Origin: Psammoneis japonica | Taxonomy: Eukaryota | Assembly (NCBI GenBank): GCA_008632985.1 | Contig: QPGO01000288.1 | Coordinates: 1 to 64,000, forward strand | Length of the DNA: 64,000 bases | Direction: 5' to 3' | Shown here: piece by piece, positions 1 through 64,000 of the stretch | Numbering within the stretch: position 1 is the stretch's first letter | Layout: the number at the start of each line of letters is the position of its first letter | Made by a program: the position numbers and the translations under genes | Notes under the pieces: generated by a model | What the model was told of the DNA's origin: nothing | Seen by the model: only the letters and a program-made list of their open reading frames with translations | Databases searched by the model: none

Positions 1-1199
1 CCAACACCACGCCAGAACTTGCATTAACGGTCAAGATCCTGGCAATGGCTTCAATTCCCTTGCTCCAGCGATCGCCTCCATGTCCTCGGGGAAACTAGCA
101 AGGCACGCAAGTAAGCCCAATGCCCAGGGCATATAATCAATCTCTTTCTGCATTCGGGAATTTCGAAGGGACTCGACAACGATCTGGGCGACCCTTGTTT
201 CACTTGCCACGGACATGCTCTCGTCGCTAACAGCTACTAATGCCCACATTGCACCGCATGCTGCAGCCATCACTCTGGCATCCGCCACGTACGTGCCCAT
301 GAGGTCTCTAATATCATACACCGCTTGGTTCTGTTCGTCCGGCGACGGCGTTTCTTGCAAAGTTGGCCCGAAATTTCTCAGCTTGTGCAACTTGCGTCGC
401 ACCAGAATCGCATCGCCTTTTATTCTGGGGTCACGGAGATCCGCAAAGATCTCCGACGTGCTTTCTTCCGTCCTGCCGCCGGTGTAATCCTCTTCTGCAA
501 CCCTGAGCGGAGGTTGTTTCGGCTGGATATGCCGCGAAGACGTACCTGATTTAAACATTTTTGAAGATTCAGGAGCGGGTCTATGGATGATTCTGAGGCT
601 GAACGATGAAGAATAAGTTCTGAGGCTGATCGGCGTTGGCGACCGTGTTCGGAAGCTGGTCGAAGATGACTGTGAGAAGAATCTCCGAAGTGTCGGTTAG
701 AAGCATCGGACACGTGTCGGTGTGATGATTCTGGTTTGTGTCTACTGGATGGATCCTGCACGTGTCTCCTGGACGAGGACGACACGTAGTCGGAGTACCA
801 GTTAAATGATGAATCTGCCATGTGTCGATGGGAAGGATCTGCGATGTCTCGTGTTGATCTTGGCCGGTGGCGCCGTGCACTATCACGTGAAGTAGAGCCT
901 CCACGTCTATCATCACGCGGAAAAGCTTGCATGTATTGGGTGTGAATGTGGGCCGGTACCGTATCAGCGTTGCAGCGAATGCAAGTGCCGTTGTAAACGT
1001 GATCGTTGCTGAGCGGTTTCATCTTCAAATACTTTTTCTCATGAGTCTTGACACCGCACCGAAGACACACTCCTCTCCTCTTTGCTATACTTTCACGTTC
1101 TGCTTGGCTGAGGGCTGTTCCGTGCTTGTCGAAATACGGAATAGCGTTGCTGTTCTGGATATTGTTGAGTTCATCGTATGGATTAGGTAGACCGGACAT
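1..1199 (-). CDS. Hypothetical protein: N-terminal CxxC...CxxC motif, Ser/His/Arg-rich linker, armadillo-like helical region; runs off the left edge
   Basis: ATG at 1199 (MSGLPNPY; CLRCG...CIRC). Overlapping ORF 31-558 gives ARM-like segments (VMAAACGAMWALV, WALGLLACLA). The two frames need a frameshift near 560-580. Confidence 0.55.
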
Positions 1200-1499
1200 T
1201 CTGAAGATTGAAAGCGATTCGATTCGTTAAGAAGCCAACTCTCAGGCTGTGTGCCAACCGAAGCTTAAAAGCCTGCTCTGCTTCACCAAAATCCCATCGG
1301 TTCGAACACACTCAAAAAGTTGGAAATCATGTTGTGCGGATTTTGTTTGGGCTCCTCCTGTGCGTACCGTACCGTGTAGGGCTACCGGTAGCCAATTGGT
1401 ATGAGTTGTTCTGACCTTCTTCCGTCGCACCTCCCGTCCCGCGCAGCGCGCGAAATCCATGACGTTGGACGCTGTTGATCTGCTCTGTACGTTGTGCAC

Positions 1500-3950
1500 A
1501 TGTTGCAGCCTTAGAGTTGCACTGGCTAGTCTTTTTAATCAATGCACTGCTGTTGAGGATGTCACTCGCTGATGGATGGAATTGTTTCTTTGCGAATCAG
1601 TCGTCGAACGAGAACTCCGATCGCGAGCTCGATGACTGTTCTCGTCATCCATTTCAGTGCAACTCAAATGAGACATGGCATTTCCAGGTGTGCATGCCAA
1701 GCAACCAGTGACCCTGTCTTGCTGCACAACTGCATGGAAATTGGCAGATCAAGATTGTAGCCGGCAGATTCGTTCCGCGCACTTCTCGTTGACGTGGGTT
1801 GTCACGTGCGTGCGCCCCACGCTGCTGCAGGTGAACCCGGAAAACTTCTTTGAGATCATTGAGATCAGTGCTCCAACCTGAAACAGCTTCAAGAATGTCA
1901 CCTCAATGGAAGACATCAAAAACATCACCCCTCTGGCTTGGTCAGGATCTGCAAACAAGGCCAAGCTCCATTGCGTCACCAGGCTTCCCCTGTTGTTGCT
2001 CGTCAGCAGATTCCACAAAGAAGACAACCAGCGGTTGGCAACCTCATTGATCACAGCATTCATGCCCACCTTCAATGACTGTGACCAAGTGCATGATGGA
2101 GACAAGAGCTGCAAGAAGGCACCACTTTTCTGTGGGCTGTGTGGCTCATGAGAAGATGCCTGCTTTTGCTCAAAGCACACCACTTCAAACGAGGTGGTTG
2201 TTCTCCAACAGCTCACTGACCTCCTTGACAAGCACGTTGTTTCCACCAGTGCAAAAACCAAACCCCCAAGGTCCAGCTTCAGATGCCTCAATGCAAGGTG
2301 TCACTTCCAGTGTTGCCAAACTCACGACCCACCTCCTGCTGTCGTCTGATCACTCTGACTGCAATGATCGACTTCAGAGCAAATCGAACAACTTCAAGAA
2401 GCTGGCTCTCAAAGCACAACAGATGATTCTGTTTGGATCTTCAGTTGATGGAGACACCAGCCCCAACGGCACTCAACAATGACATCTTGCAATGTGAGGA
2501 TGGACTGGGGCCCTTCAGAACTCCACAACCCTCTCCAACACAGCCAACAAGGCCCTCCAGAGATTGTTTTTTTTTCACCCTCGTCCAGCCGGGCAGCTTG
2601 TTTGCCACAACCCACTGACATGAGATGTGCCTTTGGATTCCTGTTGACTTTCCAGCCTTTGACTGTAGATCCCTGTTGACTTTCTAGCCTTTGAATGACA
2701 CCACTCCTTTGAGTGTCATGCCGTCACTTTTTGGCTTCTGTGTTGGAGTTTCACAGCTTGCCAGCTGGCATGCATTTAGTCTCACCAACTCTGAGCTCAC
2801 CAAGTGGCTCACAAACATGCTCCCATTGCTGTTAACCACCATCACCATGTCAGCCGGGTGCAGAAGCTAAAAAGTGAGCACAGGACCTGCAACCCAAACT
2901 GAGTTGCAAACACAAATTCACCATGTCATCCACCATTGTCAGTGCATCTTACACTGCAACTTTGTCTGTCTGTCCTGTGAAAACTGCTTCTGACCCCAAT
3001 GTTCCAACAATTGCATCTCAGCAGGTGCAAACAACACATTGCAGTTTTTGCATGGGGGGTGCATGCCAAGTTGGGGGGGTCTCAATTGGTGCAGTGCCGC
3101 TCTTTCACAGACAAGAAAGGAGCCCCAGTTGTTGTGACATCAGATGTGATCCAATGTGGAGGAATTCTCCCTGATGCTTGAATGTGATGCTTGGTTGTGG
3201 CAATGGCACACAATGCAAAAAAGCTGGGTGGTGCCCCCTCTGCTGTGTGTGCTGCTTTTGCCACACAGGTGTGGAGACAAAGCAAATTTTGGAATGTGAC
3301 CACAAGGAACATGATGTGCTGGAGTCTTTGCAAGTTGTGTCCAGTGCATTGCTGCATGTGTGAAGGATGCACATCAAACTTGAGGGATTTTTCAGTGGCT
3401 GGCACTTCTTGTTGAAGAACATCTTTTTTGAGGAGCAGCACAGGGCTGTCAAAGGAGCAGCCCCCCCAGTGGTGACATCAGAAACTGTCCACCATGGTAA
3501 AACACCCCTGTTGTTCATTCAAATGATCCAGAGATGCCAGGACATGCCAATGACAGACATGCAATGCAAAGCCAGATGCCCACAGGTGGCGCCCCATCTG
3601 CTGTGCATGATGCTGCCTTTGCCACAGGTGCAATGAAACAAATGTCCTGAATGGCCACAGCATCATTTTGAGCTTGAACTTGCACAACCACAATCCTTTT
3701 TGTCTTGGCATCATTGCAGCAAAAAGTCTCAGGACATGCCAGTTTGCACAGGTGTGCAGCAAGCACTGCAATGCCAAAGATTGGCAAAACTGCCAAGGGG
3801 CATGCAACACGGCAGATTGGAAGCATTGCATGAATTTGCTGTGTGCTTGAGACCATGCTCATCATCTCCAGAGGGCTGTGCAAATTAGATGTCTTTTCTT
3901 CGCCCAGGGAAACATGGTGGAATGGTGTGCGCACTCCAAAAAAGCATTCT
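1500..3950. mobile_element. Degenerate repeat/TE relic (CpG- and TpA-depleted), family unassigned
   Basis: Composition shift to TG/CA-rich sequence; only short overlapping Cys/His/Gln-rich, Tyr-poor ORFs; same signature as the recognisable TE relics elsewhere in the window. Confidence 0.5.
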
Positions 3951-4226
3951 TTACGAAGCGAACCTAGACTTTGACAAGCGTGTCTTACAATCCAGTCTGT
4001 TTCAGGTGCTGTAGCGCATGTTTATCCGACTATTTCATACGTTGTAGCTTTGTAGCTAAGATTACCACTGTTGCACTTTCTCTCTCTCTCGATCGAAAAG
4101 TAAGGTGCGTGTGCACGCGAGAAGAAGCTAGGGCCCTGCACTACTGAGGTTCTTCACGAGGTTTTGGAGCGGAACAAAACCCTGAAATATGTTTCAGTTA
4201 CGTGCAAGTTGAACACAATCGCTATG

Positions 4227-5774
4227 TTAGCTATCTGAGTCTGCTAATAACTCTTCCACCTGATCATGTGAGACATCTTTGACACTCTTGTGGCTCCATC
4301 CGCTGTAAGGAACATCTTCCTTTCCGCTGGCCGCATGCTTCGCCCAGTTCTGAAAGTCCTTCATCCCAAACAGCTTCAACTGGACATTCTTTTCCCGCTT
4401 GATACAGCTCTCCAACGTTTCTCCTTGGTTTGCTCCCAGCTTTAATAGACTAAACACGACACTGAGCGACAGTGGGCACTGAGCCTCCATGCGTCTTAAA
4501 AGGTCCGCCGCAACCTTGATACCCTCCAGCTCTTCCTCGTTGTCTGTTCTCGTAGATGCCACTTCTCTTAGGCCCTCCATAATACCCTCCACGGACGGTT
4601 GGCGATCAAAAATATGTGCAAATGTGGCAGCGTAATTCACCAAGTCACTCTCGCGTTCTGCCTCCCACGGAACGCTATCCACAACCAAAGACGGGTCTTT
4701 GCCCTCCAATTGTTCAAAGCCGGCAAACTTTCCAGTGCTGTCGGTCCACATGTCACGATTAGACGCGTGGTATACTGTAAAGGCATGCAAGGCATTGGCA
4801 ACGGCACGGTTTCGAAACTTGGCATTTGCATCTCCCTTGGGTGGTGCCTCACCCATCATGCGGGGCTTGTCCTTGATTATTGCTTGTTGATTCCAGGGAC
4901 TAATGTCGGAGAGCGTTCGTTCCAACGCTCCCAACACTGTGTGCGACTCTACGTAATTTGTAGCCAGTCCGGTTTCCATCATGTCCGATGCATTGGCTTG
5001 ATAACCAGTCAAGGCCAAGAGTTTGCCCAATCCGCTGTAATCCGCGCAGGGCAACGCGAACTCCCAGCCAAGCCGTGGTAACATGTAGGAAAGTCCAATG
5101 GGATCCAACGACAAGCCCTTGGAGGGGTTCGTAATGGAAAAAGATGTCTGCCGAGTAGCCAAAACATAACTACCCATACAGAAAGCATACCCTCCGTCGT
5201 GAACGTGTCCGTGTGGCAACGTAATGACGGGAACTCGAGTTTCCATTTGATCGCCCCGCGTCGCAAGAGCTAATTGCTCCAGCGAGTTTAACAGAAACAA
5301 GAGTGCAGATTTATCATGACACATGCCCGGCGTATAAACGTGGATAGGATTGTATCCGCCAGCCACATGACCGCCTTTGTCTGGAGTAAACCCAAAATCA
5401 GCGAGATCCACCTGATACCTCTCTGTCTCTCGGCAGGATTCTGGAAGCACCAGAGGGTTATCCTCGTGACTGTTGGATGCAATCAAGACGCTGTTGATAC
5501 CATCATTCTTTGACAAGACCTTGATGCGGTACGCCAGTCCCTCTAGTTCTTCTCCCGTCAAGAATGAGGCACGCAGAAACACTCGCCTCGTACAGCCAAC
5601 CTGACGAATCGCAGCCCCAGCAGAACCAAACTCCAAGCCTCGTGTGGGGATTTTCAGAGCCGAATCTGGAGCAGACGCTTTTCTGGCTTCTATTTTAGTG
5701 ATGCGGGCATTTCTAGCAGCAGTTTTGCGGGCAAAGCTGGAATAAGCCGTGGCTGCAGCCGTCGACGTTGACAT
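4227..5774 (-). CDS. Enoyl-CoA hydratase/3-hydroxyisobutyryl-CoA hydrolase-like protein (crotonase fold), probably mitochondrial
   Basis: Intronless ORF with likely start MSTSTAAATAY at 5774. Motifs HGHVHDGGYAF, GLSLDPIGLSYMLPRL, LALTGYQANASDMMETGLATNYV and CPLSLSVVFSLL...LESCIKRE match the HIBCH-type ECH family. Confidence 0.75.
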   Translation of the reverse strand: MSTSTAAATAYSSFARKTAARNARITKIEARKASAPDSALKIPTRGLEFGSAGAAIRQVGCTRRVFLRASFLTGEELEGLAYRIKVLSKNDGINSVLIASNSHEDNPLVLPESCRETERYQVDLADFGFTPDKGGHVAGGYNPIHVYTPGMCHDKSALLFLLNSLEQLALATRGDQMETRVPVITLPHGHVHDGGYAFCMGSYVLATRQTSFSITNPSKGLSLDPIGLSYMLPRLGWEFALPCADYSGLGKLLALTGYQANASDMMETGLATNYVESHTVLGALERTLSDISPWNQQAIIKDKPRMMGEAPPKGDANAKFRNRAVANALHAFTVYHASNRDMWTDSTGKFAGFEQLEGKDPSLVVDSVPWEAERESDLVNYAATFAHIFDRQPSVEGIMEGLREVASTRTDNEEELEGIKVAADLLRRMEAQCPLSLSVVFSLLKLGANQGETLESCIKREKNVQLKLFGMKDFQNWAKHAASGKEDVPYSGWSHKSVKDVSHDQVEELLADSDS

Positions 5775-6043
5775 GGTCAAGATCAATGAATGAGGACGAG
5801 TTGTGTGATGTGTGATTGAGGCGTGAGGCTGATGACGACTTGCATCGTACTGTACAGACAGATGCTCGGCAATGTGAAAACACACACCTAATGATCGGAC
5901 ATGACAACACCACCGCAATCGCACGTAGAAAAGGACGTGAAAAACGTACTGACGTCCCCACGTACTTTGTCCCGTATCTTTTTACGTTCAACGCCGTTCG
6001 TTGGCACAAACACTGGCGATTGTTGCTGCCGTTCATCATCACC

Positions 6044-6425
6044 ATGTTGGGTCGCGCCGCTGCTGTTCGGACTGTTGCCACGAGGGCAGCCTCCAAGAGG
6101 GCCATGTCATCGGAGCCAAAGATGCACAAGGCCAAGGACCTGTGGCCTGAGTTGGTAAAGACTCGTCCCGTCGATCCTCATCCGCATGTAAGCAGTGTTC
6201 GTATTCTTTTTCAATTAGGAAATTGATATATTTCGTATTTGCATTTTTCGTATTCCTTGTTCTCACGCATCTCATTTCTTTTCTTTTTCGACACAGCCCG
6301 TCTTTGAGCCTCCGTATAACAAGGTTGTATCAGCAGTTGCGGTTACTGTAGTTGTTGTTGCCGGGTATGGACTCATGTATGGAGGTATGCGTCATCAGCA
6401 GTACAAGCAGGGATACTGGAAGTAA
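6044..6425 (+). CDS. Small (90 aa) single-TM protein with mitochondrial-type presequence
   Basis: Exon 6044-6187, GT-AG intron 6188-6296, exon 6297-6425, in frame. MLGRAAAVRTVATRAASKRAMSS...PVFEPPYNK-VVSAVAVTVVVVAGYGLMY-GGMRHQQYKQGYWK*. Confidence 0.75.
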
Positions 6426-6701
6426 ACGAGCAAACCGATTGCTGTTATCCTCCGTCGCTGTAAATTTCCTCTTCTTTTAGTAGATATTCAATTGAAGATA
6501 CTACTACCTTTTCGAACTTTTTGTTATTTGTTGCAAGCGCCCATTGTGTGCATGGAGCGTTTATCTTTTTTGTTTTGTGGGACCTGTGCTTAAGGTATTG
6601 CTCAGGATTGCAAAGAAAATGTTATGATGATTACAGTACGTTCGATGATTAGACAAAATTGATTAACATTTTCTCCGTCAGGTTTGCTTGTGAACACACG
6701 T

Positions 6702-9700
6702 TTAAGAAGAAGTGGCTTCACAGAACTTCCTTGCGTTCTGGAACATCTGTAACCAAGGACCAGCCGCAAGGTCCTTCCATTCCGGTGGAGTCCACGGCCA
6801 CTGCCAGGTCGTAAAGACACGCTCCGGATGAGGCATCATGGCCAAATGCCGTCCATCCTTGGAACAAAGAGCGGCAATACCGTCGGGACTGCCATTGGGA
6901 TTGAAGGGATACTCCTCCGTCACTTCGTTTGTATCATTGACGTATCGCAAGGGTACTTGGTTTTCCTTGCGCACGGAATCGTAGACAGACTCGTCTGGAA
7001 AGTGGAAGCGGCCTTCACCGTGTGCCACCCAAATACCAAGAGACGAACCCTCCATCCCCTAAAGGTACGACCAAGCAAGCAACTCATGAGAAACCAAGCA
7101 GAAACGAATATAATATATCGAAAACACAACGGAACTTACCGAGAACATAATGGCAGGGCTCTCCTGAATCTGAACACTGGAGAAGCGGCTTTCGAACTTG
7201 CCACTATCATTCTCGAGCAATCTAGGCTGCTTGTCCTCGGGTAGACCTGCACTATCCGGGATCCATCCGAGCAGCGCCATGAGCTGGCATCCATTGCATA
7301 CCCCCAAACTAAAGGTATCTGACCTCTGCCGGAAGGCTTCGAACTGCTTGTACACATTCTCGTTGAATTTGATCACTCCAGCCCATCCCTTGCCACTGTC
7401 AAGAACATCGGCAAACGAGAAGCCTCCAACAAAGACGATACCACGGAAAATATCGAGGGTGACCTTTCCAGTGACAAGATCACTGACTGCTACATCCCAC
7501 GCCTCAAAACCGGCAGACAAAAAGGCAGAGATCATTTCTCGGTCTCCATTGCTGCCTTCTTGACGAATCACCGCAACCTTGTACTTGTCTTGCTGTTTCA
7601 TGATGGCTTCCTCGGTTGGCGCGGGGGTGTATGTCAATTTCCACTGCGGCGCTTGGCGAGACTTGAGCCCGGCTTCTTCTTGCGCCACGCAAACCGGGTT
7701 TCTCTGGCGCTTTTCTAGGTGAAAGCTGGTTGCCTCCCAAACATCGCGAAGAACAGTCATTTTGTCGTCAATGCTTGGCGCACCGTCACCCACAGCAATC
7801 TTGATAAAGTCTCCAGCGCTGACGCTTCCAATCTCTTCGCAGGGAACACCGGCAGCAGTGTACTTGGCAACGACAGAAGCAACATTAGAACCCGCAACTT
7901 CAAGAACCAATCCAGCTTCCTCGTTGAAGAGAGTACCGACATATCCGACTCCCGCCGAGTCTGGCACCTTGACGTCAATGGAACAGTTTCCGGCAAACGC
8001 CATTTCCATCAAAGTCACTGCGAGTCCACCATCGGATCGATCGTGTCCGGCAAGAATGGTACGCTCGTCAATCAACTCTTGCGTCACGATAAAAGCACTC
8101 TTGAGTACCCGCAAAGTCTTCGATATCGGGCTGTCGTTTCCAATCTGACTGTACACCTGCGCAAGCGACGATCCTCCGAGACGTGCCTTGCCCTTGCACA
8201 AGTCGACAAAGAGTAGCTTGGAGTCACCGGGACACTTGAGGTCTGGAGTGACAGTCTTGGTAATGTCTGGACACGTCACATAGCACGTCATGGTGAGTTC
8301 ACCGGGAGCCTTGACAACCTCTTCACCACAACGCGCCGCCATGGAGAGTGAGTCCTTGCCTCCGTCAATACCACATCCAAGCGCCAGGAATGAATCACGC
8401 AGTGCCTGACACGCATCGTACATTTTGGCTCCCTCCCCGGGCAGCTTGGCGGCATACATCCAGTTGCCACTGGCCTTGATATCTTCAATTTTCGAAATCT
8501 TGGCCCATACGAGATTTGTCATGGACTCGGCAACCGTCATGCGGGCCATTGCCGCAGAATCAATGAGACCCTTGATGGGCTGTTCGCCACAAGCGACGGC
8601 CGTTCCCGTAATGCCAAAGTGTGTATGAGCCGTGACACCGAGATTGGCAAGGGGGAGTTGGAGAGGACCGACGCATGGCTGCTGAGCCACAAGACCCGTC
8701 ACGGAGCGATCAACCTGACAAGACGACAAGTGTAGAACAAGAGGTAAGTCAAGATATGGTAAAGCAACACACTTCTATCCGACAAGGTTCTTTTTTCTCA
8801 CCTTGTGCACAAGAAAGCGCTTGGACCCGACCGACAAGAGTCGAAGCACACGGTCCACCGCATCCGACACGGTGGTTCCTTCGGGTAGAACAAGCGGTTT
8901 CAAGTCCATGGTCTGATGGTCATCCACAAAGGTCTTTTGAGGCATTTTACCAAGAACAAGTTCCAGGGGCAAGTCCACCGGAGTGCTCCCATCCTCAGAA
9001 TCGTGCACCACCACCTTTCCATCTCCCGTCACGGCGCCCAAGATGCGAATGGGACAATTCTCACGCTCGGCAATCTCTTTGAATACCGCTTCGTCGGACG
9101 GACGAATGAGAAGCGCATTGTTTTCCTGGTATTCAGCTCCCCAAATTTCCAGTACTGACAAGGTGTTGTCACCAAGATAGACCTTGAAATAGTTTTAAGT
9201 AGGAACGAGTTGAAGTTGTTGTTTAGAATCGGATACGTATCCTCGAGCATGCACCACAAAAACAAACTGCAACACAAAAAACAAACAACTCACCTTTCGG
9301 ATATCATACGACGCCCCCGCTGGTTCGACAATTTCCTTCAACACGTTACCGTTTCCACCGGCACCCTGATCGTGTACGGAAACAATTGGATTCTTATCTC
9401 CCAAATCACAACACGCCCGCATGAGACGGTTCATGCGGTTTTCCATTTCCGCATCACCCCGCTGCACGGCATCAAAGTCCAAATCGGCATTTTCCGAACT
9501 CTGTACACGAGACGACGCGGCCCCACCACCGATACCAATACGATACGCCGGTCCACCCACCTTGACCACCAACATGTCCTTTTCGGGTTCCCCCTTGGTG
9601 GTGTGTCGTCCATCCAATTGTCCAACACCGGCTGAAAACATAATGGGTTTGACCCATTCAAAGCGTTCCCCATTTTCCAATCGCAACCCAAACGACCGTG

Positions 9701-11015
9701 TAAATCCATGAATGACGGGTTCACCGTATTTGTTTCCATAATCCGACGCTCCGTCACTGGCCTTGATTTCAATATCCAACGGCGACGCCAAATTGGACGG
9801 GTACACAAACGAATCGTCTTCCCACGGCAAATCGTAGGATGGAATGTGGAGATTGCCGACACAATACGAGGACACTCCCGCCACGGGATAGGCCCCACGG
9901 CCCGTCGCCATGACATCACGAAGCCGTCCACCCGTACCCGTTTCGGCACCGGGAAAGGGAGCGACGCCACTGGGAAAATTGTGTGTTTCCGCCGTCAAAA
10001 TGGGATGCAACAATTGCTTTTCCACTTGAACGGGACCGGCTTGATTCACACGAGCTGGACGCAAGGCGTCACATTCGTAGCCGTAAATAGAGGAGGAATT
10101 GTCATGAAAGGCAATAACAGAATTGTTGGGCACGTCCTTGGGCAAGGTCGCCTTGACCATTTCAAAGAGCGTCAGTGGTTTCTCCTCGCCGTCAATGACC
10201 ATTTTGCCACCGAAAAACCAATGACGAGAATGCTCCGAATTGGATTGGCCCATGTCAAAGCATTCCACATCGGTCGGATCGCGGCCTAGCTTTTCCTGTA
10301 AACAAAGAGAAAGAAGCAGTTGAATTTGATGAAATTGCGTTTTTCTCTTCTCAGAAATCACATCCATACACACAAATTTCATTTTCCTTACCTTGAATAG
10401 ATTGGTATAATAATCCAAATCAAAGTCATCAAATCCCAATCCCCGCTCGGCGTTAATCTTTTCCAAGGCCGCTCGTCCCTCTGTCATGATGGGTACCGTC
10501 ACAACGGGTTCTCGGTGTGCTCCCGAATCAAAGGTTTGGAGAGGCTCGGTGTATTCCTGCTGTGTCATTTTGTCGTGCAGCAACAACTTGATTTGTTGGA
10601 GCGCGTCTTGAGATAATGGATTTACTAAATCAAATTGATATCGCAAGGACCGTTCCAATCTCGATACAGGCAAGTGACACGCCTTGCAAATCCCCACCGC
10701 GTTGGACGAAAACGCAGACGTAAATGTCATGCGTGGTCCAAATTCCATCACTAGACTATTGTCGTTGTTGGAGAGTGCACTCTGTTCCAACAAGAGTCCA
10801 TCTCGATCAAAGGTTTCTGCCAAGAGCCATTCCAATTGTTGTGTTTGTTCTTGCGTCAATTCCTTTTGAAGCTGGATATTAAAACACGTTTCCGTGGCAA
10901 TCGCTTGAATGAGAGACGCGTCCGCCTCGAGTCCAACCGACGCAAGTGTTTCCTTGACGGACGGCAAGAGCGAATGCGATGGTTCGGTTTTGCGATAATA
11001 GTGAATAATAGACAT
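6702..11015 (-). CDS. PFAS: Phosphoribosylformylglycinamidine synthase (large PurL/PFAS), multi-exon
   Basis: Motifs QSNSEHSRHWFF, AETHNFP, GAETGTGGRLRD, HDQGAGG, GGKDSLSM, HDRSDGG, glutaminase GVCNGCQ, AHGEG, MMPHPER. Introns at about 10298-10392, 9178-9293, 8716-8801 and 7060-7139. Confidence 0.96.
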
Positions 11016-11323
11016 GATGTTGTATATGGGTGTTGTTGTTAGAATGAGAGTTGGAATTGCGAAGTTGTGTTATGTTGGTGTTGCTTGTGTTGCTTTTTCG
11101 TTTGGATGGACTACCGTGATGTTTTCGTAGAATTCTACGTGAGTTGTACTACCAGATACCGACAGTACGTCCGTGACCCGCTCCAGCCAGCCAGAGATGC
11201 GATCTTTCTTTCTCTGGCCGTCGTCCGAAAAAGATACCATACGATCTATGCGATATGCGATGGACGACGATGACAACACAAGCTGACAACGCAATCTGTT
11301 CACAGTTCATCAACAGCAGCAGC

Positions 11324-11527
11324 AACCATGTCGTCGGAAGAGCATCAAGACACCACTACTACTCCTACTACCCCACCTTCTTCTGCTGTTGCTGAGAAGA
11401 AACGTCCGCTTGGTGACACCACCACCACCATGTCGTCGGAAGAGCAACAAGACACTACTACTCCTACTGCTGCTACTACCCCGTCTTCTTCTTCTTCTGT
11501 TGCTGAGAAGAAACGTCCGCTGGGTGA
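11324..11527 (+). repeat. ~100-bp direct duplication of the DEK N-terminus
   Basis: accatgtcgtcggaagagca..caagacac..ctgttgctgagaagaaacgtccgct.ggtga occurs twice (ATGs at 11328 and 11430). Confidence 0.9.
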
Positions 11528-12371
11528 GTACGACAAGGATCCCATTCTTCAAGGCGGAGGCAAACGCGTTCGTAAGTCCGCCGAGTCCTTTAAACCAGAA
11601 GCCTACGACAAGGCTCCCGTCGAGCTTGTCTATCAGGGACAGGGCACGCGTCTGGGGGATATCGAATCGACCGCCCATCATGTCGATTCGGTACTCAAGC
11701 CGCACGAGCTACTCACGGTGCATCGCTTTTTGTACGGAAGGCGTGCCAAGGTTTCCAACAAGGAAATGAAAAGTGACATTTTGAACTTTAGTGGGTATCT
11801 CAAACCAACGTCGGAAGAAGATGCGGAACGCTTTAATCATGATGTGGAGGTGTGTTGTAGTTGATGTTATTATTCTTTCTGTTTTTGAATTGAAAAACTG
11901 ACGTGATCTCTCTATTCGTTTTTCTCAATTCAGGCCAAAATGACGGCTCGTGCCAACAAGCACAAGCTTGCCGAAATCAAGGCGCTCTGCGATGCACTCC
12001 AGGTGGACCGCCGTTCCAGCAACAATGACAAGTCACTCAAAACCAAGGAAGATTTTTGCGATTGTCTCTTGGAATTCTTGGCGGAACCCAAGGAGGAACT
12101 CACCAAGGGCAATACCAAAAAGAAGACGAAAAACAAAAAGACGAGTGCCAACAAGAATAATGATGACGACAACGACGACGACATTGTCTTGGAGTATGGC
12201 AAAATGCCCAACGACAAGGCCTTGCGTAAATGGGTCAAGGCATATGTTACGTGTTGGAATCTCGACAAGGCCACGACCAAACACGCCATGGAAGTAGCGA
12301 GTGACAAGTTTGGTGTCGACTTGTCCGAGAAAAAGAGTGTCATCAAGGAAATGCTAAAGGAAGAAATGTAA
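11328..12371 (+). CDS. DEK: DEK-like chromatin protein with C-terminal DEK_C domain
   Basis: Exons 11328-11849 and 11934-12371 join in frame. GQGTRLGDI, HRFLYGR, ILNFSG, and the DEK_C-like NLDKATTKHAMEVASDKFGVDLSEKKSVIKEML. Confidence 0.75.
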
Positions 12372-12504
12372 TGAATATGAGTGTAGTAATATTTTAGAAA
12401 GAAAATTACAATGGGGAAGCTGTACTCTGTTTCTATTTTTGTGTTCTACACCATGCTTTACTACTTGATATGATTCTCTCTACTACAAACTACAACTCAT
12501 CCTC

Positions 12505-13056
12505 TCAACCAAACAATCCCCAATTGTGAACTTGCAGCGACGACACAATGTGTGTAAAGACGTCATTCCACTCTTGTTGCTGATTTGTTGGCTGTGTGCT
12601 TGGTACCGATAGGGTAATGAGCAAATCGGTCGACACTGAATCGAGTCGAATGACACACAGCGCGGTGGCAATGGTTTCGTTGCGAATGGTTTGCATTCCC
12701 GATCCGAATCGTGCCACTGCTCTTTTGCCTTGCAAAGATGCATGTAGGGGTGCAGCAATTCCATCATTGTTGTTTTGAAATTGTGTATGCGTCGATCCGT
12801 TCGTTTCCGCCAAATCCATAAAGTAAAATCGTGCCAAATCGTCCGAAGAGTGTTGTTGCAAAATCTCCACCACGAGTGCGGCTTCAAATAGGTTGGAATT
12901 GGGAATGACATTTTGAAAGACTTCTTGATGATCGGGAACTTGACGAACCGTACTGACATCTCTCCATGTGGATGGTATATCACATGACATGCTACCGCCA
13001 AACAAGGGGTGTGCTGTAGACCAAGACAAGGTTGTTGTTGGTGTTGGTGTTGTCAT
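12505..13056 (-). CDS. MOG1: Ran guanine nucleotide release factor (MOG1/PsbP-like)
   Basis: LFGGSMSCDIPSTWRDVSTVRQVPDHQEVF, VVEILQ, FMDLAETN, IRLDSVSTDLLITL, SLQVHNWGLFG; likely ATG 13056. Confidence 0.88.
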   Translation of the reverse strand: MTTPTPTTTLSWSTAHPLFGGSMSCDIPSTWRDVSTVRQVPDHQEVFQNVIPNSNLFEAALVVEILQQHSSDDLARFYFMDLAETNGSTHTQFQNNNDGIAAPLHASLQGKRAVARFGSGMQTIRNETIATALCVIRLDSVSTDLLITLSVPSTQPTNQQQEWNDVFTHIVSSLQVHNWGLFG

Positions 13057-13314
13057 GGTGTTGTGTTGTGTTGTGGGGCTGCTGGTGCTAAACACGAGAA
13101 TTGGATGAAAAAACGAAAAAAGCTTTGAAAAAAGAAAAAACCAAGAAAAAGGCATTTTTCAAAAAAAAAGAAAAAGAGGAAACGCGCCAGAAAATCTGTC
13201 GTACAAACTGTACCACGCCAAAACGCATGTACAATCTACGAACCGTCTGGTATTCTGCAAATGCCGATGGCATGTCATCACTCATCACTTTTTTTTCTGT
13301 CGTCGTAATCCACC

Positions 13315-13982
13315 ATGACGGTCGTTCATGCGCTTCCCGATTTACCTCTTGTCTGCTTGAAAACGGCAGACTTTACCAAGACGACAGCCACTGCGTTTCA
13401 AGGCAAAAATACCGTGATTGGTATGTCCTTATACGAGAGAGATTGAGTCATGTTGTTGTTTTGATGCATCACGACGCATCTATGCTACTCGCTCACATGA
13501 CTATTCGTTCTTTTTGCTCGTTTTCTAATAATACAGATTTCTGGACCACCAAATGCACAAAATGTCCCGCCGCACTGGATAAGCTCCATGAAATGGCCCT
13601 AGTCCACATGGACGTTCATTTTGTTTCCATTTGTTGTGATTCACTCGACGGAGCTCGTGAAATTCTGGAATCTCCGAAAGACGAACCCAAATGGAATGCA
13701 CTGTCACACTTTTTCATGGACCATGCATCCAAAGAACAAGCCAAACAATACTTTGGTTTCAAGTCGGTACCCTTTTACGTTGTCGTCCATGCCGATGGGA
13801 ACATTGTACAGCACGGCAACAAGGTGGATTGGAACGATATTCCTGGTGTAGAAGATGCAAAAGAGAATCAAACCGCAACAACCAAGACAAAGCAACAACA
13901 ACAAGTAGTCGTTGAAGATCCGCAGCAACAACAAGAACCCGTCATTGCAGAACGGGTCTTTACCATGGATGAGGATTTCTAG
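13315..13982 (+). CDS. Thioredoxin-fold (TlpA/redoxin-like) protein
   Basis: Exon 13315-13420, intron 13421-13536, exon 13537-13982 gives GKNTVIDFWTTKCTKCPAALDKL (CxxC) and the cis-Pro loop FGFKSVPFYVVV. Confidence 0.82.
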
Positions 13983-14200
13983 AGAGAGAGGCGGTAGTAA
14001 GAACTCTATTATGTATTGAAAGGCGGCTAGTAGTTATTTCAACCTCGTTACAACCGGTAGTAGTACTATATTCCAGCACAAACATTGCCATCAAAAGTAG
14101 CGTTGGTTTCTTGTATCCATGCTGTACGGAGTAGCTGTATCATTGCAGTCGCTACGTGCATCAGCAAGATAACCTTGTACATACTGGTAGGTATATTCAA

Positions 14201-15454
14201 TCACACCATTCTCGTGTATTGCTGCGGATTTTCATGAACGTCCGAATTGTCTTGTGGCTTTTCTACAGCATGACTCTTGTTGTTGTCAGGCACAACAACA
14301 TCCACTTGACTCTCCAATATAGCTGGCGGTGCCGTTTTGTTTTGCAGGTATTGTCGCAGTGGCGTATCCACACGCTTATACCACAGATACGAAAACCCAT
14401 ACAAAACAAAAAAGGCCGGTACAAAGTAAAAGGGTCGCAGATAAAGGTATCCACGTTTCCAATATCCATCTTGTAGACGCATGGCAATGGCAAAGAGTGG
14501 CCATCTCCAAAGATAGACTTGAAAGGCAAAATCACCCAATCGCCGACAGGCGGGAAGTGCAAAGAACCGAGCCGTATAACACATGTCCACGTCACAACTT
14601 GATCCAAACACCAACAATCCAAATAGTGGCATGGTGGCATAGACCAAGAGACAATCGTAGGCTGTCAGTCGTGATGAATAGGGAACGGCCAATATCAATA
14701 AAAACACAACGGGAAAGACGCCATCGGCCAACCGTGCTGCCAATTTGGGACGAATGCCTCGTACAAAGAGTTCCGCCAAGAGCGCACCCAGCACAAATTC
14801 AGCCAGACGGAGTGGTGGGAAGGTGTAGAAAAAGAGCCATTGTTGCGACGTATCCAACGAACCATTCTTGAATAACAGTGTGATGGAAATGGGAAGTACG
14901 GCAATCAGTGGTGTTGCCAAACAATACCACTTGATGTGCGAATCTCGTACTTTGAGCAATTGTATTTGTAAAAAAGGAAATGCCAACCAATGTGCCGCCA
15001 TGGTGGATAACGTCCATCCCGGTGTGTTTCCAAAGTACGCAAAGGGCGTAATCCAACATTGCAACAGCGTCGTCACGAGCGGAACTCCAATCAGCCATTG
15101 TCTCCACGAAGTATAGTGTTGTCCCAAAGCTCGAATCACGAGTGCCACCACGGTGGAAGCATAATAACACGCCAAAATGGAACCAAATCGTGATTTAAAG
15201 TAATTGCGTGTCGTTTTTTGATTGCCAAAATCCCGTGATCCATAGGCGTATTGCGAACAATAACCACTCAACACAAAGAAAAACGTCACGGCCACATAAC
15301 GTCGCATACAAAAACGTTGATAGACCGTTCCTTCTTCGTCTAATTGTGCATTATAATTGTGAGCAAAGACCAACCAAAAGGCTACAATAAAACGAAAACC
15401 GTCCAGTGCGGGTAAGCGGGGTTTTGTAGTGTGTTGTTGTACTTGCGGCGTCAT
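14201..15454 (-). CDS. Acyltransferase family 3 (OafA/YrhL-like) multi-pass membrane protein
   Basis: RLPALDGFRFIVAFWLVFAH, AVTFFFVLSGY, WTLS, RLAEFVLG, LGDFAFQVYLWRWP; about 10 hydrophobic segments; intronless. Confidence 0.9.
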   Translation of the reverse strand: MTPQVQQHTTKPRLPALDGFRFIVAFWLVFAHNYNAQLDEEGTVYQRFCMRRYVAVTFFFVLSGYCSQYAYGSRDFGNQKTTRNYFKSRFGSILACYYASTVVALVIRALGQHYTSWRQWLIGVPLVTTLLQCWITPFAYFGNTPGWTLSTMAAHWLAFPFLQIQLLKVRDSHIKWYCLATPLIAVLPISITLLFKNGSLDTSQQWLFFYTFPPLRLAEFVLGALLAELFVRGIRPKLAARLADGVFPVVFLLILAVPYSSRLTAYDCLLVYATMPLFGLLVFGSSCDVDMCYTARFFALPACRRLGDFAFQVYLWRWPLFAIAMRLQDGYWKRGYLYLRPFYFVPAFFVLYGFSYLWYKRVDTPLRQYLQNKTAPPAILESQVDVVVPDNNKSHAVEKPQDNSDVHENPQQYTRMV

Positions 15455-15777
15455 GGTTGATTTTCTGGGAGTGTCGCATATGGTGGATTGGCGAGAGATG
15501 AATGAGGCAATTGCCCTTTATGAATTATTCGGGACAGAGGACTGATGATAAAATTTCGATACAAGTTACTGTATGCATGGATACATTGATAATTCGAAAC
15601 CGTTGGAAACTTCCGCCAGCGCCGCTTGAAGCTCGCTCGCTCACTTTTCGCGTTGGCTTGCTGGTGTGTGTGCTCGCCAACCATGGCGGCCACATTGGGG
15701 CCTTGATTGCACCAACGGGTAAAGCGTTTTTACCGATTGGCAGATCAATACAGCCATAACTTTACAATAACAACATC

Positions 15778-16974
15778 ATGCCTTGGACATGCCGAGAAAT
15801 GGCCTTGGCCGCAACCACCGCAATCGTTCTTGTCGCAACTCCCTTTCTGCTCCCCAAGACGAATATCAACACACCCATTTCGGTCGCCATGATTGGTAAC
15901 AGCATGATTTATTATAATGACTTGCCTCGTTTGTTGGAAGCCATTTCCAATGGCAAGATTACTCAAAATTCGTGTCTGCACGGAGACGCCACACTGACGT
16001 CTCTGCTGTTCACGGGCAACGGAATGGCTTACAAATTCAACACGAACCATTCCAAAGTGGCAACGTGGAAGGCTTCCAAATACAACAAGACTATATATGA
16101 TTATGGAGCGTGTACCGTAAAGCAATTACTGTTTGGAACCGACGAGGAGCTTGAGGAATTTGTCAACAATGGATACAATGATGATGATGATGATGCATAC
16201 GACGATGACTCCATCATTACATATGTGGACGACGGATCCAATCCATGCATGCAAGATCCCACGTACAATACCTATCTCCAAGAACAGTATTCCAAAAAAC
16301 ACAACAAACCACCCCAGTGGGACTTTGTCTTGTTGAATGACAACACCCGCGCTCCACCACGGTTCTCTTCACGCATGGAAACACTCGGCACGTTGCAAAA
16401 TGTCTATGTCGAGTGGTTATCCACCATGAAGAATTCCATTCCCGTCTTTTTGCACCCACACGCGTATTGGAGTGAAAACCGCGACATGGGTGGGCTGGAG
16501 AGTGTACCGGAATTTACGGCACTTTCCTATGCGGGATACAAGCAATATGCCGATTTGCTCGAGTATCAACTCCAACGAGAGGTTCGTATTGCACCCGTTG
16601 GAATTGCCTTTTTATTGATTTGGGAACAAGATCGAGACATGTGGAACAAGTTGATTCATTCCGATGACGTCCACGCGACACCACTTGGGACATTGTTGGA
16701 GTCCATGGTGATTTACTATACACTCTATGGTCATTTGCCACCCAAACAATACGTGCTTCCACTGGAAGGTGGTATCGAGTCCTTGTGGGATCGTGCACGC
16801 GTCATGCAACAAGCCGATCATCCCGCCAATCCCATGCCAACACGAGAACAAGCCATTTATGTTTACAATATTGCCGAACGCGTCATGAAACACGGAGAGC
16901 GACCCGCGTGTTTTGTGGACTACCAAAATGGTGAAGCGGCCTATTATGATGAAGAATTGGGATATTACTTGTAA
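15778..16974 (+). CDS. SGNH/GDSL-hydrolase-like protein with N-terminal signal/anchor
   Basis: Hydrophobic N-terminus, block I IGNSMIYYNDLP, WDFVLLND, IAPVGIAF, and a DxxH motif (SDDVHATPLG). Confidence 0.7.
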   Translation: MPWTCREMALAATTAIVLVATPFLLPKTNINTPISVAMIGNSMIYYNDLPRLLEAISNGKITQNSCLHGDATLTSLLFTGNGMAYKFNTNHSKVATWKASKYNKTIYDYGACTVKQLLFGTDEELEEFVNNGYNDDDDDAYDDDSIITYVDDGSNPCMQDPTYNTYLQEQYSKKHNKPPQWDFVLLNDNTRAPPRFSSRMETLGTLQNVYVEWLSTMKNSIPVFLHPHAYWSENRDMGGLESVPEFTALSYAGYKQYADLLEYQLQREVRIAPVGIAFLLIWEQDRDMWNKLIHSDDVHATPLGTLLESMVIYYTLYGHLPPKQYVLPLEGGIESLWDRARVMQQADHPANPMPTREQAIYVYNIAERVMKHGERPACFVDYQNGEAAYYDEELGYYL

Positions 16975-17191
16975 AATAATCATAGTCGAGCATAAAATAT
17001 GAGTTATTTTAGTTTTAAAAGAGGGCCCTACGGCTTCTACTGACTGTAGGGCCCTACTCGTTCCACGCACGGCTGCGATAATGGCGCGGCAAGCTGCCAG
17101 CACTTGAGCAGACGGGCAGACCTGCCAACGAACAAAACGAACAACAACAGCAAACTACACGTTGGTTGTTGCTTATATTTGCTGCGAGAGA

Positions 17192-18695
17192 ATGAACAAT
17201 CGTGAGAAGGACACTGTTGAGGAGAGCATGCAGCCGGGTATTCTTCCCGTGCTGGACGATGGATGTCTTGGAAAAATCGCATCCTTCATGGACGTTGCCG
17301 AAAGCGCCTTGGTTTCGAAGCAGTTTCTGGCGGTTTCTGGAACAGCGGCAAAGTCTTTGTTGTCGTCAGTGATTGCAAATCATGCTGTGGATGACGACTT
17401 TAGGGCTCGATTGGTGACCAAGGTCTCAAGTGGCTTAGAACGCCCCGACGAGACGATGATTCACCCTCGTCTCTTGTCTCTGTGCATGGACAGAATTCCG
17501 TTGAAACAGCGCTCGACTAGACTCAGCGGACCGAGCGCCGTGCTTCCAAATGGGAATATCGTGATTGTCTGTTCTGAACCGGACAATATGATTCGGATTC
17601 TTGACACACAAACAATGACAATTGTCGGGGTAGCAGAACTGGGCTTTGTCCCAGTCATTTCTGGCCCGCCCATCAACCACATGATGGGCCCCATAAGTTT
17701 TATTACGGACGATCTCCTCTATTCCAATGGCTACATGGTGCTGCACCGTCGTGCCTTCATGGCAGACACAGAATTTATCCATGTATGGAAATTGGAGGGA
17801 CTAACAGACTTGCAGTTCCTGTACACCAAAGCATTGAGTGCCTCTGATGACGACGCCGCAATTCAAAATGTAGCCGTTGCTGCTGGGGACTCAACAATGT
17901 ATCTATTGTGGCGATCAAAGCAAGGCAACCGAGAAGTCTCCTACACGATCAAGTCCCTTGCGATTGCAACGGGTGAAACACGCAACAGCAAGACGATTCG
18001 CATGCCCGAGCCTGATGATGCGAATGCGAGTATGCCGCGTCGCACGACTGTACACCTTATCGTGACTGGAAGCCACTCTTGATGATTCGCCATCTTGAAG
18101 AAGAAGGTCCTTTTCCCAGCATTGGGCTGGGCATCTACACCTTCTGCCGCTTCACATTGTCACAGATTGACTTCTCTCCGTGCTTTGAAGACGGAGAAAT
18201 ACACGTCAACCATGACAGGAGCAGACGCGCCAGCCACTGCATCCTCTACGATGAATGCTCTGCTTTTTGTAAGAAGATCTCTTTCAACGGTGCCACTGGC
18301 AGGGTCTCTTTAGAGGATGGCTTTATGTGTCCTTCCAGGGTGTTGTTGTCCACACCAAAAAGTGTGTTTGCCAGTGAAGACCATGGGGATTCTTGGTGCT
18401 TGTTGAATATGACCTGGAGAGTGGTAAAAAACTGCGGACCCTAGAGACGGGTGTGCCAGACGTGATCATGAAGTGTCATGCATTCTGAGCAATCATGAAC
18501 GTGGAGAACTCTTCGTTGCAATTTCGGGAGGTCTTGGAGACCGTCACTTTGTTCAGACCTTCCTGCTTTCGTCTGTGCATTAGCCGAGGTCTTTGGAATC
18601 AGGATGGCAAAGGGGACTCCTGTGTGCGGTACAGGGCAGGACGACGGCACCATTCGGCTACTTCGAATGTGCTACACGATGATGCCAGCGCCTGA
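17192..18695 (+). pseudogene. F-box-like/beta-strand-rich hypothetical gene broken by frameshifts (pseudogene or assembly errors)
   Basis: LPVLDDGCLGKIASFMDVAESALVSKQF is F-box-like. Coding continues through successive frames (17192-18082, 18079-18444, then to about 18695). Confidence 0.45.
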
Positions 18696-19199
18696 ACAGC
18701 CAGTGTGGGAATTGATTATATTATGTTGTTGATGTGGCATTGTGTTTCACGATGATTGCGAGGAAAGTTTGTAGCTTCATCCATCGATTTCGTTGAAACT
18801 GGTTCAAGAAAGAATGCTGTTTTTGAGTGACAGATGCTGCTGCTGCTGATGCTGCTGATGCTGCTGCTGTCAGTTGTGGTATCAGCATTGTTGGCTTTTG
18901 CTCTAGAGTGTCCTGTATTCTATAATAGTAGTAGGAGTGGTGCAAACTGCTGTTAGTTTTTATCCAATGTAGCCGCATTGGGCGAAAGCAGCCGCCGAAG
19001 TGATCATGGGTGAACGAATTCATGATTGACGCAGCGGCAAGCGTCCTTCACCGGACGTGGGCCTTCAAGGCAGCTCAATAGGGTTCAACTAGTGGGAACG
19101 AGTTGGCAGAAACAGCAACAAATCTCCAAATTCGTCGAAAAGCCAGCCATCGAGTGACTCAGATTTGCAGCAGAGACGAATTGATGCATTGTCAAGCAA

Positions 19200-21450
19200 A
19201 AAAACATCCCGATGTCGAAGACATCCTCCAGCAACAGCCCACATGATATAGGAGGAAAATGCATCTTCAAATCTGCTTTGTTGGTGCTGTCGTGGAGGCA
19301 GCAGTGGAATGCAAGCACCTCCTCATTGACTCCACATGCAATCCGATCATTGCACATGCATTTTGGAATTCCGGATCAACAACAATCTCTTCAACCAGAT
19401 CAGCAACAGGACAGCAAGTGTTTGCAAAGCCAGGGGAAAATGTGGCCAGTTCCATGAGTTTGCACTCTGATGGATGGCAGTTGGGAGTTTTGGGTCGATG
19501 AAAGACAGCAGCAACCTCCATCTTCTTGGTGATGTCATGTGCTGAAGCACCACCCTTGCAGCATTTGGGGCAGTGACACACATTTTTTGTTGGCTGTGGT
19601 CAGATGAAAAAAGAGTCTCACTGACTTGTTCTTTGAAGCTTTTGCAAAAAGCGCAGCATTTTGAAAAGTTTGGAAAAAGCTTGGGAAGCAAGACATTCAA
19701 TGGAAAATGGTGCACTGCAAAGAAACTCCTGGGCTGCAGTGAGGCACATGGCTGAACACAAAAAGGAAAAAGGTCGAGTGATTGCACTGGATGACATTGA
19801 TGAAAAGACCAACAAACTGGTTTTTGATGTGCTGCACTCAACACATCCCAATTTGAGAGTTCCAGGAGAAGGCCATTTTCACAAGTTTGGTGAACTGCCT
19901 GAGCTCTAGGATGCCATTGTTGCTGACAGCATGATTAAAACAGTTGTTGCAGGTCTTGGCCGATCTGATGCCAGTGTGGTGTCAGAATGGCATCTCTGCA
20001 GTGGAAAGGCCAGCAGAGACAAGCTGAGAGAAATGCTGTGGCCAGCAAATCAGTCACCCCATGGGCTGCACTGATGGCAAAGCAGCTGGTTGCGCTTTGC
20101 AAAAATCCAGGCACATCTGTCTTGGCAAGCACAGGAGAGGTGTGGCAGAAGCACATGGCGAAAGTGCCACTCTCCAGATTGCTGGAGCAGATGCCAAAGA
20201 AGCTTGAGGCGCATGGATCAGCTGTGTGCAGAACTTTTTCTTTTGTTGATGCCCTCAGTGCTGGGTTGAATGAAGAGAACAGGACTCCAATGTCACACAA
20301 TGTCAGATGCCTTTGGTCATCCACCAGTGCAAGGCTCACACCTTCAAATGCCACAAGTGCTGGAGTGTCCCAATCATCTGCAGAAACTTCGGCACTCACA
20401 GGGTGGCTCAGTTGACATGGCAGCTTGTGAACCAGGGCTTCTTTTTGCTGTCCGTCAGAATTTTTTCTGAACTGCTTGCAAAGTTGAGCCAAAAAACAGA
20501 TGTCACAATGCTGGCAGCAGTCATAAAGAGTGTTCCAGTGGTCCCAAACACACAGCCTAAAAAACACCAAAGATCAACTTGGAGACCTTGGATTTGCTGT
20601 TGAGCCAGGCAGCAGCACAGATGCCTGGGCAGACTGATTGGCAAGATGGGGGCAAGCAACCAATGGACCAAGGAAAAATCTGAGGAGTGGACCTTGGGAG
20701 TCACCACCAGTGCAAGCTTGCCAAGATTGCAGCTCATCATCTACAGACCACCCAAACTGGTCTCCAGAAGCCATTTTGGTGTCAGTGGCAACATGCTCAG
20801 CATGTGGCAAAGGACTGTGGCAAGCAGCTTGTGGAAGCAGAGGACAAGGCTGAGTGCCAATTTCTTCCAGCACATGAATTTGCACCAGTTTGTGCCGCTG
20901 GCTGCCCCATCTGTGCAGCACTCTCTGACACCAGACCCATCCTGTGCTGCTGCATGCCTTGTCTGCACCCATGCTGACCCATGCCATGATGCCAGCTGCC
21001 CCATCCCCGCACCATGGCCCGCTGTCCCCTGTGCTGTGCTGCTGGTTGCCCCATCTCTGCTCTTTGGCTGGCCCGCACCATGCCATTGGTTGTCCTGTCT
21101 GCTCTCCGGTGGGCCTGTGCTGTGCTGTGACCAGAAGTTGCCCTTGTTCTCCTTTTGATGCTCTTGCACCTGGTGCCTCACAGAGATCTTTTGTGTTTGA
21201 GCAAGACAAAAGACAAAGAGAGCATCATGCTTTTGTCTCTCAGCTGCTTTGTCATCTCTGACTGCCTTGCTTGTTCCCACACCATGTCTTCCACAAGCTC
21301 TTTTTGATGATGCACAAAAATCTCATCTGGCTGTCCTTTAGAAAAGCCATTGCACCAAAACCAAACACCATCATGGTGCACCACAAAATCTCATTTTTGC
21401 TCCCTCTCTGCACACCCAAAGTTCAAGCAGTGGTGACCTGTTGCACACCA
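19200..21450 (+). mobile_element. Degenerate CRE-like (RLE-type) non-LTR retrotransposon, RT region
   Basis: Residual motifs VLHSTHPNLRVP, VTPWAALMAKQLVALCKNPG..GEVWQKHMAK and FVDALSAGLNEENRTPMSHNVRCLWSSTSARL/TFKCHKCW. These resemble CRE-clade RT segments (PPWAAYRALMANRLVALDKCPG.RP.GIGE.WRR; VDARNAFNEENRTAMLW.VRH.WPSGARF.FNCYRHW) as recalled, not searched. Confidence 0.7.
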
Positions 21451-22308
21451 TGAGTTGTTCTCAAAGAGCACTTGAAACTTGTTGGCAAAATGAAGAGTTT
21501 CATTTCCCCTCCAGGCATCACAGTTGTCACATTGCCAAGCCCATGCATCCACAGCCCCTGCTCATGACACAGGAGCACAGTCTGGGTCAAGAACAGCATC
21601 TTTTGATGTGCAGTGCATGAAGCCGCCATCCCAAGAAATGAGCATCTGCTTGCAAGACACTTTGAATGTGCAAAGCCACCTTGAGCACCCAGTTCCATGA
21701 AGGTGTGGCAAGACTTCAGCTGACAAAAATCACACCTCAGGAGCCAAACACCCAACTCATCTCCATTGCCTGTTGCAGAGCAGTGCAAGAACAAACAAGT
21801 TGGGTTGTTGGGTGATGCATGTGCACAATGGCACAAAGCATGATGCCTTCAGTGCTTGCCAGGTGGCAGGTCCAATTTCTTCAAAGAGAAGGCAATGGCT
21901 GGAGCGGGTTGTCTCATCTCTTTGGCCAGCACACACACCTGTCTCATGCAGTGGGCTCCCAACTCTGACATGTGTCTGAGCATCAGGGCAGGTTTGTGGC
22001 ATGAGGCATGCAATGATTTGTGCATGAGCTGGTTGCCCAAGGTCCATGCAAGGGAACCATGGTGTTGGCAGCAAAGTCAGCCTGAGCACTGTCTTCTTGT
22101 CACTGTCATGAAGTTGAGCAGCAAAATGAGCTTTTGGCACCTTTTTTTTCACAGAATGGTTGTAAAAGAATCCCCCATGCAAAACCAAAGATTTGCATTT
22201 TAGGCTGCTTTTCTCATCCAAAGTCATTCTTTCACATCAGAAAGAACACAGTGTTGCAAACATGCACTGTAGATTCTGCATGTGTGATTTTGTGCACCAC
22301 AATGCAAA

Positions 22309-23694
22309 GAGTCTCAAGCTCACAATTTTCTGGGGCAGAGCCATCAAACAATCAAATGGATGGATGCGTTTCAATGACCATGTCTCCACATCAGAGCCTG
22401 TCATCTGAACAAACCCAAAGTGTGCTTGCCCCACACTTTCACATGTGAGGAATTCATTTTGCTCATTCTCCTTGCCAAAAATTGTGATGAGAGAGAAATG
22501 GCACAGACGTGGTGCAAATTCTACAAAAGCAGAATTTGCCCCAAGTCTGCACTGAATGACTGAACACAAGTTTTTGGAAAAAACAAAGGGCAGGACCAAA
22601 TTCCTTGCACAAAAAGGGGGCAAAGCACTGGCACCGTTTGTTTGGCACCATGTGGGAACAATGCTCAAACCTGTGTGAGTGTGCAGTTACAACAGACATG
22701 AGCAAATGCCATGACAAGCAATGTTTGAGACAGTCATGACTGAGAGTTTTACTCTTGGCTTTTGCCACTGAAAGTTTGAGCAACTTGCTCAAACTTGCAT
22801 CCCCGTTTGCTCAAATTTGCGCAAGTTTGAGCAATTGCTCAATTGCAAGATTGCCCAAACTTGCACAAGCTTGAGCAAAATTGCTCAGGTGTGCAAAACC
22901 ATCTGCACCAGTGTCACTTTCATCCATGCAAATGTGATGGCAAGGCAAATCTTTTTGATGGGCAGTTGAAATTGGCTTCAAAAAACCGTTGCAAGGAGCT
23001 CTGATGTGCCTTGTGTCAGTGCTTTTGTTGTTGTGAAAAGAAAGCAATGCAGTTGAGCTCATTGTGTGAACACACTGCAGTGCGCCAGCTCTGATGGTGA
23101 TGCATGTCAACATTTGTTGATGTGCAGAGAAAAATGCCACCATTCAACAGCAGATGACAACCAGTGTGAAACAGAGCATGTTGTCCCTGTGATTTCAAAA
23201 AAAAAACCAGTGTCTCACTGCCATCAAGTCTTTTGTCTGCAACAAGAACATGGAGAATGAACCAAAACAACAGCAGCAGTGCAAGCAGAAGTGCAAGCAG
23301 CAGCCAGTGTGTCACTTGTGTTTGATGGTTGCATCATGGTTTTACAAAATCTGCCCAACCTTGGGCAAGTTTGAGCAGCCACTCAAATGTGTCATGTTTG
23401 AGCAGCAAGTTTGAGTGCAGGCTCAACCATTGAGTCCTGTTTGCTCAAAGTTGACAACTTTGAGCAATGGGTCACGTTTCTGCCAAGTGTGGTTCAATTC
23501 TTTGACACCAATTGCAGTTGGCAGCAGTTTCTCAAGCATTTCTGAGCTTTCAGCATGTGCAGCATGTGCACAGTTTGAGAAGAATGCTCACATGGTGCAG
23601 ATGATGGGGTCTGATGTGGAGATGTGATCATTAGAACACATCCATCTGTTCAATCATTTTGCAATTCTGCCCCAGAAAATTGAGTGTGAGACTC
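22309..23694. mobile_element. ~1.4-kb non-autonomous DNA transposon-like element with ~97-bp terminal inverted repeats
   Basis: 22309-22407 (gagtctc..caattttctggggcaga..gatggatg..tctccacatcaga..tcatctg) is the diverged reverse complement of 23598-23694. Internal aagtttgagcaa/ttgctcaaactt palindromic units lie at about 22770-22890 and 23360-23470. Confidence 0.7.
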
Positions 23695-25084
23695 CTTCTT
23701 GTCAACTCATGACCTGGCCCAACAAAAGGCACCACAATCTCCAAGATCAAAGCTCTCCTCTCAATGCTGTCAAAGATTGCACATCACTTTGACAAGGCAT
23801 GCAATTCATGCATGACATTGATTTGTGTTCATTGTGATGGACGCAGCTTTTGGACTTGACAGTTGTTGATGTTTTGTTCTTTTTTCCTGTCATGTTGGTG
23901 GCACTCACCAGCTGCTGGTCAGAGACCCATCATGCATTGTGTGCTTCCTGTTTTCCAAGCATGCAATTTATTTTGCTTGTTCAGAGTTGGAGTGCTTGTC
24001 ATTCATGTTAAAACTGCCACCTGTTTTCTTGTTTTTTGAAGGAAAAAGTTGTTTCTGTTGAATGTGAGGTCAAGAAATTGTGGGTCACCCACAAAACATC
24101 TGTCATTTTGAATCTCCACACATCATCAGCATCTGTGTTTTCTGTTGATTGACACAAGAGCATTTTTTCAATGCTGGCATCACATTCTCTTGTGCACCTG
24201 ACACAAACAACCTGCTGCACTTCTTGTTGTGGGGATTGCAAGCACCTTGTCACATGCACCATGCATCTTTTTTGTGCCCACTGTGTGTGTTCCACAGTTT
24301 TGTGTTTTTTTGCTCAACAAGAAGAAAAACATGCACACTCAAGAATGACAAAGCTGCAGCAAAAGCACATCACAGGCACTGCCAACTGGATTTTTGTTTC
24401 TGTGATCTTGCAACACTGTCAAGCATTTCACGCTCAACCAAGATGTCCACACACAACAGCAGCTCTGCAAACACAGCTTAGAGCCAGCAGATGAAGAGGG
24501 ATCCTTTTCTTTGTGAGGTGCAACCACAAGACAGCAAAATGAGTTCTCACATGCCTTGCCACCAACTGCAAAAGACAAAGGATTTGCACAAACACTCCAA
24601 ATGAAAACACAGAGCCAGCAACCAGCAAAAAAGCACGATGAGTTCTCAAGCCAACAAACAGCCAAGAAAAACATTGCAGTCTCTTGTTGAAAACCCTTTC
24701 TTGTCATTGTGAAAATTGCTTTGCTGCCTTGAATTGTGCCCCCAAGAGTCCTGTTTTAACAATGCTTGTGATTGGCAGCTGTTTTGTCATTCTTGGAATG
24801 TCTTGCACCTTCTCCAGGACACATCAAGGGGGCGCTGGATGAGCCCATCATTTTGTTGCTGCCTCTTGTTTTGCAATTTGGAGCTGGGAAATGTTGCAGG
24901 GTAGAAACTTGTCATTTTGTCCAGCAGTGCCAGCCAGAGCACCCATGAGCAAAGAGTGGTTGTGAAGGAGTCAAACACACATGTTTTAGTTTGGAGACAA
25001 GGGCTGCTGGCTCAAGAAGCTGGCCCTTGATCCACCTGTGAAGGGTGGGATCTTGGGCAGGCTCATTGAGAAAAGCCCCAGTGG

Positions 25085-25915
25085 CGACTTTGGTTGCACA
25101 GCTTTGTGGCAGGAGCTTTGGCAACTTGTTTGACAGCTTTCACAGCTGCACTTTGACTCTTTTGTGGGTGTGCCATTTGGCAGCTTTGGCAACTTTGACA
25201 ACTTTTGGCACTTTTTCCAGCTTCTTTGGCAGCTTTGTGGCAACTTTGACAACTTTTGGCAGCTTCTTTGGCAGCTTTGGTGGCTTTGGCAACTTTGATG
25301 AGTTTTGTGAGTTTGGCAACTTTAAGAACTTTGATGACTTTGACAACTTTGGCATTTTGGCAGGAGGATTTTGGCAATGTTTTGACAGCTTTCACAACTT
25401 TTGCAGCTTTGGCAGCTTTGACAATTTCATCAACTTTGGCAGCTTTGACCCTGCTTTGTCAACTTTGACAACTTTGGCAACTTCCACAACTTTGTCACTT
25501 TGCAGCAATCTGGCAACTTTGGCTTGACTTTGTCATCTTTGGCATCTTTGTCAACTCAAGTCACTTTGGCAACTTTGTCAACTCAAGTCACTTTGGCAAC
25601 TTTGTCAACTCAAGTCACTTTGGCAACTTTGTCACTTTTGTCAGCTTTGGCAAGTCTCTGGTGACTTCATCAACTTTGGCAACTTCAGCTGGCAACTTTG
25701 TCAGCTTTGGTGAGTTTGTCAACTTTGTCACCTTTGGCAACTTTGTCATCTTTGGTGACTTTGTCAACTTTGGCGGCTTTGTCATTTTTGTCAACTTTGT
25801 CAGCTTTGGAAAGTCTCTGGTGACTTCATCAACTTTGGAAACTTTGGCTGGCAACTTTTGTCAGCTTTGGCGACATTGTCAACTTTGGCGACTTTGTCAA
25901 GTTTGGCAACTTTGC
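25085..25915. repeat. Degenerate 9-bp-period minisatellite (ggcaacttt/gtcaacttt/ggcagcttt) with higher-order units
   Basis: Continuous 9-mer periodicity. The 27-bp unit (ctttgtcaactcaagtcactttggcaa) occurs three times at about 25546-25626, and a ~70-bp block containing aagtctctggtgacttcatcaactttgg is repeated at about 25640 and 25800. Confidence 0.85.
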
Positions 25916-26962
25916 CATCTCCAAATCTGCTCCATGGCTGCCATGCCCCCTTGACAATGGGGGTGGCAATTCAAAGAGGTGTGTGCTGTTCTCAAGACAG
26001 AGCTCATTCTTCATGCAGCGACCGGCTGTTGTGGCTCTGGCACAGAAATGTTCTTGTGAAGTTTTTGAAGAATGGCTCATTTTTGACTTGTGCACAAGCC
26101 TGTGAATGACATGATCACCTTGTGCTCTAATGCAAAGCATTCTGGGAGGAAGGAAACTTTGTTGGGGGAATCCTCAAATGGATTGCTCTTTTTTGTGAGC
26201 ACTGCTCGTCTGTTGTGACTTGGCTCTTGTTGGCGGGGCAGGGTGTGGCTCGATTTGGGGTGCCCTTGCTTTGGGTTTCATCAGGTTTGCGTGCTTCATT
26301 GCAAGAATTTGTGCTCTGTAATGTGAGTCTGGTGCACAGCTCCTGTGAAAAATGTGTGTGTCAGCGGTGCTTTGCCAAAGTGCTTGTGACTGTTCTTGTT
26401 TGCAGCAACTGAGGAGCTTCGCCAACTCCAAGCAATCAAGAGGAAAAGAGCTGGATGTTTTCAAATGATGTGGGGCTGGTGACCCTGATGACTTGAGACT
26501 TTTGTTGAGGTTGGCTTCTTTGGGATGATGCGACATCAAAAGTGTTGGCTCATGAGTCAATTCATCCGAAAACAAACATCTCCCAGCAGCTCTGACGTCA
26601 AAGGCTCAAGAATTGTCTCTTGCCTTCACCATTGGGCTGTGGTTCATTCTGCCCTACAGCAGCTAGCACTACTCTCTACTCTCTACTAGAGAGTAGAGAA
26701 CTCTACTCTGCAGCTGAATGCTCTACTCTGCAGCTGGTCTTGTCCATGTTCTTGTGCACGATTCTGCTTCTGCGAGCCATGCGAACCACTGTACAGTGGG
26801 GCTACTGTATGAGAACTTCCGATTTGAGTCGTTTCTGAGTCGTGCTTGACTAATAAATATATTCAGGTCCGTAGTTTCTTTTGTCCTCTCTGATCTCGGG
26901 CCGGTCTCACGTCTCACGTACGTCCTGGGTCCTGTCGTCACAAAAAGCACCGCTAAACGAAA

Positions 26963-28663
26963 ATGACACAAGAAGCCTCTCGGCCATTTATCATTGGCAG
27001 TGGAGAGCATCGTCTCCGATCGGAGAACCTGGCGTTTGACATTGATGTTTGGTATCCACCCCTCGCTGAGCACACCTTTCATACGGTTTTTCTACCTCTG
27101 ACACGTCTCGAGGCCCAGGCGATTGTGACTTACTACAACAAGGTATTCCGTCATGTCGAGGACGGGAGCTTCACTGACTCTGTGGTAGAAACTCTTCTAG
27201 CATTGGAAGCCCGCATTGACCAAGCTCTTATTGAAGAGTCTTTTGTGAGTCCTGACGATAATGATGGAAGCAGGAGGAGCGGCGGCGCCTTTTTACGCCT
27301 CTGCGGTCGCTCCCCAAAGGATGGTGAACCCACCGACCCAATGATCCGAGCAAAGATTTGGGAAAGTTACTGCGCCAATTTGCGGACATTGACCTCCCAT
27401 AATGCAGAGCTCAACAACGATGACGACGAGCACGGCAACGCTCGTGTCGCGGCCATTGCGCAGACTGATTCGTTGTTGCATGTAAACAGCGGTAGCGACG
27501 CCATGTCGCTTCTACTTACATCTGAGCGGGTCTTTTCCGATATGTTAGATTGGCACAATTACGGTGAACCAGAACAAATTGTTCTTCGACAATTCTGTGG
27601 CTCTTTCAACTTGTCGACGGAGTTCCGCTGTTACATTCAGAGTGGAGTCCTCCGTGGAATTAGCCAGTACGACACTTATGCACGTTATTCCTTTTTGCTG
27701 GATGCGTCAAAGCGTGACATTGTGGTACAGTCAGTAGTCAAGGAATGGATCAAAGTAAAAGACTGCATCCAAACAATGGATGATAGCTACTGTATCGATT
27801 TTGGTGTTGACATGGAACGAAAAAGGGCCTTGCTTATTGAAATTTCACCTTATCGATGTTGTACGGGTCCAGCGCTCTTTGCTTGGAAGGGCGAGGCAGA
27901 ACTCGTCTTTCCAGACCGACAGGATGTTCATGACCACAAGATTGCTTCTGTAATTATACACGAACAGTTAGCAAAAGATGCTGTCTTTCGCATTAGGTCG
28001 CAAGTGATACCGAGAATTGGTGACCTTGTGGAAATGAACTGGGACTATCGCTGGTCCAAGGAAAGGGTGGACACCCCCAAGCCATATCGTGACGTGTATG
28101 CCGCTGCCATTACAACTAGCACGAACCTTGTGGATAGATTCAGTTGCTGGTTGTTCGGGGAAAGGGGAGTACAACAACACGTCCTTTTTGTTTATGGGAC
28201 ACTGAAACGAAACTGCCATTGGCATTCCAAATACATGACAGGAGCAAAATTCCTGGGGATAGGAACGACAGTCACACCTCAATCTCTTGTGATTGGTCAG
28301 TGTGGAGTACCGTATCTGATACGCACGTCTTCTCCAGATAGTGAGGCCAAACCCGTAAAGGGTGAATTGTGGAGCTGTACGAGCGAGATGCTGCAAGGGA
28401 TAGATGAGTATGAAGGCATCCACAAGGATCATTATTCACGCCAAGAAATTGCTATTGTTGTTACTGGACGGTCAAACCGAATCCAAAAGGCTTTCTGCTA
28501 TTTCTATGCAGTGAAGCCAGGCGCCTCGGGTGTCGACGCCTCGTTGTTGCAAGCCGAGCGAATTTCTGAGTACACTGTGGAAGAGCAAAAGAAGCAATAC
28601 AAACCCATCCACCACATCCAGGTAAAACAGATGCACTATCTTGGAGAAGAGGCAACCACCTAA
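26963..28663 (+). CDS. CDC123/D123-like ATP-grasp domain fused to a C-terminal gamma-glutamylcyclotransferase (GGCT/AIG2-like) domain
   Basis: GAFLRLCGRSPKD, LLLTSERVFSDM, EFRCYIQSGVLRGISQYD, IDFG and LIEISP (D123/R2K-type). Then VLFVYGTLKRNCHWH..GVPYL..VKGELW..GIDEYEG..YSR (GGCT/GGACT). Single 566-aa intronless ORF. Confidence 0.85.
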   Translation: MTQEASRPFIIGSGEHRLRSENLAFDIDVWYPPLAEHTFHTVFLPLTRLEAQAIVTYYNKVFRHVEDGSFTDSVVETLLALEARIDQALIEESFVSPDDNDGSRRSGGAFLRLCGRSPKDGEPTDPMIRAKIWESYCANLRTLTSHNAELNNDDDEHGNARVAAIAQTDSLLHVNSGSDAMSLLLTSERVFSDMLDWHNYGEPEQIVLRQFCGSFNLSTEFRCYIQSGVLRGISQYDTYARYSFLLDASKRDIVVQSVVKEWIKVKDCIQTMDDSYCIDFGVDMERKRALLIEISPYRCCTGPALFAWKGEAELVFPDRQDVHDHKIASVIIHEQLAKDAVFRIRSQVIPRIGDLVEMNWDYRWSKERVDTPKPYRDVYAAAITTSTNLVDRFSCWLFGERGVQQHVLFVYGTLKRNCHWHSKYMTGAKFLGIGTTVTPQSLVIGQCGVPYLIRTSSPDSEAKPVKGELWSCTSEMLQGIDEYEGIHKDHYSRQEIAIVVTGRSNRIQKAFCYFYAVKPGASGVDASLLQAERISEYTVEEQKKQYKPIHHIQVKQMHYLGEEATT

Positions 28664-29398
28664 CTTTGGTTACTGTATTTGCAGGGCTGCAACCACCGGG
28701 ATCATCTTGCCATGCAATACCGACCTGAGATCATGCCATTTACCGTACGTTTGCAACATAAAGCCGAGAAGTGCAAGTATTAGAAAGCCGTGTAAGTCAT
28801 AACCGTTTTGTGGACTACCAGCACTTGTGCCATATTCTGTGAGGTAGCGCATTATGATGAAGTTGGGGTGTATAAACTATATTATGTACACATTTTGGGA
28901 GATGTAATTCTCCTTGAATATTGCTGCTGCATTCTCACGCAGAGTATCGTGTGTGCCTGTGTTCCTTGTGCGATATGGTTTTCCTCTAGAAGAGGCTGAG
29001 GACACGCAGACATGAGCGCCCTAGCTTGGTGTGCCGTGCTAACTTTCTCCTCTTTCCTTCTGCTGTACGTTTTGCATGAAGCCGGTATGAGGCCACATGC
29101 TCTGACTCTGTTGTTTTTGGATCACTGTACTTTTGAGCTCAGTAGCTACTAGCCTCTCTCTAGTCTAGTAGCTACTAGAGTCTCTAGCTAGTAGAACTCT
29201 AGCTACTCTCTCTAGAGAGAGTAGAGTTGGTCGATGATAAATTGGTGCTGATCAAAAATGCAGTCGACTGTTTCGATTCGTATGAGCAGACGTACAGACA
29301 GCAACCGTTGGATCATCGAATATATCCTTCGAGTATGAATTTTAATAGAGTAATTTGCTGTGGAGGGAGAAAGTGATCTTCATTTTTTTTAGCCGACC

Positions 29399-30253
29399 AT
29401 GACGCAATTCAAGCGCAAGGTAGTCGATACCCCGAGTGGACGCGTCTCATATCTGGAATCAGGCAGTGACAAAGAAAAGGTTGTTTTGTTTCTTCACGGG
29501 ATTGCAGGCAACGCACGGTCGTTTCGACGTCAACTCCTCGATTTGCCCAACAACAACTACCGCGTCTTAGCATGGGACGCTCCTGGCTATGGAGAATCGT
29601 CTGCAATCAAATGCAAGGATCCATCAAACTTTATGCAAGCATATGCTCATATTGTTTGTGACTTTCTTGATGGACTTGGTCTGAAAAAGCTGAGCGCAAT
29701 TGTTGGAGTGTCAATGGGCGGTATTGTGGTGCAGTGTGTTGCTGGGTTGTATCCGGATCGTGTCGAAACGTTGGTGATTACGAGTAGTTATATCGGAGAT
29801 GCCATGCCACCCGAGATTCCCTTGGCAGAAAAATGGACAAGCCGAATAGAGGATCTAAAACTCAAGGCGCCACAAGAGTTTGGTGTAGCTCGAGCGGCAG
29901 GAATGTTGCCAACGGATGAACAGGTAATGAGGAGCGGGAGGATTTCTCAAGACGAGTTTGACTCGATCAGAAACAAAATTGCGTCGATAGCTTCAGAGGT
30001 TACGCCAGATGGGCTAATAGGTGGATGTACTTTACTTCATGTAGCTGATACCAGGGTTTTTGCAAGCGACTTTACCATGCCGGTGTTGGTGATTATTGGC
30101 GAGCTCGACAGAGTGATCGCACCCGAGAAAACTAGAAAACTTGCTGACTTGATGCCTCACTGCGACACATTATTCTTACCAGGTGTTGCCCATGCAGCAT
30201 ATCTGGAAGATCCAGAAACGTTCAATGCGGCCTTGGTGAATTTCATCAAATGA
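29399..30253 (+). CDS. Alpha/beta-fold hydrolase (PcaD/MenH-like)
   Basis: LFLHGIAG, AWDAPGYGES, nucleophile GVSMGG, GELDRV (Asp) and GVAHAAYLEDPETFN (His); intronless. Confidence 0.92.
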   Translation: MTQFKRKVVDTPSGRVSYLESGSDKEKVVLFLHGIAGNARSFRRQLLDLPNNNYRVLAWDAPGYGESSAIKCKDPSNFMQAYAHIVCDFLDGLGLKKLSAIVGVSMGGIVVQCVAGLYPDRVETLVITSSYIGDAMPPEIPLAEKWTSRIEDLKLKAPQEFGVARAAGMLPTDEQVMRSGRISQDEFDSIRNKIASIASEVTPDGLIGGCTLLHVADTRVFASDFTMPVLVIIGELDRVIAPEKTRKLADLMPHCDTLFLPGVAHAAYLEDPETFNAALVNFIK

Positions 30254-30557
30254 CAAGCGCATAAGGAAGTGGTGCTTTTGGCCGCGACCAGGTGCTCCAG
30301 AAAGAATGTCTGGTAAGAGAATCAAGAAGCATAAGTCTTCTGACTGCTTTGTGTACTGCTGCAAACGCTTTGACAAAGTCGTAGGGAAAGAGACCAGTTC
30401 AGATTGACACTGCTTCAGATAATAAGAGGTTCTATTCAAGGTCTACATCCTCATTTTCACAGTACCTCTCATAATATCCCGCGCATCATCGTTAGTCGCA
30501 CGTTTCCAACCTGTAGACCAAGCTCTGTATAGTACAGAACAAAGTCAATTTCAACCT

Positions 30558-30875
30558 TCAACTTTCTTGTCCGAAATAGTGACCACTCTTGACGCGTCCG
30601 GCCCCAGCAGCCTTGGGGGCTCGCTTGTCGTTCATGCGGTACCTTCCGCCACTCACACCTAACTTGTACTCCGTCTTGCTAGCACCTCCATCCATACCCT
30701 TGAAACTGTCACCAACGACGTATTTTCGTGCACGAAGAGAGCAGCGGCGAGGAATGCTTTTCGGCGTCACGTTCTCCTTGTTGCTGTTATCAGCATCAGT
30801 TGGTGACGACAAGAGACTTGCTTCCTCATCACTGTTGCTAGCTTTGGGAGTGTCGGTCGCTTCAGGAGAGGACAT
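30558..30875 (-). CDS. Small disordered hypothetical protein (105 aa)
   Basis: ATG-to-stop ORF of normal composition in a gene island; contains NKEN (possible KEN box); no recognisable domain. Confidence 0.45.
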   Translation of the reverse strand: MSSPEATDTPKASNSDEEASLLSSPTDADNSNKENVTPKSIPRRCSLRARKYVVGDSFKGMDGGASKTEYKLGVSGGRYRMNDKRAPKAAGAGRVKSGHYFGQES

Positions 30876-31315
30876 TGTTCCAACGCAATAGGTAAAGTAC
30901 CTCTATTCTAGAGAGAGTGTTTTCAGTTTTGTGTGCCATCACTTTCAACTTTTCTCGCCTTCCGCAACTCTCGCGTCTTTATCAATTAGCTCATGATTCA
31001 ATAGAACATGAGCAGGTTTTTTTGGCGCGTTAGCAGTCTAGACCTACTAGCTCTCTACTCTACTAGAGAAGTAGTAGCTAGTAGGTCTAGAGAGTAGAGA
31101 CTACTCTCTACTCTAGCTAGAGTAGAGAGAGAGCAGCTACTACTCTAGCTAGTAGAGTAGAAGTGGCTCTAGCTACGGTATGAGCTCTCAAAACAAAAAG
31201 TTGAGCGACGGCCAACACCTGCTTGCGCTTACAGTACTACTATTACTGGTGTCATAGACTTTATGAGCAGAACAACGTTTGTGGACAAGTCTGCACTAGA
31301 GTTTTTCGATAGCCC

Positions 31316-34300
31316 TTACAATTCATCCCAATCAATCGCGTTGATCTTGGAGTAATACTTCCCGTCGCGCCCTTCCTCGCGACGGACCTGGAAGTACCTA
31401 TCCGGCATATCGAATCCCGATTGCGTTGCAAGTTCACTCTTGATCATGTGGACAAACTCCTGCAAGTTGGGAGCAGAGTGAATGAAAGTGAGTTGGACTT
31501 TTTGTCAAGCAAAACATCACAACAGACGATATGAGCACAATTATGAATGACGAACCTGGTCGTGAGTGATCGTCACGAGCTGAAAGTTTTCCTGCCTGGA
31601 ACGAAGCGCGATAATCTGGGCTAGAGCGACCGCAAGTCCTTTCTTGTTATCGAAATCGAGGTTCACGGTGGGTTCGTCAAGAGCAATCACACCGCAGTTC
31701 AGGCAAAACGTTTCAGCAAGAGCCAAGCGAATCACAATGCACGCCAAGACACGTTGTCCGGCACTGCAACGGCCCCTCATGTCAAGCTTGGCGTTTCCTT
31801 TCGTCATGACAACGCGGTAGTTATAAGAACGCTTTGCTCTCGATCCGGTGTCCTGTCCGGCAATCAACTCAATGTTGGTGATGTCCTGTCCTTTATACGT
31901 CATGCTCCATAGGTCCCTAATGATCTTGTTGATTTCACCAATCTTTATATTGTGAAACCTCATTAGAGCCTTATCCACGGCTGTATAGTATTTGTCAAGG
32001 TCGGCTACGGCGATCACGGTTGTCTGATGCTTGATCATTGTCACCCTATAGCGCTCGTCGACGTCCTTGTACTCTGGAGTCTGCAGCTTTCGCTGGAGTC
32101 AATAAAAGTATCAACAAACAAGCAGTGAGCATACAATACCAGCGACGCCGCTCATCCAAGAAACGAACGATGCATACCTTGAGAGCACGGACGTTGTCCA
32201 CAATGCCTCCTCGTCGACCTTCATGCCGCGCTTTCGCATTCAAGAGTTCTGTCTTCCGCTTCCGAGCACGGTGCGCGTCTTGTTCAGCTGTTGCCGATCC
32301 TTCGATGTTCTGCACCTCCTTCTCGAGCTCTGCAATTTCTTGCTCGAGCGCGGCAATCGATTGCGTGAAACTGATTTGGCTGATATTGTCCTCGATATTC
32401 TTCTTGTGGCGCTGTTGATCGCCTACACTTTTGGTAAGAGCATCGAGCTTCGGAGACAGAGTCTGAAGCTCCTTCTCCCTAGATTGAACATTGTCGTTCA
32501 ACCTAGTAATCTTGGACGCAAGTCGATTAAACCCGTCTTCTCCTCGGTGGGAGTCCTCGTATCTATCAATCTGGCTAGTCAGTGCACTGAGAGCATCGAC
32601 ATCGTTCCTGAACAGAGTCACCGACTTGCTCAGCTGATTCTCTTCCTCTGAGGCCTGCGAACGAGCTCGCTGGCGTTTGGCTTCCTTTTCTCGGATCTTG
32701 AGACGAATTGGAGCAAGTTGCTCTTCAAGCTGCAGGATAAAAGTGTCAGAGTGCACTGCTACATTGATAATTTTGAAAATGACGGACACCGGTTCAGGAT
32801 ACTTACCTCTTTGTCCTCTGCTTCGAGGGCTTCTAATTTGTCTGTCAACTCAGTCCGACGAATCTGGGTTTCTTGTTCCTTCGCGTACCTTTCTTCCTTT
32901 TCCTTCAAGATTTGCTGAATTTTTTCCGCCTGTTGTAGACAAGAGTAGAAGAAACGAATTAGTAGTGAAAAAGAAGAGGCGAAACCCATGGCGATGGGAA
33001 TGTTACCTTTATCGAGTTAGCACTAATCTTATTGTTCAGCAAGGCTGGCAAACAGGAAGAGAACGACCAGGAAACAACAGCAAAGTGAGCAAAGGACGAG
33101 AATTCGTAGGATTAATTCACGTTGTTTTGACTTACTCATATCCTTGTTGAGCCGCTGAACCCTTGACGCCATCTCGTCCTTCCTATTTCGCTTGTCTTGC
33201 AGATCGCGCTCGACCTGCTTCAAATCACGCCCGCCAGTATCCGGAATCACCATAGACATACTCATGCTGGTCTCGTGCTTGCTTGTGATCTGCAAGCGCT
33301 TCTCTGAAATGCGCGAGGCTTCTTCGCACCAGCGTTTCGTTTTTTCAACAAGACTACGCAAGTCGTTTGCCTCCTTCTCAATGTCGCTGCTGCTATCTTT
33401 GGCCTTGTCAAGTGCGACTTGGTTCCTCTGGAGCTCCTCCTCCAACTTGGCGATATCCGCCTTCAACGTTGCGATCTCTTCGTGAACGCGTTCGTGTTCA
33501 TGCAAATCCTTCATTAAAGGCTCAAGAGCCGACTTCATATCCTGGTATTTGTCGGTACGGACACGATTCGTTTCGGCCCTGTCTGCGTTCAAGGGCTTCA
33601 TCAAGGGCGACGTTTCCACGTCCATGAGTTTCTGCATGGCGGTTTGCATAACTTGGATCTCGTCCGAGTCCATGTCGCGTTCGCAGCATGGGCAGACATA
33701 GCTCTTGCTGCCATCGTCGTCGCGAACCTCGCGCTGCGAAAAAGACCAAATGAGATTTCGGTGAATATCACGGGTAATAGAAACAAACCAAAGCATTACG
33801 TGAACTTACCAGTCTGTAGAGTCTTTTCATAATCTTTGAAAATGCCATCTTCGGAACCTCGTAAGACGACAGATCGTCAATCAGATTCGTAAGAGTATCA
33901 AGAAGATCTTGTGGAGAGACGCCTTCCGGGACTGCTACATTGTCGCCATGCTCTACTTCAAAGGCTTGCATGTTTCTGACCATTTGGCGGAACTCGCGCA
34001 TGCTTCCGTCCAGAGCTGTCATGCGACCCTGGAGTTTCTGCATGGACCTGCGGTTGTGTTCCAAAAGAGCGCTAGATTCGGAGACACTCTTTTGCTTGGC
34101 TGTTTCCTTTTCTTGAGCTCGATCAAGATCCGTCTTCATGTCGTTGTACTTGTCCTCCACCTTGTTTGCCCATTCGTGCATGGCTCCCACAAGCTCATCC
34201 TCATTACCATCTCCCTTTAGACCGGGCAAGGACATGGGTGAATCGATATTGTACTGTCGAAAACTCGATTCTTCCAAGGTAAGAGTTTCCTGGAGATCCT

Positions 34301-36433
34301 CCAATTCCTTGGCCGCCTGCTCTTCCAGCATAACTATTTGCTGCTGAGCCTCAGCATTGTCACGAAGCTCCTTGAGGACAAGCTCGTCGTCTTCGATTTC
34401 GCGTTTGAGCTCTTCAGATTTGCTTTCAATGTTTCGAATCTTGACTTGAGCGTCTGATTCTTTCTGTTCCTTGTTGAGCGCTTCACGCTCTTGGGCTGTA
34501 TAATTACAAGACAGATGGGCAGAGTTCAACGTGAGATTCAAAACAAATCCTCGAGGATTCAAGGCACAAGCCATACTGTCCGTACTTACCAATCCTGATG
34601 AGATCGCGTTTTGACTCTTCAATCTGAACAGCGAAAGCAAAACAGTATTGTCGAATGTTAGAGAGCCAAATATTACAACCGGGAAGGCCGATTCGACAAT
34701 CTTACCTCGCTCTTGCGCATCCTTGGGCCGCGATGAGTCTCCCTGGCCAACGTGTCAATTTCTTGCCGTGCTTCTTGGCGCTGCTGCGCAATCTTTTTTC
34801 GGTCTGCTCACCACAAAGCAAATACATAGTCGCATATATAAGATGCGCTTTACAAAAATCTCAGAAAACACAATCGACTGCGTCAATTTCGGTCTTACCG
34901 TTCTCGATTGACTTTTCCTTTCCGATCGCGTCTCCCAAGACAACTTGAAGCTGGTCTTCGGCGGCCTGAGACTTTTCACGAAACTGCTTGAGTTCATCCG
35001 TAAGCTCCCTTTCCTTTTGTTCCAGAGCTCTGGTAAAGGCCTGCATGTCTTCGGGGGAAATGGAAATGATGCTCCCCTGCGTTCCTCCACCCGCCGTCGT
35101 GGTGTCATCTTGAGATTCCTGAGTGCCGGTGAGCATGGTGCCTTGTGTCTGTGTCACGGCGAGATTGATGCTGTAAGTGTGAGCCATTTGTTCCATCTTG
35201 GAAAGACGGGACCGTAGCACCTTTTCGTGCGCCTCTTTTTCTGCCTCGAGCTTGCCGAGCTGTCCCTGTAGCTGCATTTCTTCTTGACGATAAGACTGAA
35301 TCTTGTTTTGTAGCGACTGAATGTTCCTCTCGAGGTCTTGTTTCTGCTGCTCTTGATCCGCGACTTGCTCGTCAAAGTCACTTAGCATATCCTTGAGTTC
35401 ACGAAGCGTGTGTTTCTCGGTAAGATTCTCCTGCAACATTTCCAGCTGCGTGTTGGCCTTGGTCCGTTCCCGTTCGAGCTCGTTTTGCTTGACTTCCAAA
35501 TCGTCCACGGCCGTTCCTATTCGGGAGAGTACGTCATCGGCACGACGAATCTCGTCATCCAACCCGTTAAGCTCTTCCTTGATGGTAACAATCTCTTCCT
35601 CAATCTCTTCCACTTGCTCATTGTGCTGCTCGAGTTCCTGACGACAAAGCTTGGCCGCGTGTTGGTGACTCCTGAGTCCCTCCACGTCGGCCTTGAGATC
35701 CTTGGCCTTGGCAGCATAGTCCTTGCTTGTAGCACGAATCGCCACGAGTGCCTTGGCGTATTTGGTCGAATCAAAAATGTCATCAAAGCGCTTCTGCAAG
35801 ACGGCGCCCTCCATGAGCGGCCAGGACGAGTCTTCTTGATGACAAAACATAACATGCTCCAAGACGGGTTTCGTCACCCCCATGATGGACGGTATTTGTC
35901 GATCGAGTTCGGTACACTTGTGAGACATGCTGATGCGTTCTCCCGTTTCGGGATTGTTGGAGCGTAGCACCCCGTCTAGAGCCTTGAAGCTGAGCGTCGT
36001 TTTCTTTTGCTGTACTTCCATACTTCGACTCACCACCATGGTGTTTCCGAGGCGATTGGTGAAGCGGAGCTTGATATTGGCCTTGACGACGGACTGGCCC
36101 ACGCTCTTGGGGTCGTGCACAAAGGCTTGGCCCGCCTTGTTACCCGGGGGTAACGAACCGGTTACGGCGTACTTGAGACTCTCAATGATTGTGGTCTTGC
36201 CACAGCCGTTGGCCCCGACAATGACAGTGACGGGATAGAAGAATTCAATCACCTTATGGTATCATATGGGAAGAGAGGATAGATGCATGGGTTCGTATGG
36301 GGTTTGTAAGGATCAATCTTAGCAACAGCAATGCGATCACAACGTCGAGAACACACACAGTTCGTACCTGCTCTTTTTCATCGGGCGAAAACGCACGCAC
36401 GCCTCGAATAGACAATTTGTTTATGGACGCCAT
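31316..36433 (-). CDS. RAD50: DNA repair protein RAD50, multi-exon
   Basis: Exon 1 [17 protein letters not shown]; Walker [23 protein letters not shown]; long coiled coil; zinc hook CPCC; signature MRGRCSAGQ; Walker B ALDEPT; ITHD; last exon ends DWDEL* at 31316. Confidence 0.96.
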
Positions 36434-37249
36434 TACACAATCCTTGCCTTGTTGTCACAACGGCGTTACGTATGGGTACAATGCTCTCAGCAACACAAGT
36501 CTGTTCACGCCGTTTTGTTTGTTGACTTCTGTCGTCAATCGCGGTCTGCGGCTTTGGAGCTTTTCGCATCCACTTCTTGCGATCTTTTCCTCGCGCGCGA
36601 AAATCTGCCGGGAAAAAGGCGCGCACGAGCTCCGAACGCGAAAAAGGCACGAGGCGATGTCTTTCGAGCCCATTTCCACCTCCTGATTTACCTGACTTTC
36701 GCTTCTTGTCGGTGCTCCCCTCCATCGTTGCTGGCAGATGATGGCAGATAGAGGCAAAAGAGTTTGATGAAACAAAAAAGAAAAAAGAGAGAGATAAAGA
36801 TTGAAGATGAGAAATGAGGGTCTGGGGTCGTGGGTGGGTGTTGTTCTCGGTGTCGTCGGATCGGAACTTTGTGACCTGATGACATCATCATTCCACCAAA
36901 AAACAGGTGAGGTCACTAAAAAATCATGGCGAGAGGGCAACAGGTGCATTGTTGTTGCATGCTGTAACAACTGTTCCCCTCACTGACACCCACTTTGTCT
37001 CTGTTGATCACACAGCCCAACGTGTCTTGTTTGAGCCTGATGCGACGACTGCGTTTCGCAGTTTGGCTTGTTCTCATTTTCTTGACATGCAACACTGACG
37101 CATTTTTAGAACCTTTTTGATCTCGCTCCACTGGCAGCTTTTGTTGCAATCCAACAACTTCTGGTTGTTCAACATGGACTTTTGACGATGGAGCCTGCAA
37201 GGAGAGAGCATGGTTCATGCGCCAGCAGCATCAAACGTGCTGGGCCGTG

Positions 37250-39752
37250 AAGGGACAATCTCATGAGGCCCGGTGGCAAAATCGATTCCAAGAACTGGTT
37301 GAGTTTCACGAGAAAAATGGGGACTTTTGTGCACCCACAAAGACTCCTTTGGGTGCGTGGACAATCAGACAATGAAAGGCATGCCGAAAAAAGTTGCAAA
37401 ATGGCAAATCAGTGCTCACCGATGCTCAGGAAGAACAGCTTGGAGGAATTGGATTTAATTTCGAGTCATCAGGACAAACTGATCAGTGGAACCACATGTT
37501 TGACACGTTGTTGGAATTCAAGGAACTTCATGGCCACTGTCGTGTCCCGCGGCATTGGGTCACGAGACAGCGCAAGACTTGCAAGCATTGTCAAAACAAA
37601 AGCAAGCCTTGCTCAATGACTCCAGATTGTGTGAGAGCTCTAGAAGATGCAGGGTTTGAGTGGTCATTGCCAAAAAGAGGTGGTCTCGACCATGACAGGT
37701 GGGACCGCATGCTCGGCAAATTGTTGGAATTCAAAGCTGTTCATGGCCACTGTTGTTCCCAAAGCATTGTTCGGAAAATGAACACCTCGCACTTTGGGTC
37801 ACAAGACAGCGCAAGACTTGCAAGCATTGTCAAAACAAAAGCAAACCTTGCTCAATGACTCCAGATCGTGTGAGAGCTCTGGAAGATGCGGGATTCGAGT
37901 GGTCACCCAAAAAGGGTCCGGATTCCGATGGGAGTAATTGGAAGCGCATGCTTGATGAATTGTTGGAATTTAAGGCCAATCATGGGCATTGCCATGTGCC
38001 TTGCAACTACGTTGAAAACAGACGCATCACACGTTGGGTCACAACACAGCGCAAGAGCTGCAAGTGTTGTCAAAACAAAAGCAAACCTTGTTCAATGACT
38101 CAAGATCGTGTGAAAGCTCTGGAAGATGCCGGCTTTGAATGGTCGGTTAAAATGGGTCTGGGTCTCAACGAGAGTGCTTGGAAGTGCATGCTCAACGAAC
38201 TGCTGGAATTCAAAGCTGTTCATGGGCATTGTCGTGTCCCACAGCATTGTTTGGAAAACAAATGCCTCGCACTTTGGATCAGAACACAGCGCAGGAGCTG
38301 CAAGCGTTGTCAAAACAAAAGCAAGCCTTGCTCAATGACTCCGGATCGTCTGAAAGCTCTAGAAGATGCAGGGTTTGAGTGGTCAATGCCGAGAAGAGGT
38401 GGTCTCGACAATGACAGGTGGGACCGCATGCTCGATGAATTGTTAGAATTCAAAGCTGCTCATGGACATTGTCGTGTCCCAATGTCTCATTCGGAAAACA
38501 AAAGCCTCGCACTTTGGGTCATGACGCAGCGTAGGAACTACAAGCGTTGTCAAAACAAAAGCAAGCCTTGCTCAATGACTCCAGATCGTCTGAAAGCTCT
38601 GGAAGACGCAGGATTTGAGTGGTCAGTGCCGCGAGGAGGGGCTTTCGACAATTCCAGTTGGAATCGCATGCTCAACGAACTGTTGGAATTCAAAGCTGTT
38701 CATGGGCATTGTCGAGTCCCAACATCTTATTCGGAAAACAGGCGACTCGCACATTGGGTGATGAACCAGCGTGCATGCCTTAAGCGTCATCAAAACAACA
38801 AGCCTTGCCAGATCACACCTGATCGCATAAGACAATTGGAAGATGCAGGATTCGAGTGGTTTCGCAGAGACGCTATCAGCGAGGAGTGGAATTTGATGTT
38901 AAATGAGCTGTTGAAATTCAAGGCAATTCATGGCCATTGTCGTATCCCGCAGCATTGTTCGGAAAAGTTCTAACTACAAGAAGTTTAAAAACAAAGAGAA
39001 GCCTTGTCCCATGACGCGTGATCGGATAAGTGCATTGGAAGATGCCGGATTTGAGTGGTCGGCAACAACGCGGAAATGGAATGACTGGTTCAATGAGTTG
39101 TTGGAATTCAAAGCTACGCATGGGCATTGTCGTGTCCCCAATGACTCAGAGAATAAAGCCCTGTGTCGTTGGGTTGCGAGGCAACGTACGATTTCAAAAG
39201 CTGTCAAGACAATACCCAGCCATGCGCACATTGACGACAGACCAGATAAAAGCATTGGAAGATGTAGGATTTGAATGGTCGGTACAAGGAAAGGTATGGT
39301 ATGTTATGTTTGATGAGCTTTTGCGATTCAAAGCCATTCACGGGTATTGTTGCGTGCCAAATGTCTATCCGGAGAACAAACGACTCGCCCGGTGGGTTTC
39401 TCAGCAGCGAATACATTACAAGCGTTACCAAAACAAAAAGAAGCCTTGTTCAATGACGCCGGGTCGCATTAAAGCATTGGAAGGAGCTGGATTCGAATGG
39501 TCAGCGCAAACGAGTAATTGGAATGCCATGTATGATGAGTTAATGCAATTTAGAGCTGTTCATGGACATTGCCGTGTGCCAACCAACTACTCGGAAAACA
39601 AGCGCCTCGGACATTGGGTCGCGACCCAGCGTAGAAGTTACAAACGAAGTCAAGATAAAAAACAGCCTGGTTCATTGACTTTGGAACGAATAGCTGCATT
39701 GGAAAATGCCGGGTTTGAGTGGTCAGCCTATACTGTAACCAATAAGGTTTAA
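37250..39752 (+). pseudogene. Tandem helicase-associated (HA) domain protein, about 11 repeats, copy 1 (frameshifted)
   Basis: Repeated WxxMLxELLEFKAxHGHCRVP...L..WV..QR...R..ALEDAGFEW at a period of about 220-240 bp. Frameshifts near 37755, 38965 and 39190-39230. Confidence 0.88.
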
Positions 39753-40189
39753 CTTCTTTCCAGTTCTTCTCTTGAGGAGATCGTGTTGAAGGTCGCGGTT
39801 GCCTGTTGCCTGGATCCAATCAATACATGTCGAGTCGAACGGCAATATCACCAAGGCGATGCTCCAAAAAGCTTAAAGCTAGCAAGTGAACCCAAAACAA
39901 CTTGGGTGGGAGCGCGATGCAATCTGTGACACACAGGTAAGAGAAACGAACGGCCTAGGTGTCACTTTGACGCACTATGTGTCGCATATCACAGTCTCGT
40001 AGAGTTTTCTTTATTCAAGTTAGTCTTGTAAAAGTGCGAACTCCGGCCTCAGTGTCTGCATTCATCGCCAATCACGTATATTATGCAAAGCCGTATCAAG
40101 ATTGTCACTTTTCGCCAACTCAATCAATAGACAACGTGTCGACCCGTGTCGTACCGTACGGGACGACAACCAAATCCTGAGGTTCTTGA

Positions 40190-40418
40190 TGTTCAAAGTA
40201 ACAGTATGAGAGAACAAGTTACGAACCTGACAGGGTGGAATCATAAGCTCCAAGGTATCAACGAATGCGACTCAAAGAGGACAAAAATTCTCAAATTGCC
40301 ACGAACGGTGGCCGTGACCATTATTTTTGTTTTTGCATATTCCGTCTTTGTCATGGTGATGTTCATTTTCGCGTTCACCCAAGCCTCAGAAATAATGTTT
40401 CGTGCAACGCACTCATGA
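40190..40418 (+). pseudogene. Orphan 3' fragment (M4 helix) of a Cys-loop channel paralog
   Basis: W..HKLQGINECDSKRTKILKLPRTVAVTIIFVFAYSVFVMVMFIF aligns with WWSHRLLPQGLNEADSKKKRRLKKLRTVDYAAAILFFVAYSIFLIVMFIL at about 59860-60019. Confidence 0.7.
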
Positions 40419-41401
40419 AGAAAAGAATCTTGTCTGATTCTCACGACGAAAAGTAGCGGCAAACGCCTCGTAATCGACGTAGCCTAGTGGACGCATGACC
40501 TCGTCCCAGCTACTTTTCAGAAACTCAATGGCCGCTGGATCCATCTCTTGTGGATGTGGATTCACCACCACTTTGGCCCCTGGAGACAACTGAGATAGAT
40601 CTCTGACCCGACCCAGTTGCTTGGCCCTCTCGTATGGCTCATCGAACTTTTCAAGATGAGTAGTCATGTACTCCTTGGTGCTCATGCTTGCAACCTGTTG
40701 AATGAGCTCGTCTTTGCATCAATGTCCATAAACTTGGCAAGCATCTGTATTGACGGGACCACGTCTTTCAACATGTCCTCATAAATCAAAACCAACACGG
40801 AAGGACAATTCAGTAGTGTATGGTACTCGCGGTAGTAATCCCAGAGGCTTGCCCGGCTTCCATCTTGTTTGCCCTTGACAAACGGCGTTTCACGAACAAA
40901 GGTGGACAGGTCCATTCCAACTACAAGAGGTACTTGTTTGGCAAGCAAAAAATTGTAAAAGGATAGTGCCGTCTTTGACGGATCCCTAATTGTAACAACA
41001 TACTTGCACCCTCGGTAGATGCTTGCCATTCGCAAATGTGATTTGAAGACTCGAGGAAAGAATCGACTTTCGTTTGGATCATATCCGATGTCCCAGCTCA
41101 ATGTAGGCCATGGTACAACTTCATAAATGTTGTTGAAATCCACGTGACCACCCGTTCGAAGCTGATGACAAATCCAAGTCACAAGGGTTGTGCCCGTTTT
41201 CGGAAAAGTGGCAACGATAACATCGGTGGGTTTCACTGAAAATTCTTCCACAGCTTTTCTTACAGATTCGACCGACATCATGGAATCAGGATGACCAATA
41301 GGTACATAACCTAGCTCTTTCGGGAGAGGACATGGAAGCTGCTGCTGAAGATCAGAATCATCATTGGGCGGATTGCTACTCGCACTGGTGCGGCTCGTCA
41401 T
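40413..41401 (-). CDS. Cytosolic-type sulfotransferase (Sulfotransfer_1)
   Basis: DVIVATFPKTGTT (5'-PSB loop), RVFKSHL, IRDPSKTALSFYNF (3'-PB), LIYEDM. One frameshift near 40714 restores ..DELIQQVASMSTKEYM. Confidence 0.88.
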
Positions 41402-41574
41402 CGTCACTTTTCGGTGCGGTGTTGTGCGGTGGCGGTGTTGTGCGGTGCGTGCGGAAGTGCCGTGCGCGTGACTCACCCACTCGTGACTCAAAAACAGACA
41501 CCATCCCAGCATCATTCAACTTTGACTCAACTGTGCCACAGCACATGTGGTCCCCTGTTTGCATCTTAACTGGT

Positions 41575-42095
41575 GCAAAGTCCCTGTCAATCTCTTTTGA
41601 GGCTGGCTCAGCCATCTCTTTTTCTGCAGCTGTAGCTTTGTCTTTCGCAATTTGCACTTCTCCCATGCAAGCAAAATTGAGGCCTGTTTGTTTCCGTTCA
41701 GTCCACCAGAGCAGAGGTTTCCACTCATCACCAATTTCTGGTCAGTTCTTGAGAAGAGAACAAAATTGCAGATTGTGTTGCGAGGGCTTGTTGTTCAAAT
41801 GCAAACAGCGTGAAATGTGTCGTGTTCATGCTCTGTCAAAGGACAGCTGTTGGAGCTGAGACCTGCTTCACAGCCAATGAAGATGAGCAGCAATGCCGAT
41901 TCCAAAAGTCGGTTGACTTTGAGGAGAAGAGTGGGCATTTTGTTGCATCAACAAGCTCTCCTTTGGGCTGTTGAAGTGACAAGCCAACAACACAAGAGAG
42001 CTCACTTGAAAAAATCGAGCAATTGCAAATCACCTGTTGCAGAAGAGCCCAGCTGAAAGACATTGGTGTTGACCTTCACCAACCTCCCTGAGATG
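41575..42095 (+). repeat. Third, truncated and more degenerate copy of the HA-gene 5' region
   Basis: Colinear similarity with 61185-61650 (aagtccctgtcaat..gctggctcag..gcagaggtttccactca..ctgagacctgct..tttgggctgttg..gagcccagctgaa). Confidence 0.75.
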
Positions 42096-42099
42096 TTGG

Positions 42100-45000
42100 T
42101 GGAGGTAAAAAGGATGGTGCAGACCAACAAACAAGGTTGCTTTCCAACTCTTTTTTTTGTGGACCAAAGTGCGCTGCCGCAGCATGAGGTCTCAACTTCA
42201 AAAGAGTTTGGCTGGCACCTGCAAAGATGGCTGAGTGTTGTGACCTCTCCCGTCCACAAGTCAAGCGCTGGCTGCAGGTCAGAGAGGGCTTCATCAAACT
42301 CCAGAATGACCTGGTCTCTGTCACTGTGATCTGCTTTTTTTGGGGGGGGGGGGGGGGGGGCACCGCTCGTTTCTGCCAATGAGCTGGTGCTCAAACTTGA
42401 GCTGCATGTCAAATGAGGCAAGGAATGGGCAACTGAAGTGTGGAGTGATTGAGCCAAATGTGCCAAACTTTGTTGCACATGTGTTGGCTGCTCTGCACCT
42501 CAGAGCAATCCATGCCAGGCAGCACTGCTGTTGTGTCAGCAATCCAAGGGTGGTGAGCATCAATGCGCTGCCCTTTCTTCTCGTTGCTCTGGTGCTTGGG
42601 GGATTGTGACATGTCATGCATTTGCACAATGATGCAACACAATGAACACAGCATGAAAACATTACATCATGTGTGCAATTTGTGTAAAATGTGCTTGTTG
42701 CTGGCAAATCTCTGCCGGTGGAGAGATTTGCTCCAAGGGAGCGGCACTTGCAGCTCTGTTGTGACAGCAACTCATCACAAATTTCATTGTTGGAGGTTGA
42801 GATTTTTTCCCCTCTCTGTCCACTGAGGTTGAGATTTCCCCCCATCTGTCCACAGATTGAGTGCAAGAAAAAAAGGAGTTAAAAGTCAACATTGAACTTT
42901 CCAAATTGTTGCAAGAATGGTCTCCCAGAGCTTTTGGTGAGTGCGCCATCCAAAACAAAAATTGTGCAAATTGTTTGTCATCCACATCTGAGAACCTTTC
43001 ATTTGACGCATTTTTGATGCAAGCATGCTCAAGTCTGGTGGTTGAAGGCTTGACAAATGGTTGCTGTGATTCACAAGCTCAGCCATTTTGGTCTGCTCAA
43101 GATCCCAAGGTGATCCAGCCCTCCAGACAGAACAGCAAAGCTGTCCAGCACATGGCTGGCATTGAGTGACCCCCTTGTGCCAGGGAGGTGCCTTCCACAC
43201 CCCACTTTGGAGACTCAAACATCATCTAGCCAGTGCAGTGCTGTGATTGTTGCCAGAGCAAAAAATTGGCTGTTGTTGTTTGAACTTTTCTGTTGTTTGC
43301 TGTTTTGGACATTTCTGCACTTCAGCAACTTCTCAGATGTTTCAGGTGCTCTCCCATCATTGGCAAATTTGCATTGCTGTTCCCTTTCTCAATGGCTTGC
43401 TGCAGCCACTCTCAACTTTGCTGCTGAGTGAACTGTGGCAACTGGAAACACCACCTTCACTGTCCTTCTGTCCATTTGGCTGGCATCACAGAACTTCCAT
43501 GCATGAAGAAGTGTCTCTCCCATTGTCCTTTTGTTCCTTGGAGTGTGCTCACTTGAAAGCACCACTTCCAAGCACTTTCTTGAGCTTTGATGCCATCCTC
43601 ATGGCCTGTCTTTGACTGAGATTTTTGCAAGCATCAAAAAAGATTGTTGCTTGCTTTGGGGGCTGAGGCACCACTTTGGCAAAGAGGTGCACTTGGAGAG
43701 TGCATCTGAAAAAAGTGCTGTTGCAGCAACTCTCAAGCTTGTCAAACAGCTCATTGACCTGGTGGTTGAACTCACCATCTTTGTCAGCAAAGACCACACC
43801 TCGGTTTTGCACAACTCTTGTGCAAAACAACCTTTCAAAGTGAGCACCACAGAGCTTGTGGAGGTGGCTGATCTCTTCATCTGCAAGCTTGGTTTTGTCA
43901 ACTTTTCTTTTGCAAATGCTTTCATGGCTGAAAGAAGCCTTTCTGAAGGGTGTCTGAGAAGTTGCTTGTGTTGCCAGGAAACTCTTCCACAAGAAACTGG
44001 GGCCATGACTCAGCTCTTGTGCACCTGCTCAGCACAAGAACCTCCTGCCAATGCACTTTGTGGCAGACTTCTGTTTTCCCAAACAGGGTGTTGATGTGGA
44101 GATGTGATCAAAAAAACAAGTGGAAAAAAAAAAAGTAATGTGATCAAACCCTGAAGTGAACATGATGTTGGCTGGTGTCACCTTGGAAGTCAGGGGCAAA
44201 AACAAATCCTTCCCCAGAGTTTATCTGCAAAGGGGCATTTGTGCCTTCTTTCAACAGCTCAGCCATGCTATCATTCTGTCCAATGATGTGTTGACTTTCT
44301 GTGTGGCAAGTTGCTCACTTTGAGGGAAGGATTTGTCAATGTTCTTGTTTCTGAAATTTGCAAGCTCCGCAATTCTTGAGGGCCAAACTGGTGCAGGCTT
44401 CAGGGCCTTTCTGAAGAAACATTTTTTCTGTCTTGCTTTGTTGTGCAAAGATGAACGGAGCTTTGAAACTGGGCTTCTTGTTGTGGGATTCCCAGTTCTG
44501 AGCTGTGATGGAGTTGCCCCTCTGGCGCAGTCTTCACAACAATGTGGCCTCAAACTCAGTTTGTTCCTTTGTGCTGCACAAGCTGAACAGAGCCTCTTGT
44601 GCTTGCAAAGGTCATTGTGCGGGTGCAAGGAAGCAATGTGCTTTGTAGGCAGCAGTTTTCACTTGATCATTGTGCTGGCAGTTCAGGCAAACCAGCTTTT
44701 CTCAAACTGTTTTCTCCCACTTGTGGCCAGCTGGGCCTCTTGACAAAATGGCTGCAAAGTGAACAAATGCAGGCACCCTCACAGTGCTTGTAAACTGCAT
44801 TTTTTTCATTGTCAAAGAGAGAGCAGACTCCCATTGCCCATCCAACTGCCAGGCACCAGCAATGTCATCCAGTGCAACCCTGCTGCAATGGTCTGCTCTT
44901 GAGATGAGCTGGGAAACTCAGAGGAAGAACTGCCCCACAGCAAGCTGGCTGGGGGGCAAGGAGAGAAAGCCAGCTTGACCCAAGACCAGCAGAGGTTCTT

Positions 45001-48000
45001 GGCCAGGGGGGGGGGGGGGGGGGGCATCTGCCCCAGTCTCTGGGCACTTTCCTGGTGCTGGTGGATGATGACAACAACTGCATCACCTGGGCTCTGTGGG
45101 CTGCAGCTTGGCTGACCCCACCTTGACACCAATGGCAAAAACAGCTTGAGCAGACACAGACAAAAGCTCCAGCAAGATGGGGAGGTGCAGGGCTTGTGCC
45201 CTTCATTTTGTTGACCATTGCAACAGCGCCCTTTTGCACTGATCAAACTCCACCCCACCAAGCCACAGCAAATTGAGAAACAACACCCACCCTCAGAAGG
45301 TTCGCCATCTGAGGCACTCATGGTTGAGATGAGGGGGCTTTTCACAAGTGTTGATTGTTTCACACAAACAGGAGTTGACATTTTCTGTTTGAAACAAAAA
45401 ATTGGGCCTTTACATCTTTTTTGTGGTTTCCTCCACCAGTGCAAACACTGTGAGCATGCCAGCTGGATCAGGAGTGACTTGGCTGCCTGCAAAGCAGAAG
45501 TGGTAACAACCAGGTGTGAAAATTTTTCCACACAAACTCTGCAAGAGAGTCCTGCAGAAGTGGTTTTCTGTGCACAAGAAATTTCCAGATGCAAAAGAAA
45601 AACAAGTGCTGTCAAATTCTTTGCATGGCCAGAATTGTTGCTGAGATTTGGTGAAGAGCAGAAAGCAAGAGAAAGAAAGAGTTGGGGGTGTGGCACAGAA
45701 AGCAAACACCTGTTGGTCAGTGCTGATGTGCCACCTCATTGTTTTGTGGTTCCATGTGGTGCAAAAAGGCATGTGGATTTAACACAGTGGTGCAGTTTGT
45801 GCTGGGGAGTTTTGCAGGACTGAACAGAGAAGCACCTTTTAAACTGTTGCTGTGCAGATGTTGGCACAAATTGCCGCAATGCATGCTCAAACCACTTTCC
45901 ACCATTGGTTTGGTTGTGAAATTTGTGCACTCTGCACATTCTTTGTGCTTGCAAGAGGGCAGCACAAGTCAGTGAATGAGAGTGCAGCCAAGAAGTGTGC
46001 AGCAAGAATTGACCATTTCCCCTCCCAGTGTGTTTTTCCTTTTGTGCAACAACTGTCAAATCAATGTGAAATTGTGCAGCAAGAAAAAAACGTTTTAAAT
46101 GCTGACAAGCACCCCACCACAAATTTGTCCCTCGGCTCAACAACCTGCTGGCCACACAAGTGTCAACGACTGTTCCTTGGGATGAACTGGCCTCCAACTC
46201 AGCTGCTCAGCACTTGCAGCATGACCCAGGTGCATCAATGTCTGATGCGTCTGCCACCCACCCCAGACCAAGGCTGTTGCCTCACATTTGAGGGTGGATC
46301 ATTGAGCAGAGGCACATTTTGAGCAGCTCATGATTTTGCAATTTTCCTTTTCTTCATTCAAGTGTTGCATCTGAGCACACCCCAAACACCAGTGAGTGCA
46401 TTTCTGCTCCTCACCAGGGCTGTGCACATGTGAGCTGCACTTGCCAGTCTTCAAGCACCAATTGTTGGTTTTGGCATGGTTGTTGTGCTCAACAAACTGC
46501 TGCTTTTTTTACACAACTGCGCTGCTTGGTTGGTGTGGTGTGGCAGACAAGCCAGAACAACTTTCCAGAAAATGCCAACAGCAAGCATTTGACTGGCTGA
46601 ACACATTGTGCAGTCACAACCATCATCCGCATGCTCTGTGGTGTCTCTCACAAACAATGGACAAAACTCAACCTGCAACTGAAATTCTGTTCAGGCAAAT
46701 GTGCACATTTGGCAAGATGCGCACCCTTCTTTCAGACCTCTTGAAAAACAGGCCTCTGCTTGACAATCCTCAATCCATTCTGAACTTGGACAGATTTCAG
46801 CACAAAGCTGAAATTCAGAGAAAAGGATCTTTGAACAATGACTGCACAATTTGAACAAACGAGAGGTCAAAATCAAGTGCAAAGTGCAGTCATTTGCAGT
46901 TGCTTGAGAGGAAGCAGTTGAAAATTCTGCATTCTGACAAATTCTGAGGCAGCCACAGCCTGTGCTCAGCACTCACCAACAGAGCAACAACATGACAGTG
47001 ACACAAATGTCATTCATTGAATGTGATGATGTGATTGGCATCAAATTTCAGCATGCATGTAAAATTTGTCAGTGTCTCAGCATTTTCTTTTGTGCTGGTG
47101 AGTGTCTCTTGGCCTCTTGGCTGGTTTGTGGCAACAAAGGCATGGGCAGTGAAGTGACAATCAAAAGATTGATTCACTTGGCTGCTGGTTTTTAAGATCA
47201 CATCTGTTGCAAGAGGTTTTAGAGCACTCAGGTTCAGAAGACAGGAATCCCAGGGTGGCATGTGTCAGTGAAGAGGTGCAACAAAAACAGCAGCACAATG
47301 AAAAGCTGAGGTGCACAAAGCAGTGGCAGTGGTTGCAGTCAGAACCACTCAAAGGCCTGTGTCCAAAACAGGATCCAAAAAGGGAAACTCCTCAGATGAC
47401 ACAGCACTGGCCTTTGTGGTTTCCAACACACCACACAGGGCAATTTTTGCACCATTTTTTTTCTGTTGAGGAGTGCACAGTGGGGGGGATGTCATGCAAA
47501 CATTGATCAAAATGAAGCAAGTGGAACAAAAATGACAAAGCCACCCATGACAACCAGAAAGCATTGGTTGGCAGCATCTGGCATGTCACAAACAAGTGCT
47601 GCAGCCCATCATGACCTCAGTCAGCCAGCTCTCCCCCAAGAGTTTTTGGTCTCAAAAGTGCTGCAAAAAAGCACCCACTTGTTGTGAGTGCCAAGCTGCC
47701 CCACAAAAGAACTCTGGAATGCCAGATTTGCTTAAAAGCAGTGCCAGGGCCCCAGTGGAAATGCCAAGAAAGTCCAGAATGTGGTGAATTTTTGATGTCC
47801 CTGGCACTGATTCTATGCTGGAGCACAATTTCTGCACATTCCAGACTTTTTTTAGCTTTTTTGCTGGGGCCCTGGTGATGCTTCCATGCAAATTTGACAT
47901 TCCCGAGTTTTTCTAAATGGCAGCAGGCTTTGGATCCTCCATGTGGGCAGTTTGGGACATGCCCTTCTCCATGCTGTGGCACTTCAAATTCAAAGCCTTT

Positions 48001-49200
48001 TGCATGGCTGCTCTTCACTGTGTCATGGCACCCCCTCTGTTCTCCACCACACCCTCTCCCAGCAAGGCACAGCAGCACCTGCATTGCAAAGCAACATCAT
48101 GGTCAGACAGCAAGCAGCAGAGAACAAAAAGTTGCAGCATTTGCAGCTCCCACCTTGCCAAAAGCAAGCATTTCTGCTGTTGCACAGATGTCAGCTCCTT
48201 GGGGGGCAGGCAAATGCATCGTGATGTCCTTGCCACTTGTGGCCATCAGGTGCTGTGCTCTTCTCTGCCATCATGGAAGCTTCACATCAAGCACACCTTG
48301 TGTTCCTGTTAGAAACAGCTTCTTGCAGTTGTTTGACAATGTTTGTGCTGCTCCAGCTCCATCTCTGACTCTGTCTTGCTCCTGTTTGTTCCCACGTTGA
48401 CTGTCTTTTGAGTTCAATGCAGCAGCAGCACTTGGTGTGGCAAATGCCAAGATGTGCTCCAGACCCTCCAAGATGACATGCATCACACTGGCTGCATGTG
48501 ATGAGGGATGAACAAGTGGCTCTTGGCTGAGAATGTGAGGTGCATTGCTTGATCCAGACACAAGGGGGGCTGCCCCCCCCCCCCCCACTTCTTGGTGCAG
48601 CAAGCTGGCAAGTTGCTGCCAAATCTTCAAGTGCTCTCAGCAAACCAACAGGCCTGCTCAATGAGCCCATGCCCTCACCAAAAATGTCATGCTTTTCTTG
48701 AAATGAGCTTTGTCCTCACTCAGAGGCCAGATCTTTGGAAAGCAAGACTTGCTTGCAGCTCATTGCTTGAAGCTCTCATCTCTCTGTTTTTGTCCTTTGC
48801 TCCTCCCAGCTGCCCCCCACCAATGCTTGACCAGCAACAACTTGGCTGAAGATTTTGTGTGCATTCATTGGAAGTGACCACCACAGACAATGGCCACGAC
48901 CATGATGCACGGCATTTGGCTTGGCAACTGGAAAGTTGTGGCTTGACTGCAATGAGTGGCACAACACTGGTGAAAAATGGCAGTTTGTCAAATGAGAACT
49001 GCACCAAATCCAACAATTGGCACTTGAGGTTGACAAGTGCAGTTCACATGTGCTCCGAGCAGGTCTGAACAGCCCTGATGGGGGGCAGACACACAAGTGT
49101 TTTGGGTGCTCAGATGCATCGCAAAATGACACGGGCGAAGTGCAGGAAAATTGGGCTGCTGCCAGTGCCATCCGGTTGCGCAGGAGCACCTCCTACTTAT
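42100..49200. mobile_element. Nested degenerate repeat/TE relics, families unassigned
   Basis: CpG and TpA nearly absent; many Tyr-free spurious ORFs. A TIR-like motif tgatgtggagatgtgatca at about 44092 is shared with 23612. Confidence 0.55.
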
Positions 49201-49400
49201 TTCGAGCAATAATGTGATAGATGGTTACATGCAGAATGCACAGTGTGTATCAGGTACAAAAGACCAGCACTGTACAAACACATCATGTCCTCAACGCCAA
49301 TGGAAATGAGTGCAGAAAAGTCTGGTGTTATTTCAATTCCGTCATGTTAGCATTTGGTAGAGATGTCGATAATTTGCTAGTTGCCTTTCAGAAAACAATC

Positions 49401-50806
49401 TCACGTAGAGATGCCTCTCTCTACCAAGATGGGCTCAGAGGCTTTTTCAGGCTTCCCACTGACTACATACTGCTCCGACGGTAGGGCAAGTATAATTTTA
49501 CTGCGTTGCAAAACAGCACAAATGAGCTTGAGCACTTTGTGTTGGTTTTCGAGAAAGGCCGTCCCTGTAGGTGGCAAGTTGTAATGAGTATCTATTGTAA
49601 TCTCCAAATGATCTTCACAGATATCGGTCAACAATGCTCGAAACGGTCTAGATTCATCCGATATTAATTCTGGACATGCTTTCTCAATCTCTTCCTTGAT
49701 ATCTGTACAGAATTTGGTAACCTTGTCCCAGTCAGAATGCTGGAATCGAAGCATCTTTTTGACACGGCATTTTTTCATCCGAGATAGGTTGCATATTCGG
49801 CGGTTAGCAAGTTGTTCATTCGGTATACGTGTAATGAGCTCATCATAGCCTTTTTTAATTGAAGTTTTGTGATACGTGATACCAGTATAGAGATCAAGCA
49901 GAGGGGAAAGTTAGTCCATGGAAGAGCTTTTACTGATTCCAAGACACATTTAGTGATTTTGCACTTCTTACCTCTAACATCCGTGTATAGCCATCCCAGT
50001 TTCTCAATCACGCCGCACGTATCAGTACCTAACTTGATGTTATCACCAACGTAAAAGTTTTCAGAAGTTGATACAGCTAATCCACTGACGAGTTGGCTGG
50101 CCAAGTCTTTCGAGGCCAATGAAAGCACCAAAGTACCCACACCACCGAATGCAAACAGAGATGCCAGACCTGGACCCAAATCAAAATCAAGAATATCCAA
50201 CACAGCAACAGCCAACGAGACGAGGATAAAAATATCAAGGATCCGGTCATAGACTCCAACTTTCCCAAGCTTGTTTAGTGGTCGACGGACCGCGAGGCAG
50301 AGAAGATACTGTTTAACCGTCATCAAACGAACAGCCGCCCAGGACATGTAGACTAACTGTGCGAATTTCAAACTAATTTCAAATTCTTTCAAGTCATGAT
50401 CCGGTGTGGCGACATCCCAAACAATGATGACTAAGTCAAAAGTGTAGACCAGACAGCCTAGTTGAGCAATCTGACCTGTCGTGTTGGCAACCATAAACGT
50501 CAATGAAGAGAAGAAGGGATCAACATCAGCGTCGAATTCACTCGAGTTACTTCTTGAAGACAGATTTGTAAGCTCGCCCGGTCCCTTGTTTCCACGAAAG
50601 TATAAGTCATAGATTAATCTGGATATAGGAAGAATTGCCCATCCCATAAAGATAAGTACAGCAATATCACCGAGCTGTATCGTTTCCAATAGTGCATTGA
50701 TGATATCTTCTTGGTAGGCGAGCAATGATAAATTTGAGAAACTCGCAAGGACTTGCCCTGCCAGCAGTGGCTTGGGCAGGTCTTCGTTCGTGTTCCCAAA
50801 ACTCAT
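49401..50806 (-). CDS. Small-conductance mechanosensitive channel (MscS family)
   Basis: FAFGGVGTLVLSLASKDLASQLVSGL..FYVGDNI..GVIEKLGWLYTDVRG, intron 49850-49971, then YDELITRIPNEQLANRRICNLSR. The true start may lie further upstream. Confidence 0.88.
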
Positions 50807-51398
50807 GTTATTTTTTAGTATCGTTCATCAATCGAAAGAATGCATGGGAGGAATCAATTCGACCAAGATGCAATGTATCGTTTCTCTTTTCTTGGTGAAC
50901 TTGGAATAGTAAGTTCCGTCCTGTTTGCTTGGTGTGTTGGTGTTGGGTGTTGAGTGTTGCTTGTTGCTTGTTGGTGGGAGTGTATGTTGAGTGGATCTTT
51001 TATGTACTGTCGAGAGCTCGAACTCACGTACTGTACGTATGTAGATTTTGGGGGGGCGTCTTTGGAAGTGAGATCGTCGAAGGCGGTCTGATCGCCAGTG
51101 CGTTTGGGGTTTTCCCAGTACAATTTGTACGCAAAAAAAACACGTAGGATCTGTCCAGAGGTCCCAAATACCCAATCGCACTGATTGACAGACTGTTTTA
51201 GTACAAAATCTACGTAACTTTCTTCGACAGTCTCACTTCCGAAGACGTCCCCCAATTTTGTACTGTGACATTCACGCAAAAAAGCGCGACAAAAGCAAGA
51301 GGATCTATCATGGTGCATTATCGGCAAAGATTTCATGATCGTGGCTGGTTGACGATAAGCCCATAACCCACATCAACAAATTACTTCGAGCCAAAGTA

Positions 51399-51504
51399 AG
51401 CTAAATGGTTAACGATATTCCATAATTAAAAATTCTACTTCGGCTCAAAGACAGCTAAATGGTTAACGAAATCCCCTAATTAAAGACAGCTAAATGGTTA
51501 ACGA
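51399..51504 (+). repeat. Three direct repeats of agctaaatggttaacga
   Basis: 17-mer at 51399, 51453 and 51488; the last two extend to aaagacagctaaatggttaacga. Confidence 0.9.
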
Positions 51505-51599
51505 TGTAGAGTTGTGGGCACAAGTAAAAATCGAATAGATAAAACAGGATGTCAAATACGAAATCATCATGTGTTTTCTGCACCAGTTAACTACAGCAT

Positions 51600-54500
51600 T
51601 TACATGTTCATTTGGAAATGTCAATTGGTTTTCTCTCTCTCTACATTCAATGCTCGCAACAATGCTGGTTTTCAGATCTCTGCATGGGCATCCAATCAAA
51701 ATGGACAATGCACACCTTTTGCAGCAAAGACAAATCAACCCATCTGGCATTGCAGCATCCTTTCAATCCACACTCAACAGAGGCGAGCACACGCCAAAGA
51801 CTTGCAGAGAGAACAAAAGGCTCTTGAGCACACAAAACAAGAACAGAGTTGATGCACCCCTCTTGTTTTGAAGCTTGGGCCCTCAAGTGGCACATGGTTT
51901 GGCTGGCTCTGCAGCTGGTTGGGAGGTTGATGGCTTTTTCATGACTCACAGCTTGAGGCTTCTTGTTGGCACACGAGCTCGCCCGTGCAATGTTGCCTTT
52001 CGAGCCTGCTGCTTGCTGGAGCTGAGATCATGTGGACAGCTCTCCACATGCCTGGGCTTTGTCATTCAAATGCTCAATCACAAAATCATCTTCTCTTGCA
52101 CTGTGGCTGCTTGGCTTTCATCAACAAAATCTGCAGCAGCCCAGGCCATCCTGAGCACTCGTGACAAAACAGCTCTCCTGCAAAACCCTTCTGCTTGTCC
52201 CTTCCCCCCCAGAGTGGTTCTTGGCAACAGCGCCACCCACAAACCAAGCTGCAGTCACGACTGTTTGCTGAGCTGCCAGCTGAGAAATTAAAACCAAGGT
52301 TGAGAGCCAAGCATGAGACCTCCTGTGAGATGTTCCCGCAACAAGCCTCTCCACAAAGCCGTGCTGCACATGGGGTCTGAAGCAAGAGGCACATGTTTTG
52401 ATGCACAAGCACATGTGCAATGTCACCTTTGGAGCACGCTGCTCACTGGAGCTTGAGCAGAGGACAGCTCTCTGTGTGCAAACCATGTCTGTCAGATGCT
52501 CAGTCACAAAACATCTTCTCTTGCTGTGGCTGCTTGGCTTCCATCAAAAGAAAGTTCCCACAACCCAGGCTGCCCCAGCCACCATTGACAGAATGGCTCC
52601 TGCAAAACTTTTCTGCATGTTTCCCTCCTCCCCTGCAGAGCTGCTCTTGGCAACAGTGTTGTCTGCATGCCAGGCTCCAATCAAGATGGTCTGCCAAGCT
52701 GCACCAGCTGAGATGCCCAACTTGAGTTTGCAGGCTCCCAGAACCACAAGACACACAGAGGGCAGCAATGCACATCTGGTGCTGGTGGCAATGCTGAGCT
52801 CTTCATTTGCAGCTTCCCAGGGGCACACCCACACCTTCAGAACACCAGCACAACCACAAGAGTTGCCCTCCTTGTGCAGTCACAACAGCACGTTGCACCA
52901 TCTGCAAAAGGAGTGCAGGCAGCCTGGCTCCTGGGCTGCATGCTGACCCCACATGCCACAGCTTTTCACAGCTGAGCAAGAGACGCCAGTGTTTCAAAAA
53001 CCCTGAGCCAAGGTTGGAGCTGGCAGGAGCTTGTGTCATTGGCACCCCCAATGCCACAGCTGCAAAATTGCACACAAGCCTCCTCAAGCTCGTGTTTGTC
53101 ATTTGTTGGCACAGCAGAACAACTTTGAGCTTGCTGTTGGCACAAAAAAGCTCTGAGTGAGGTTGGGCCCAAGAGTCATTGAGCATGCTGAGTGCACAAC
53201 CTGAGACATGCCAGCAACAAAACTCTCTGCACAGCAATGCAGCCAGAACCTCTCTCACTCTTCTCTCAAGAGCTTGCTCAGGACAACACACCAGGGTTTG
53301 GAAAGCAAGCAGCCAAGCTTGCATGTTTTTCTTCTCCCTGGCCCTCCCCAGATGCAGCCTTTGAGCCAATGGTCACCCTGAAGTTGCAATGTGCACCCAG
53401 CTTTTGCCCCTGTGGCAACCACCCCAGACCACAAAGAAGAAGCCAATGAATCTCTGGCCCTGCTTGCATGGTCAATTTTTGTGTGCATCGAATGGTTGAA
53501 TCCCCTCCTTTTTCCCTTTTCCATTGATCGGCCACGAATGTGAAAAAATTGCCGCATTGTGAGAGTGATTCAGCCGTGCCAATCAGATCAGAAGCTTCGC
53601 AGTGAGCGCCAACCTCTCACGCTCACGTTGGCAACAAATCATTGCATTGCGTGGTGCAACCTCGCTGCCGGTGCAGCACACCCTGTGAGATGACTGGCAC
53701 AAACGAACATCTTTCCGAGAAACACAACAAACACCACCATGCAGTTTTGACCTTTGATTTCACAATCATCCAACAAAGAACAATGGCACCAGGCAGGCAC
53801 CAAGAAAAGTTCAAAGCACAAGAAACAAAGTGGGAAGAAGTGGGCTGTGCTTTGAAAACCCAGGAGCAGCAGCCAGACGACAGCAGAGAGAGAGGAAGAG
53901 CAGAAAAATTGCTGAAAGATTTTGGCTCTCAGCAGTGGCACCACAAGCACTCAAGTCCCTCCCAGCACAGAGAAAATGATCTGCAAGAATTTGTGGGTGC
54001 AGAAGCACGGCAGCAGAGCCCACAGAAAGGAGGGGTGGGAAGCCCCCAGCATTTGTTGACCCCCCCTTTTGTTCCTGAAGGTGACAAGAGAGAGTCTGGG
54101 TTGTGAAGATGCAAGTCAGCCCAAAGACACAAGTGGTCCCAGCAGCTTCATGCAAAATGATCTCTCAGGGTCATTTGCACTTGGCTCTGGCAAGCCAAAA
54201 AAGGAGGCCTCCTCGTTGGCAGTGCTCCAAGTGCAAAGTTGCTCATTGAGCAGCTGGTGCAAGAAAGTGAGTTGAGCACTCTTGCTGCAGATGCCCAGAT
54301 GTCAACAGCATGTTCTTGCCTTTCTTGACACTGCTCCACATCCTCGTGATGGGGGACCTGACAATGCCATGGCCAGCATCACCCAGCATGCTGTTGTTGC
54401 TGCAGATCTTGGTGCCACGGCATGTGGTCACCTGCGGGAAAAGAGGGAGGCACACACATGTGCAGCCAGGGGCATCTTTTGAGCAAATCCAGCCATGCTG

Positions 54501-55330
54501 TTGCCAGTCAGACCTTTTGGCAAAGACCATCAATGTTGCTAAAACAGAAGGTCAGTGTGCAAAGCAGCCTCACAACTGCTTTAGAGACCTTGTCCTCCCA
54601 TTGATGTGCCTCACCACCAGCATTTTTTTGATGCTGTGGGGTCTCAGCAGCTCAGGTGATGCCCATTTTCTCTTGCAGATTGTGAGAAGCACATGGCGCA
54701 CAACAGTTTTGCACACTGGGCTTTGGCCCAGAGCAGCAAGGGTGATCTGTGATCTGGGCACATGGGTGCAGCAGGCCACAAAGACAGACAGCTCCAAGCA
54801 TGCCAGAAAAGTGCGCACTTCATGCTCCACTCCTTTTTGTCAACCAAAATGTTGACATGGCTGGAGCACTCTGTCAATGAGATGAGACTCCACCCCAACA
54901 TTGTGCTTGGAACACAATGCAGTGGACAACCAGGGGCATGTTGTTGATGATTTTGAGGTGACACTTTTTTGGGTCAAAGTTTGATCAAAAAGTGGATGAC
55001 ACAGGCTGTGTGCCATGGCCCACAATGACTCACTGACACAGTGTGGACTCTCACAAGAGGTTGGCCATGATTTCATGTGAGGAGAATGGTTCTGCCCCTG
55101 TGAATTGCCCACTGGTTTCTTAGAGTTCCAGGTTGCCATTGGCAGCCAAAGATGAGCAAAGACAGATGGAAGGTCTGGCTGCTGCTCTCAGAGAGTGTCT
55201 GCCAGATTTCAGCTCACCAGCAGAGAGCTGGAGCAACAGAGGGTGTTCATTTCATTCAATTGTGAGAGGGAGCGAGTCAGGACTGCAGTGCAAAATGTTC
55301 AAAGAAGTGCAGAAGCTCTCTCGTGGAGGC
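51600..55330. mobile_element. Degenerate TE relic block, including a possible DIRS/Ngaro-type RNase H remnant (+ strand, ~54100-54600)
   Basis: Same composition signature. Residual order CEDAS..G / GSFALGSGK / HILVMGD..N-AMA / INVA..HNCFRD resembles YR-retrotransposon RNase H (DAS..G, LxxxDNxxA, NxxADxLSR). Confidence 0.5.
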
Positions 55331-55819
55331 TGCTCACTCCCGGCTTGGGAGGTTGTACCGGTGGGCTGCGAGAGCTCTACCTGTTATAGTGTGGCAGCAC
55401 ACACGAGGGGCCGAGTGACGACGCTGAGCGAGTTTGAGGCGGCGGAGTGACGAACTCGCGACCAACGATGGTCATGGAATCCTTTTTGGTGAGAGCGTCG
55501 GCAGTAAACGCAAGCAGCTCTGCAGTAGTACGGTAGGAAAATCTTCGAAGTCGACAGTTCTAGCCCTAGCCTATCAGGTGGGTTCTAGTGTACCCTCAAG
55601 CTGTTGTCACAGTTCCATTCCATATCTTTTCAAGCTTGTACTAATAGTTTCGTTGGTCTCAGATTACTCGTTGATATTTCTCAAGCCCACTGACCATACA
55701 AAGTCGTACTCGCTGTCCCTGGGAGTGCTCCATACGTCGTCCTAGCCACTATAATGATGCCTTGTCGGCTTCTGTTGTGTGCAGTGCTCCAGTTAAGTTT
55801 ATTCTAGTTGTTGTCAATG

Positions 55820-56896
55820 TCAAGGTTTGAGCTTGTTCTTGAACCGTTCCTTCAAGTTGGCAACGTGCAGCACAAACTTGGCCTTTCGTTGTTGCGGTGA
55901 AAAGTATCCATGTACTGCAGCATTGCAACGTTGCAATTGAGCATCGACCGTTTCCCACGCAAGACGCAAGTGCTCGGGCTGGTAGACATTACGCTCAAGC
56001 AAGCTGTCCAGAGAAGAATTCAACTGCGAATCCATGGCATCGAGACAAAAGCGCGTGACACCCGCCGTGGCAAGAATCATTCCCGCTTCCGCCACGGACC
56101 AAGCGGCCGTATTGGGGATGGCGGCTCCGTCTGCGTTTAAAATCATATATGGAGCAGCAGCACGACGATCGCTCACGTCTGTCAGACAGAAGAGGTCTTG
56201 TTTGTCGAGATTGCTGTTGCTCACCAAGAAATCCGCAAAGGGCGCCACACGCTCAACCAAGTCTTGTTCCAACATGTCGAGTAAGGACGACTTTGATGAG
56301 GATGATGGCGAGAGGCTGGAACAAAAATCCAAACTCAGAAACTCGCCCAACGAATGGCACTTTTGTGCGTAATAGTCGAAATCGGCATGGATCGATCTCA
56401 AAATCAAGTCCCGAATGTCGTCATTCATACAAATGATCAAGTCATATTCGTCCAAGCACGATAAATCAAACGCTGTCCCAATTTCTTCACTGACATGGGG
56501 ACACAGTCCAAGCTCTTCGCACACGTCAAGGGCTTGTTGCGGTGCAGCTGCATCGCGGGGTGCGCGGTAGGCTTGTGTGATTGTGGCGCAAGCCGGAAAC
56601 AGAACGCACATGGCGTCATTGTATTCGGCAATTCTATCCAACAAACCCCGAGCAATTCGTCCCTTGCTATTGTCGTCGTCCACAAATAAAATTTGAAAAT
56701 GAAACCGCGAACAATCCAGAGCATTGGAAGTTTCTAATGCACGTGCTTTCCAGTATTCCGACAAGGAAAAGCCATTGTTATTGTCGGTGGACGACGAAGA
56801 AAAGGCGTCGCATACAAAAGATGACGATCTCACGAAGAACACCGCTGCGAAAAGAAGAAAGCAGCGGCTGCTCAACCGAGCGGTTTGTTTCGTCAT
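55820..56896 (-). CDS. LMW protein-tyrosine-phosphatase-like protein lacking the catalytic Cys, probably plastid-targeted
   Basis: Hydrophobic N-terminus followed by VCDA-FSS. ILFVDDDNSKGRIARGLL occupies the ILFVCxGNxCRS position; LDEYDLIICM matches the LMWPc DLIxxM motif. Confidence 0.6.
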   Translation of the reverse strand: MTKQTARLSSRCFLLFAAVFFVRSSSFVCDAFSSSSTDNNNGFSLSEYWKARALETSNALDCSRFHFQILFVDDDNSKGRIARGLLDRIAEYNDAMCVLFPACATITQAYRAPRDAAAPQQALDVCEELGLCPHVSEEIGTAFDLSCLDEYDLIICMNDDIRDLILRSIHADFDYYAQKCHSLGEFLSLDFCSSLSPSSSSKSSLLDMLEQDLVERVAPFADFLVSNSNLDKQDLFCLTDVSDRRAAAPYMILNADGAAIPNTAAWSVAEAGMILATAGVTRFCLDAMDSQLNSSLDSLLERNVYQPEHLRLAWETVDAQLQRCNAAVHGYFSPQQRKAKFVLHVANLKERFKNKLKP

Positions 56897-57295
56897 GGCG
56901 ACGATGCGAGATAGAACCGAAAATCTTTGAGAAAAGAATTGAGAATTCTGGCCGCAACAGATGCTTGAAAGATAGAGTACTAACATTTTACCATATTCAT
57001 TCCATAATTTGCTAATAATCAACTTTCACTTTTTTTCTATTCAATTAGTGCTCGTGACTGAAAGATCGGATCGTGGGAAAATCCAGTCGTACGTTTTATA
57101 TTTTACTTCAGAGATGTGTGTATTTTTATGTTCGCTCGCGAACACTGGGAGATCTGCAACTACAGCAACAACAACATGAGAAGACGATGAGATCGTTGCT
57201 TTTCGAGTTTGAGAAGCAATAACAAATTGCCAACGAAGTTTATACTGCAGATCTATAAAGTAGAAGGCGCTCCATAGGAAGAAACTGTTTAAAAA

Positions 57296-60019
57296 ATGTT
57301 TAAGTTGAAGCGATACGACGTTCTGATTCTTTCAGCATATCTCATGGCGATTCTTAATTTTGTCGGTACTGTTGCGAGCCAAAGCATCGCAACACCAAGA
57401 AGGACGCTTCAGGAACAGAATAATACAGGTCAATGCAACATTTGCCTGCCTGGATTTTGATTCTAAACAATACTCGTCCCAGAACAACAGAAGCGGCTGC
57501 CCGCGTATCCTTTGATAACGCAACAGCAGGCAAAGCCATGGTGCAGAACAACAACCTTACTTGTGCGGATTGGGCAACTTATGCGGAACGAAACGAAGGG
57601 TTTGACTGTCTTGCGCTACGTGACTGGCTTTTCCGACAATGTTGTGATAATGTGCCTCCTTTGTTTGAATGTGAAGCTACAATGAGAGAGGCTCTGCTCA
57701 CGGGCAGCAATGCGAGTTATGACAAGTACGTTCCACCCATTTCCAAAGGGATTGCGGTGAATGCTAGCTTGGTAGTGGAGCTCTTTGATGAAATGCATAT
57801 CGTCGATCATGGCATTGATGGTGGTGCCATTGAAATAGTAGGATCTCTCCACTTACAATGGACGGATGAACGGCTGAGGTGGAGTTCTTCCTCTATTGCA
57901 CCGTGCACAGGGTTTGAGGTCCGACGCACCGACATTTGGACGCCGCATCTCGTCCCTCATGATCAGGGAACAAGAGAGCCACTCGTCGACACAACGGCAA
58001 TAATTTTACCCAATGGAAACGTTTACTGGAGTCGACATGGTGCAATGCTGTTTCGCTGTAGCACCCAAAACAACGATGATGCAAAACTGTGTTCGATTCA
58101 ACTCGTTGACTCAGATCAAGGCGGCCACGTACACTTTATTCTGCGAGACATTGTGATTAATAACCCTCTTGGTATTCCAGAATATCGACTTAACGAGAAC
58201 AGTTCTATTTTGGATGCAGAGACAATTCAAAGTCAAGGCGTGACCATCCAGGAGGTGGACCTCGAACTTGACTTTTTGCCCTTGTCGGACGACTGCAACA
58301 TTTGCGGTGCTACAGAAGCCAAACTCTTCAACGGCACAATTCGAGAGTACCCAAAGGATTGGCTAGAACTCTATCCGGATACTGATGGATGGTCATGTAG
58401 CCAGCTTGACGCCCTCTTGATAAAAGAGGACGTCTCGACCTACGCATGTGAGATTGGCCGTGCGTTCTTTGAAGAGGCTGTTGTGATGACACGCGGGCAA
58501 ATTACGAGTGTGAAAGCCAGATCCATGATGCTCTTGTCGATAAGTACAATACCATAACTCCGGTCGATCCATCACCAAAGGAAGAAGATCCTTTCTTCAG
58601 CAGCAAAGATGCTGTCGACGTCAAGATTTCTTTGGATATCTCGCACGCATTGGAGATTGAAGTAAAGACAAACTCGATGCAGATTTTAATGTCGCTAGAG
58701 TTGGAATGGTATGATCCACGTCTTGTGTGGGAACCCTTTATTGGGGGTTGCCATCGATCTTCTTTCAGGGCATCGGTTGACGCGGAACAGACAGAACTGT
58801 GGGTTCCAAACATGGAGCTCGTAAATATGGTAAGGGGCGTTCAAAGCTTGCCCGAAGCACATGCGTCAGTGCGCTATGATGGATATGTGAAATGGAGGCG
58901 CACAGGAGTACTAGCAGCTATTTGTGATCTCTCTGGTATCGAAGACTTTCCCTTTGATAAGACAGGTAAGCGCCGTATCACGTCCACTTCAGGCTTTTGC
59001 CGTTTTCCTCACTCTTCGTTTTGCCTTTTTGTAGAATGTCACATGGAGTTTGGTGGCACGATGGATCCTCTCTATCATCGGGTCAATTATGTTCCTGCCA
59101 ATAAATCCGTTGAGTACAGCGCACGGGTAAGCGACAGCTCTTGGAATTACCAAGAATACAAGCTCGACATTCGCAAAACAAGAGTGTCGTTCAGAACTGA
59201 ACAACTGTCTGGGTTTGAGAACAAGCTAGTTCGTTTTGATTTTACGTTTGCGAGGGCGAAACGATACTACGTGTACCTGTTTGTTGCTCTCTACATTATT
59301 TTTACATATCTTGCATTTGGAATGTTCTTCGTCGACTTTCATCTGGGAGAACGACTGGGCTACGGTGAGTTACTTCACAGTGGCATCTTGTTACATGGCC
59401 TCTATGATATTTCCATTTCATCTCACAAAATCCTTTTTTCATACAGGTTCGTCTATTCTCTTTGTGATTGTTGCTCAAGACATTACATTGGCAGACTCGA
59501 CTCCTGTCACGCAGGAGTTTCTTTGGATTTATCGCCTTTCATTTGGATCTAAAATGTTTGTGGTGTTTGGAATTGTCGAGTCAATTATTGTGTTGTATTT
59601 TTATGCTCACAATGACTACGAGGGTGAGAGGGAAGAGCACGGAGACATTGAAGAGACCCGTAATCTGATTGACGACAGCAACAACAATAACAACAGCATC
59701 AACGCCCTGGAAAGTGGTACTCAGAGGGAAGATCGCGAATATACCGTTGGGTTTGACACAGAAGTGAACGTTGATAATGAGCAATTGGAGGAGTCGACCG
59801 CTCACCCCACTAGGGGAGCGAAAACGCAGTGGACGAAAAAAGCGACTGACGAGCTTGACATGGTGGAGCCATAGGCTTCTTCCTCAGGGACTTAATGAGG
59901 CTGATTCGAAGAAGAAAAGAAGGCTGAAAAAGTTGAGGACAGTGGACTACGCAGCAGCCATCCTGTTCTTTGTCGCTTATTCCATATTTCTCATTGTCAT
60001 GTTCATACTGGCTCATTAA
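57296..60019 (+). CDS. Pentameric ligand-gated (Cys-loop) ion channel subunit with two tandem extracellular domains
   Basis: Signal peptide from 57296. ECD1 has LQWTDERLRW, IWTPHL, PNGNVYW. ECD2 has LEWYDPRLVW, LWVPNMELVN, YDGYVKW and CDLSGIEDFPFDKTEC across intron 58966-59034. M1, GERLGYG-M2 (intron 59365-59446), M3 and M4 follow. Single-base frameshifts at about 57460-57530, 58478, 58560 and 59820. Confidence 0.85.
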
Positions 60020-60183
60020 TAAACAAGAACATGCCCTGGTGAAGCGAGTTGGCCGCATGGCGGCTTTATCATAGTGCTAGTTAAAACATACGGTACCAGG
60101 TATAGTAAGTTGGCGCCCATCCTCACGAGCAACTGCGTATCATAGCAATGCGTCTGCCCCCCTCTCTCGGCGGCTCTAGCTAG

Positions 60184-60957
60184 CTAGAGTTCCCCACATT
60201 GCACAATCCGAATAGGTATTCGTGGTCGATTATTTTGCCCCGATACAGGCACTGCTTCACATTTCCGTACGGTCAACATGCTCGGTCCGTCTAATACCCT
60301 TCCAAACACAACATGCTTCCCATCAAGCCAACTGGTTTTCGCGGTGGTAATAAAAAACTGACACCCTGTTTAAGCACACGTTAAATTGCCCGAAGAGACT
60401 GAGAAAACGAACCGATACAACGAAATGAAAACGAAAGAAACCCACCATTCGTATTTGGTCCGCTGTTTGCCATGGAAAGGGTCCCGGGTTGATCATGCTT
60501 GTGAAAAAAATTCTCATCTTCAAACGATGAACCACCATTATATATACTTGTCTTTCCTGTACCATCGTGGTTGATTAAGTCGCCGCCTTGTAGCATAAAG
60601 TCTTTGATTACACGGTGAAAGGTGGAATTCAAATAACCGGTAGGCTGAGAGTTCTGGAGGTATTCACCGGTGCAGAATTGACGGAAATTTTCGCAAGTCT
60701 TGGGGCACTGTATGAAAATGAGTCAATAAGGCAGATCAAAATAAGACGTTGCACAATACAGGAGTGCTAGTGCCACACCATTCGGTACTTACATCCTTGA
60801 CAAAGAGCTCTAGTTTGATGCGACCCAACTCTGCCGTAGAATCTTTCCCCTCCCCAAGAACCACATCAAAAAATACGACGGCATTTCCACGCTCAATCGC
60901 TTCCATCACGGCGGGATCCGGTCCATGAGTTGTGGTGGTTGTCGTCTCCGTTGCCAT
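60184..60957 (-). CDS. PPIH: Cyclophilin peptidyl-prolyl isomerase (cyclophilin H-like)
   Basis: Exons 60957-60793, 60707-60446 and 60365-60184: [67 protein letters not shown]. Confidence 0.9.
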
Positions 60958-61429
60958 GGTCAAGAATACCAACGTACCGGTAACCGGTAGACTATCTGAA
61001 TCTGGCAGACTAAAAGCCTAGATGCACGCAATGTCCGTTTGCCGACCTGGACCACGCGACGCGCACGAAACGCACACTGAACACGCAGCGCACATGCGAT
61101 CACATGATGAGCATGAACAAGCACTGCTGTACCAAGCACATTCCACTTCTGACGCAACTGTACCGCAGCATCTTACCTAAGTATGAAGTCCCTGTCAATG
61201 TCTCTTTGGAAGCTGGCTCAGTCATCTCTTCTGCAGTTTGTTCTTCGCAATCTGCTTCTGTGCAAACAAAAACGAGGCCTTTTCGCTTCTGGTTCAGTCC
61301 ACAAGCAGAGGTTTCCACTCACCACCCATTGGCAGATCGTGTTATGAGGATTTGTTGTTCAAACGTAAACAATGTTGAACGTGTTCGTGGGCTGTCACAG
61401 CACAACTAGAACTGAGACCTGCTGCAGCT

Positions 61430-63500
61430 CACAAAGATGAGTGGCAACGTCGACTCCAAGAGTTGGTTGACTTCAAAGAAAAGAATGGGCATCTCATTGC
61501 ACTGACAAGCTCTTCTTTGGGCTGTTGGACAAGCCAACAATGCAAGGGATTTGAAGAAAAATTGAGCAATCGCAAGTCACCTCTCACAGAAGAGCAAAGA
61601 GCCCAGCTGAACGACATCGGCTTCGACCTCAACCAATCTCCCCGAGATGCTCAGTGGCACCTCATGCTCAGCAAATTGCTGGAGCTCAAAGCTGGTCATG
61701 GACATTGTCATGTCCCATGGCATTATTTGGAAAACAAACACCTCGCACTTTGGGTCACAATGCAGTGCAGGAATTGCAGGTGTTGTCAAAACAAAAGCAA
61801 GCCTTGCTCAATGACTCTAGATCGTCTGAAAGCTCTGGAAGATGCAGGATTCGAGTGGTCAGTGCCGGGAGGAAGAACAGCTCTTGACAATTCCAGTTGG
61901 AAGCACATGCTCAATGAACCATTAGAATTCAAAGCTGCTCATGGACATTGTCGTGTCCCGCAGCATTGTTCGGAAAACAAACGCCTCGCACTTTGGGTCA
62001 TGACGCAGTGCAGGAATTACAAGCGTTGTCAAAACAAAAGCAAGCCTTGCTCAATGACTCCGGATCATCTGAAAGCTCTGGAAGACGCAGGATTTGAGTG
62101 GTCAGAGCTGCGAGGAAGAATGGCTCTTGACAATTCCAGTTGGAAGCGCATGCTCAACGAACTGTTAGAATTCAAAGCTCTGTTCATGGGCATTGTCATG
62201 TCCCAATGTCTCATTCGGAAAACAAACGCCTCGCACATTGGGTCGCAACACAGCGCAGGAACTGCAAGCGTTGTCAAAACAAAAGCAAGCCTTGCTCAAT
62301 GACTCCGGATCGTCTGAAAGCTCTGGAAGACGCAGGATTTGAGTGGTCAGTGCCGCGAGAAGAACGGCTCTTGACAATTCCAGTTGGAAGCGCATGCTCA
62401 ACGAACTGTTGGAATTCAAAGCTTTCATGGGCATTGTCGAGTGCCAACATCTTATTCGGAAAACAGTCGACTCGCACATTGGGTGATGAACCAGCGTGCG
62501 TTCTTTAAGCGTCATCAAAACAACAAGCCTTGCCAGATCACACCTGATCGCATAAGACAATTGGAAGATGCAGATTCGAGTGGTTTCGCAGGGACGCTAT
62601 CAGCGAGGAGTGGAATTTGATGTTAAACGAGTCATTGGAATTCAAGACAATTCACGGCCATTGTCGTGTCCCGTGTCCGTACTCTGAAAACAAACGGCTA
62701 GGCAATTGTGTCGCAACACAGCGTTCCGACTACAAGAAGTTTAAAAACGAAGAGAAGCCTTGTCCCATGACGCGTGATCGGATAAGAGCATTGGAAGATG
62801 CCGGATTTGAGTGGTCGGCAACAACGGGGAAATGGAATGACTGGTTCAATGAGTTGTTGGAATTCAAAGCTACGCATGGGCATTGTCGTGTCCCTAATGA
62901 CTCAGAGAATAAAGCCCTATGTCGTTGGGTTGCGAGGCAACGTACAGCTTTCAAAAGCTGTCAAGACAATACCCAGCCATGCGCATTGACGACAGACCGG
63001 GAAGAGCATTGGAAGATGTAGGATTTGAATGGTCGGTACAAGGAAAGGGATGGCATGTTATGTTTGATGAGCTTTTGCGATTCAAAGCCATTCACGGGCA
63101 TTGTCGCGTGCCGAATGTCTATCCGGAGAACAAACGACTCGCCCGGTGGATTTCTCAGCAGCGAATACATTACAAGCGTTACCAAAACAAAAAGAAGTCT
63201 TGTGTCTTGTTCAATGACGCCAGGTCGCATTAACGCATTGGAAGGAGCTGGATTCGAATGGTCACTGCAAACGAGTAATTGGAATGCCATGTATGATGAG
63301 TTAATGCAATTTAGAGCTGTTCATTGACATTGCCATGTGCCAACCAATTACTCGGAAAACAAGCGTCTCGGACGTTGGATCGCGACCCAGCGCAGAATGT
63401 ACAAACAAAGTCAAGATAAAAAACAGCCTGGTTCATTGACCCAAGCACGGATAGCGGCATTGGATAATGCCGGGTTGATGTCAGCTAGAAGAATCCTGTA
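61430..63500 (+). pseudogene. Tandem HA-domain protein, about 9 repeats, copy 2 (frameshifts and a premature stop)
   Basis: Same repeat motif. The 3' repeats are highly similar to 38640-39750; GGA>TGA at about 63325; several indels. Confidence 0.88.
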
Positions 63501-63509
63501 ACCAATAAA

Positions 63510-63905
63510 TTTAACTTCTTTCGAGTTCTTCTCTTGAGGAGATCCTGTTGAAGGTCGCGGTTGCCTGTTGCCTGGATCCAATCAATACATGTCTAGTCGA
63601 ACGGCAATATCACCAAGGCGATGCTCCAAAAAGCTTCAAGCTAGCAAGTGAACCCAGAACAACTCAGTAGGAGCGCGATGCAATCTGTGACGCACAACAA
63701 AGACAAGCAAACAAGCAACTACACAACACTTTGACGCACTAGCTCTCGCGCATCACTGCCTCGTACTGTAGAGATTTCTTTATTCAATTCAAGTTAGCCT
63801 TGTAGAAGTGCGAACTGCATCGTCAGAGTATGCATTCATCGAAAATCACGTACAGTACATTATGCAAAGCAGTATCAAGAGTGTCACTTTTCGCCAACTC
63901 AATCA
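63510..63905 (+). repeat. Non-coding 3' flank duplicated with 39750-40126
   Basis: ttaacttcttt..gttgaaggtcgcggttgcctgttgcctggatccaatcaatacatg..ggagcgcgatgcaatctgtgac..tgtcacttttcgccaactcaatca occurs in both places; similarity ends abruptly after actcaatca. Confidence 0.9.
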
Positions 63906-64000
63906 TTTTCACCGCTACATATCTAATAAAATACAGATTCCACTCTCGACAATCCTCTCTCGTTTCGTCTCTATTCCGCTTTTCTTGGGTATGGATAATT

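Follow-up and report, generated by a model that had tools for sequence, protein, structure and literature searches.

Canonical Cdc123 (R2K.1; PF07065; PDB codes 8phd and 4zgn) is a chaperone and ATPase of eIF2 assembly without demonstrated ligation. Its binding and hydrolysis of ATP are shown in the accessible part of PMC12860950, and, according to the available portion of PMC8844851, no modification made by Cdc123 has been detected so far. Amide ligation has been predicted for the Cdc123/R2K clade since 2015, its product is not known, and the activity stands as a prediction in the accessible text of PMC4431377. The same text describes non-canonical CDC123-like proteins in amoebae, Legionella and giant viruses.

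GGACT (A2LD1; PF06094; PDB codes 3jub, 3juc and 1vkb), which is a stand-alone protein in human and mouse, acts on gamma-glutamyl alkylamines, as described in the available part of PMC7022552; gamma-Glu-epsilon-Lys is one such substrate.

An ATP-grasp amide ligase and an opposing cleaving enzyme are joined in one chain in trypanothione synthetase-amidase and in glutathionylspermidine synthetase/amidase. The amidase of the former is not strictly required and the C-terminus is implicated in control (accessible sections of PMC2427367 and PMC2784880). These enzymes belong to another ATP-grasp family, contain an N-terminal CHAP cysteine amidase and yield a glycyl-spermidine amide, and their likeness to the protein described here is one of working, the architectures being non-homologous. 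Pairs of an ATP-grasp enzyme and a GGCT-fold enzyme are also known, as in phage UFV-P2 (LUZ24-like) and in BtrJ/BtrG, where BtrJ is the ATP-grasp ligase of the butirosin pathway. Such pairs are encoded by separate genes, involve other ATP-grasp families and are prokaryotic or viral. BtrG strips a protective gamma-glutamyl group (available text of bioRxiv 10.1101/2025.01.15.633182), while in UFV-P2 the ATP-grasp ORF is directly followed by an AIG2/GGCT ORF (accessible part of PMC3890496).

The window analyzed here, a stretch of 64,000 nucleotides from Psammoneis japonica (assembly GCA_008632985.1, contig QPGO01000288.1, positions 1 to 64,000), contains a gene in which a Cdc123-like ATP-grasp domain and a GGACT domain are fused (Table 1). 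Its reading frame runs from the ATG at 26963 to the TAA ending at 28663 with no internal stops; the open frame is 568 aa in length and the ATG lies two codons 3' of an in-frame stop. The Pfam D123 profile matches residues 167–310 (E 9.4e-16, 58.3 bits, cut-off 24) and the GGACT profile residues 408–517 (E 1.7e-18, 67.7 bits, cut-off 22.8). Thus the claim of an earlier note on this DNA, that both sets of motifs lie in one ORF, is borne out by an uninterrupted 566-aa frame and by the two profiles that the note had proposed for the purpose (PF07065 and PF06094), each of which exceeds its cut-off. No NCBIfam family matches the protein, and no CHAP amidase or GSP-type synthetase domain is matched by Pfam up to an E of 1. 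In the ESM Atlas the protein finds its own cluster at 0.96; with D123 skipped, only leads below 0.9 are obtained, to clusters resembling R2K_2/R2K_3. Four diatom-type relatives, namely those of Seminavis robusta and Gedaniella and two proteins from the same cluster, one of the four being a “complete” MMETSP transcript ORF, are 62–63% identical to the protein over residues 11–566 or 14–566 with no intron-sized gaps, which makes a diatom the likely host. In the relatives from TRINITY/MMETSP transcriptomes, both domains are likewise contained within a single ORF.

Table 1. Coordinates of the fusion gene, its domains and motifs, and neighboring features in the window.
Feature	Position	Strand	Basis or remark
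Degenerate 9-nt tandem array	25100-25920		~800 bases
CTA/TAG-rich low-complexity tract	26665-26730		short, partly self-complementary
Cdc123-like ATP-grasp + GGACT fusion ORF	26963..28663	+	566 aa, uninterrupted
Fusion-specific N-terminal motif, residues 15-22	27005..27028	+	alignment
R2K.1/Cdc123-like ATP-grasp domain, residues 17-369	27011..28069	+	structural match to human Cdc123; Pfam D123
RAGNYA strand 2 and loop, R112-D120	27296..27322	+	alignment with the canonical Cdc123 of the genome; PMC4431377
Fusion-specific loop D196-Q205	27548..27577	+	alignment
E293-x-S295, equivalent of the ExN metal motif (human D246xN248); Asn replaced by Ser	27839..27847	+	alignment
Linker, residues 370-404	28070..28174	+	model, hydropathy, hydrophobic moment
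GGACT domain, residues 405-549	28175..28609	+	structural match to human GGACT; residue map
Catalytic Glu E484	28412-28414	+	residue map
C-terminal helix 548-559, conserved, past the end of human GGACT	28604..28639	+	alignment and model
CTA/TAG-rich low-complexity tract	29140-29225		short, partly self-complementary
Alpha/beta hydrolase ORF, uninterrupted	29399-30253	+	best NCBIfam matches PcaD-like, below cut-off
RAD50-like candidate gene, multi-exon	about 31500-36250	-	recognized by eye from the translation

The AlphaFold2 model of the fusion protein, calculated from an alignment of 111 sequences, has a mean pLDDT of 92.3 and a pTM of 0.91. Residues 17–369 of the model superimpose on human Cdc123 (8phv) with a VIA-align Z of 20.1 and an rmsd of 4.1 Å over 256 aligned residues at ~20% identity, and the next structural matches of this part are other ATP-grasp enzymes with Z of 8–9. 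Residues 405–549 match human GGACT (3jud) with a Z of 18.6 and an rmsd of 2.0 Å over 132 aligned residues. In the structure prediction that the note had suggested, the N-terminal half is thus modeled as an ATP-grasp and the C-terminal half as a GGACT. Since the larger domain makes up 0.65–0.71 of the chain, a pTM of 0.91 indicates, by the definition of this score, that the relative orientation of the two domains is confidently predicted, and they would accordingly dock on each other in a fixed arrangement.

A homolog search with the fusion protein gave 159 matches among 8000 scored candidates, and both Pfam domains are present in 108 of the 120 homologs among the matches listed. In a domain-profile survey, both domains were found in 130 of 295 proteins, and the ATP-grasp part is nearly complete in 117 of the 130. 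Among these 117 fused rows, five belong to clusters already counted. The profile matches examined were the best 150 of 6353, so that independent fusions may exist elsewhere. The named members come from organisms that we take to be diatoms, a chrysophyte, a raphidophyte, foraminifera, a cercozoan, a dinoflagellate and nine amoebozoan genera, with further members in Acrasis, Gefionella, Picozoa, choanoflagellates, Syssomonas and a bdelloid rotifer (a partial protein); transcriptome entries among them may derive from prey or contaminants. No land plants or fungi occur among the named members, and most members are nameless. One fused protein from Acanthoecidae (P0186, 1343 aa) carries ~750 extra C-terminal residues with no further Pfam match and may be a chimeric transcript.

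In a FastTree phylogeny of 264 rows, each covering at least 265 profile positions, the 117 fused rows and seven rows without a GGACT match form one clade with a support of 99 among 139 unfused non-canonical rows. The ends of the seven look truncated or mis-spliced; they were assigned according to how they scored with the fused profile, and with the 117 they constitute the 124 fused-type rows referred to below. The fused clade is also recovered by IQ-TREE with 100/100 support from 51 rows (22 fused, 28 unfused and one canonical). Both trees have a single canonical outgroup on a long branch, and the fused rows were mostly gathered with this protein as the query. The survey and phylogeny that had been proposed thus place the fusion in one clade among the rows examined, and the sequences indicate that the family is ancient, with a single origin in protists. 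The pairwise identities of the two domains are correlated (Spearman 0.63 over 109 rows, permutation maximum 0.16), as expected when both are inherited together.

Chance read-through was rejected in view of the single clade over many eukaryote groups, the complete transcript ORFs of relatives and the fusion-specific motifs, which comprise residues 15–22, 196–205, 300, 359–364 and 548–559. For the broader explanation, an incidental fusion of independent enzymes or a gene-calling artefact, it may be said that the single-chain status of the Psammoneis gene rests on a genomic ORF and on the transcripts of relatives. It is nevertheless hardly credible given the same clade and transcripts, invariant fusion-specific motifs in both domains, their correlated divergence and the pTM of 0.91.

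The fused clade is nested among unfused non-canonical Cdc123-like proteins, one of which comes from an uncultured Legionella genome (L005:1956-3086). This member links the unfused neighbors to the fast-evolving second set of CDC123 proteins described in the accessible text of PMC4431377. Another unfused bacterial homolog is found at L041:5884-7029, next to a GNAT acetyltransferase gene. Searches of IMG/VR with the fused and unfused alignments gave 75 and 92 pattern matches, respectively, none of which was confirmed, and no fused version was found in GenBank phages. Plasmids gave two weak partial matches, to the unfused paralog, and GTDB, queried with one short pattern of low sensitivity from the unfused alignment, one locus, which is unfused. 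No description of the fusion was found in the literature within reach, subscription papers being mostly outside its scope, and papers naming both cdc123 and a cyclotransferase concern, to judge by their listings, human expression or genetics. In the searched text of PMC4431377 and of one supplement, figures aside, no cyclotransferase fusion is named. As far as found, the architecture is new to print, though it is present unstudied in public databases, for example as “AIG2-like family”.

Four D123 matches in the genome correspond to three genes: two are the exons of canonical CDC123 at G000:C63 (202 and 105 bits), and the others are the unfused paralog (74.5) and the fusion gene (59.6). Canonical Cdc123 and the fused clade are separated by a long branch in both the FastTree and IQ-TREE phylogenies. 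That the fusion protein is itself the canonical Cdc123 of eIF2 assembly was rejected on account of this branch and of the higher-scoring canonical copy elsewhere, and the earlier view of it as divergent and non-canonical is upheld. The unfused paralog (G000:C6:167121-167636, L003:1027-2139) is a non-canonical protein of ~370 aa with an ExN motif, and its closest relative among the matches listed is from the diatom Stephanocyclus (51%).

The ATP-grasp domain shares with canonical Cdc123 the fold, the second RAGNYA lysine (K119, in 124/124 fused-type rows), the ExR motif (E220 and R222, each in 123 of 124), the strand-4 Asp (human D233, here D279, in 123/124) and the first acid of the ExN motif (human D246, here E293, in all 124). 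It differs in having Arg at the first lysine, Ser in place of Asn, extra invariant arginines, the GGACT domain and the linker. The catalytic residues, whose possible absence had been raised in the earlier note, are thus kept in the ATP-grasp site apart from the first two of these differences. At the first R2K lysine (human K104, here R112), Arg, which is a conservative replacement, is found in 122 of 124 fused-type rows, while the 139 unfused rows have Arg in 122 and Lys in 17. The position of the ExN Asn is occupied by Ser in 119, Gly in four and Ala in one of the fused-type rows, unlike in the unfused non-canonical proteins, which are single-domain and keep the Asn in 138 of 139. Both the replacement of this Asn in 124/124 rows and the Arg at the first lysine speak against a ligase, and the change to ExS could, as judged from the sequence, weaken the binding of a second metal. 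PurT and PurK are active ATP-grasp enzymes with a small residue at the Asn position, and ExS therefore need not imply inactivity. An occasional polar substitution of this Asn is noted for R2K proteins in the accessible text of PMC4431377.

Four further positions, R116, S187, R189 and Y236, hardly vary among the non-canonical members, whether fused or unfused, and the canonical Cdc123 of this genome has different residues at R116, R189 and Y236. This pattern suggests a substrate site absent from the chaperone. The N-terminal motif is specific to the fusion, with H16, R19, E21 and N22 kept in 117–119 of 124 fused-type rows and without conservation in unfused relatives. Two cysteines beside the ATP-site motifs, C114 (111/124) and C300 (120/124), are conserved in the fused clade only and possibly have a redox or metal role.

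The cyclotransferase domain is nearest to GGACT proper, with a profile E of 2e-20 compared with 1e-5 for GGCT and 0.1 for AIG2. The reference residues are YG(S/T)L, I50, the catalytic Glu82, Y88, Y115 and Y143, and the nine site residues of mouse A2LD1, taken from the available part of PMC2954230, map to Y411, G412, T413, L414, V449, E484, Y491, Y513 and Y546. All nine are kept, one of them conservatively (V449 for I50). In the 117 fused rows, Y411 is found in 108, G412 in 109, T413 in 108, L414 in 115, V449 in 109, E484 in 107, Y491 in 106, Y513 in 104 and Y546 in 111. The assignment to a GGCT/GGACT type made before is supported by these residues together with the Pfam and fold matches. Unlike the stand-alone enzymes, the joined domain is extended by a conserved C-terminal helix, in which H551 is kept in 110, K555 in 105, Q556 in 106 and Y559 in 111 of the 117 rows.

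Eleven of the 117 fused rows deviate at Y411, G412 or E484. Three of them are truncated or mis-called, and the remaining eight form one clade (support 100) in which E484 and the YG motif have been lost. Each of the 13 ATP-site residues that were checked is present in this subclade, which retains 50 of 74 conserved columns in the N-domain as against 12 of 33 in the C-domain. What is retained is thus the function of the ATP-grasp domain, which appears from the alignment to be indispensable, while the cutting function can be lost, in parallel with the dispensable amidase of trypanothione synthetase-amidase. E202-P203 is changed to GK in all eight rows and K555-Q556 is also altered (I in five, E in six), a coupling that hints at contact between the loop 196–205 and the C-terminal tail. 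GGACT-dead fusions at L017, L019, L020 and L023, whose genes match proteins of the P0112/P0113 type, come from a eukaryote of 18–19% GC in which genes lack introns and lie close together; the gene next to the fusion in L017 and L023 resembles a Rab GTPase, as judged from the start of its sequence.

The whole GGACT-like domain persists in the subclade, and this agrees equally well with the domain binding a compound or supporting the structure as with its being an eraser. The protein could combine a Cdc123-style ATPase or chaperone, or a ligase of other chemistry, either acting on a protein partner, with a GGACT domain that mainly binds or senses gamma-glutamyl compounds and regulates the first. 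Such a protein has an appreciable, if minor, probability: the sole tested relative is a chaperone ATPase, the ExN motif has become ExS, the GGACT fold outlives catalysis in the eight rows, and Paulinella, in the accessible account, reuses catalytically dead GGCT folds non-enzymatically. It is harder to reconcile with the catalytic Glu kept in 107 of 117 rows, very distant lineages included, with the canonical Cdc123 and unfused paralog already present in the genome, and with the extra invariant arginines of the ATP-grasp domain.

The reading favored here, tentatively and at slightly less than an even chance, is that of a gamma-glutamyl-amine synthetase/cyclotransferase working like trypanothione synthetase-amidase, for which the UFV-P2 gene pair and BtrG are further precedents. 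From the sequence we infer a ligase activity for the ATP-grasp domain, whose site would phosphorylate the gamma-carboxyl of free glutamate and join it to a primary alkylamine, which may be a polyamine, the side chain of a lysine or the head group of an amine lipid. The GGACT site, by its conserved residues, would then cyclize the glutamyl group to 5-oxoproline and free the amine. The opposing activities may be balanced through contact between the domains and through the conserved helix at the C-terminus. Cyclization to 5-oxoproline requires the free alpha-amine of glutamate, so that GGACT removes only free Glu joined by its gamma-carboxyl. For this reason the erasure of TTLL/RimK-type polyglutamate chains, such as those of tubulin, was rejected. 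The writer-eraser proposed in the earlier note therefore stands in part: both domains, folds and sites are present, whereas the erasing of chains or cross-links within intact proteins does not agree with the alpha-amine chemistry.

The two domains could also act in sequence in salvage. From degraded cross-links GGACT would release 5-oxoproline and an amine, and the ATP-grasp domain would recycle a product, for instance by opening 5-oxoproline at the expense of ATP. Consecutive steps are often combined in a fusion, and the known job of GGACT, in the accessible accounts, is the breakdown of gamma-Glu-epsilon-Lys. Salvage is nonetheless very improbable, as conservation of the ATP site persists in the GGACT-dead members and the genome has five other GGACT-family matches. 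Moreover, ATP-grasp enzymes activate carboxylates, and the known oxoprolinases use other folds.

The chemistry of the favored synthetase/cyclotransferase would equally serve a biosynthetic instead of a regulatory purpose, in a protect-and-deprotect module like BtrJ/BtrG where a small-molecule amine is gamma-glutamylated, modified by another enzyme and then freed. BtrG itself and phage clusters with an ATP-grasp gene beside an AIG2 gene and amidoligases, as far as the accessible sources describe them, provide the precedent. No partner genes are found among the neighbors here or at six fused-type loci with long flanks, and it is hard to see why a whole subclade would have given up deprotection, which makes this purpose distinctly unlikely. 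No conserved synteny was seen, the ORFs at the six loci being unrelated, and the alpha/beta hydrolase that adjoins the fusion gene here does not lie beside it in the four loci tested. The RAD50-like candidate lies beyond this hydrolase on the other strand, short low-complexity tracts lie on either side of the fusion gene, and the 9-nt array lies upstream (Table 1).

At least one 19-residue window with a hydropathy of at least 1.7 is present in 33 of 117 linkers. Among the 81 non-redundant linkers without such a window, 69 lie above the shuffled hydrophobic moment, 24 of them at p ≤0.05; in unfused relatives, by comparison, 14 of 124 C-terminal tails reach the same level. The hydrophobic-segment label changes 23 times on a tree of 109 rows, which reflects either frequent gain and loss or a noisy threshold, and several members have short, polar linkers. 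In the Psammoneis protein, helices are predicted at 375–385 and 389–401, the latter fairly hydrophobic and weakly amphipathic (muH 0.54, shuffle p 0.28). A transmembrane segment in this member was rejected, its best 19-residue hydropathy being 1.0. Membrane association is thus a putative property of the family rather than of this member in particular; in most members the linker would keep the enzyme at the membrane surface. The more specific proposal, that a docked writer and eraser of an ancient protist family reversibly gamma-glutamylate a membrane-surface amine, either a membrane-protein lysine or an amine lipid head group, is regarded as rather unlikely.

That many lineages of eukaryotes carry a fixed GGACT partner restricts the likely product of the Cdc123/R2K clade to a gamma-glutamyl amide, and the decade-old prediction of R2K ligases becomes directly testable through the fusion. 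If the cyclotransferase alone is active, the result is a modest one, a new domain architecture. The fusion could, on the other hand, bring to light a reversible glutamyl tag that is new for protists such as diatoms and amoebae. Membrane-surface gamma-glutamylation, if true, would add a new kind of reversible modification and provide the first demonstrated Cdc123/R2K ligase chemistry.

Follow-up and report, generated by a model that had tools for sequence, protein, structure and literature searches.

Two damaged tandem-repeat genes in the window (the whole stretch of 64,000 nucleotides of Psammoneis japonica DNA analysed here) carry cysteine and histidine in their front units at positions where their rear units carry tyrosine and arginine. 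The question raised by this locus is whether, as an earlier note on this DNA proposed, the arrays record a mutational process that is graded along the gene from 5' to 3', with Tyr and Arg as the ancestral residues, and that either spreads from the 5' flank or is directed at the most similar tandem units.

Layout and breakage of the two HA-repeat arrays

The two genes are paralogous arrays of the HA domain (PF03457), copy 1 comprising 11 units (37265-39722) and copy 2 nine units (61434-63480), which gives 20 in total, as had been guessed. The Pfam HA model matches the ORF at 37696-38973 in six stretches with 294.5 bits (cutoff 28.4, E=1.7e-89), and the remaining three ORF pieces with 141.7, 71.9, and 31.0 bits. 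By the Pfam gathering score the arrays belong to the HA family, whereas the repeat reading frame is intact in neither copy. Both are pseudogenes of a large diatom HA-repeat family, from whose tandem-repeat proteins they differ by their pseudogene state and by Cys at positions 53, 55, and 56. PF03457 is matched at E<=0.001 by 17043 protein representatives, many of them with 2-12 repeated stretches, and the named matches are from Seminavis and Cylindrotheca; the best protein identity of the arrays to other HA proteins is only 34-45%. The features of the locus are listed below, with units numbered from u0 and prefixed c1 or c2 for the copy, and with f denoting the share of CG and TA among all pyrimidine-purine (YR) steps.

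36865-37264, forward strand: non-repeat 5' flank and N-terminal region of copy 1, f=0.15 in both 200-base bins
37265-37465, forward strand: unit 0 of copy 1, a divergent first HA unit (family profile E=5.5e-14), f=0.20
37466-38622, forward strand: young tandem units u1-u5 of copy 1, Cys/His-rich, period 240, f=0.14-0.27
38623-38859, forward strand: unit 6 of copy 1, last of the TA-poor zone, TA low (3 sites), CG normal (13 sites)
38860-39722, forward strand: old units u7-u10 of copy 1, background dinucleotide content
39723-40126, forward strand: non-coding 3' flank duplicated with copy 2, 87-88.6% identical to 63481-63905
41561-42095, forward strand: third, truncated module of 5' flank and unit 0, 70% identical to 61168-61649, f=0.08
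61234-61628, forward strand: 5' flank and unit 0 of copy 2, depleted (f=0.18, p=4e-5 versus background)
61629-62346, forward strand: young units u1-u3 of copy 2, Cys/His-rich, period 243 with 3.3 copies by TRF, f=0.11-0.23
62347-63480, forward strand: units u4-u8 of copy 2, orthologous to c1u6-u10 with identities of 96, 89-92, 96, 96, and 89-91%

Stops and frameshifts are spread over the entire length of both copies. Copy 1 is broken by a TGA at 37373 and by frame shifts in u2, u7, and u8, and copy 2 by frame shifts in u3, u4, u6, and u7 and by a TGA in u8. The first of these stops (37373-37375) lies in frame at the conserved Arg50 codon of the family, which reads TGC in c2u0 and CAC in the third fragment. 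Among the young units of copy 1 (5.0 copies with 78% matches by TRF), codons 35-43 are missing from c1u1, and c1u2 has lost one base in codon 32. In the old units a deletion of codons 39-50 shifts the frame of c1u7, and c1u8 combines the loss of 1 base with an insertion of 2 bases. In copy 2, there is a 2-base insertion in u3, two 1-base deletions in u4 and one in u6, as well as a 7-base insertion in u7; the TGA of c2u8 falls inside the HGH motif, and the end of this unit is truncated.

The young units form one clade that is poorly resolved inside and differs in number between the copies (5 vs 3). Units c1u1-u5 are 70-88% identical among themselves and to c2u1-3, and the unit tree places c1u6, which is 96% identical to c2u4, either beside the young clade as its sister or within it. 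The identity between unit 0 of copy 2 and that of copy 1 is only 63-67%, and the duplicated 3' flanks differ by 22 transitions and 26 transversions. The third fragment, with a weak match to the HA profile (E=0.74), sits on the left margin of one of the fully purged islands described below. The neighbour of copy 1 is an ordinary RAD50-like gene.

Comparison over 37100-40100 with the X1 contigs, which may go back to the same data as the assembly of the window, gave 0 differences at 37100-37285, 37300-37458, and 37441-37594, at a word depth of ~55-67x, among the matches listed (10 of 92), which speaks against an assembly artefact in the part compared. These contigs confirm the breaks tested, at 37373 and ~38960, and the deletion in u1 likewise lies within exact-match pieces. 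Three differences, all of them CG vs TG/CA, were found between the window and the sole X1 contig that covers 37672, 37772, and 37994 (c1u2-u3).

Composition and codon changes along the arrays

The residue strings on which the earlier note relied were all located. In the rear of copy 1, c1u10 reads PTNYSENK and RRSYKRSQDKK, and c1u9 reads PNVYPENK and IHYKRYQNKKK (TAC AAG CGT TAC), whereas the front reads RKTCKHCQNK in c1u1 and c1u2 (TGC AAG CAT TGT), RKSCKCCQNK in c1u3 (TGC AAG TGT TGT), PQHC(L/S)EN in c1u4 and c2u2, and PMSHSEN in c1u5 and c2u3. The number of Cys and His residues per unit core is 10, 11, 9, and 10 in u1-4 of copy 1 and then 6, 7, 6, 6, 5, and 4 in u5-10. The polarity ascribed to copy 2 is indeed the same, with 12, 10, and 9 in c2u1-3 followed by 6, 6, 6, 6, and 4 in c2u4-8. 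The codon changes are CGY to TGY or CAY and TAY to TGY or CAY.

The ancestral state was taken from 1119 HA units of 187 other proteins. In these foreign units, position 36 is Tyr in 36%, Cys in 2.4%, and His in 6.5%, position 53 is Tyr in 49% and Cys in 1.4%, position 50 is Arg in 92% and Cys in 0.3%, and position 69 is Arg in 69% and Cys in 0.2%; Cys at positions 53, 55, and 56 does not exceed 1.4%. The ancestry of Tyr and Arg therefore holds at positions 36, 50, 53, and 69, but lacks support at position 56, which is variable in the family. Homologs from other species carry the Cys/His residues of the front units at these positions only rarely, although a few foreign units read QHCSEN (P0002).

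Whether the substitutions were recurrent or trace to one amplified ancestral unit has a different answer for different sites. At Arg codons 15, 31, 41, 55, and 69, CGY, TGY, and CAY occur side by side in the young units, which requires at least two independent hits per codon, and changes of CG to TG or CA were thus recurrent, with ~8 TGY and ~10 CAY outcomes at the Arg codons by hand count. In turn, Tyr53>Cys, Cys56, and Ile70>Val/Leu, which the young units that arose by amplification have in common (five units of copy 1, three of copy 2), call for no more than one event each, and Tyr53>Cys and Cys56 are inherited through unit amplification. Orthologous units carry the identical TG or CA outcome at codons 31, 36, and 55, and the positions of Cys and His vary from unit to unit.

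The compositional change follows the same polarity. The index of the unit correlates with f in copy 1 (Spearman +0.92, n=11, p=7e-5) and in copy 2 (+0.87, n=9, p=0.0025), with p-values that overstate independence, since the units are related by descent. The front zones have f=0.19 in copy 1 and f=0.20 in copy 2, compared with 0.39 in the window background and the rear parts; the front zones differ from the background with p=8e-19 and 3e-12, respectively, and the rear parts do not (p=0.96 each, with f=0.39 for the rear units and 3' flank of copy 1). For TA alone the corresponding values are p=2e-21 and 3e-14, and for CG in copy 1 p=4e-7. There are 0-1.3 TA per 100 bases in the HA front zone, versus 3-4.5 behind it. 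The depletion is not confined to the repeats: the non-repeat 5' flank together with u0 has f=0.16 in copy 1 (p=9e-9 versus background), and the flank at 36865-37264 contains 0.5-1.0 TA per 100 bases. The front zone described earlier is thus present, but its start lies further upstream than had been noted, near 36865 for copy 1 and near 61234 for copy 2.

A front/rear polarity is confirmed, but a smooth gradient is not what the nine reference codons display. The number of converted codons per unit is 4, 5, 5, 3, 4 and then 1, 1, 1, 1, 1, 1 in copy 1, and 3, 5, 4, 4 and then 1, 0, 0, 0, 2 in copy 2, so that the profile is a plateau followed by a step. The TA-poor zone runs through c1u6 and c2u4 and the CG-poor zone only through approximately c1u4 and c2u2. 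In both copies the boundary lies at a homologous junction (u6|u7 of copy 1, u4|u5 of copy 2), and copy 2 is for this reason not an independent replicate. The numbers of TG and CA are nearly equal in every unit (20/22, 23/24, 25/23, and so on).

Neither mode of targeting proposed earlier fits the zone as a whole. The 5' flank is an unlikely starting point for spreading, as the two bins at 36465-36864, immediately upstream of the copy 1 zone, read 0.52 and 0.32 (normal or CG-rich), and the islands described below have mostly sharp edges, within 100-400 bases. A preference for the most similar units agrees with the data from u1 onwards (rho -0.85 in copy 1), but not with unit 0 and the flank, nor with the rear units, whose composition is undepleted despite an identity of 89-96% between the copies.

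Islands, substitution spectra, and the origin of the front zones

Four blocks of the window, listed without strand, are nearly free of CG and TA.

1700-3900: island 1, f=0.02-0.09, Pfam family in 0 of 2 ORFs of >=150 aa
19200-26550: island 2, f=0.02-0.09, no Pfam family in six reading frames
41500-49050: island 3, f=0.01-0.08, no Pfam family in six reading frames
51600-55250: island 4, f=0.02-0.12

The observed/expected ratios in the islands are 0.12 for CG, 0.04 for TA, 1.82 for CA, and 1.81 for TG, with unchanged base composition, and in-silico conversion of CG and TA in background sequence gives TG/CA of ~2.0. Six of the eight island edges are sharp within ~100 bases and the other two within ~400. 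At two of the edges (1600-1900 and 19100-19400) TA goes before CG, which matches the order along the HA arrays. In duplicates within islands, double transitions between CA and TG occur at 24 of 105 aligned YR steps, versus 5.0% expected (p=3e-10), while non-YR double transitions amount to 6.4%; the internal duplicate of island 4 (51966-52308 vs 52398-52736) contributes 12 such discordant steps. The process that made the islands is mutational and acted after duplication. A CG/TA>TG/CA process thus does exist in the window, and the array front has the composition of its intermediate state.

The searches for coding or repeat content returned no Pfam families in the 22 island ORFs of >=150 aa or in the two largest islands read through in six frames each (12 read-throughs), and the third fragment, itself a weak match, was the sole trace of an HA unit in the islands. 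Purine/pyrimidine coding yielded three short internal pairs only, with neither long terminal repeats nor repeats between islands, and the search of the islands for TE protein domains and long terminal repeats found none; the islands are accordingly candidate repeats only. No island adjoins copy 1.

Comparison of repeat copies with each other provides a second view of the process. The ratio of transitions to transversions is 112:52 in young (front) unit pairs and 49:22 in old (rear) pairs (p=1.0), and the differences involving CpG (34/164 vs 14/71, p=1.0) and TpA (11/164 vs 7/71, p=0.43) are likewise indistinguishable. By arithmetic from the counts, the per-base rate of CpG transitions in the arrays is roughly 2-4 times that of other transitions. 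When differences between young units were polarised by the states of other units (77/164 in young and 38/71 in old pairs stayed unpolarised), the recent changes in young pairs comprised 16 losses and 8 gains of CG, and 3 losses and 6 gains of TA; activity of the TA arm since the divergence of the units is thus unsupported by polarised changes. In positional pairs, transversions reach 10.4, 4.2, and 4.2% in u3-u5, versus 0.5-2.5% in u6-u9. Since transversions also climb toward the 5' end, a transition-only process is insufficient, and age, unit turnover, and relaxed constraint contribute.

A different picture emerges from CA/TG double transitions. In the three copies of the 5' module, a comparison with few informative sites for polarising TA changes, they make up 27/210 steps (12.9% vs 6.3% expected, p=4e-4), and in four independent pairs of young units 8/195 (4.1% vs 1.7%, p=0.02), whereas old paralogous units of similar overall identity are not enriched (11/344, 3.2% vs 4.3%; 5' modules vs old units, Fisher p=2e-5). 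The rear units and the 3' flank are also duplicated (~1.5 kb, 87-96%) but are at background composition, which contradicts a simple homology-triggered rule.

The reading that we prefer, with a probability of about one half, is that in the HA front zones the most repeated gene parts were exposed to the CG/TA>TG/CA process below saturation. The front halves of these decaying paralogs would be partly converted versions of the CG/TA-free islands, each comprising ~400 bases of 5' flank, unit 0, and the amplified young units, with one further unit included in the case of TA. A strand-symmetric process restricted to certain domains would turn the self-complementary steps CG and TA into TG or CA, staying below saturation in the arrays, with Arg CGY and Tyr TAY becoming Cys or His codons and CGA becoming a TGA stop. 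Faster removal of TA than of CG would let the TA-poor zone extend further 3' than the CG-poor zone, and at the protein level this difference would look like a 5'-to-3' gradient. The targets would be the most repeated gene parts, namely the dispersed 5' module (three times in the window) and the homogeneous tandem units; the means is probably a DNA modification or a chromatin state associated with repeats, with deamination or mispairing of the marked bases. The TA loss may in large part be older than the unit amplification and the split of copies 1 and 2, and would then have been inherited.

Ordinary pseudogene decay combined with a founder effect would be an alternative that involves no special graded process on the array. 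If one TA-poor, Cys-bearing unit was amplified and CpG hypermutability of a methylated pseudogene was added, one would find what is found: a poorly resolved young clade with different copy numbers, Cys53, Cys56, and Val/Leu70 in common, a majority sequence of the young units with only 2 TA, identical spectra in front and rear, TA gains at least as frequent as losses, and damage along both copies. We nevertheless regard this explanation as rather unlikely, because equal depletion is found in the 5' flank and unit 0, which have no relation to the young units, in both copies and in the third fragment (0.08), double transitions are enriched in the 5' modules and not in the old units, and a saturated form of the same signature surrounds the locus; moreover, TA depletion exceeds CG depletion, which CpG methylation decay does not predict. 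A positional process at the 5' end of the gene, by flank spreading or coupled to transcription initiation and decaying with distance, would explain why the zone extends in both copies from upstream of unit 0 to 1.5-2 kb downstream, why f is lowest at u0-u1 and climbs toward u6, and why the loss of TA extends further 3' than that of CG, as a dose gradient predicts. It appears improbable in view of the normal bins and the RAD50-like neighbour, rather than an island, next to copy 1, of the sharpness of six of eight island edges, so that long-range leakage is not seen in the window, and of the plateau and step at the reference codons. The balance of TG and CA per unit and of TGY and CAY outcomes leaves no strand asymmetry, which weighs against the transcription-coupled form and against deamination of a non-template strand.

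Selection for the Cys/His-rich units, for example as a metal-binding CxxC or HxC variant of the HA domain, could be suggested by the HGHC motif kept in the family (H in 73% and C in 68% at positions 29-30), as well as by the QHCSEN-type units of some foreign proteins. Such a functional innovation is, however, very hard to reconcile with stops, frameshifts, and deletions within and upstream of the Cys/His units in both copies, with Cys/His positions that are inconsistent between units, with the rarity of Cys at positions 53, 55, and 56 in foreign units, and with the same dinucleotide shift in a non-coding flank; the HA family profile also gives c1u1, c1u2, and c2u1 scores of only ~58-66 bits, versus 82-95 for c1u5, u6, u9, and u10. 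An equally slight chance is given to an artefact of the long-read consensus, in which heavily modified CG/TA sites were read wrongly as TG/CA, so that the gradient would mirror DNA modification and not mutation. Miscalling such a symmetric site from either strand would give exactly TG or CA, and the three differences from X1 are of this kind, but the X1 contigs (possibly the source data of the window) reproduce the depleted flank, u0, and u1 without a difference, the paralogs also differ by indels and transversions, and orthologous units agree on the TG or CA outcome.

Relation to known mutational systems

The proposed sub-saturating exposure of the arrays has a close parallel in repeat-induced point mutation (RIP) of ascomycetes, which changes mainly CpA to TpA, enriches TpA, and leaks into adjacent single-copy DNA. 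Common to both are domain-restricted mutagenesis of the transition type, sharply bounded blocks of altered dinucleotides, and destroyed coding capacity; hits on both strands that are independent in each duplicate and follow duplication may be a further parallel. The differences are substantial: TpA is here the step most strongly removed (observed/expected 0.04), CpA and TpG are the products (~1.8), GC content is unchanged, and changes of A>G or T>C are needed, which to our knowledge are made by no cytosine-directed system; in addition, the transition:transversion ratio of the HA arrays is only ~2, not almost exclusively C>T or G>A. With respect to duplication, CA/TG discordance is found in island duplicates (24/105) and 5' modules (27/210), while rear halves that are 87-96% identical are spared. 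RIP proper is rejected because its product is wrong, TpA being removed here and not made.

Decay of methylated CpG, as in silenced repeats of vertebrates and plants, resembles the present case in the recurrent CG>TG/CA changes on either strand at the same Arg codons and in discrete blocks of low CpG with an excess of TpG and CpA. The excess and both strand outcomes are present (CG loss 16 vs gain 8), but such decay spares TpA, which is the more strongly affected step in the copy 1 zone, and it leaves both the 80-96% loss of TA and the order of TA before CG unexplained. Transcription-associated, strand-asymmetric mutagenesis would leave non-template C>T and A>G only, whereas TG and CA are balanced here and both TGY and CAY occur. 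Among published systems, CpG-targeted, RIP-like hypermutation of basidiomycete transposons (PMC3318451) shares a repeat-associated C>T change in a CpG-containing context outside the ascomycetes; in the excerpted text of that paper no TpA arm is described, its hosts are fungi and not diatoms, and the link to repeats is in our case only presumed. According to excerpts of PMC9998398, diatom DNMT4 enzymes are related to the RIP factor RID, with their function left open, and transposable elements are methylated by DNMT5 in Phaeodactylum. A role of 6mA at ApT was rejected, as the dinucleotide is the wrong one and, in the excerpted text of PMC12695648, which does not contain the word diatom, most species are reported to have no compositional footprint.

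It is tentatively suggested that this diatom possesses an undescribed, domain-targeted mutator converting CpG and TpA to TpG/CpA, which would need an A/T-directed as well as a cytosine arm and may be either a genome-defence system or a by-product of symmetric DNA modification. If so, the HA pseudogenes would exhibit strand-symmetric, recurrent, and independent hits in paralogous units, with TA preceding CG, and the process would act on the repeated parts of a cellular gene as well as on gene-free blocks. We know of no established repeat- or domain-directed point-mutation system in diatoms, and a CG/TA>TG/CA process was not found described in the limited collection of literature searched. Removal of TpA together with CpG by one process would constitute a new mutational signature, and its biochemical requirement, A>G or T>C in the TA context, would be new as well.

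Since the fully purged islands keep no record of their past and the HA arrays still do, the arrays are the place to measure the process. With twenty aligned units in two paralogous copies, and with Tyr and Arg as the ancestral state defined by outgroups, they allow one to measure how fast and in what order (TA before CG) the steps are lost, how symmetric the two strands are, and which rule governs the targeting. For annotation, apparently novel Cys/His-rich, Tyr-poor repeat proteins in such zones would be mutational debris and not new domains, and the same would apply to long ORFs free of TAA and TAG.

Layout and state of the HA arrays

The tandem array, composed of HA domains (PF03457, E=1.7e-89) with unit borders set by their GFEW ends, lies in gene-dense nuclear DNA of a raphid pennate diatom, where the background genes are ordinary housekeeping ones (FGAR amidotransferase, enoyl-CoA hydratase, Mog1, a RAD50-like gene, and cyclophilin). 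The elements concerned are:

31544-36261, minus strand, RAD50-like gene in several ORF pieces, neighbour of copy 1
37265-39722, copy 1 of the array, 11 units (u0-u10)
40685-41515, minus strand, sulfotransferase ORF, best named relatives in Amphora, Seminavis, Pseudo-nitzschia, and Fragilariopsis (52-69% identity)
41561-42095, truncated third copy, 5' flank and unit 0
61434-63480, copy 2, paralogous to copy 1, 9 units (u0-u8)

A CG-rich stretch (36465-36664, 22 CG in 200 bases) between the RAD50-like gene and the HA zone marks where the depleted zone of copy 1 is sharply bounded on its upstream side. Both copies are pseudogenes. In copy 1, u0 carries a TGA at 37373, u1 lacks codons 35-43, u2 has a one-base deletion, u7 a frame-shifting deletion, and u8 two small indels, while in copy 2 indels are present in u3, u4, u6, and u7, and u8 has a TGA and a truncated end.

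Units 6-10 of copy 1 (c1u6-u10) are one-to-one orthologues of c2u4-u8 in copy 2, with identities of 96, 89-92, 96, 96, and 89-91%, and the 3' flanks are 87-89% identical. A young subfamily comprises c1u1-u5 and c2u1-u3 (five units in copy 1 versus three in copy 2, mutual identity 70-88%), and one-to-one orthology within it is not clear; its tree is poorly resolved internally, with c1u6/c2u4 as the nearest relative. Unit 0 is just 63-67% identical between the two copies. In c1u7 (38935-38960) the codons CAG CAT TGT are the same as in young units, and the orthologous c2u5 (62680-62700) reads TGT CCG TAC. This patch, directly 3' of which lies the frame-shifting deletion of c1u7, is probably the product of gene conversion among units.

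CG and TA depletion in the arrays and islands

The share of CG and TA among pyrimidine-purine (YR) steps, (CG+TA)/YR, is 0.52 and 0.32 in the bins upstream of copy 1, then 0.15 and 0.15 in the 5' flank, 0.20 in u0, 0.14, 0.16, 0.20, 0.20, 0.27, and 0.27 in u1-u6, 0.37, 0.30, 0.44, and 0.37 in u7-u10, and 0.39-0.44 in the 3' flank. The corresponding values for copy 2 are 0.46, 0.31, and 0.20 on the 5' side of u0, 0.15 in u0, 0.11, 0.21, 0.23, and 0.29 in u1-u4, and 0.43, 0.31, 0.40, and 0.33 in the units behind. The front zones (5' flank, u0, and young units) differ from background with p=8e-19 in copy 1 and p=3e-12 in copy 2, as do their non-repeat parts alone (flank and u0, p=9e-9 and p=4e-5), and the rear parts (old units and 3' flank) show no difference from it (p=0.96). 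TA, the dinucleotide affected more strongly, occurs 0-1.3 times per 100 bases as far as c1u6/c2u4 and 2.7-4.5 times behind, and CG is low just through about c1u4/c2u2. Among nine reference codons (seven Arg and two Tyr), those converted to TGY or CAY number 4, 5, 5, 3, 4 and then 1, 1, 1, 1, 1, 1 along copy 1, and 3, 5, 4, 4 and then 1, 0, 0, 0, 2 along copy 2. Of the 5'-to-3' gradient proposed in the earlier note, the front-to-rear polarity stands; its shape is not a smooth slope: a plateau ends in a step, the TA and CG boundaries are nested, and the pattern is partly inherited.

Four gene-free islands in the window are almost devoid of CG and TA:

about 1700-3900, island 1
about 19200-26550, island 2
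about 41500-49050, island 3
about 51600-55250, island 4

Compared with a background value of 0.39, (CG+TA)/YR in their 500-base bins ranges over 0.01-0.12 and is mostly 0.02-0.05. Observed/expected ratios are 0.12 for CG, 0.04 for TA, 1.82 for CA, and 1.81 for TG at a base composition equal to that of the background. Random conversion of CG and TA in background sequence in silico reproduced TG/CA of about 2.0 and some of the secondary dinucleotide shifts. Of the eight island edges, six are sharp to within about 100 bases, and in the remaining pair (1600-1900 and 19100-19400) TA vanishes about 300-400 bases before CG, matching the order along the HA arrays. Since TAA and TAG are absent, the islands contain long spurious ORFs in all six frames, and no Pfam family was found in 22 long island ORFs or in 12 six-frame read-throughs of islands 2 and 3, the largest two.

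In three duplicate pairs within islands, CA stands opposite TG at 24 of 105 aligned YR steps, versus 5.0% expected from independent sites (p=3e-10; non-YR control 6.4%). Such an adjacent double transition needs a CG or TA ancestor struck on opposite strands, and the island state is mutational and later than the internal duplications.

The left edge of island 3 is formed by the third HA fragment, which abuts the start of the sulfotransferase gene. Exactly on the right edge of that island lies the end of an inverted repeat of about 85 bases (46424-46508 and 48972-49053). The repeat is 94% alike in purine/pyrimidine coding, is discordant CA/TG at 7 of 22 YR steps, and may represent the termini of a 2.6-kb element. 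Island 2 includes a degenerate 9-base tandem array (TTTGGCAAC) at 25176-25914, with about 79 copies and 63% matches.

The HA array is best understood as recording, below saturation, a process that converts CG and TA to TG and CA, and its value lies in this record. The process is strand-symmetric (TG about equal to CA, with both TGY and CAY outcomes), block-confined, and post-duplication, and it clears TA ahead of CG. It is apparently undescribed so far, as no description of the signature was found in the literature searched.

Ancestral residues and recurrent changes

All repeat strings quoted in the earlier note were found in the sequence. Cys and His together number 10, 11, 9, and 10 per unit core in u1-u4 of copy 1 and 6, 7, 6, 6, 5, and 4 in u5-u10; the polarity reported for copy 2 likewise holds, with 12, 10, and 9 in c2u1-u3 dropping to 6, 6, 6, 6, and 4.

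Residue frequencies in the HA profile (1119 full-length units from the 187 best foreign proteins, following 1452 domain hits)
Position 36: Y 36%, Cys 2.4%, His 6.5%
Position 50: R 92%
Position 53: Y 49%, Cys 1.4%, His 5.7%
Position 55: K/R/L, Cys 0.5%
Position 56: variable, Y 5.5%, Cys 0.5%
Position 69: R 69%

Foreign homologs had been suggested as a check for Cys and His: Tyr and Arg dominate in them, Cys does not exceed 2.4% at the tabulated positions, and QHCSEN-type units do occur in single foreign proteins (P0002). At the conserved positions the ancestral residues are therefore Tyr and Arg, as had been supposed, but this conclusion does not extend to variable position 56.

Kept CGY codons occur beside TGY and CAY among young units at Arg codons 15, 31, 41, 55, and 69, so that at least two independent hits are needed at each. 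Codon 50, the conserved Arg50, is TGC in c2u1 and c2u2, TGA in c1u0, TGC in c2u0, and CAC in the third fragment. Double transitions between CA and TG affect 27 of 210 steps (12.9% vs 6.3% expected, p=4e-4) among the three 5' modules (5' flank and unit 0), and 8 of 195 (4.1% vs 1.7% expected, p=0.02) among four independent young pairs. Old paralogous units that have diverged to a similar degree show no enrichment (11 of 344, 3.2% vs 4.3% expected; Fisher p=2e-5 for 5' modules versus old paralogues). Recurrence thus holds for the CpG hits, but a single event before amplification suffices for Cys53 (six of eight young units), Cys56 (all eight, and u8), and Val/Leu70; for Tyr36, which became TGT and CAT, two events are required. 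In both copies the boundary of the TA zone falls on the homologous junction.

Origin of the depleted zones

Amplification of one variant unit followed by ordinary decay fails to explain the zone because the depleted flank and u0 are unrelated to the young units. Graded hypermutation is opposed by unit-pair comparisons, which give no significant front-rear difference in transitions to transversions (112:52 vs 49:22), CpG-involved changes (34/164 vs 14/71), or TpA-involved changes (11/164 vs 7/71). Transversions rise toward the 5' end (10.4, 4.2, and 4.2% for positional pairs of u3-u5 versus 0.5-2.5% for u6-u9), so that the divergence gradient is due in part to older coalescence, unit turnover, and weaker past constraint. 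Targeting of the most similar tandem units, one of two routes envisaged in the earlier note, is an incomplete account. It agrees with the correlation between within-array identity and depletion in copy 1 without u0 (rho -0.85), and the front zone corresponds to those parts of the gene that are repeated most, namely the dispersed 5' module and homogeneous tandem units. A simple homology rule is nevertheless broken by the rear halves, a 1.5-kb duplicate of 87-96% identity that is yet unaffected. The other route, spreading from the flank, is unlikely. For copy 1 a neighbouring island is an improbable source, since the upstream DNA is normal and the adjoining RAD50-like gene ordinary, and the lack of strand bias makes transcription-coupled deamination unlikely as well.

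In the strand-symmetric conversion of CG and TA, both palindromic YR dinucleotides are probably marked symmetrically, in a manner tied to repeats or chromatin, and deamination or mispairing would then act on the marked dinucleotides, through 5mC>T in the CG arm and a putative adenine- or thymine-directed step in the TA arm. In RIP, TpA is the product, whereas here it is removed.

Polarised changes in young pairs (77 were unpolarised) comprise 16 losses and 8 gains of CG, 3 losses and 6 gains of TA, 28 other transitions, and 26 transversions; the CpG arm has been visibly active since the units diverged, and the TA arm not visibly so. Contigs of X1, a public DNA run that may itself be the source of the assembly, show zero differences over 37100-37285, 37300-37458, 37441-37594, and 38874-39023, among the 10 listed of 92 contig pieces, and the u0 stop and the u1 and u7 deletions all lie within difference-free pieces. 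At 37672, 37772, and 37994, all in c1u2-u3, the sole covering X1 contig disagrees with the window at full depth (56-67), each time with CG against TG or CA (at 37994, CGT for Arg in the contig against CAT for His in the window), which hints weakly at continuing CpG change or at a close paralogue. When the word depths of X1 contigs at least 95% alike are added up over 37200-39725, the total is 2-11 times that of the flank (about 55-60), and the genome therefore probably holds further near-identical copies or alleles of the HA gene.

Follow-up and report, generated by a model that had tools for sequence, protein, structure and literature searches.

About two fifths of the window, by which we mean the whole 64,000-nt stretch of the Psammoneis japonica assembly analysed here, consists of DNA in which nearly all CG and TA dinucleotides have been lost by transitions to TG or CA. 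The TA-depleted DNA amounts to about 25 of the 64 kb, and we consider it probable that it records a transition hypermutation, confined to domains, dependent on sequence context and composed of two separable arms, acting on a diatom nuclear chromosome. Literature searches on the phenomenon found no description of it.

Observed/expected (o/e) dinucleotide ratios were scanned in sliding 1-kb windows. Fully converted stretches lie at about 1.9-3.9, 19.1-26.6, 41.5-49.2 and 51.6-55.3 kb, with CG o/e of 0.02-0.25, TA o/e of 0.00-0.11 and TG and CA at 1.6-2.2; in the flanking genes CG o/e is ~1.0 and TA o/e 0.4-0.7. The ratios of all four dinucleotides agree with the initial annotation, which had placed CG- and TA-poor repeat blocks at these positions, and the two lines it gave as examples free of both dinucleotides (22021-22080 and 47281-47340) indeed hold none. 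With expected counts taken from the per-base rates of 35,206 nt of normal window DNA, the stretch 41500-49200 contains 28 TA against ~308 expected, 47 CG against ~423, and 1716 TG plus CA against ~1155, the TG+CA excess (561) matching 86% of the combined CG and TA deficit (656). The corresponding observed and expected counts are TA 25/300 and CG 52/412 for 19100-26600, TA 6/148 and CG 39/204 for 51600-55300, and TA 8/80 and CG 17/110 for 1900-3900, confirming that the depletion is real and far beyond chance.

Pooled over the block cores (19,904 nt), TA o/e is 0.04 (59 sites), CG 0.12 (135 sites) and TG/CA 1.82, compared with 0.58, 0.98 and 1.20 in the 35,206 nt of normal window DNA, while G+C is unchanged (0.481 in blocks versus 0.473). 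The longest run without any TA extends for 2251 nt (52289-54540); in normal DNA a TA occurs on average every 25 nt. TA is mildly low everywhere in the window, with o/e 0.53 in long ORFs and 0.73 in non-ORF DNA; the expectation that the blocks would nevertheless lie below other intergenic DNA was borne out, since non-ORF DNA outside them (17 stretches, 9,124 nt; TA o/e 0.73, CG 0.89) exceeds the blocks 18-fold in TA and 7-fold in CG. Borders are sharp to ~100 nt near 49.15-49.2, 26.6, 51.65, 55.3, 3.9 and 41.4 kb, which at 100-nt resolution recovers the boundaries earlier noted at about 49200 and 26640. The blocks also share, all four of them, a shift to ApT o/e 0.71 and GpC 1.35 (0.94 and 1.02 in normal DNA), with AA/TT not depleted (1.29). 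A simulation turning every CG and TA into TG or CA gives only GpC 1.09 and ApT 0.95, so a picture with these two rules is incomplete. This shift, two zones of partial CG loss, and CG-keeping, TA-free margins with one inner patch, described below, all lie beyond the initial annotation.

The bases were compared with a DNA run, X1, which possibly comes from the same sample as the assembled window and whose read accuracy is judged from its contigs, the longest of 315 kb, at ~60x depth. X1 contains a fraction 0.87 of the 1027 words sampled, and its contigs cover the main block at a depth of 50-136, compared with 55-68 on flanking genes. Over four block pieces they differ from the window at 19 positions in 5,612 nt; because contigs at single-copy depth match the block sequence, base-calling error is unlikely. 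Of 225 differences between run and window, 40 were listed, 14 of them inside blocks; of these 14, 12 set CG or TA against TG/CA. In four of those listed the window has TA where X1 has TG/CA, and in none the reverse, whereas CG goes both ways (four with CG in the window, four with CG in the run). These differences at leftover TA and CG sites suggest continuing change.

The main block (41400..49153) is TA-free from about 41400 and has a CG-poor core at about 41500-49100. On the right it stops where a multi-copy element ends: the bin 48616-49279 has an X1 depth of 359 against ~60 on the flanks (~6x), and behind 49153 six X1 contigs part from the window sequence. Depth over most of 41.5-48.6 kb is that of single-copy DNA. 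The second block (19100..26600) holds a tandem array of period 9 with 79 copies (25176-25914) and an inverted repeat pair, and the third (51650..55300), multi-copy over an initial 2.3 kb that reaches to about 53.9 kb, lies partly within a region of X1 depth 275-500 (51.3-53.9 kb; ~5-8x the ~60 on flanks). In the fourth (1600..3900) TA is lost from about 1600 and CG only from about 1900. Near the third block, TA-rich spacers reach 12 TA per 100 nt at 51.4 kb, and a 205-nt MITE-like element with terminal inverted repeats (51051..51255), represented at X1 depth 5227, ~87 times single-copy depth, with many loose contig ends at 51051 and 51254/51255, is unconverted, its CG and TA being normal, at a distance of 400 nt from a block. 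The blocks had been taken for transposon relics, a reading the family searches do not bear out: among 121 ORFs no Pfam family was found at E 0.01, a looser scan gave unrelated weak matches only, and these searches found transposon protein domains in none of the blocks. The 297-codon ORF at 44812..45705 on the minus strand, described earlier as lacking Tyr, has a count of 0 Tyr and showed neither a family match nor protein-like features. It is most plausibly an incidental product of the removal of TAA and TAG stops; the mean stop-to-stop length is 35 codons in the blocks, compared with 27.5 for normal DNA.

That the conversion took place in situ can be seen from duplicates within the blocks. 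Four such pairs differ by 132 transitions and 44 transversions, and at 28 of their 121 aligned YR dinucleotides one copy has CA and the other TG, compared with 3 of about 322 YR steps in a normal duplicate of the HA-domain gene considered below. The arms of an inverted repeat (46424-46508 and 48972-49053), possibly the termini of a DNA element of 2.6 kb running from 46424 to 49053, show 18 transitions and 2 transversions over 82 aligned nt, with CA versus TG at 6 of 21 YR steps; a tandem duplicate on the plus strand (51966-52308 and 52398-52736) differs by 72 transitions and 27 transversions, with 12 CA-versus-TG steps. These comparisons support a change of both CG and TA into TG/CA, by transitions and in place. 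The order of TG and CA shows no strand runs (runs test, z -0.98 to +0.61 in four blocks).

The window also carries copies of an HA-domain gene in intermediate states. In the first copy (PF03457, E 1.7e-89) the upstream part and five 240-nt repeats, here called 'A' repeats, form a partly converted zone on the plus strand (36500..38900) with TA o/e ~0.1 and CG ~0.7, the reading frame being broken near 37.7 kb and 38.97 kb; in the second, also on the plus strand, the zone (61200..62450) spans three 'A' repeats with several frame breaks. In both (36.5-38.9 and 61.2-62.45 kb) TA is poor and CG loss only partial, and both consist of the most similar tandem units of the duplicated gene, 70-90% identical. 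The 'B' repeats of the first copy (38754..39729, plus strand), duplicated at 62479-63477 at ~95% identity, keep normal TA and CG, so the 1.4-kb 3' duplicate to which they belong (38.7-40.1 versus 62.4-63.9 kb, 24 kb apart; ~95% identical over roughly the first 1 kb and 92% overall) has been spared. Counts are TA 66 and CG 110 in 1975 nt of 'B' units against TA 15 and CG 83 in 1928 nt of 'A' units, the latter leaning to block composition (ApT 0.82, GpC 1.26). In some 240-nt units the ancestral Tyr codons (TAY) of the repeats now read TGY or CAY, and other units retain them: at alignment column 26 the eight 'A' units have TG six times and TA twice where four 'B' units have TA, and at column 229 they have TG three times, CA twice and TA three times where five 'B' units have TA, changes from Tyr to Cys or His. 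Columns 96 and 183 of the 'A' units go in the contrary direction, from TG to TA, both making YTAR. The direction from TA to TG/CA is seen at a handful of sites. Differences between the converted 5' parts comprise ~57 transitions and 23 transversions (580 nt compared), those between the 3' parts 35 and 15 (about 1,000 nt), a similar ratio, so that the greater 5' divergence is not transition-specific. At the left end of the main block, 41561..42097 (plus strand) is a degraded third copy of the gene's 5' region, with 70% identity to 61168-61649, 89% in purine/pyrimidine coding, and 72 transitions and 20 transversions; it is host gene DNA converted in place.

TA loss follows a context rule that CG loss lacks. 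The retained fraction of TA in the blocks is 0.011 for ATA, 0.047 for GTA, 0.10 for CTA and 0.18 for TTA; the HA zones with partial conversion show nearly the same ranking (0.056, 0.090, 0.345 and 0.344), with CTA and TTA level. None of the 59 residual TA sites in blocks is of the class RTAY, as against 476 of 1407 in normal DNA, and CG retention is 0.09-0.18 without context order. The two losses are also uncoupled in space. In patches at 1600-1899 (TA o/e 0.06, CG 0.94), 36500-36699, 41390-41500, 53470-53720 (a patch of normal CG inside the third block) and 55390-55500, TA o/e is 0-0.1 and CG o/e 0.89-1.59, some of the TA-free margins being CG-rich (1.39-1.59). Since TA loss reaches patches that keep CG, it is a separate arm and not a by-product of CpG decay.

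In the explanation we favour, the affected domains, among them degraded copies of host genes and elements that are partly multi-copy, would be silenced or methylated. One arm would turn CpG into TpG or CpA without flanking preference, as from deamination of maintained 5-methylcytosine. The other would turn TpA into CpA or TpG, an A:T-to-G:C transition with the context order ATA > GTA > CTA > TTA on the T strand and TAT > TAC > TAG > TAA on the A strand; it is at least as complete as the first and extends 100-300 nt past the CpG-depleted core. Because both targets are YpR and only transitions occur, both arms end as TG/CA, which would be the target of neither, and the fall of ApT and rise of GpC would reflect a weaker push in the same direction. 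The independence of the strands, the partial states and the differences between assembly and X1 at leftover sites suggest a slow, continuing process, which may be linked to domain state and not to a single homology-triggered burst. The second arm would begin at a modified or damaged TpA base, and the favoured routes would be enzymatic thymine oxidation of TET/JBP type, its product mispairing with G, or adenine deamination by a TadA/ADAT-like enzyme.

A possible but unlikely alternative invokes no attack on TA: the loss would be a side effect of T:G-mismatch repair, an MBD4/TDG-like glycosylase that guards methylated DNA also 'correcting' replication G:T mispairs towards G:C, with the products of TpG-to-CpG change lost again by deamination and a net visible loss of TpA. 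Very short patch repair and CTAG loss provide a bacterial precedent (PMC5337935). This would require no new enzyme class and accords with the broader A:T-to-G:C push (ApT 0.71 and GpC 1.35; 0.82 and 1.26 in the HA 'A' units), and a weak-to-strong push in unmethylated DNA would agree with the TA-free margins, whose CG o/e is 1.39-1.59. However, TA is lost also in CG-rich, presumably unmethylated patches, where no concentration of the glycosylase is expected, AA/TT is undepleted (1.29), and the steep 5'-base dependence (ATA 0.011 versus TTA 0.18) is to our knowledge no property of MBD4/TDG-like glycosylases; nor do we know of such a TA purge in vertebrates, which combine dense CpG methylation with MBD4 and TDG. 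More doubtful is an acute, homology-triggered, RIP-like process, in which duplicates would be sensed, perhaps ahead of meiosis, and a dual-specificity enzyme would mutate them in a single round or a few, its cytosine arm derived from the RID-related DNMT4 that many diatoms have (PMC9998398). Sharp borders, near-complete conversion, multi-copy block parts (48.6-49.3 kb, ~6x; 51.3-53.9 kb, ~5-8x), a block edge at a repeated element's end, and partly converted zones in the most similar tandem units (70-90%) would all suit it, but the HA 3' duplicate, ~95% identical over its first ~1 kb, is untouched, the ~87-copy MITE is unconverted, though it is possibly too short, single-copy depth prevails over most of 41.9-48.6 kb, TG and CA are mixed at random, free of strand runs, partly converted states and the X1 differences suggest ongoing change, and TA destruction at unchanged G+C is the opposite of RIP. 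The second, repeat-targeted TpA transition put forward in the initial annotation accordingly survives in part: change of TA to TG/CA in place is seen in duplicates, Tyr codons and four X1 sites among those listed, while repeat targeting is not borne out, the 1.4-kb duplicate and the MITE being untouched and most of 41.5-48.6 kb having single-copy depth.

An untargeted origin, in which a genome-wide neutral spectrum removes CG and TA and the blocks are the oldest selection-free DNA, is very improbable; the mildly low TA throughout the window (0.53 and 0.73) and the lack of recognisable genes in the blocks are in keeping with it, but non-ORF DNA outside them stands at TA 0.73 and CG 0.89, the switch occurs within ~100 nt, and a high-copy non-coding MITE and TA-rich spacers adjoin a block. 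We give still less credence to an artefact in which modified bases were misread or the consensus mis-polished and the true sequence keeps CG and TA. Systematic miscalls could give the 12 of 14 listed differences of CG/TA against TG/CA, and X1 and the assembly possibly share a sample, but the X1 k-mer contigs (~60x) give the same CG/TA-free sequence, differing at 19 of 5,612 nt, and 31-mer contigs of up to 315 kb would be impossible from error-prone reads. Polymerase-based reads see 5mC as C and modified T as T, the listed CG differences run both ways (four and four), and a uniform miscall would not produce CA-versus-TG differences between in-block duplicates. Least credible of all is foreign, for instance viral, DNA or selection against CG and TA. 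Some viruses avoid CpG and UpA jointly, and protein and family searches gave no match to the blocks; against this, host-gene-derived DNA shows the same conversion, the blocks lack coding capacity for selection to act on, a TA o/e of 0.04 removes all Tyr codons and two of three stop codons, and CA-versus-TG discordance between duplicates shows decay after duplication.

Among known systems, RIP in Neurospora and other ascomycetes resembles the blocks in its dense transitions within sharply bordered stretches, its destruction of coding capacity, and duplicates left differing mainly by transitions. RIP changes C to T, mostly at CpA, which makes TpA and lowers G+C. The blocks, by contrast, have an A:T-to-G:C arm, TpA loss, G+C unchanged at 0.48, a spared near-identical 1.4-kb duplicate and no strand runs; classical RIP was rejected because TA is destroyed and not made, G+C is unchanged, and that duplicate and the ~87-copy MITE are untouched. 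Decay of methylated CpG, as in vertebrates, methylated transposons and DNMT5-maintained diatom CpG, likewise yields TpG/CpA in restricted domains without flanking preference, but it leaves TpA alone, whereas here TpA loss is the stronger (o/e 0.04 versus 0.12 for CpG), precedes CpG loss in partly converted zones and enters CpG-keeping patches. The initial annotation was therefore right that RIP and 5mC decay alone leave the TA loss unexplained. A-to-I deaminases (ADAR hyper-editing of retroelement RNA; TadA/ADAT and the base editors derived from them) prefer a 5' U or T, and the natural target of TadA is U-A-C. Their A-to-G outcome, the T before A and, for TadA, the fit of U-A-C with the favoured TAY are likenesses. 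They act on RNA, however, and on DNA only after laboratory evolution, and ADAR, an enzyme restricted to animals, prefers a G after the A; in the blocks, conversion affects both strands and reaches DNA that is no retroelement (a host-gene fragment), with sharp genomic borders.

Diatoms carry DNMT5, and DNMT4, a methyltransferase family related to RID and described as without known function, occurs in 31 of 60 species (PMC9998398), a further likeness to RIP. CTAG is considered to be purged from the genomes of E. coli and its relatives by very short patch repair, which acts on T:G mismatches (PMC5337935, citing Bhagwat and McClelland 1992); the process in E. coli and Salmonella resembles the blocks in that a TA-containing word disappears by T-to-C change, there incidentally to the countering of 5mC deamination (PMC5337935). 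That system is bacterial and tied to one methylase motif, with mild genome-wide loss of one tetranucleotide, CTAG, whereas here CTA/TAG is among the better-kept contexts and depletion is near-total and confined to domains. Dinoflagellate DNA carries 5-hydroxymethyluracil in place of T, with a preference for TA and TC; the modified base occurs on repeats with 5mC and silences transposons (PMC11572971), so that an alga of the SAR lineage does mark TpA, by a thymine dioxygenase of TET/JBP type. The portion of PMC11572971 drawn on here reports no mutational purge of TA, and in diatoms the modification is only hypothetical. It would nevertheless offer a ready-made means of marking TpA in silenced DNA, and the blocks described here point to a TA-directed DNA mutation process.

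Four stretches of the window, at approximately 1.9–3.9, 19.1–26.6, 41.5–49.2 and 51.6–55.3 kb (the blocks), are depleted in both CG and TA. In 1-kb windows the observed/expected (o/e) ratio in the four blocks is 0.02–0.25 for CG and 0.00–0.11 for TA, with TG and CA raised to 1.6–2.2, whereas the genes show CG ratios of ~1.0 and TA ratios of 0.4–0.7. For the interval 41500–49200 we count 28 TA against ~308 expected, 47 CG against ~423, and 1716 TG plus CA against ~1155, the expected counts being derived from the normal DNA of the window; the combined CG and TA deficit of 656 is 86% covered by the TG and CA surplus of 561, and the remaining three blocks show the same pattern. The longest run within the blocks lacking TA is 2251 nt, and TA o/e is 0.04 in block cores against 0.58 in normal DNA, with G+C unchanged (0.481 in the blocks versus 0.473 in normal DNA). 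The initial annotation had pointed to two 60-nt lines, 22021–22080 and 47281–47340, as free of both dinucleotides and to the 297-codon ORF 44812–45705 as lacking tyrosine; neither line contains CG or TA, and the Tyr count of the ORF is 0. Its own refuting condition, TA no scarcer in the relics than in the remaining intergenic DNA, does not hold, with ratios of 0.04 versus 0.73 for TA and 0.12 versus 0.89 for CG when 19,904 nt of block cores are compared with 9,124 nt of non-ORF sequence from elsewhere in the window. The sharpness of the borders is confirmed, as composition passes from block to normal within ~100 nt.

The order of TG and CA along the strand is random in the blocks (z between -0.98 and +0.61), which implies that both strands were hit independently. 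ApT (0.69–0.83) and GpC (1.20–1.40) in all four blocks lie beyond the values of 0.95 and 1.09 obtained by simulated conversion of every CG and TA in normal DNA to TG or CA, so either a weaker push from A:T to G:C also acts at ApT or the two-rule model is incomplete. The second block holds a 79-copy array of a 9-nt unit (25176–25914, consensus TTTGGCAAC) that has neither CG nor TA and in which TG and CA are unequal (o/e 1.4–1.5 and 1.9–2.25, respectively). The same block contains, at 19350–21848 on the minus strand, an 833-codon frame with no family match and six stops, all of them TGA. This frame could be the remnant of an extended coding region in an ancestor, or could have arisen by chance where TAA and TAG are lacking.

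The window is diatom nuclear DNA; the ORF at 7059–8729 encodes an FGAR amidotransferase with 75–81% identity to named proteins of Cylindrotheca, Fragilaria, Fistulifera, Thalassiosira and other diatoms. Genes in the normal parts include PurL, Mog1, an acyltransferase, an SMC/Rad50-like ATPase, a sulfotransferase, ligand-gated channel domains and, present twice, a gene composed of helicase-associated (HA, PF03457) repeats, and Rfam and tRNA scans of the window returned no matches. A second sequencing run, X2, labelled DNA by guess, omits two short intragenic stretches, 36250–36366 (which ends CT..AC, that is, GT..AG on the minus strand) and 49848–49971, and so behaves like RNA, marking two introns. 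X2 was placed only on normal genes, with no cover on the blocks, and is uninformative on expression.

The composition of the blocks is reproduced in X1, a coded DNA sequencing run that may derive from the assembled sample itself. X1 contains 0.87 of 1027 sampled words from 40500–50400, and its k-mer contigs have depths of 50–136 on the 41.5–49.2 kb block versus 55–68 on flanking single-copy genes. We read X1 as accurate, polymerase-read data because its 31-mer contigs extend up to 315 kb at ~60x depth. In polymerase-based reads 5mC appears as C and a modified T as T, and given the accuracy attributed to X1 the loss of CG and TA is unlikely to be a read-out error. X1 differs from the window at 19 sites in 5,612 nt over four long block pieces, versus 3 in 4,321 nt over three normal-flank pieces. 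Among the 14 block differences listed, 12 set CG or TA against TG or CA; at four the window has TA and X1 has TG or CA, with the reverse at none of those listed. As TA sites make up ~0.6% of block bases, the listed differences appear to fall on leftover TA sites far more often than this share would predict. Exactly at the left block border (41505/41506) one X1 contig carries 39 additional letters, possibly an insertion/deletion difference between X1 and the assembly.

Duplicated sequences show that the DNA of the blocks was altered in place. At the left end of the 41.5–49.2 kb block, the HA gene's 5' region recurs a third time in degraded form (41561–42097); aligned with 61168–61649, this copy is 70% identical in letters and 89% identical in purine/pyrimidine class, with 72 transitions and 20 transversions. 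Four further duplicate pairs lie within the blocks: two are inverted repeats, one is a 230-nt palindrome and one a tandem duplicate. Taken together, these pairs show 132 transitions and 44 transversions, set CA against TG at 28 of 121 aligned pyrimidine-purine steps, and also show CG against TG or CA. The unconverted HA duplicate has CA against TG at 3 of ~322 such steps. Adjacent double transitions from CA to TG are what is expected if a single ancestral CG or TA was resolved independently in the two copies. Neither blastn nor a blast in purine/pyrimidine coding, for which only matches above ~100 bits were used since E-values are invalid in that coding, matched the four blocks to one another, and the searches returned internal duplicates and the HA copy only.

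The loss of TA follows a context rule of its own. None of the 59 residual TA in the cores stands in R-TA-Y, versus 476 of 1407 in normal DNA, and Y-TA-R is best retained. The retained fraction in block cores rises from 0.011 for ATA/TAT through 0.047 for GTA/TAC and 0.10 for CTA/TAG to 0.18 for TTA/TAA, and in the partly converted HA zones (36.5–38.9 and 61.2–62.45 kb) it is 0.056, 0.090, 0.345 and 0.344, respectively; the favoured products are RCA/TGY. CG retention is 0.09–0.18 with no context order. The loss of TA is also uncoupled from that of CG: in the HA zones TA o/e is ~0.1 and CG 0.63–0.74, and at 1600–1899, 36500–36699, 41390–41500, 53470–53720 and 55390–55500 TA is 0–0.1 and CG 0.89–1.59. 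Two separable transition processes have thus acted, both confined to the same domains and both ending at TG/CA. Patches rich in CG (o/e 1.39–1.59) lie exactly at block edges, adjoining the starts of flanking genes, at 36500–36699, 41390–41500, 55390–55500 and 61000–61099; three of the four have no TA and the last retains it (o/e 0.54). These patches resemble unmethylated promoter islands flanking the converted DNA.

The HA gene, a ~3-kb unit duplicated 24 kb apart (36900–40130 and 61000–63900), bears on the direction of change. Its copies carry eight TA-poor 240-nt 'A' repeats, recently amplified, and eight complete and two partial 220-nt 'B' repeats of normal composition; the 'A' units have 15 TA and 83 CG in 1928 nt and the 'B' units 66 TA and 110 CG in 1975 nt. 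At two conserved Tyr codons where 'B' units have TA, the 'A' units have TG six times and TA twice (alignment column 26) or TG three times, CA twice and TA three times (column 229), so that some repeats now have Cys or His in place of Tyr and others keep Tyr. The reverse change, TG to TA, is seen at columns 96 and 183, where the products are CTAG or TTAG, and counts against this direction. A change from TA to TG/CA in the blocks is thus suggested by few sites. Homologues in the protein database reach 39% identity at best, and with variable spacing blurring the position counts these weakly suggest a Tyr ancestry for the converted codons. The converted 5' parts of the HA copies have diverged further than the 3' parts; we rejected their excess of transitions as specific evidence, because transversions are raised equally. 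A DNA profile of the HA units found none in 42.1–49 kb. In the 'A' repeats the reading frame is broken near 37.7 and 38.97 kb in one copy and several times within 61.5–62.6 kb in the other, so both copies, or at any rate their 5' halves, may be pseudogenic.

Several known processes can be weighed against these data. Across 41500–49200 the CpG deficit is matched by an excess of TpG and CpA, as methylation-driven CpG decay predicts; as the whole cause it fails, since TA is more completely lost, has its own context rule, and is lost also where CG is kept. Fungal-type RIP introduces C-to-T and G-to-A transitions, chiefly at CpA, raising TpA and lowering G+C; it targets duplicated DNA above a threshold of length and identity, spares unique DNA, and needs a RID/DNMT4-type enzyme and a premeiotic stage. 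Some converted DNA is indeed repeated, as the HA units are tandem repeats and parts of the blocks are multi-copy, and one survey reports a RID-related DNMT4 in 31 of 60 diatom species (PMC9998398). Phaeodactylum is a diatom without DNMT4. The process in the blocks is nevertheless not classical RIP: RIP creates TpA and lowers G+C, whereas here TA is destroyed and G+C holds steady. The HA 'B' parts, which form a 1.4-kb duplicate with about 95% identity between copies separated by 24 kb, are unconverted, and a 205-nt MITE-like element at 51051–51255, with ~23-nt terminal inverted repeats, ~87x single-copy depth in X1 and many different flanks, has normal CG and TA 400 nt from a converted block. 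By X1 depth most of 41.9–48.6 kb is single-copy, and only 48.6–49.3 kb (~6 copies) and 51.3–53.9 kb (5–8 copies) are clearly multi-copy; the right block edge at 49153 is the divergence point of six X1 contigs. No Pfam family was found at E 0.01 among 121 stop-to-stop ORFs of at least 80 aa, a looser scan (E up to 5) of 83 ORFs of at least 100 aa gave unrelated weak matches only (E 0.012–2.7), and a protein database search with ORF 52329–52943 gave 162 candidates, none at E 0.001. As no transposon protein domain was found in any block, the description of the blocks as transposon relics stays an assumption; the two inverted-repeat pairs may represent the termini of elements. A low-power scan for codon periodicity in purine/pyrimidine coding, aimed at ancestral reading frames, gave median best scores of 4.2 for normal DNA, 1.8 for the blocks and -0.4 (maximum 5.7) for shuffled sequence, and exact-pattern scans of metagenome contigs with one block stretch and with the MITE end gave no matches. 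We also rejected ADAR-type hyper-editing fixed through reverse transcription: TG and CA fall at random, with no one-strand A-to-G clusters (z -0.98 to +0.61); ADAR-type editing prefers G after the edited A, and TAG is among the better-retained contexts (0.10 versus 0.011 for TAT); a host-gene fragment is converted; and no reverse transcriptase domain was found in the block ORFs.

For the CG arm we infer deamination of 5mC; in diatoms DNMT5 maintains CpG methylation on transposons (PMC9998398). For the TA arm we favour a lesion or modification that would be placed at TpA in putatively silenced chromatin, where a TadA/ADAT-like enzyme might deaminate adenine or a TET/JBP-type dioxygenase might oxidize thymine. 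The natural target of TadA/ADAT is U-A-C, which fits the TAY preference of the diatom TA loss, and oxidized thymine mispairs with G. In dinoflagellates 5-hydroxymethyluracil is found preferentially at TA and TC, on repeats and together with 5mC (PMC11572971). The main rival is a repair bias, in which a T:G glycosylase guarding methylated DNA would fix replication errors towards G:C, and it has a precedent in very short patch repair, held to deplete CTAG in enterobacteria (PMC5337935). Margins that are TA-free yet CG-rich, and the steep dependence of TA loss on the 5' base, favour instead a directed lesion. We also know of no comparable TA purge in methylated vertebrate genomes. On these three grounds we lean towards a directed lesion at TpA over repair bias, which sequence alone cannot separate. 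The fullest form of this reading, which we regard as possible rather than probable, is a natural chromatin-targeted diatom mutator running from A:T to G:C, in which an enzyme would oxidize thymine or deaminate adenine at 5'-RTA-3'/5'-TAY-3' in putatively silenced domains and, with 5mC deamination at CpG, would form a two-armed genome defence.

A literature search within journals open without subscription found no account of CG and TA being lost together in the repeats of diatoms or other algae, and a search on thymine modification likewise yielded none. The signatures of genome defence or decay known to us (RIP, CpG decay and APOBEC-type editing) all lead from G:C towards A:T. A mutational process that purges TpA from restricted domains by A:T-to-G:C transitions, under a trinucleotide rule of its own, would be new. 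Such blocks, which make up ~40% of the window, defeat similarity searches for transposons and yield long spurious ORFs that mislead gene callers, and because G+C is unchanged they would be missed by screens based on G+C or RIP indices. Were an enzyme responsible, it would be a natural adenine- or thymine-directed DNA editor, of interest to the base editing field. Diatoms are an ecologically dominant algal group, and the TpA purge may indicate that they possess a novel activity that modifies or edits DNA. If the proposed mutator exists, it would turn repeats and defunct gene copies into scrambled DNA that is rich in TG/CA, with G+C unchanged and two of the three stop codons erased. Among natural systems that edit A:T to G:C at the DNA level it would be the first, and it would mirror RIP.

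Follow-up and report, generated by a model that had tools for sequence, protein, structure and literature searches.

Four sharply bounded blocks of diatom nuclear DNA, lying in a 64,000-nucleotide window (the whole stretch analysed here), are depleted of TA and CG dinucleotides and probably bear the saturated imprint of two processes of mutation that acted on the same silenced, non-coding and partly repeated DNA. The host was assigned by purL, the best named matches of which are diatoms (77–80% identity).

Composition of the depleted blocks

The blocks were delimited as unstranded HMM segments across the window and total 20,755 bp, in which 60 TA and 143 CG steps remain: 7 TA and 17 CG in block 1 (1839–3885, 2047 bp), 23 and 46 in block 2 (19250–26654, 7405 bp), which contains a 9-bp tandem array at 25176–25914, 26 and 42 in block 3 (41483–49119, 7637 bp), and 4 and 38 in block 4 (51656–55321, 3666 bp). 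The observed/expected ratio (O/E) in the blocks is 0.00–0.10 for TA (about 0.05) and 0.02–0.25 for CG, and that of CA/TG is about 1.8–2.0, with a G+C content (0.47–0.51) about equal to that of the flanking DNA. Scans of the whole window for tRNAs and Rfam families gave no match.

Per 1000 dinucleotides, the blocks hold 6.9 CG against 55.4 in flanking DNA, and 113 each of CA and TG against 75.5. The combined gain in CA and TG (75.6 per 1000) approaches the combined loss of TA and CG (85.3 per 1000), and the sum of all Y-R steps is nearly the same in the blocks as in flanking DNA (about 236 and 245 per kb, respectively). This points to conversion of TA and CG steps rather than to their loss. The TpG/CpA excess in the blocks also matches the CpG deficit, as looked for in a test of CpG decay.

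Flanking bases of surviving TA and CG steps

The surviving TA steps show a strong dependence on the adjacent bases. Pooled over the four blocks, 32 of 60 are Y-TA-R, 28 are mixed and none is R-TA-Y, where a first-order Markov model computed inside the blocks expects 21.6, 28.8 and 9.6, respectively (P for 0 of 60 = 2.9 × 10⁻⁵). The 1565 TA steps of the flanking DNA divide into 240 Y-TA-R, 807 mixed and 518 R-TA-Y, a distribution distinct from that of the blocks (chi-square 70, p = 6 × 10⁻¹⁶). The TA flank bias is therefore real and exceeds chance after correction for composition. It is replicated from block to block: R-TA-Y makes up 0/7, 0/23 and 0/26 of the TA steps in blocks 1, 2 and 3, and all four TA steps of block 4 are Y-TA-R. 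With two TA-poor stretches in host genes described below (0/26), R-TA-Y is at zero in each of six depleted regions. An earlier note on this DNA, concerned with a stretch inside block 3 (45770–48320; 12 TA, 11 CG), had held that residual TA is mostly Y-TA-R, and this is borne out both there, where nine of the 12 steps are Y-TA-R, three are mixed and none is R-TA-Y (Markov expectation 4.1 Y-TA-R and 2.0 R-TA-Y; P for at least nine of 12 = 0.005), and in the pooled counts. All seven TA hexamers that it quoted are present in that stretch.

The loss is graded rather than binary. Survival, measured as density relative to the flanking, mostly coding DNA on the assumption that the blocks once resembled it, is 0.41 for TTAA, 0.31 for CTAA/TTAG, 0.15 for GTAA/TTAC, 0.07 for CTAG, 0.06 for CTAC/GTAG, 0.025 for both ATAA/TTAT and ATAG/CTAT, and zero for ATAC/GTAT, ATAT and GTAC. 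A loss model with two classes of flank, R and Y, outperforms a flat one (likelihood-ratio p = 2.5 × 10⁻¹⁶) and is in turn outperformed by a model with a separate rate for each of the four bases (p = 1 × 10⁻⁵), whose loss exponents are 0.33 for TAA, 1.05 for TAG, 1.85 for TAC and 3.32 for TAT. TA loss is thus ranked T > C > G > A by the nucleotide that follows the A, and a model in which loss occurs independently and multiplicatively on the two strands fits ten of ten tetranucleotide classes. The graded densities and the R/Y model agree with the earlier proposal that the targets are TAY/RTA.

No such rule governs CG. The 143 CG steps of the four blocks comprise 27 Y-CG-R, 76 mixed and 40 R-CG-Y (Markov expectation 28.8, 70.8 and 43.5), and tested against flanking DNA the R/Y flanks have no effect (chi-square 2.3, p = 0.32). 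Relative densities are 0.10, 0.12 and 0.15 for Y-CG-R, mixed and R-CG-Y, respectively, so that the trend, if any, runs opposite to the claims that residual CG is mostly Y-CG-R and that CGY/RCG are targets, neither of which is supported. The counts at 45770–48320 (two Y-CG-R, four R-CG-Y and five mixed) are close to the expected 2.0, 3.6 and 5.3; two of the CG hexamers quoted from there, ctcggc and cccgag, occur once each, and the third, atcgag, does not occur. In the comparison of NTAN and NCGN observed/expected values by which the earlier note proposed to judge itself, its prediction is thus upheld for TA and fails for CG. The sole context effect seen at CG is better survival between G/C flanks, with GCGC+CCGC/GCGG+CCGG contributing 47 of the blocks' 143 CG steps and 397 of the 2186 that lie in flanking DNA (Fisher p = 6 × 10⁻⁵).

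The products indicate the direction of change. When flanking DNA was mutated in simulation, the TA, CG, CA and TG levels of the blocks were reproduced, with GC, AGC/GCT, CAG/CTG and AAA left in excess in the blocks and AT, ATG/CAT and ACA/TGT in deficit. As k-mer distance favoured the near-flank model mildly and no more, a strand-symmetric product ratio, (YTGY+RCAR)/(YCAY+RTGR), was used as the test of direction. Across six segments of the blocks this ratio is 1.45–1.86 (1.70 when pooled), and across 13 segments of flanking DNA it is 0.97–1.63 (1.23 when pooled; Mann-Whitney p = 0.004). The simulations gave 1.37 under an adjacent-base rule, 1.14 with products split 50:50 and 0.94 under a far-flank rule, and the observed value overshoots the best of them. 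These product counts indicate T-A-Y to T-G-Y conversion. The blocks contain no runs of TG or CA (z from −1.6 to +0.5), which indicates that both strands are hit independently.

Separation of TA loss from CG loss, and the origin of the blocks

Stretches depleted in TA alone occur in two genes for proteins with helicase-associated (HA, Pfam PF03457) domains. In the first gene, the 5′ region together with the five leading 240-bp repeat units (36500–38750, plus strand) retains 17 TA, or 0.19 of the normal, flanking-DNA density, and 103 CG (0.83), with R-TA-Y at 0/17; in its paralogue, the 5′ region and initial repeat units (61250–62500, plus strand) retain 9 TA (0.18) and 49 CG (0.71), with R-TA-Y at 0/9 in 61200–62500. 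TA is thus reduced about 5-fold in the 5′ parts of both genes and CG is nearly intact. The blocks themselves differ in their survivors, with a TA:CG ratio of 4:38 in block 4 and 26:42 in block 3 (Fisher p = 0.0009). The loss of TA and the loss of CG are therefore uncoupled between regions and, taken together with the absence of an R/Y effect at CG, this argues that two processes have been at work on one and the same silenced DNA. The TA depletion of the HA-domain genes could go back by inheritance to a single founder repeat unit that was TA-poor. The paralogues are 76–83% identical in the TA-poor 5′ part and 93–95% in the 3′ part, with ten and three CA/TG double differences, respectively; we set this divergence aside as evidence, given that unit numbers are unequal in the tandem array that makes up the 5′ part, so that units may be misaligned, and that a TA-poor founder unit could account for it.

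These observations bear directly on the proposal of the earlier note that a single mechanism with an alternating purine-pyrimidine context removed both steps, which loses its basis without a flank rule at CG. A common agent could be a bifunctional ADAT2-like deaminase with both A and C as substrates or, more speculatively, an oxidase of 5-methylpyrimidines (T and 5mC) at palindromic Y-R steps. Such an agent would account for the loss of TA and CG in the same four sharp blocks, with TG/CA as the product of both, and an added Y-C-G preference would be compatible with a product ratio above that of the TA-only model. Amphioxus ADAT2 is described as deaminating both C and A in DNA (PMC10354150), with preferences for TCG and for GAA, the latter not the TA context seen here. 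Considering (i) the extreme flank rule at TA and its absence at CG, (ii) the near-intact CG of the HA-domain genes, and (iii) the unequal TA:CG ratios of the blocks, we find a single mechanism unlikely.

Insertion of foreign or selfish DNA that acquired its composition elsewhere or under selection disfavouring TA and CG (e.g. through avoidance of a nuclease or sensor) would fit block borders that are sharp to tens of bases and the departure of other k-mers from mutated flanking DNA. It is more doubtful still, as nothing recognisably coding is present in the blocks for selection to act on. A Pfam search with 238 six-frame block ORFs (105 of at least 90 amino acids and 133 of 55–89) returned none above the cut-off and four weak, chance-level matches below it, and the longest block ORF (307 amino acids, 44815–45735, minus strand) had 0 matches among 1.84 billion representatives. 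Neither search gave any sign of viral or transposon genes, and a self-BLAST of the window found no terminal repeats at the block ends. The long ORFs are of consequence to annotators, who should be warned that blocks without TAA and TAG stops give rise to long spurious reading frames.

Furthermore, part of the block DNA is derived from the host. Over its first ~550 bp, block 3 is a decayed duplicate of DNA lying upstream of the second HA-domain gene (41561–42095 aligned to 61168–61649, 70% identity). In this alignment CG of the 61-kb copy stands opposite TG at ten positions of block 3 and CA at one, and TA opposite TG at three and CA at one. The host HA-domain genes also obey the same TA flank rule.

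Change at these steps may be recent or continuing. Among the matches listed (40 of 225) between the window and contigs of run X1, a single sample that may be the assembly's own source, block 3 has 19 differences over 5612 bp and flanking DNA three over 4320 bp (Fisher p = 0.004), a density about 5-fold higher in the block for this one sample. Twelve listed block 3 differences cluster on residual TA and CG steps: four have TA in the window and CA or TG in the contigs, with none in reverse, six set CG against TG/CA, and two are of other kinds. Recent or continuing change of this kind would speak for mutation in place and against an imported composition.

By X1 word depth, most of block 3 is single-copy, and parts of the blocks and HA-domain genes are multi-copy; depth reaches 275–450 at 51.3–54.0 kb against about 60 elsewhere, so that block 4 is partly multi-copy. 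A ~205-bp repeat beside block 4, in a bin of about 85-fold depth, has normal TA and CG (8 and 13, respectively). Reads of run X2 include intron-like skips and leave the blocks without cover, which says nothing on expression.

It is highly improbable that the flank bias is a by-product of an AT-poor, GC-dinucleotide-rich composition or of small numbers, for although AT is less frequent in the blocks (48.8 per 1000, against 64.6 in flanking DNA) and 45770–48320 holds only 12 TA, the Markov prediction made within the blocks allows for composition and R-TA-Y is missing from six regions of six. An artefact of sequencing or assembly, in which modified bases are misread as TG/CA, would place differences between the window and X1 on TA and CG steps, as is seen among the matches listed, yet it is just as improbable, since the X1 contigs, allowing that they may come from the assembly's own sample, agree with the blocks apart from 19 differences over 5612 bp, and do so at the depth of about 60 found over flanking genes.

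Mechanism and relation to known systems

Of the two processes, the first would be a TpA-specific A:T to G:C transition that can occur on either strand, changing TA to TG or CA at a rate set by the nucleotide 3′ to the targeted A (T > C > G > A), with 5′-T-A-Y, equivalent to R-T-A on the other strand, preferred. R-TA-Y, a good target on either strand, would be wiped out, and Y-TA-R, a good target on neither, would persist. The second would convert CpG to TG/CA without an R/Y flank rule, most likely as 5-methylcytosine is deaminated in silent, methylated DNA. We infer, rather than observe, the enzyme, the part played by methylation and the choice of these blocks.

The TA process bears the signature measured in the chlorarachniophyte Bigelowiella natans, and by analogy an ADAT2/TadA-like DNA adenine deaminase is a candidate agent. 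Mutation-accumulation lines of that alga are reported to undergo A>G/T>C hypermutation at TpA only, at about 1000-fold above background, and its genome to carry 124 TpA-poor, CpA+TpG-rich clusters, the proposed agent being such a deaminase and the target integrated viral or foreign DNA (Mettrop et al., 10.64898/2026.01.13.699255). As described there, these kilobase-scale clusters resemble our blocks in the change of TpA to TpG/CpA on either strand and in their higher diversity. The composition used to recognise a hypermutated region in B. natans is found here at 20001–26000 (TA O/E 0.01–0.08, CA 1.81–2.25, TG 1.41–1.98, CA/TG mean at least 1.83) and at 43001–49000 (TA O/E 0.01–0.10, CA/TG 1.64–2.02). 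The differences are that the host is a stramenopile, that TA is near saturation (O/E about 0.05, against 0.45 given for the B. natans giant-virus insert), that CpG is lost as well, and that a T > C > G > A flank rule applies; the words 'CpG', 'context' and 'flank' are absent from the preprint's main text, which makes no mention of such a rule. The targets also differ, as the part of the B. natans picture that concerns foreign DNA is not reproduced in blocks with no recognisable viral or transposon genes, one of which begins with host-derived sequence.

In ascomycete fungi, repeat-induced point mutation (RIP) is likewise a regional, saturating and dinucleotide-specific process of transitions with sharp borders, directed at silenced or duplicated DNA. 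By changing CpA to TpA, RIP raises TpA and reduces G+C. The blocks have instead been stripped of TpA at an unchanged G+C, and the very-high-depth repeat next to block 4 has been spared. DNMT4, which is related to the RIP factor RID and is of unknown function, is present in many diatoms, and diatom transposons are described as CpG-methylated through DNMT5a (PMC9998398). CpG decay in methylated transposons is like that in the blocks in its products, in its indifference to R/Y flanks and in the somewhat better survival of CG between G/C-rich flanks, although the CG depletion of the blocks is extreme.

ADAR, ADAT2/3 and TadA convert A to I, which is read as A to G, and favour U/T before the target A, the natural site of bacterial TadA being U-A-C. 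ADAR acts on RNA and prefers G after the A, unlike the process described here, in which the preferred bases rank T > C > G > A and both strands of the DNA are changed without runs.

A bolder proposition, which we advance tentatively and hold to be somewhat doubtful, is that diatoms operate an active, domain-targeted DNA adenine-editing genome defence, the same system as that of the chlorarachniophyte, which converts the A of 5′-T-A-Y on either strand to G until TpA is nearly erased; in its boldest form the same machinery removes CpG too. If this were true, the T-A-Y motif would point to a TadA/ADAT-like enzyme acting on DNA, and a system shared by a diatom and a chlorarachniophyte would have originated in the stramenopile-rhizarian common ancestor.

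To date, the one 2026 preprint, on one alga, is the only report of natural genomic A:T to G:C editing at TpA, and a saturated TpA footprint in a diatom would, if true, extend the process to a major group of phytoplankton. The literature that we searched on dinucleotide bias and hypermutation in diatoms contained no description of TpA-erased blocks. The TpA process can now be separated from CpG decay in the same DNA, and the flank rule, with its order of bases and its independent strands, provides a concrete specificity against which candidate deaminases and the B. natans mutation list can be tested.

A search of metagenome contigs with the HA-domain protein found no locus, and such contigs, being short and gene-rich, are a poor place to look for blocks. 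Among 79 metagenome purL loci (665 kb), a single contig contains a stretch (L041, 5751–8250) with a mild likeness to the blocks: TA O/E is 0.12–0.20, CG 0.31–0.59 and CA/TG 1.6–1.7, and R-TA-Y accounts for one of 27 TA steps, against 46 of 275 on the rest of the contig, which is suggestive of a milder version of the same pattern.

Composition and gene content of the depleted blocks

Dinucleotide observed/expected ratios in 1-kb windows divide the sequence into two states, a normal one (TA ~0.4–0.8, CG ~0.7–1.2) and a depleted one (TA 0.00–0.10, CG 0.02–0.25, CA/TG 1.6–2.25). A two-state HMM places the latter in four blocks at 1839–3885 (block 1), 19250–26654 (block 2), 41483–49119 (block 3, which contains the stretch 45770–48320 described in an earlier note) and 51656–55321 (block 4), the borders of which are sharp and resolved to tens of bases. 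Their combined 20,755 bp include 60 TA and 143 CG, vs 1600 TA and 2355 CG in the other 43,245 bp of the window. Compared to this flanking DNA, G+C content is unchanged (0.47–0.51 in the blocks), pyrimidine-purine steps are near-constant in total (~236 per kb in the blocks, ~245 outside), and the gain in CA+TG (75.6 per 1000) roughly equals the loss of TA+CG (85.3 per 1000). This is the pattern expected if TA and CG were converted into TG/CA. Block k-mers depart from simulated mutated flanking DNA (GC, AGC, CAG and AAA are higher; AT, ATG and ACA are lower). CCCC/GGGG and AAAA/TTTT are generally in excess in the blocks, and block 3 carries a G6 run followed by a ~15-base C run (48560–48590). 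A 9-bp tandem array (TTTGGCAAC, ~79 copies, 63% matches) at 25176–25914 in block 2 makes CA outnumber TG locally and skews A/T.

Where TA and CG are normal, long ORFs code for ordinary eukaryotic proteins, among them FGAR amidotransferase (purL), enoyl-CoA hydratase, a Rad50-like ATPase and a sulfotransferase. Two neighboring ORFs (57424–59552) of this diatom contain PF02931, the ligand-binding domain of Cys-loop neurotransmitter-gated channels. Two paralogous genes (HA genes 1 and 2, 37555–39729 and 61646–63477) consist of repeated helicase-associated domains (PF03457). Among named sequences, the purL piece is closest to diatoms (Cylindrotheca, Fragilaria, Fistulifera and Thalassiosira; 77–80% identity); the window is therefore nuclear DNA of a diatom that lacks close representation. 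Scans of the window for tRNA and Rfam families gave no match, and ORF searches found no recognizable gene remnants in the four blocks. Contigs from the sequencing run X2 omit 115 bases at 36250–36366, with the CT..AC ends that a minus-strand intron would give, and 122 bases at 49848–49971; in this respect X2, despite its label 'DNA?', resembles a library of transcripts.

Flanks of the surviving TA and CG sites

According to the earlier note, residual TA in 45770–48320 lies mostly between a pyrimidine and a purine (Y-TA-R). This is real and statistically strong: 9 of the 12 sites are Y-TA-R, none is R-TA-Y, and all seven TA hexamers quoted in the note are found there. The 60 TA of the four blocks comprise 32 Y-TA-R, 28 mixed and 0 R-TA-Y sites, compared to 240, 807 and 518 in flanking DNA (chi-square 70, p=6e-16), and R-TA-Y is absent from each block separately as well as from two stretches poor in TA only (0/17 and 0/9). 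The bias survives the correction for composition that the note called for, made here with a first-order Markov expectation calculated within the blocks (21.6, 28.8 and 9.6, respectively; P(0 of 60)=2.9e-5).

TA density relative to flanking DNA forms a graded series across tetranucleotide classes, from TTAA (0.41), CTAA/TTAG (0.31), GTAA/TTAC (0.15), CTAG (0.07) and CTAC/GTAG (0.06) to ATAA/TTAT and ATAG/CTAT (0.025) and, finally, ATAC/GTAT, ATAT and GTAC (0). A Poisson loss model in which the T-A-n of each strand adds its contribution independently fits 10/10 classes, with exponents of 0.33 for TAA, 1.05 for TAG, 1.85 for TAC and 3.32 for TAT. The purine/pyrimidine split explains most of the effect (p=2.5e-16 vs a flat model), and four separate bases do better still (p=1e-5). 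The proposed TAY/RTA target is a good first description, which we refine to the order T > C > G > A after the A.

Each TA step has two base pairs, and survivors alone do not distinguish whether the deciding flank adjoins the pair that mutates or its partner in the step; the products do. The strand-symmetric ratio (YTGY+RCAR)/(YCAY+RTGR) should rise if T-A-Y becomes T-G-Y; it spans 1.45–1.86 across six segments of the blocks (1.70 when pooled) and 0.97–1.63 across 13 segments of flanking DNA (1.23 when pooled; Mann-Whitney p=0.004). When mutation of flanking DNA is simulated, a near-flank rule yields 1.37, a 50:50 split of products 1.14 and a far-flank rule 0.94. The observed ratio shifts in the near-flank direction and exceeds the near-flank model; either the ancestor was unlike flanking DNA or CG conversion is similarly biased. 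TG and CA alternate without runs along the blocks (z from −1.6 to +0.5), and therefore both strands were hit independently at fine scale, which argues against editing via a single-stranded RNA or cDNA intermediate.

The CG half of the observation fails. Of the CG sites in 45770–48320, 2 are Y-CG-R, 4 R-CG-Y and 5 mixed; two of the three quoted CG hexamers are present, and atcgag is absent. The proposed CGY/RCG target finds no counterpart across all blocks (27 Y-CG-R, 28.8 expected; 40 R-CG-Y, 43.5 expected), where the purine/pyrimidine contexts of CG do not differ significantly from those in flanking DNA (p=0.32). The sole context effect is that CG persists more often when flanked by G/C (47/143 in the blocks vs 397/2186 outside, p=6e-5).

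Probable mutation in place, and copy number

Three lines of evidence, each with limits, suggest that the blocks were mutated in place. First, the start of block 3 (41561–42095) aligns at 70% to 61168–61649, upstream of HA gene 2, where CG lies opposite TG (10) or CA (1) of the block and TA opposite TG (3) or CA (1). Second, contigs from the public run X1, which may be the assembly's own sample, span the blocks at a word depth equal to that of genes and differ from the window at 19 positions across 5612 bp of block 3; across 4320 bp of flanking DNA there are 3 such differences (p=0.004). Among the 12 block 3 differences listed, 4 are window TA vs contig CA/TG with 0 in reverse, 6 exchange CG and TG/CA in either direction, and the last 2 are of other kinds; the whole block holds just 26 TA. 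Three rows of the listing stem from a single contig at half depth, probably an allele. Third, the 5′ parts of both HA genes are TA-poor and obey the same flank rule. Alternatively, a TA-poor founder unit may account for this depletion, as similar 240-bp units are repeated in tandem there: the first five of HA gene 1 and three of HA gene 2 are mutually similar with 1–3 TA each, and later, more diverged units carry 4–10.

Read depth suggests 3–6 genomic copies of the HA genes. A ~205-bp MITE-like element with ~25-bp inverted ends (51051–51255), 400 bp from block 4, reaches a depth of ~5270 in its bin vs ~60 elsewhere (~85-fold), shows numerous loose read ends along its borders, and retains normal TA (8, GTAC sites among them) and CG (13). 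Copy number by itself therefore does not seem to be the trigger. Among metagenome contigs surrounding relatives of purL (665 kb), comparable depletion was found in one mild case only, contig L041 (diatom-like purL, 70% identity), at 5751–8250 (mildly TA- and CG-poor, CA/TG observed/expected 1.6–1.7). An HA-domain ORF follows at 8382–8936.

One process or two, and known systems

The earlier note's single mechanism for both losses presupposed a common flank context, which CG lacks, and like its CG observation receives no support. TA and CG losses are also uncoupled: the HA 5′ regions retain 0.18–0.19 of normal TA density and 0.71–0.83 of CG, survivors number 4 TA and 38 CG in block 4 and 26 TA and 42 CG in block 3 (p=0.0009), and positions 2000–5750 of L041 are CG-poor with normal TA. 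Because of this uncoupling and the missing CG context, we favor two processes that act within the same silent DNA. Less probably, one bifunctional enzyme removes both; amphioxus ADAT2, according to passages of PMC10354150, deaminates both A and TCG-context C in DNA, its A preference, however, being GAA.

What this diatom carries is a footprint of TpA and CpG erasure close to saturation; the literature searched yielded no description of TpA-erased diatom blocks. Diatom transposons are CpG-methylated via DNMT5a, and DNMT4, which is related to the fungal RIP factor RID, occurs in many diatoms with unknown function (passages of PMC9998398). For Bigelowiella natans, the main text of a 2026 preprint (10.64898/2026.01.13.699255) reports ~1000-fold hypermutation of two viral inserts, in which 230 of 231 mutations were A>G or T>C changes, each of these on TpA, and 124 TpA-poor, CpA+TpG-rich clusters; its authors propose an ADAT2-like DNA deaminase. 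The words 'CpG', 'context', 'flank' and 'trinucleotide' are absent from that main text, and its figures or supplements could show flanks. The footprint is best read as a probable variant of this TpA hypermutation superimposed on CpG decay, with the difference that the host here is a diatom and B. natans is a chlorarachniophyte.
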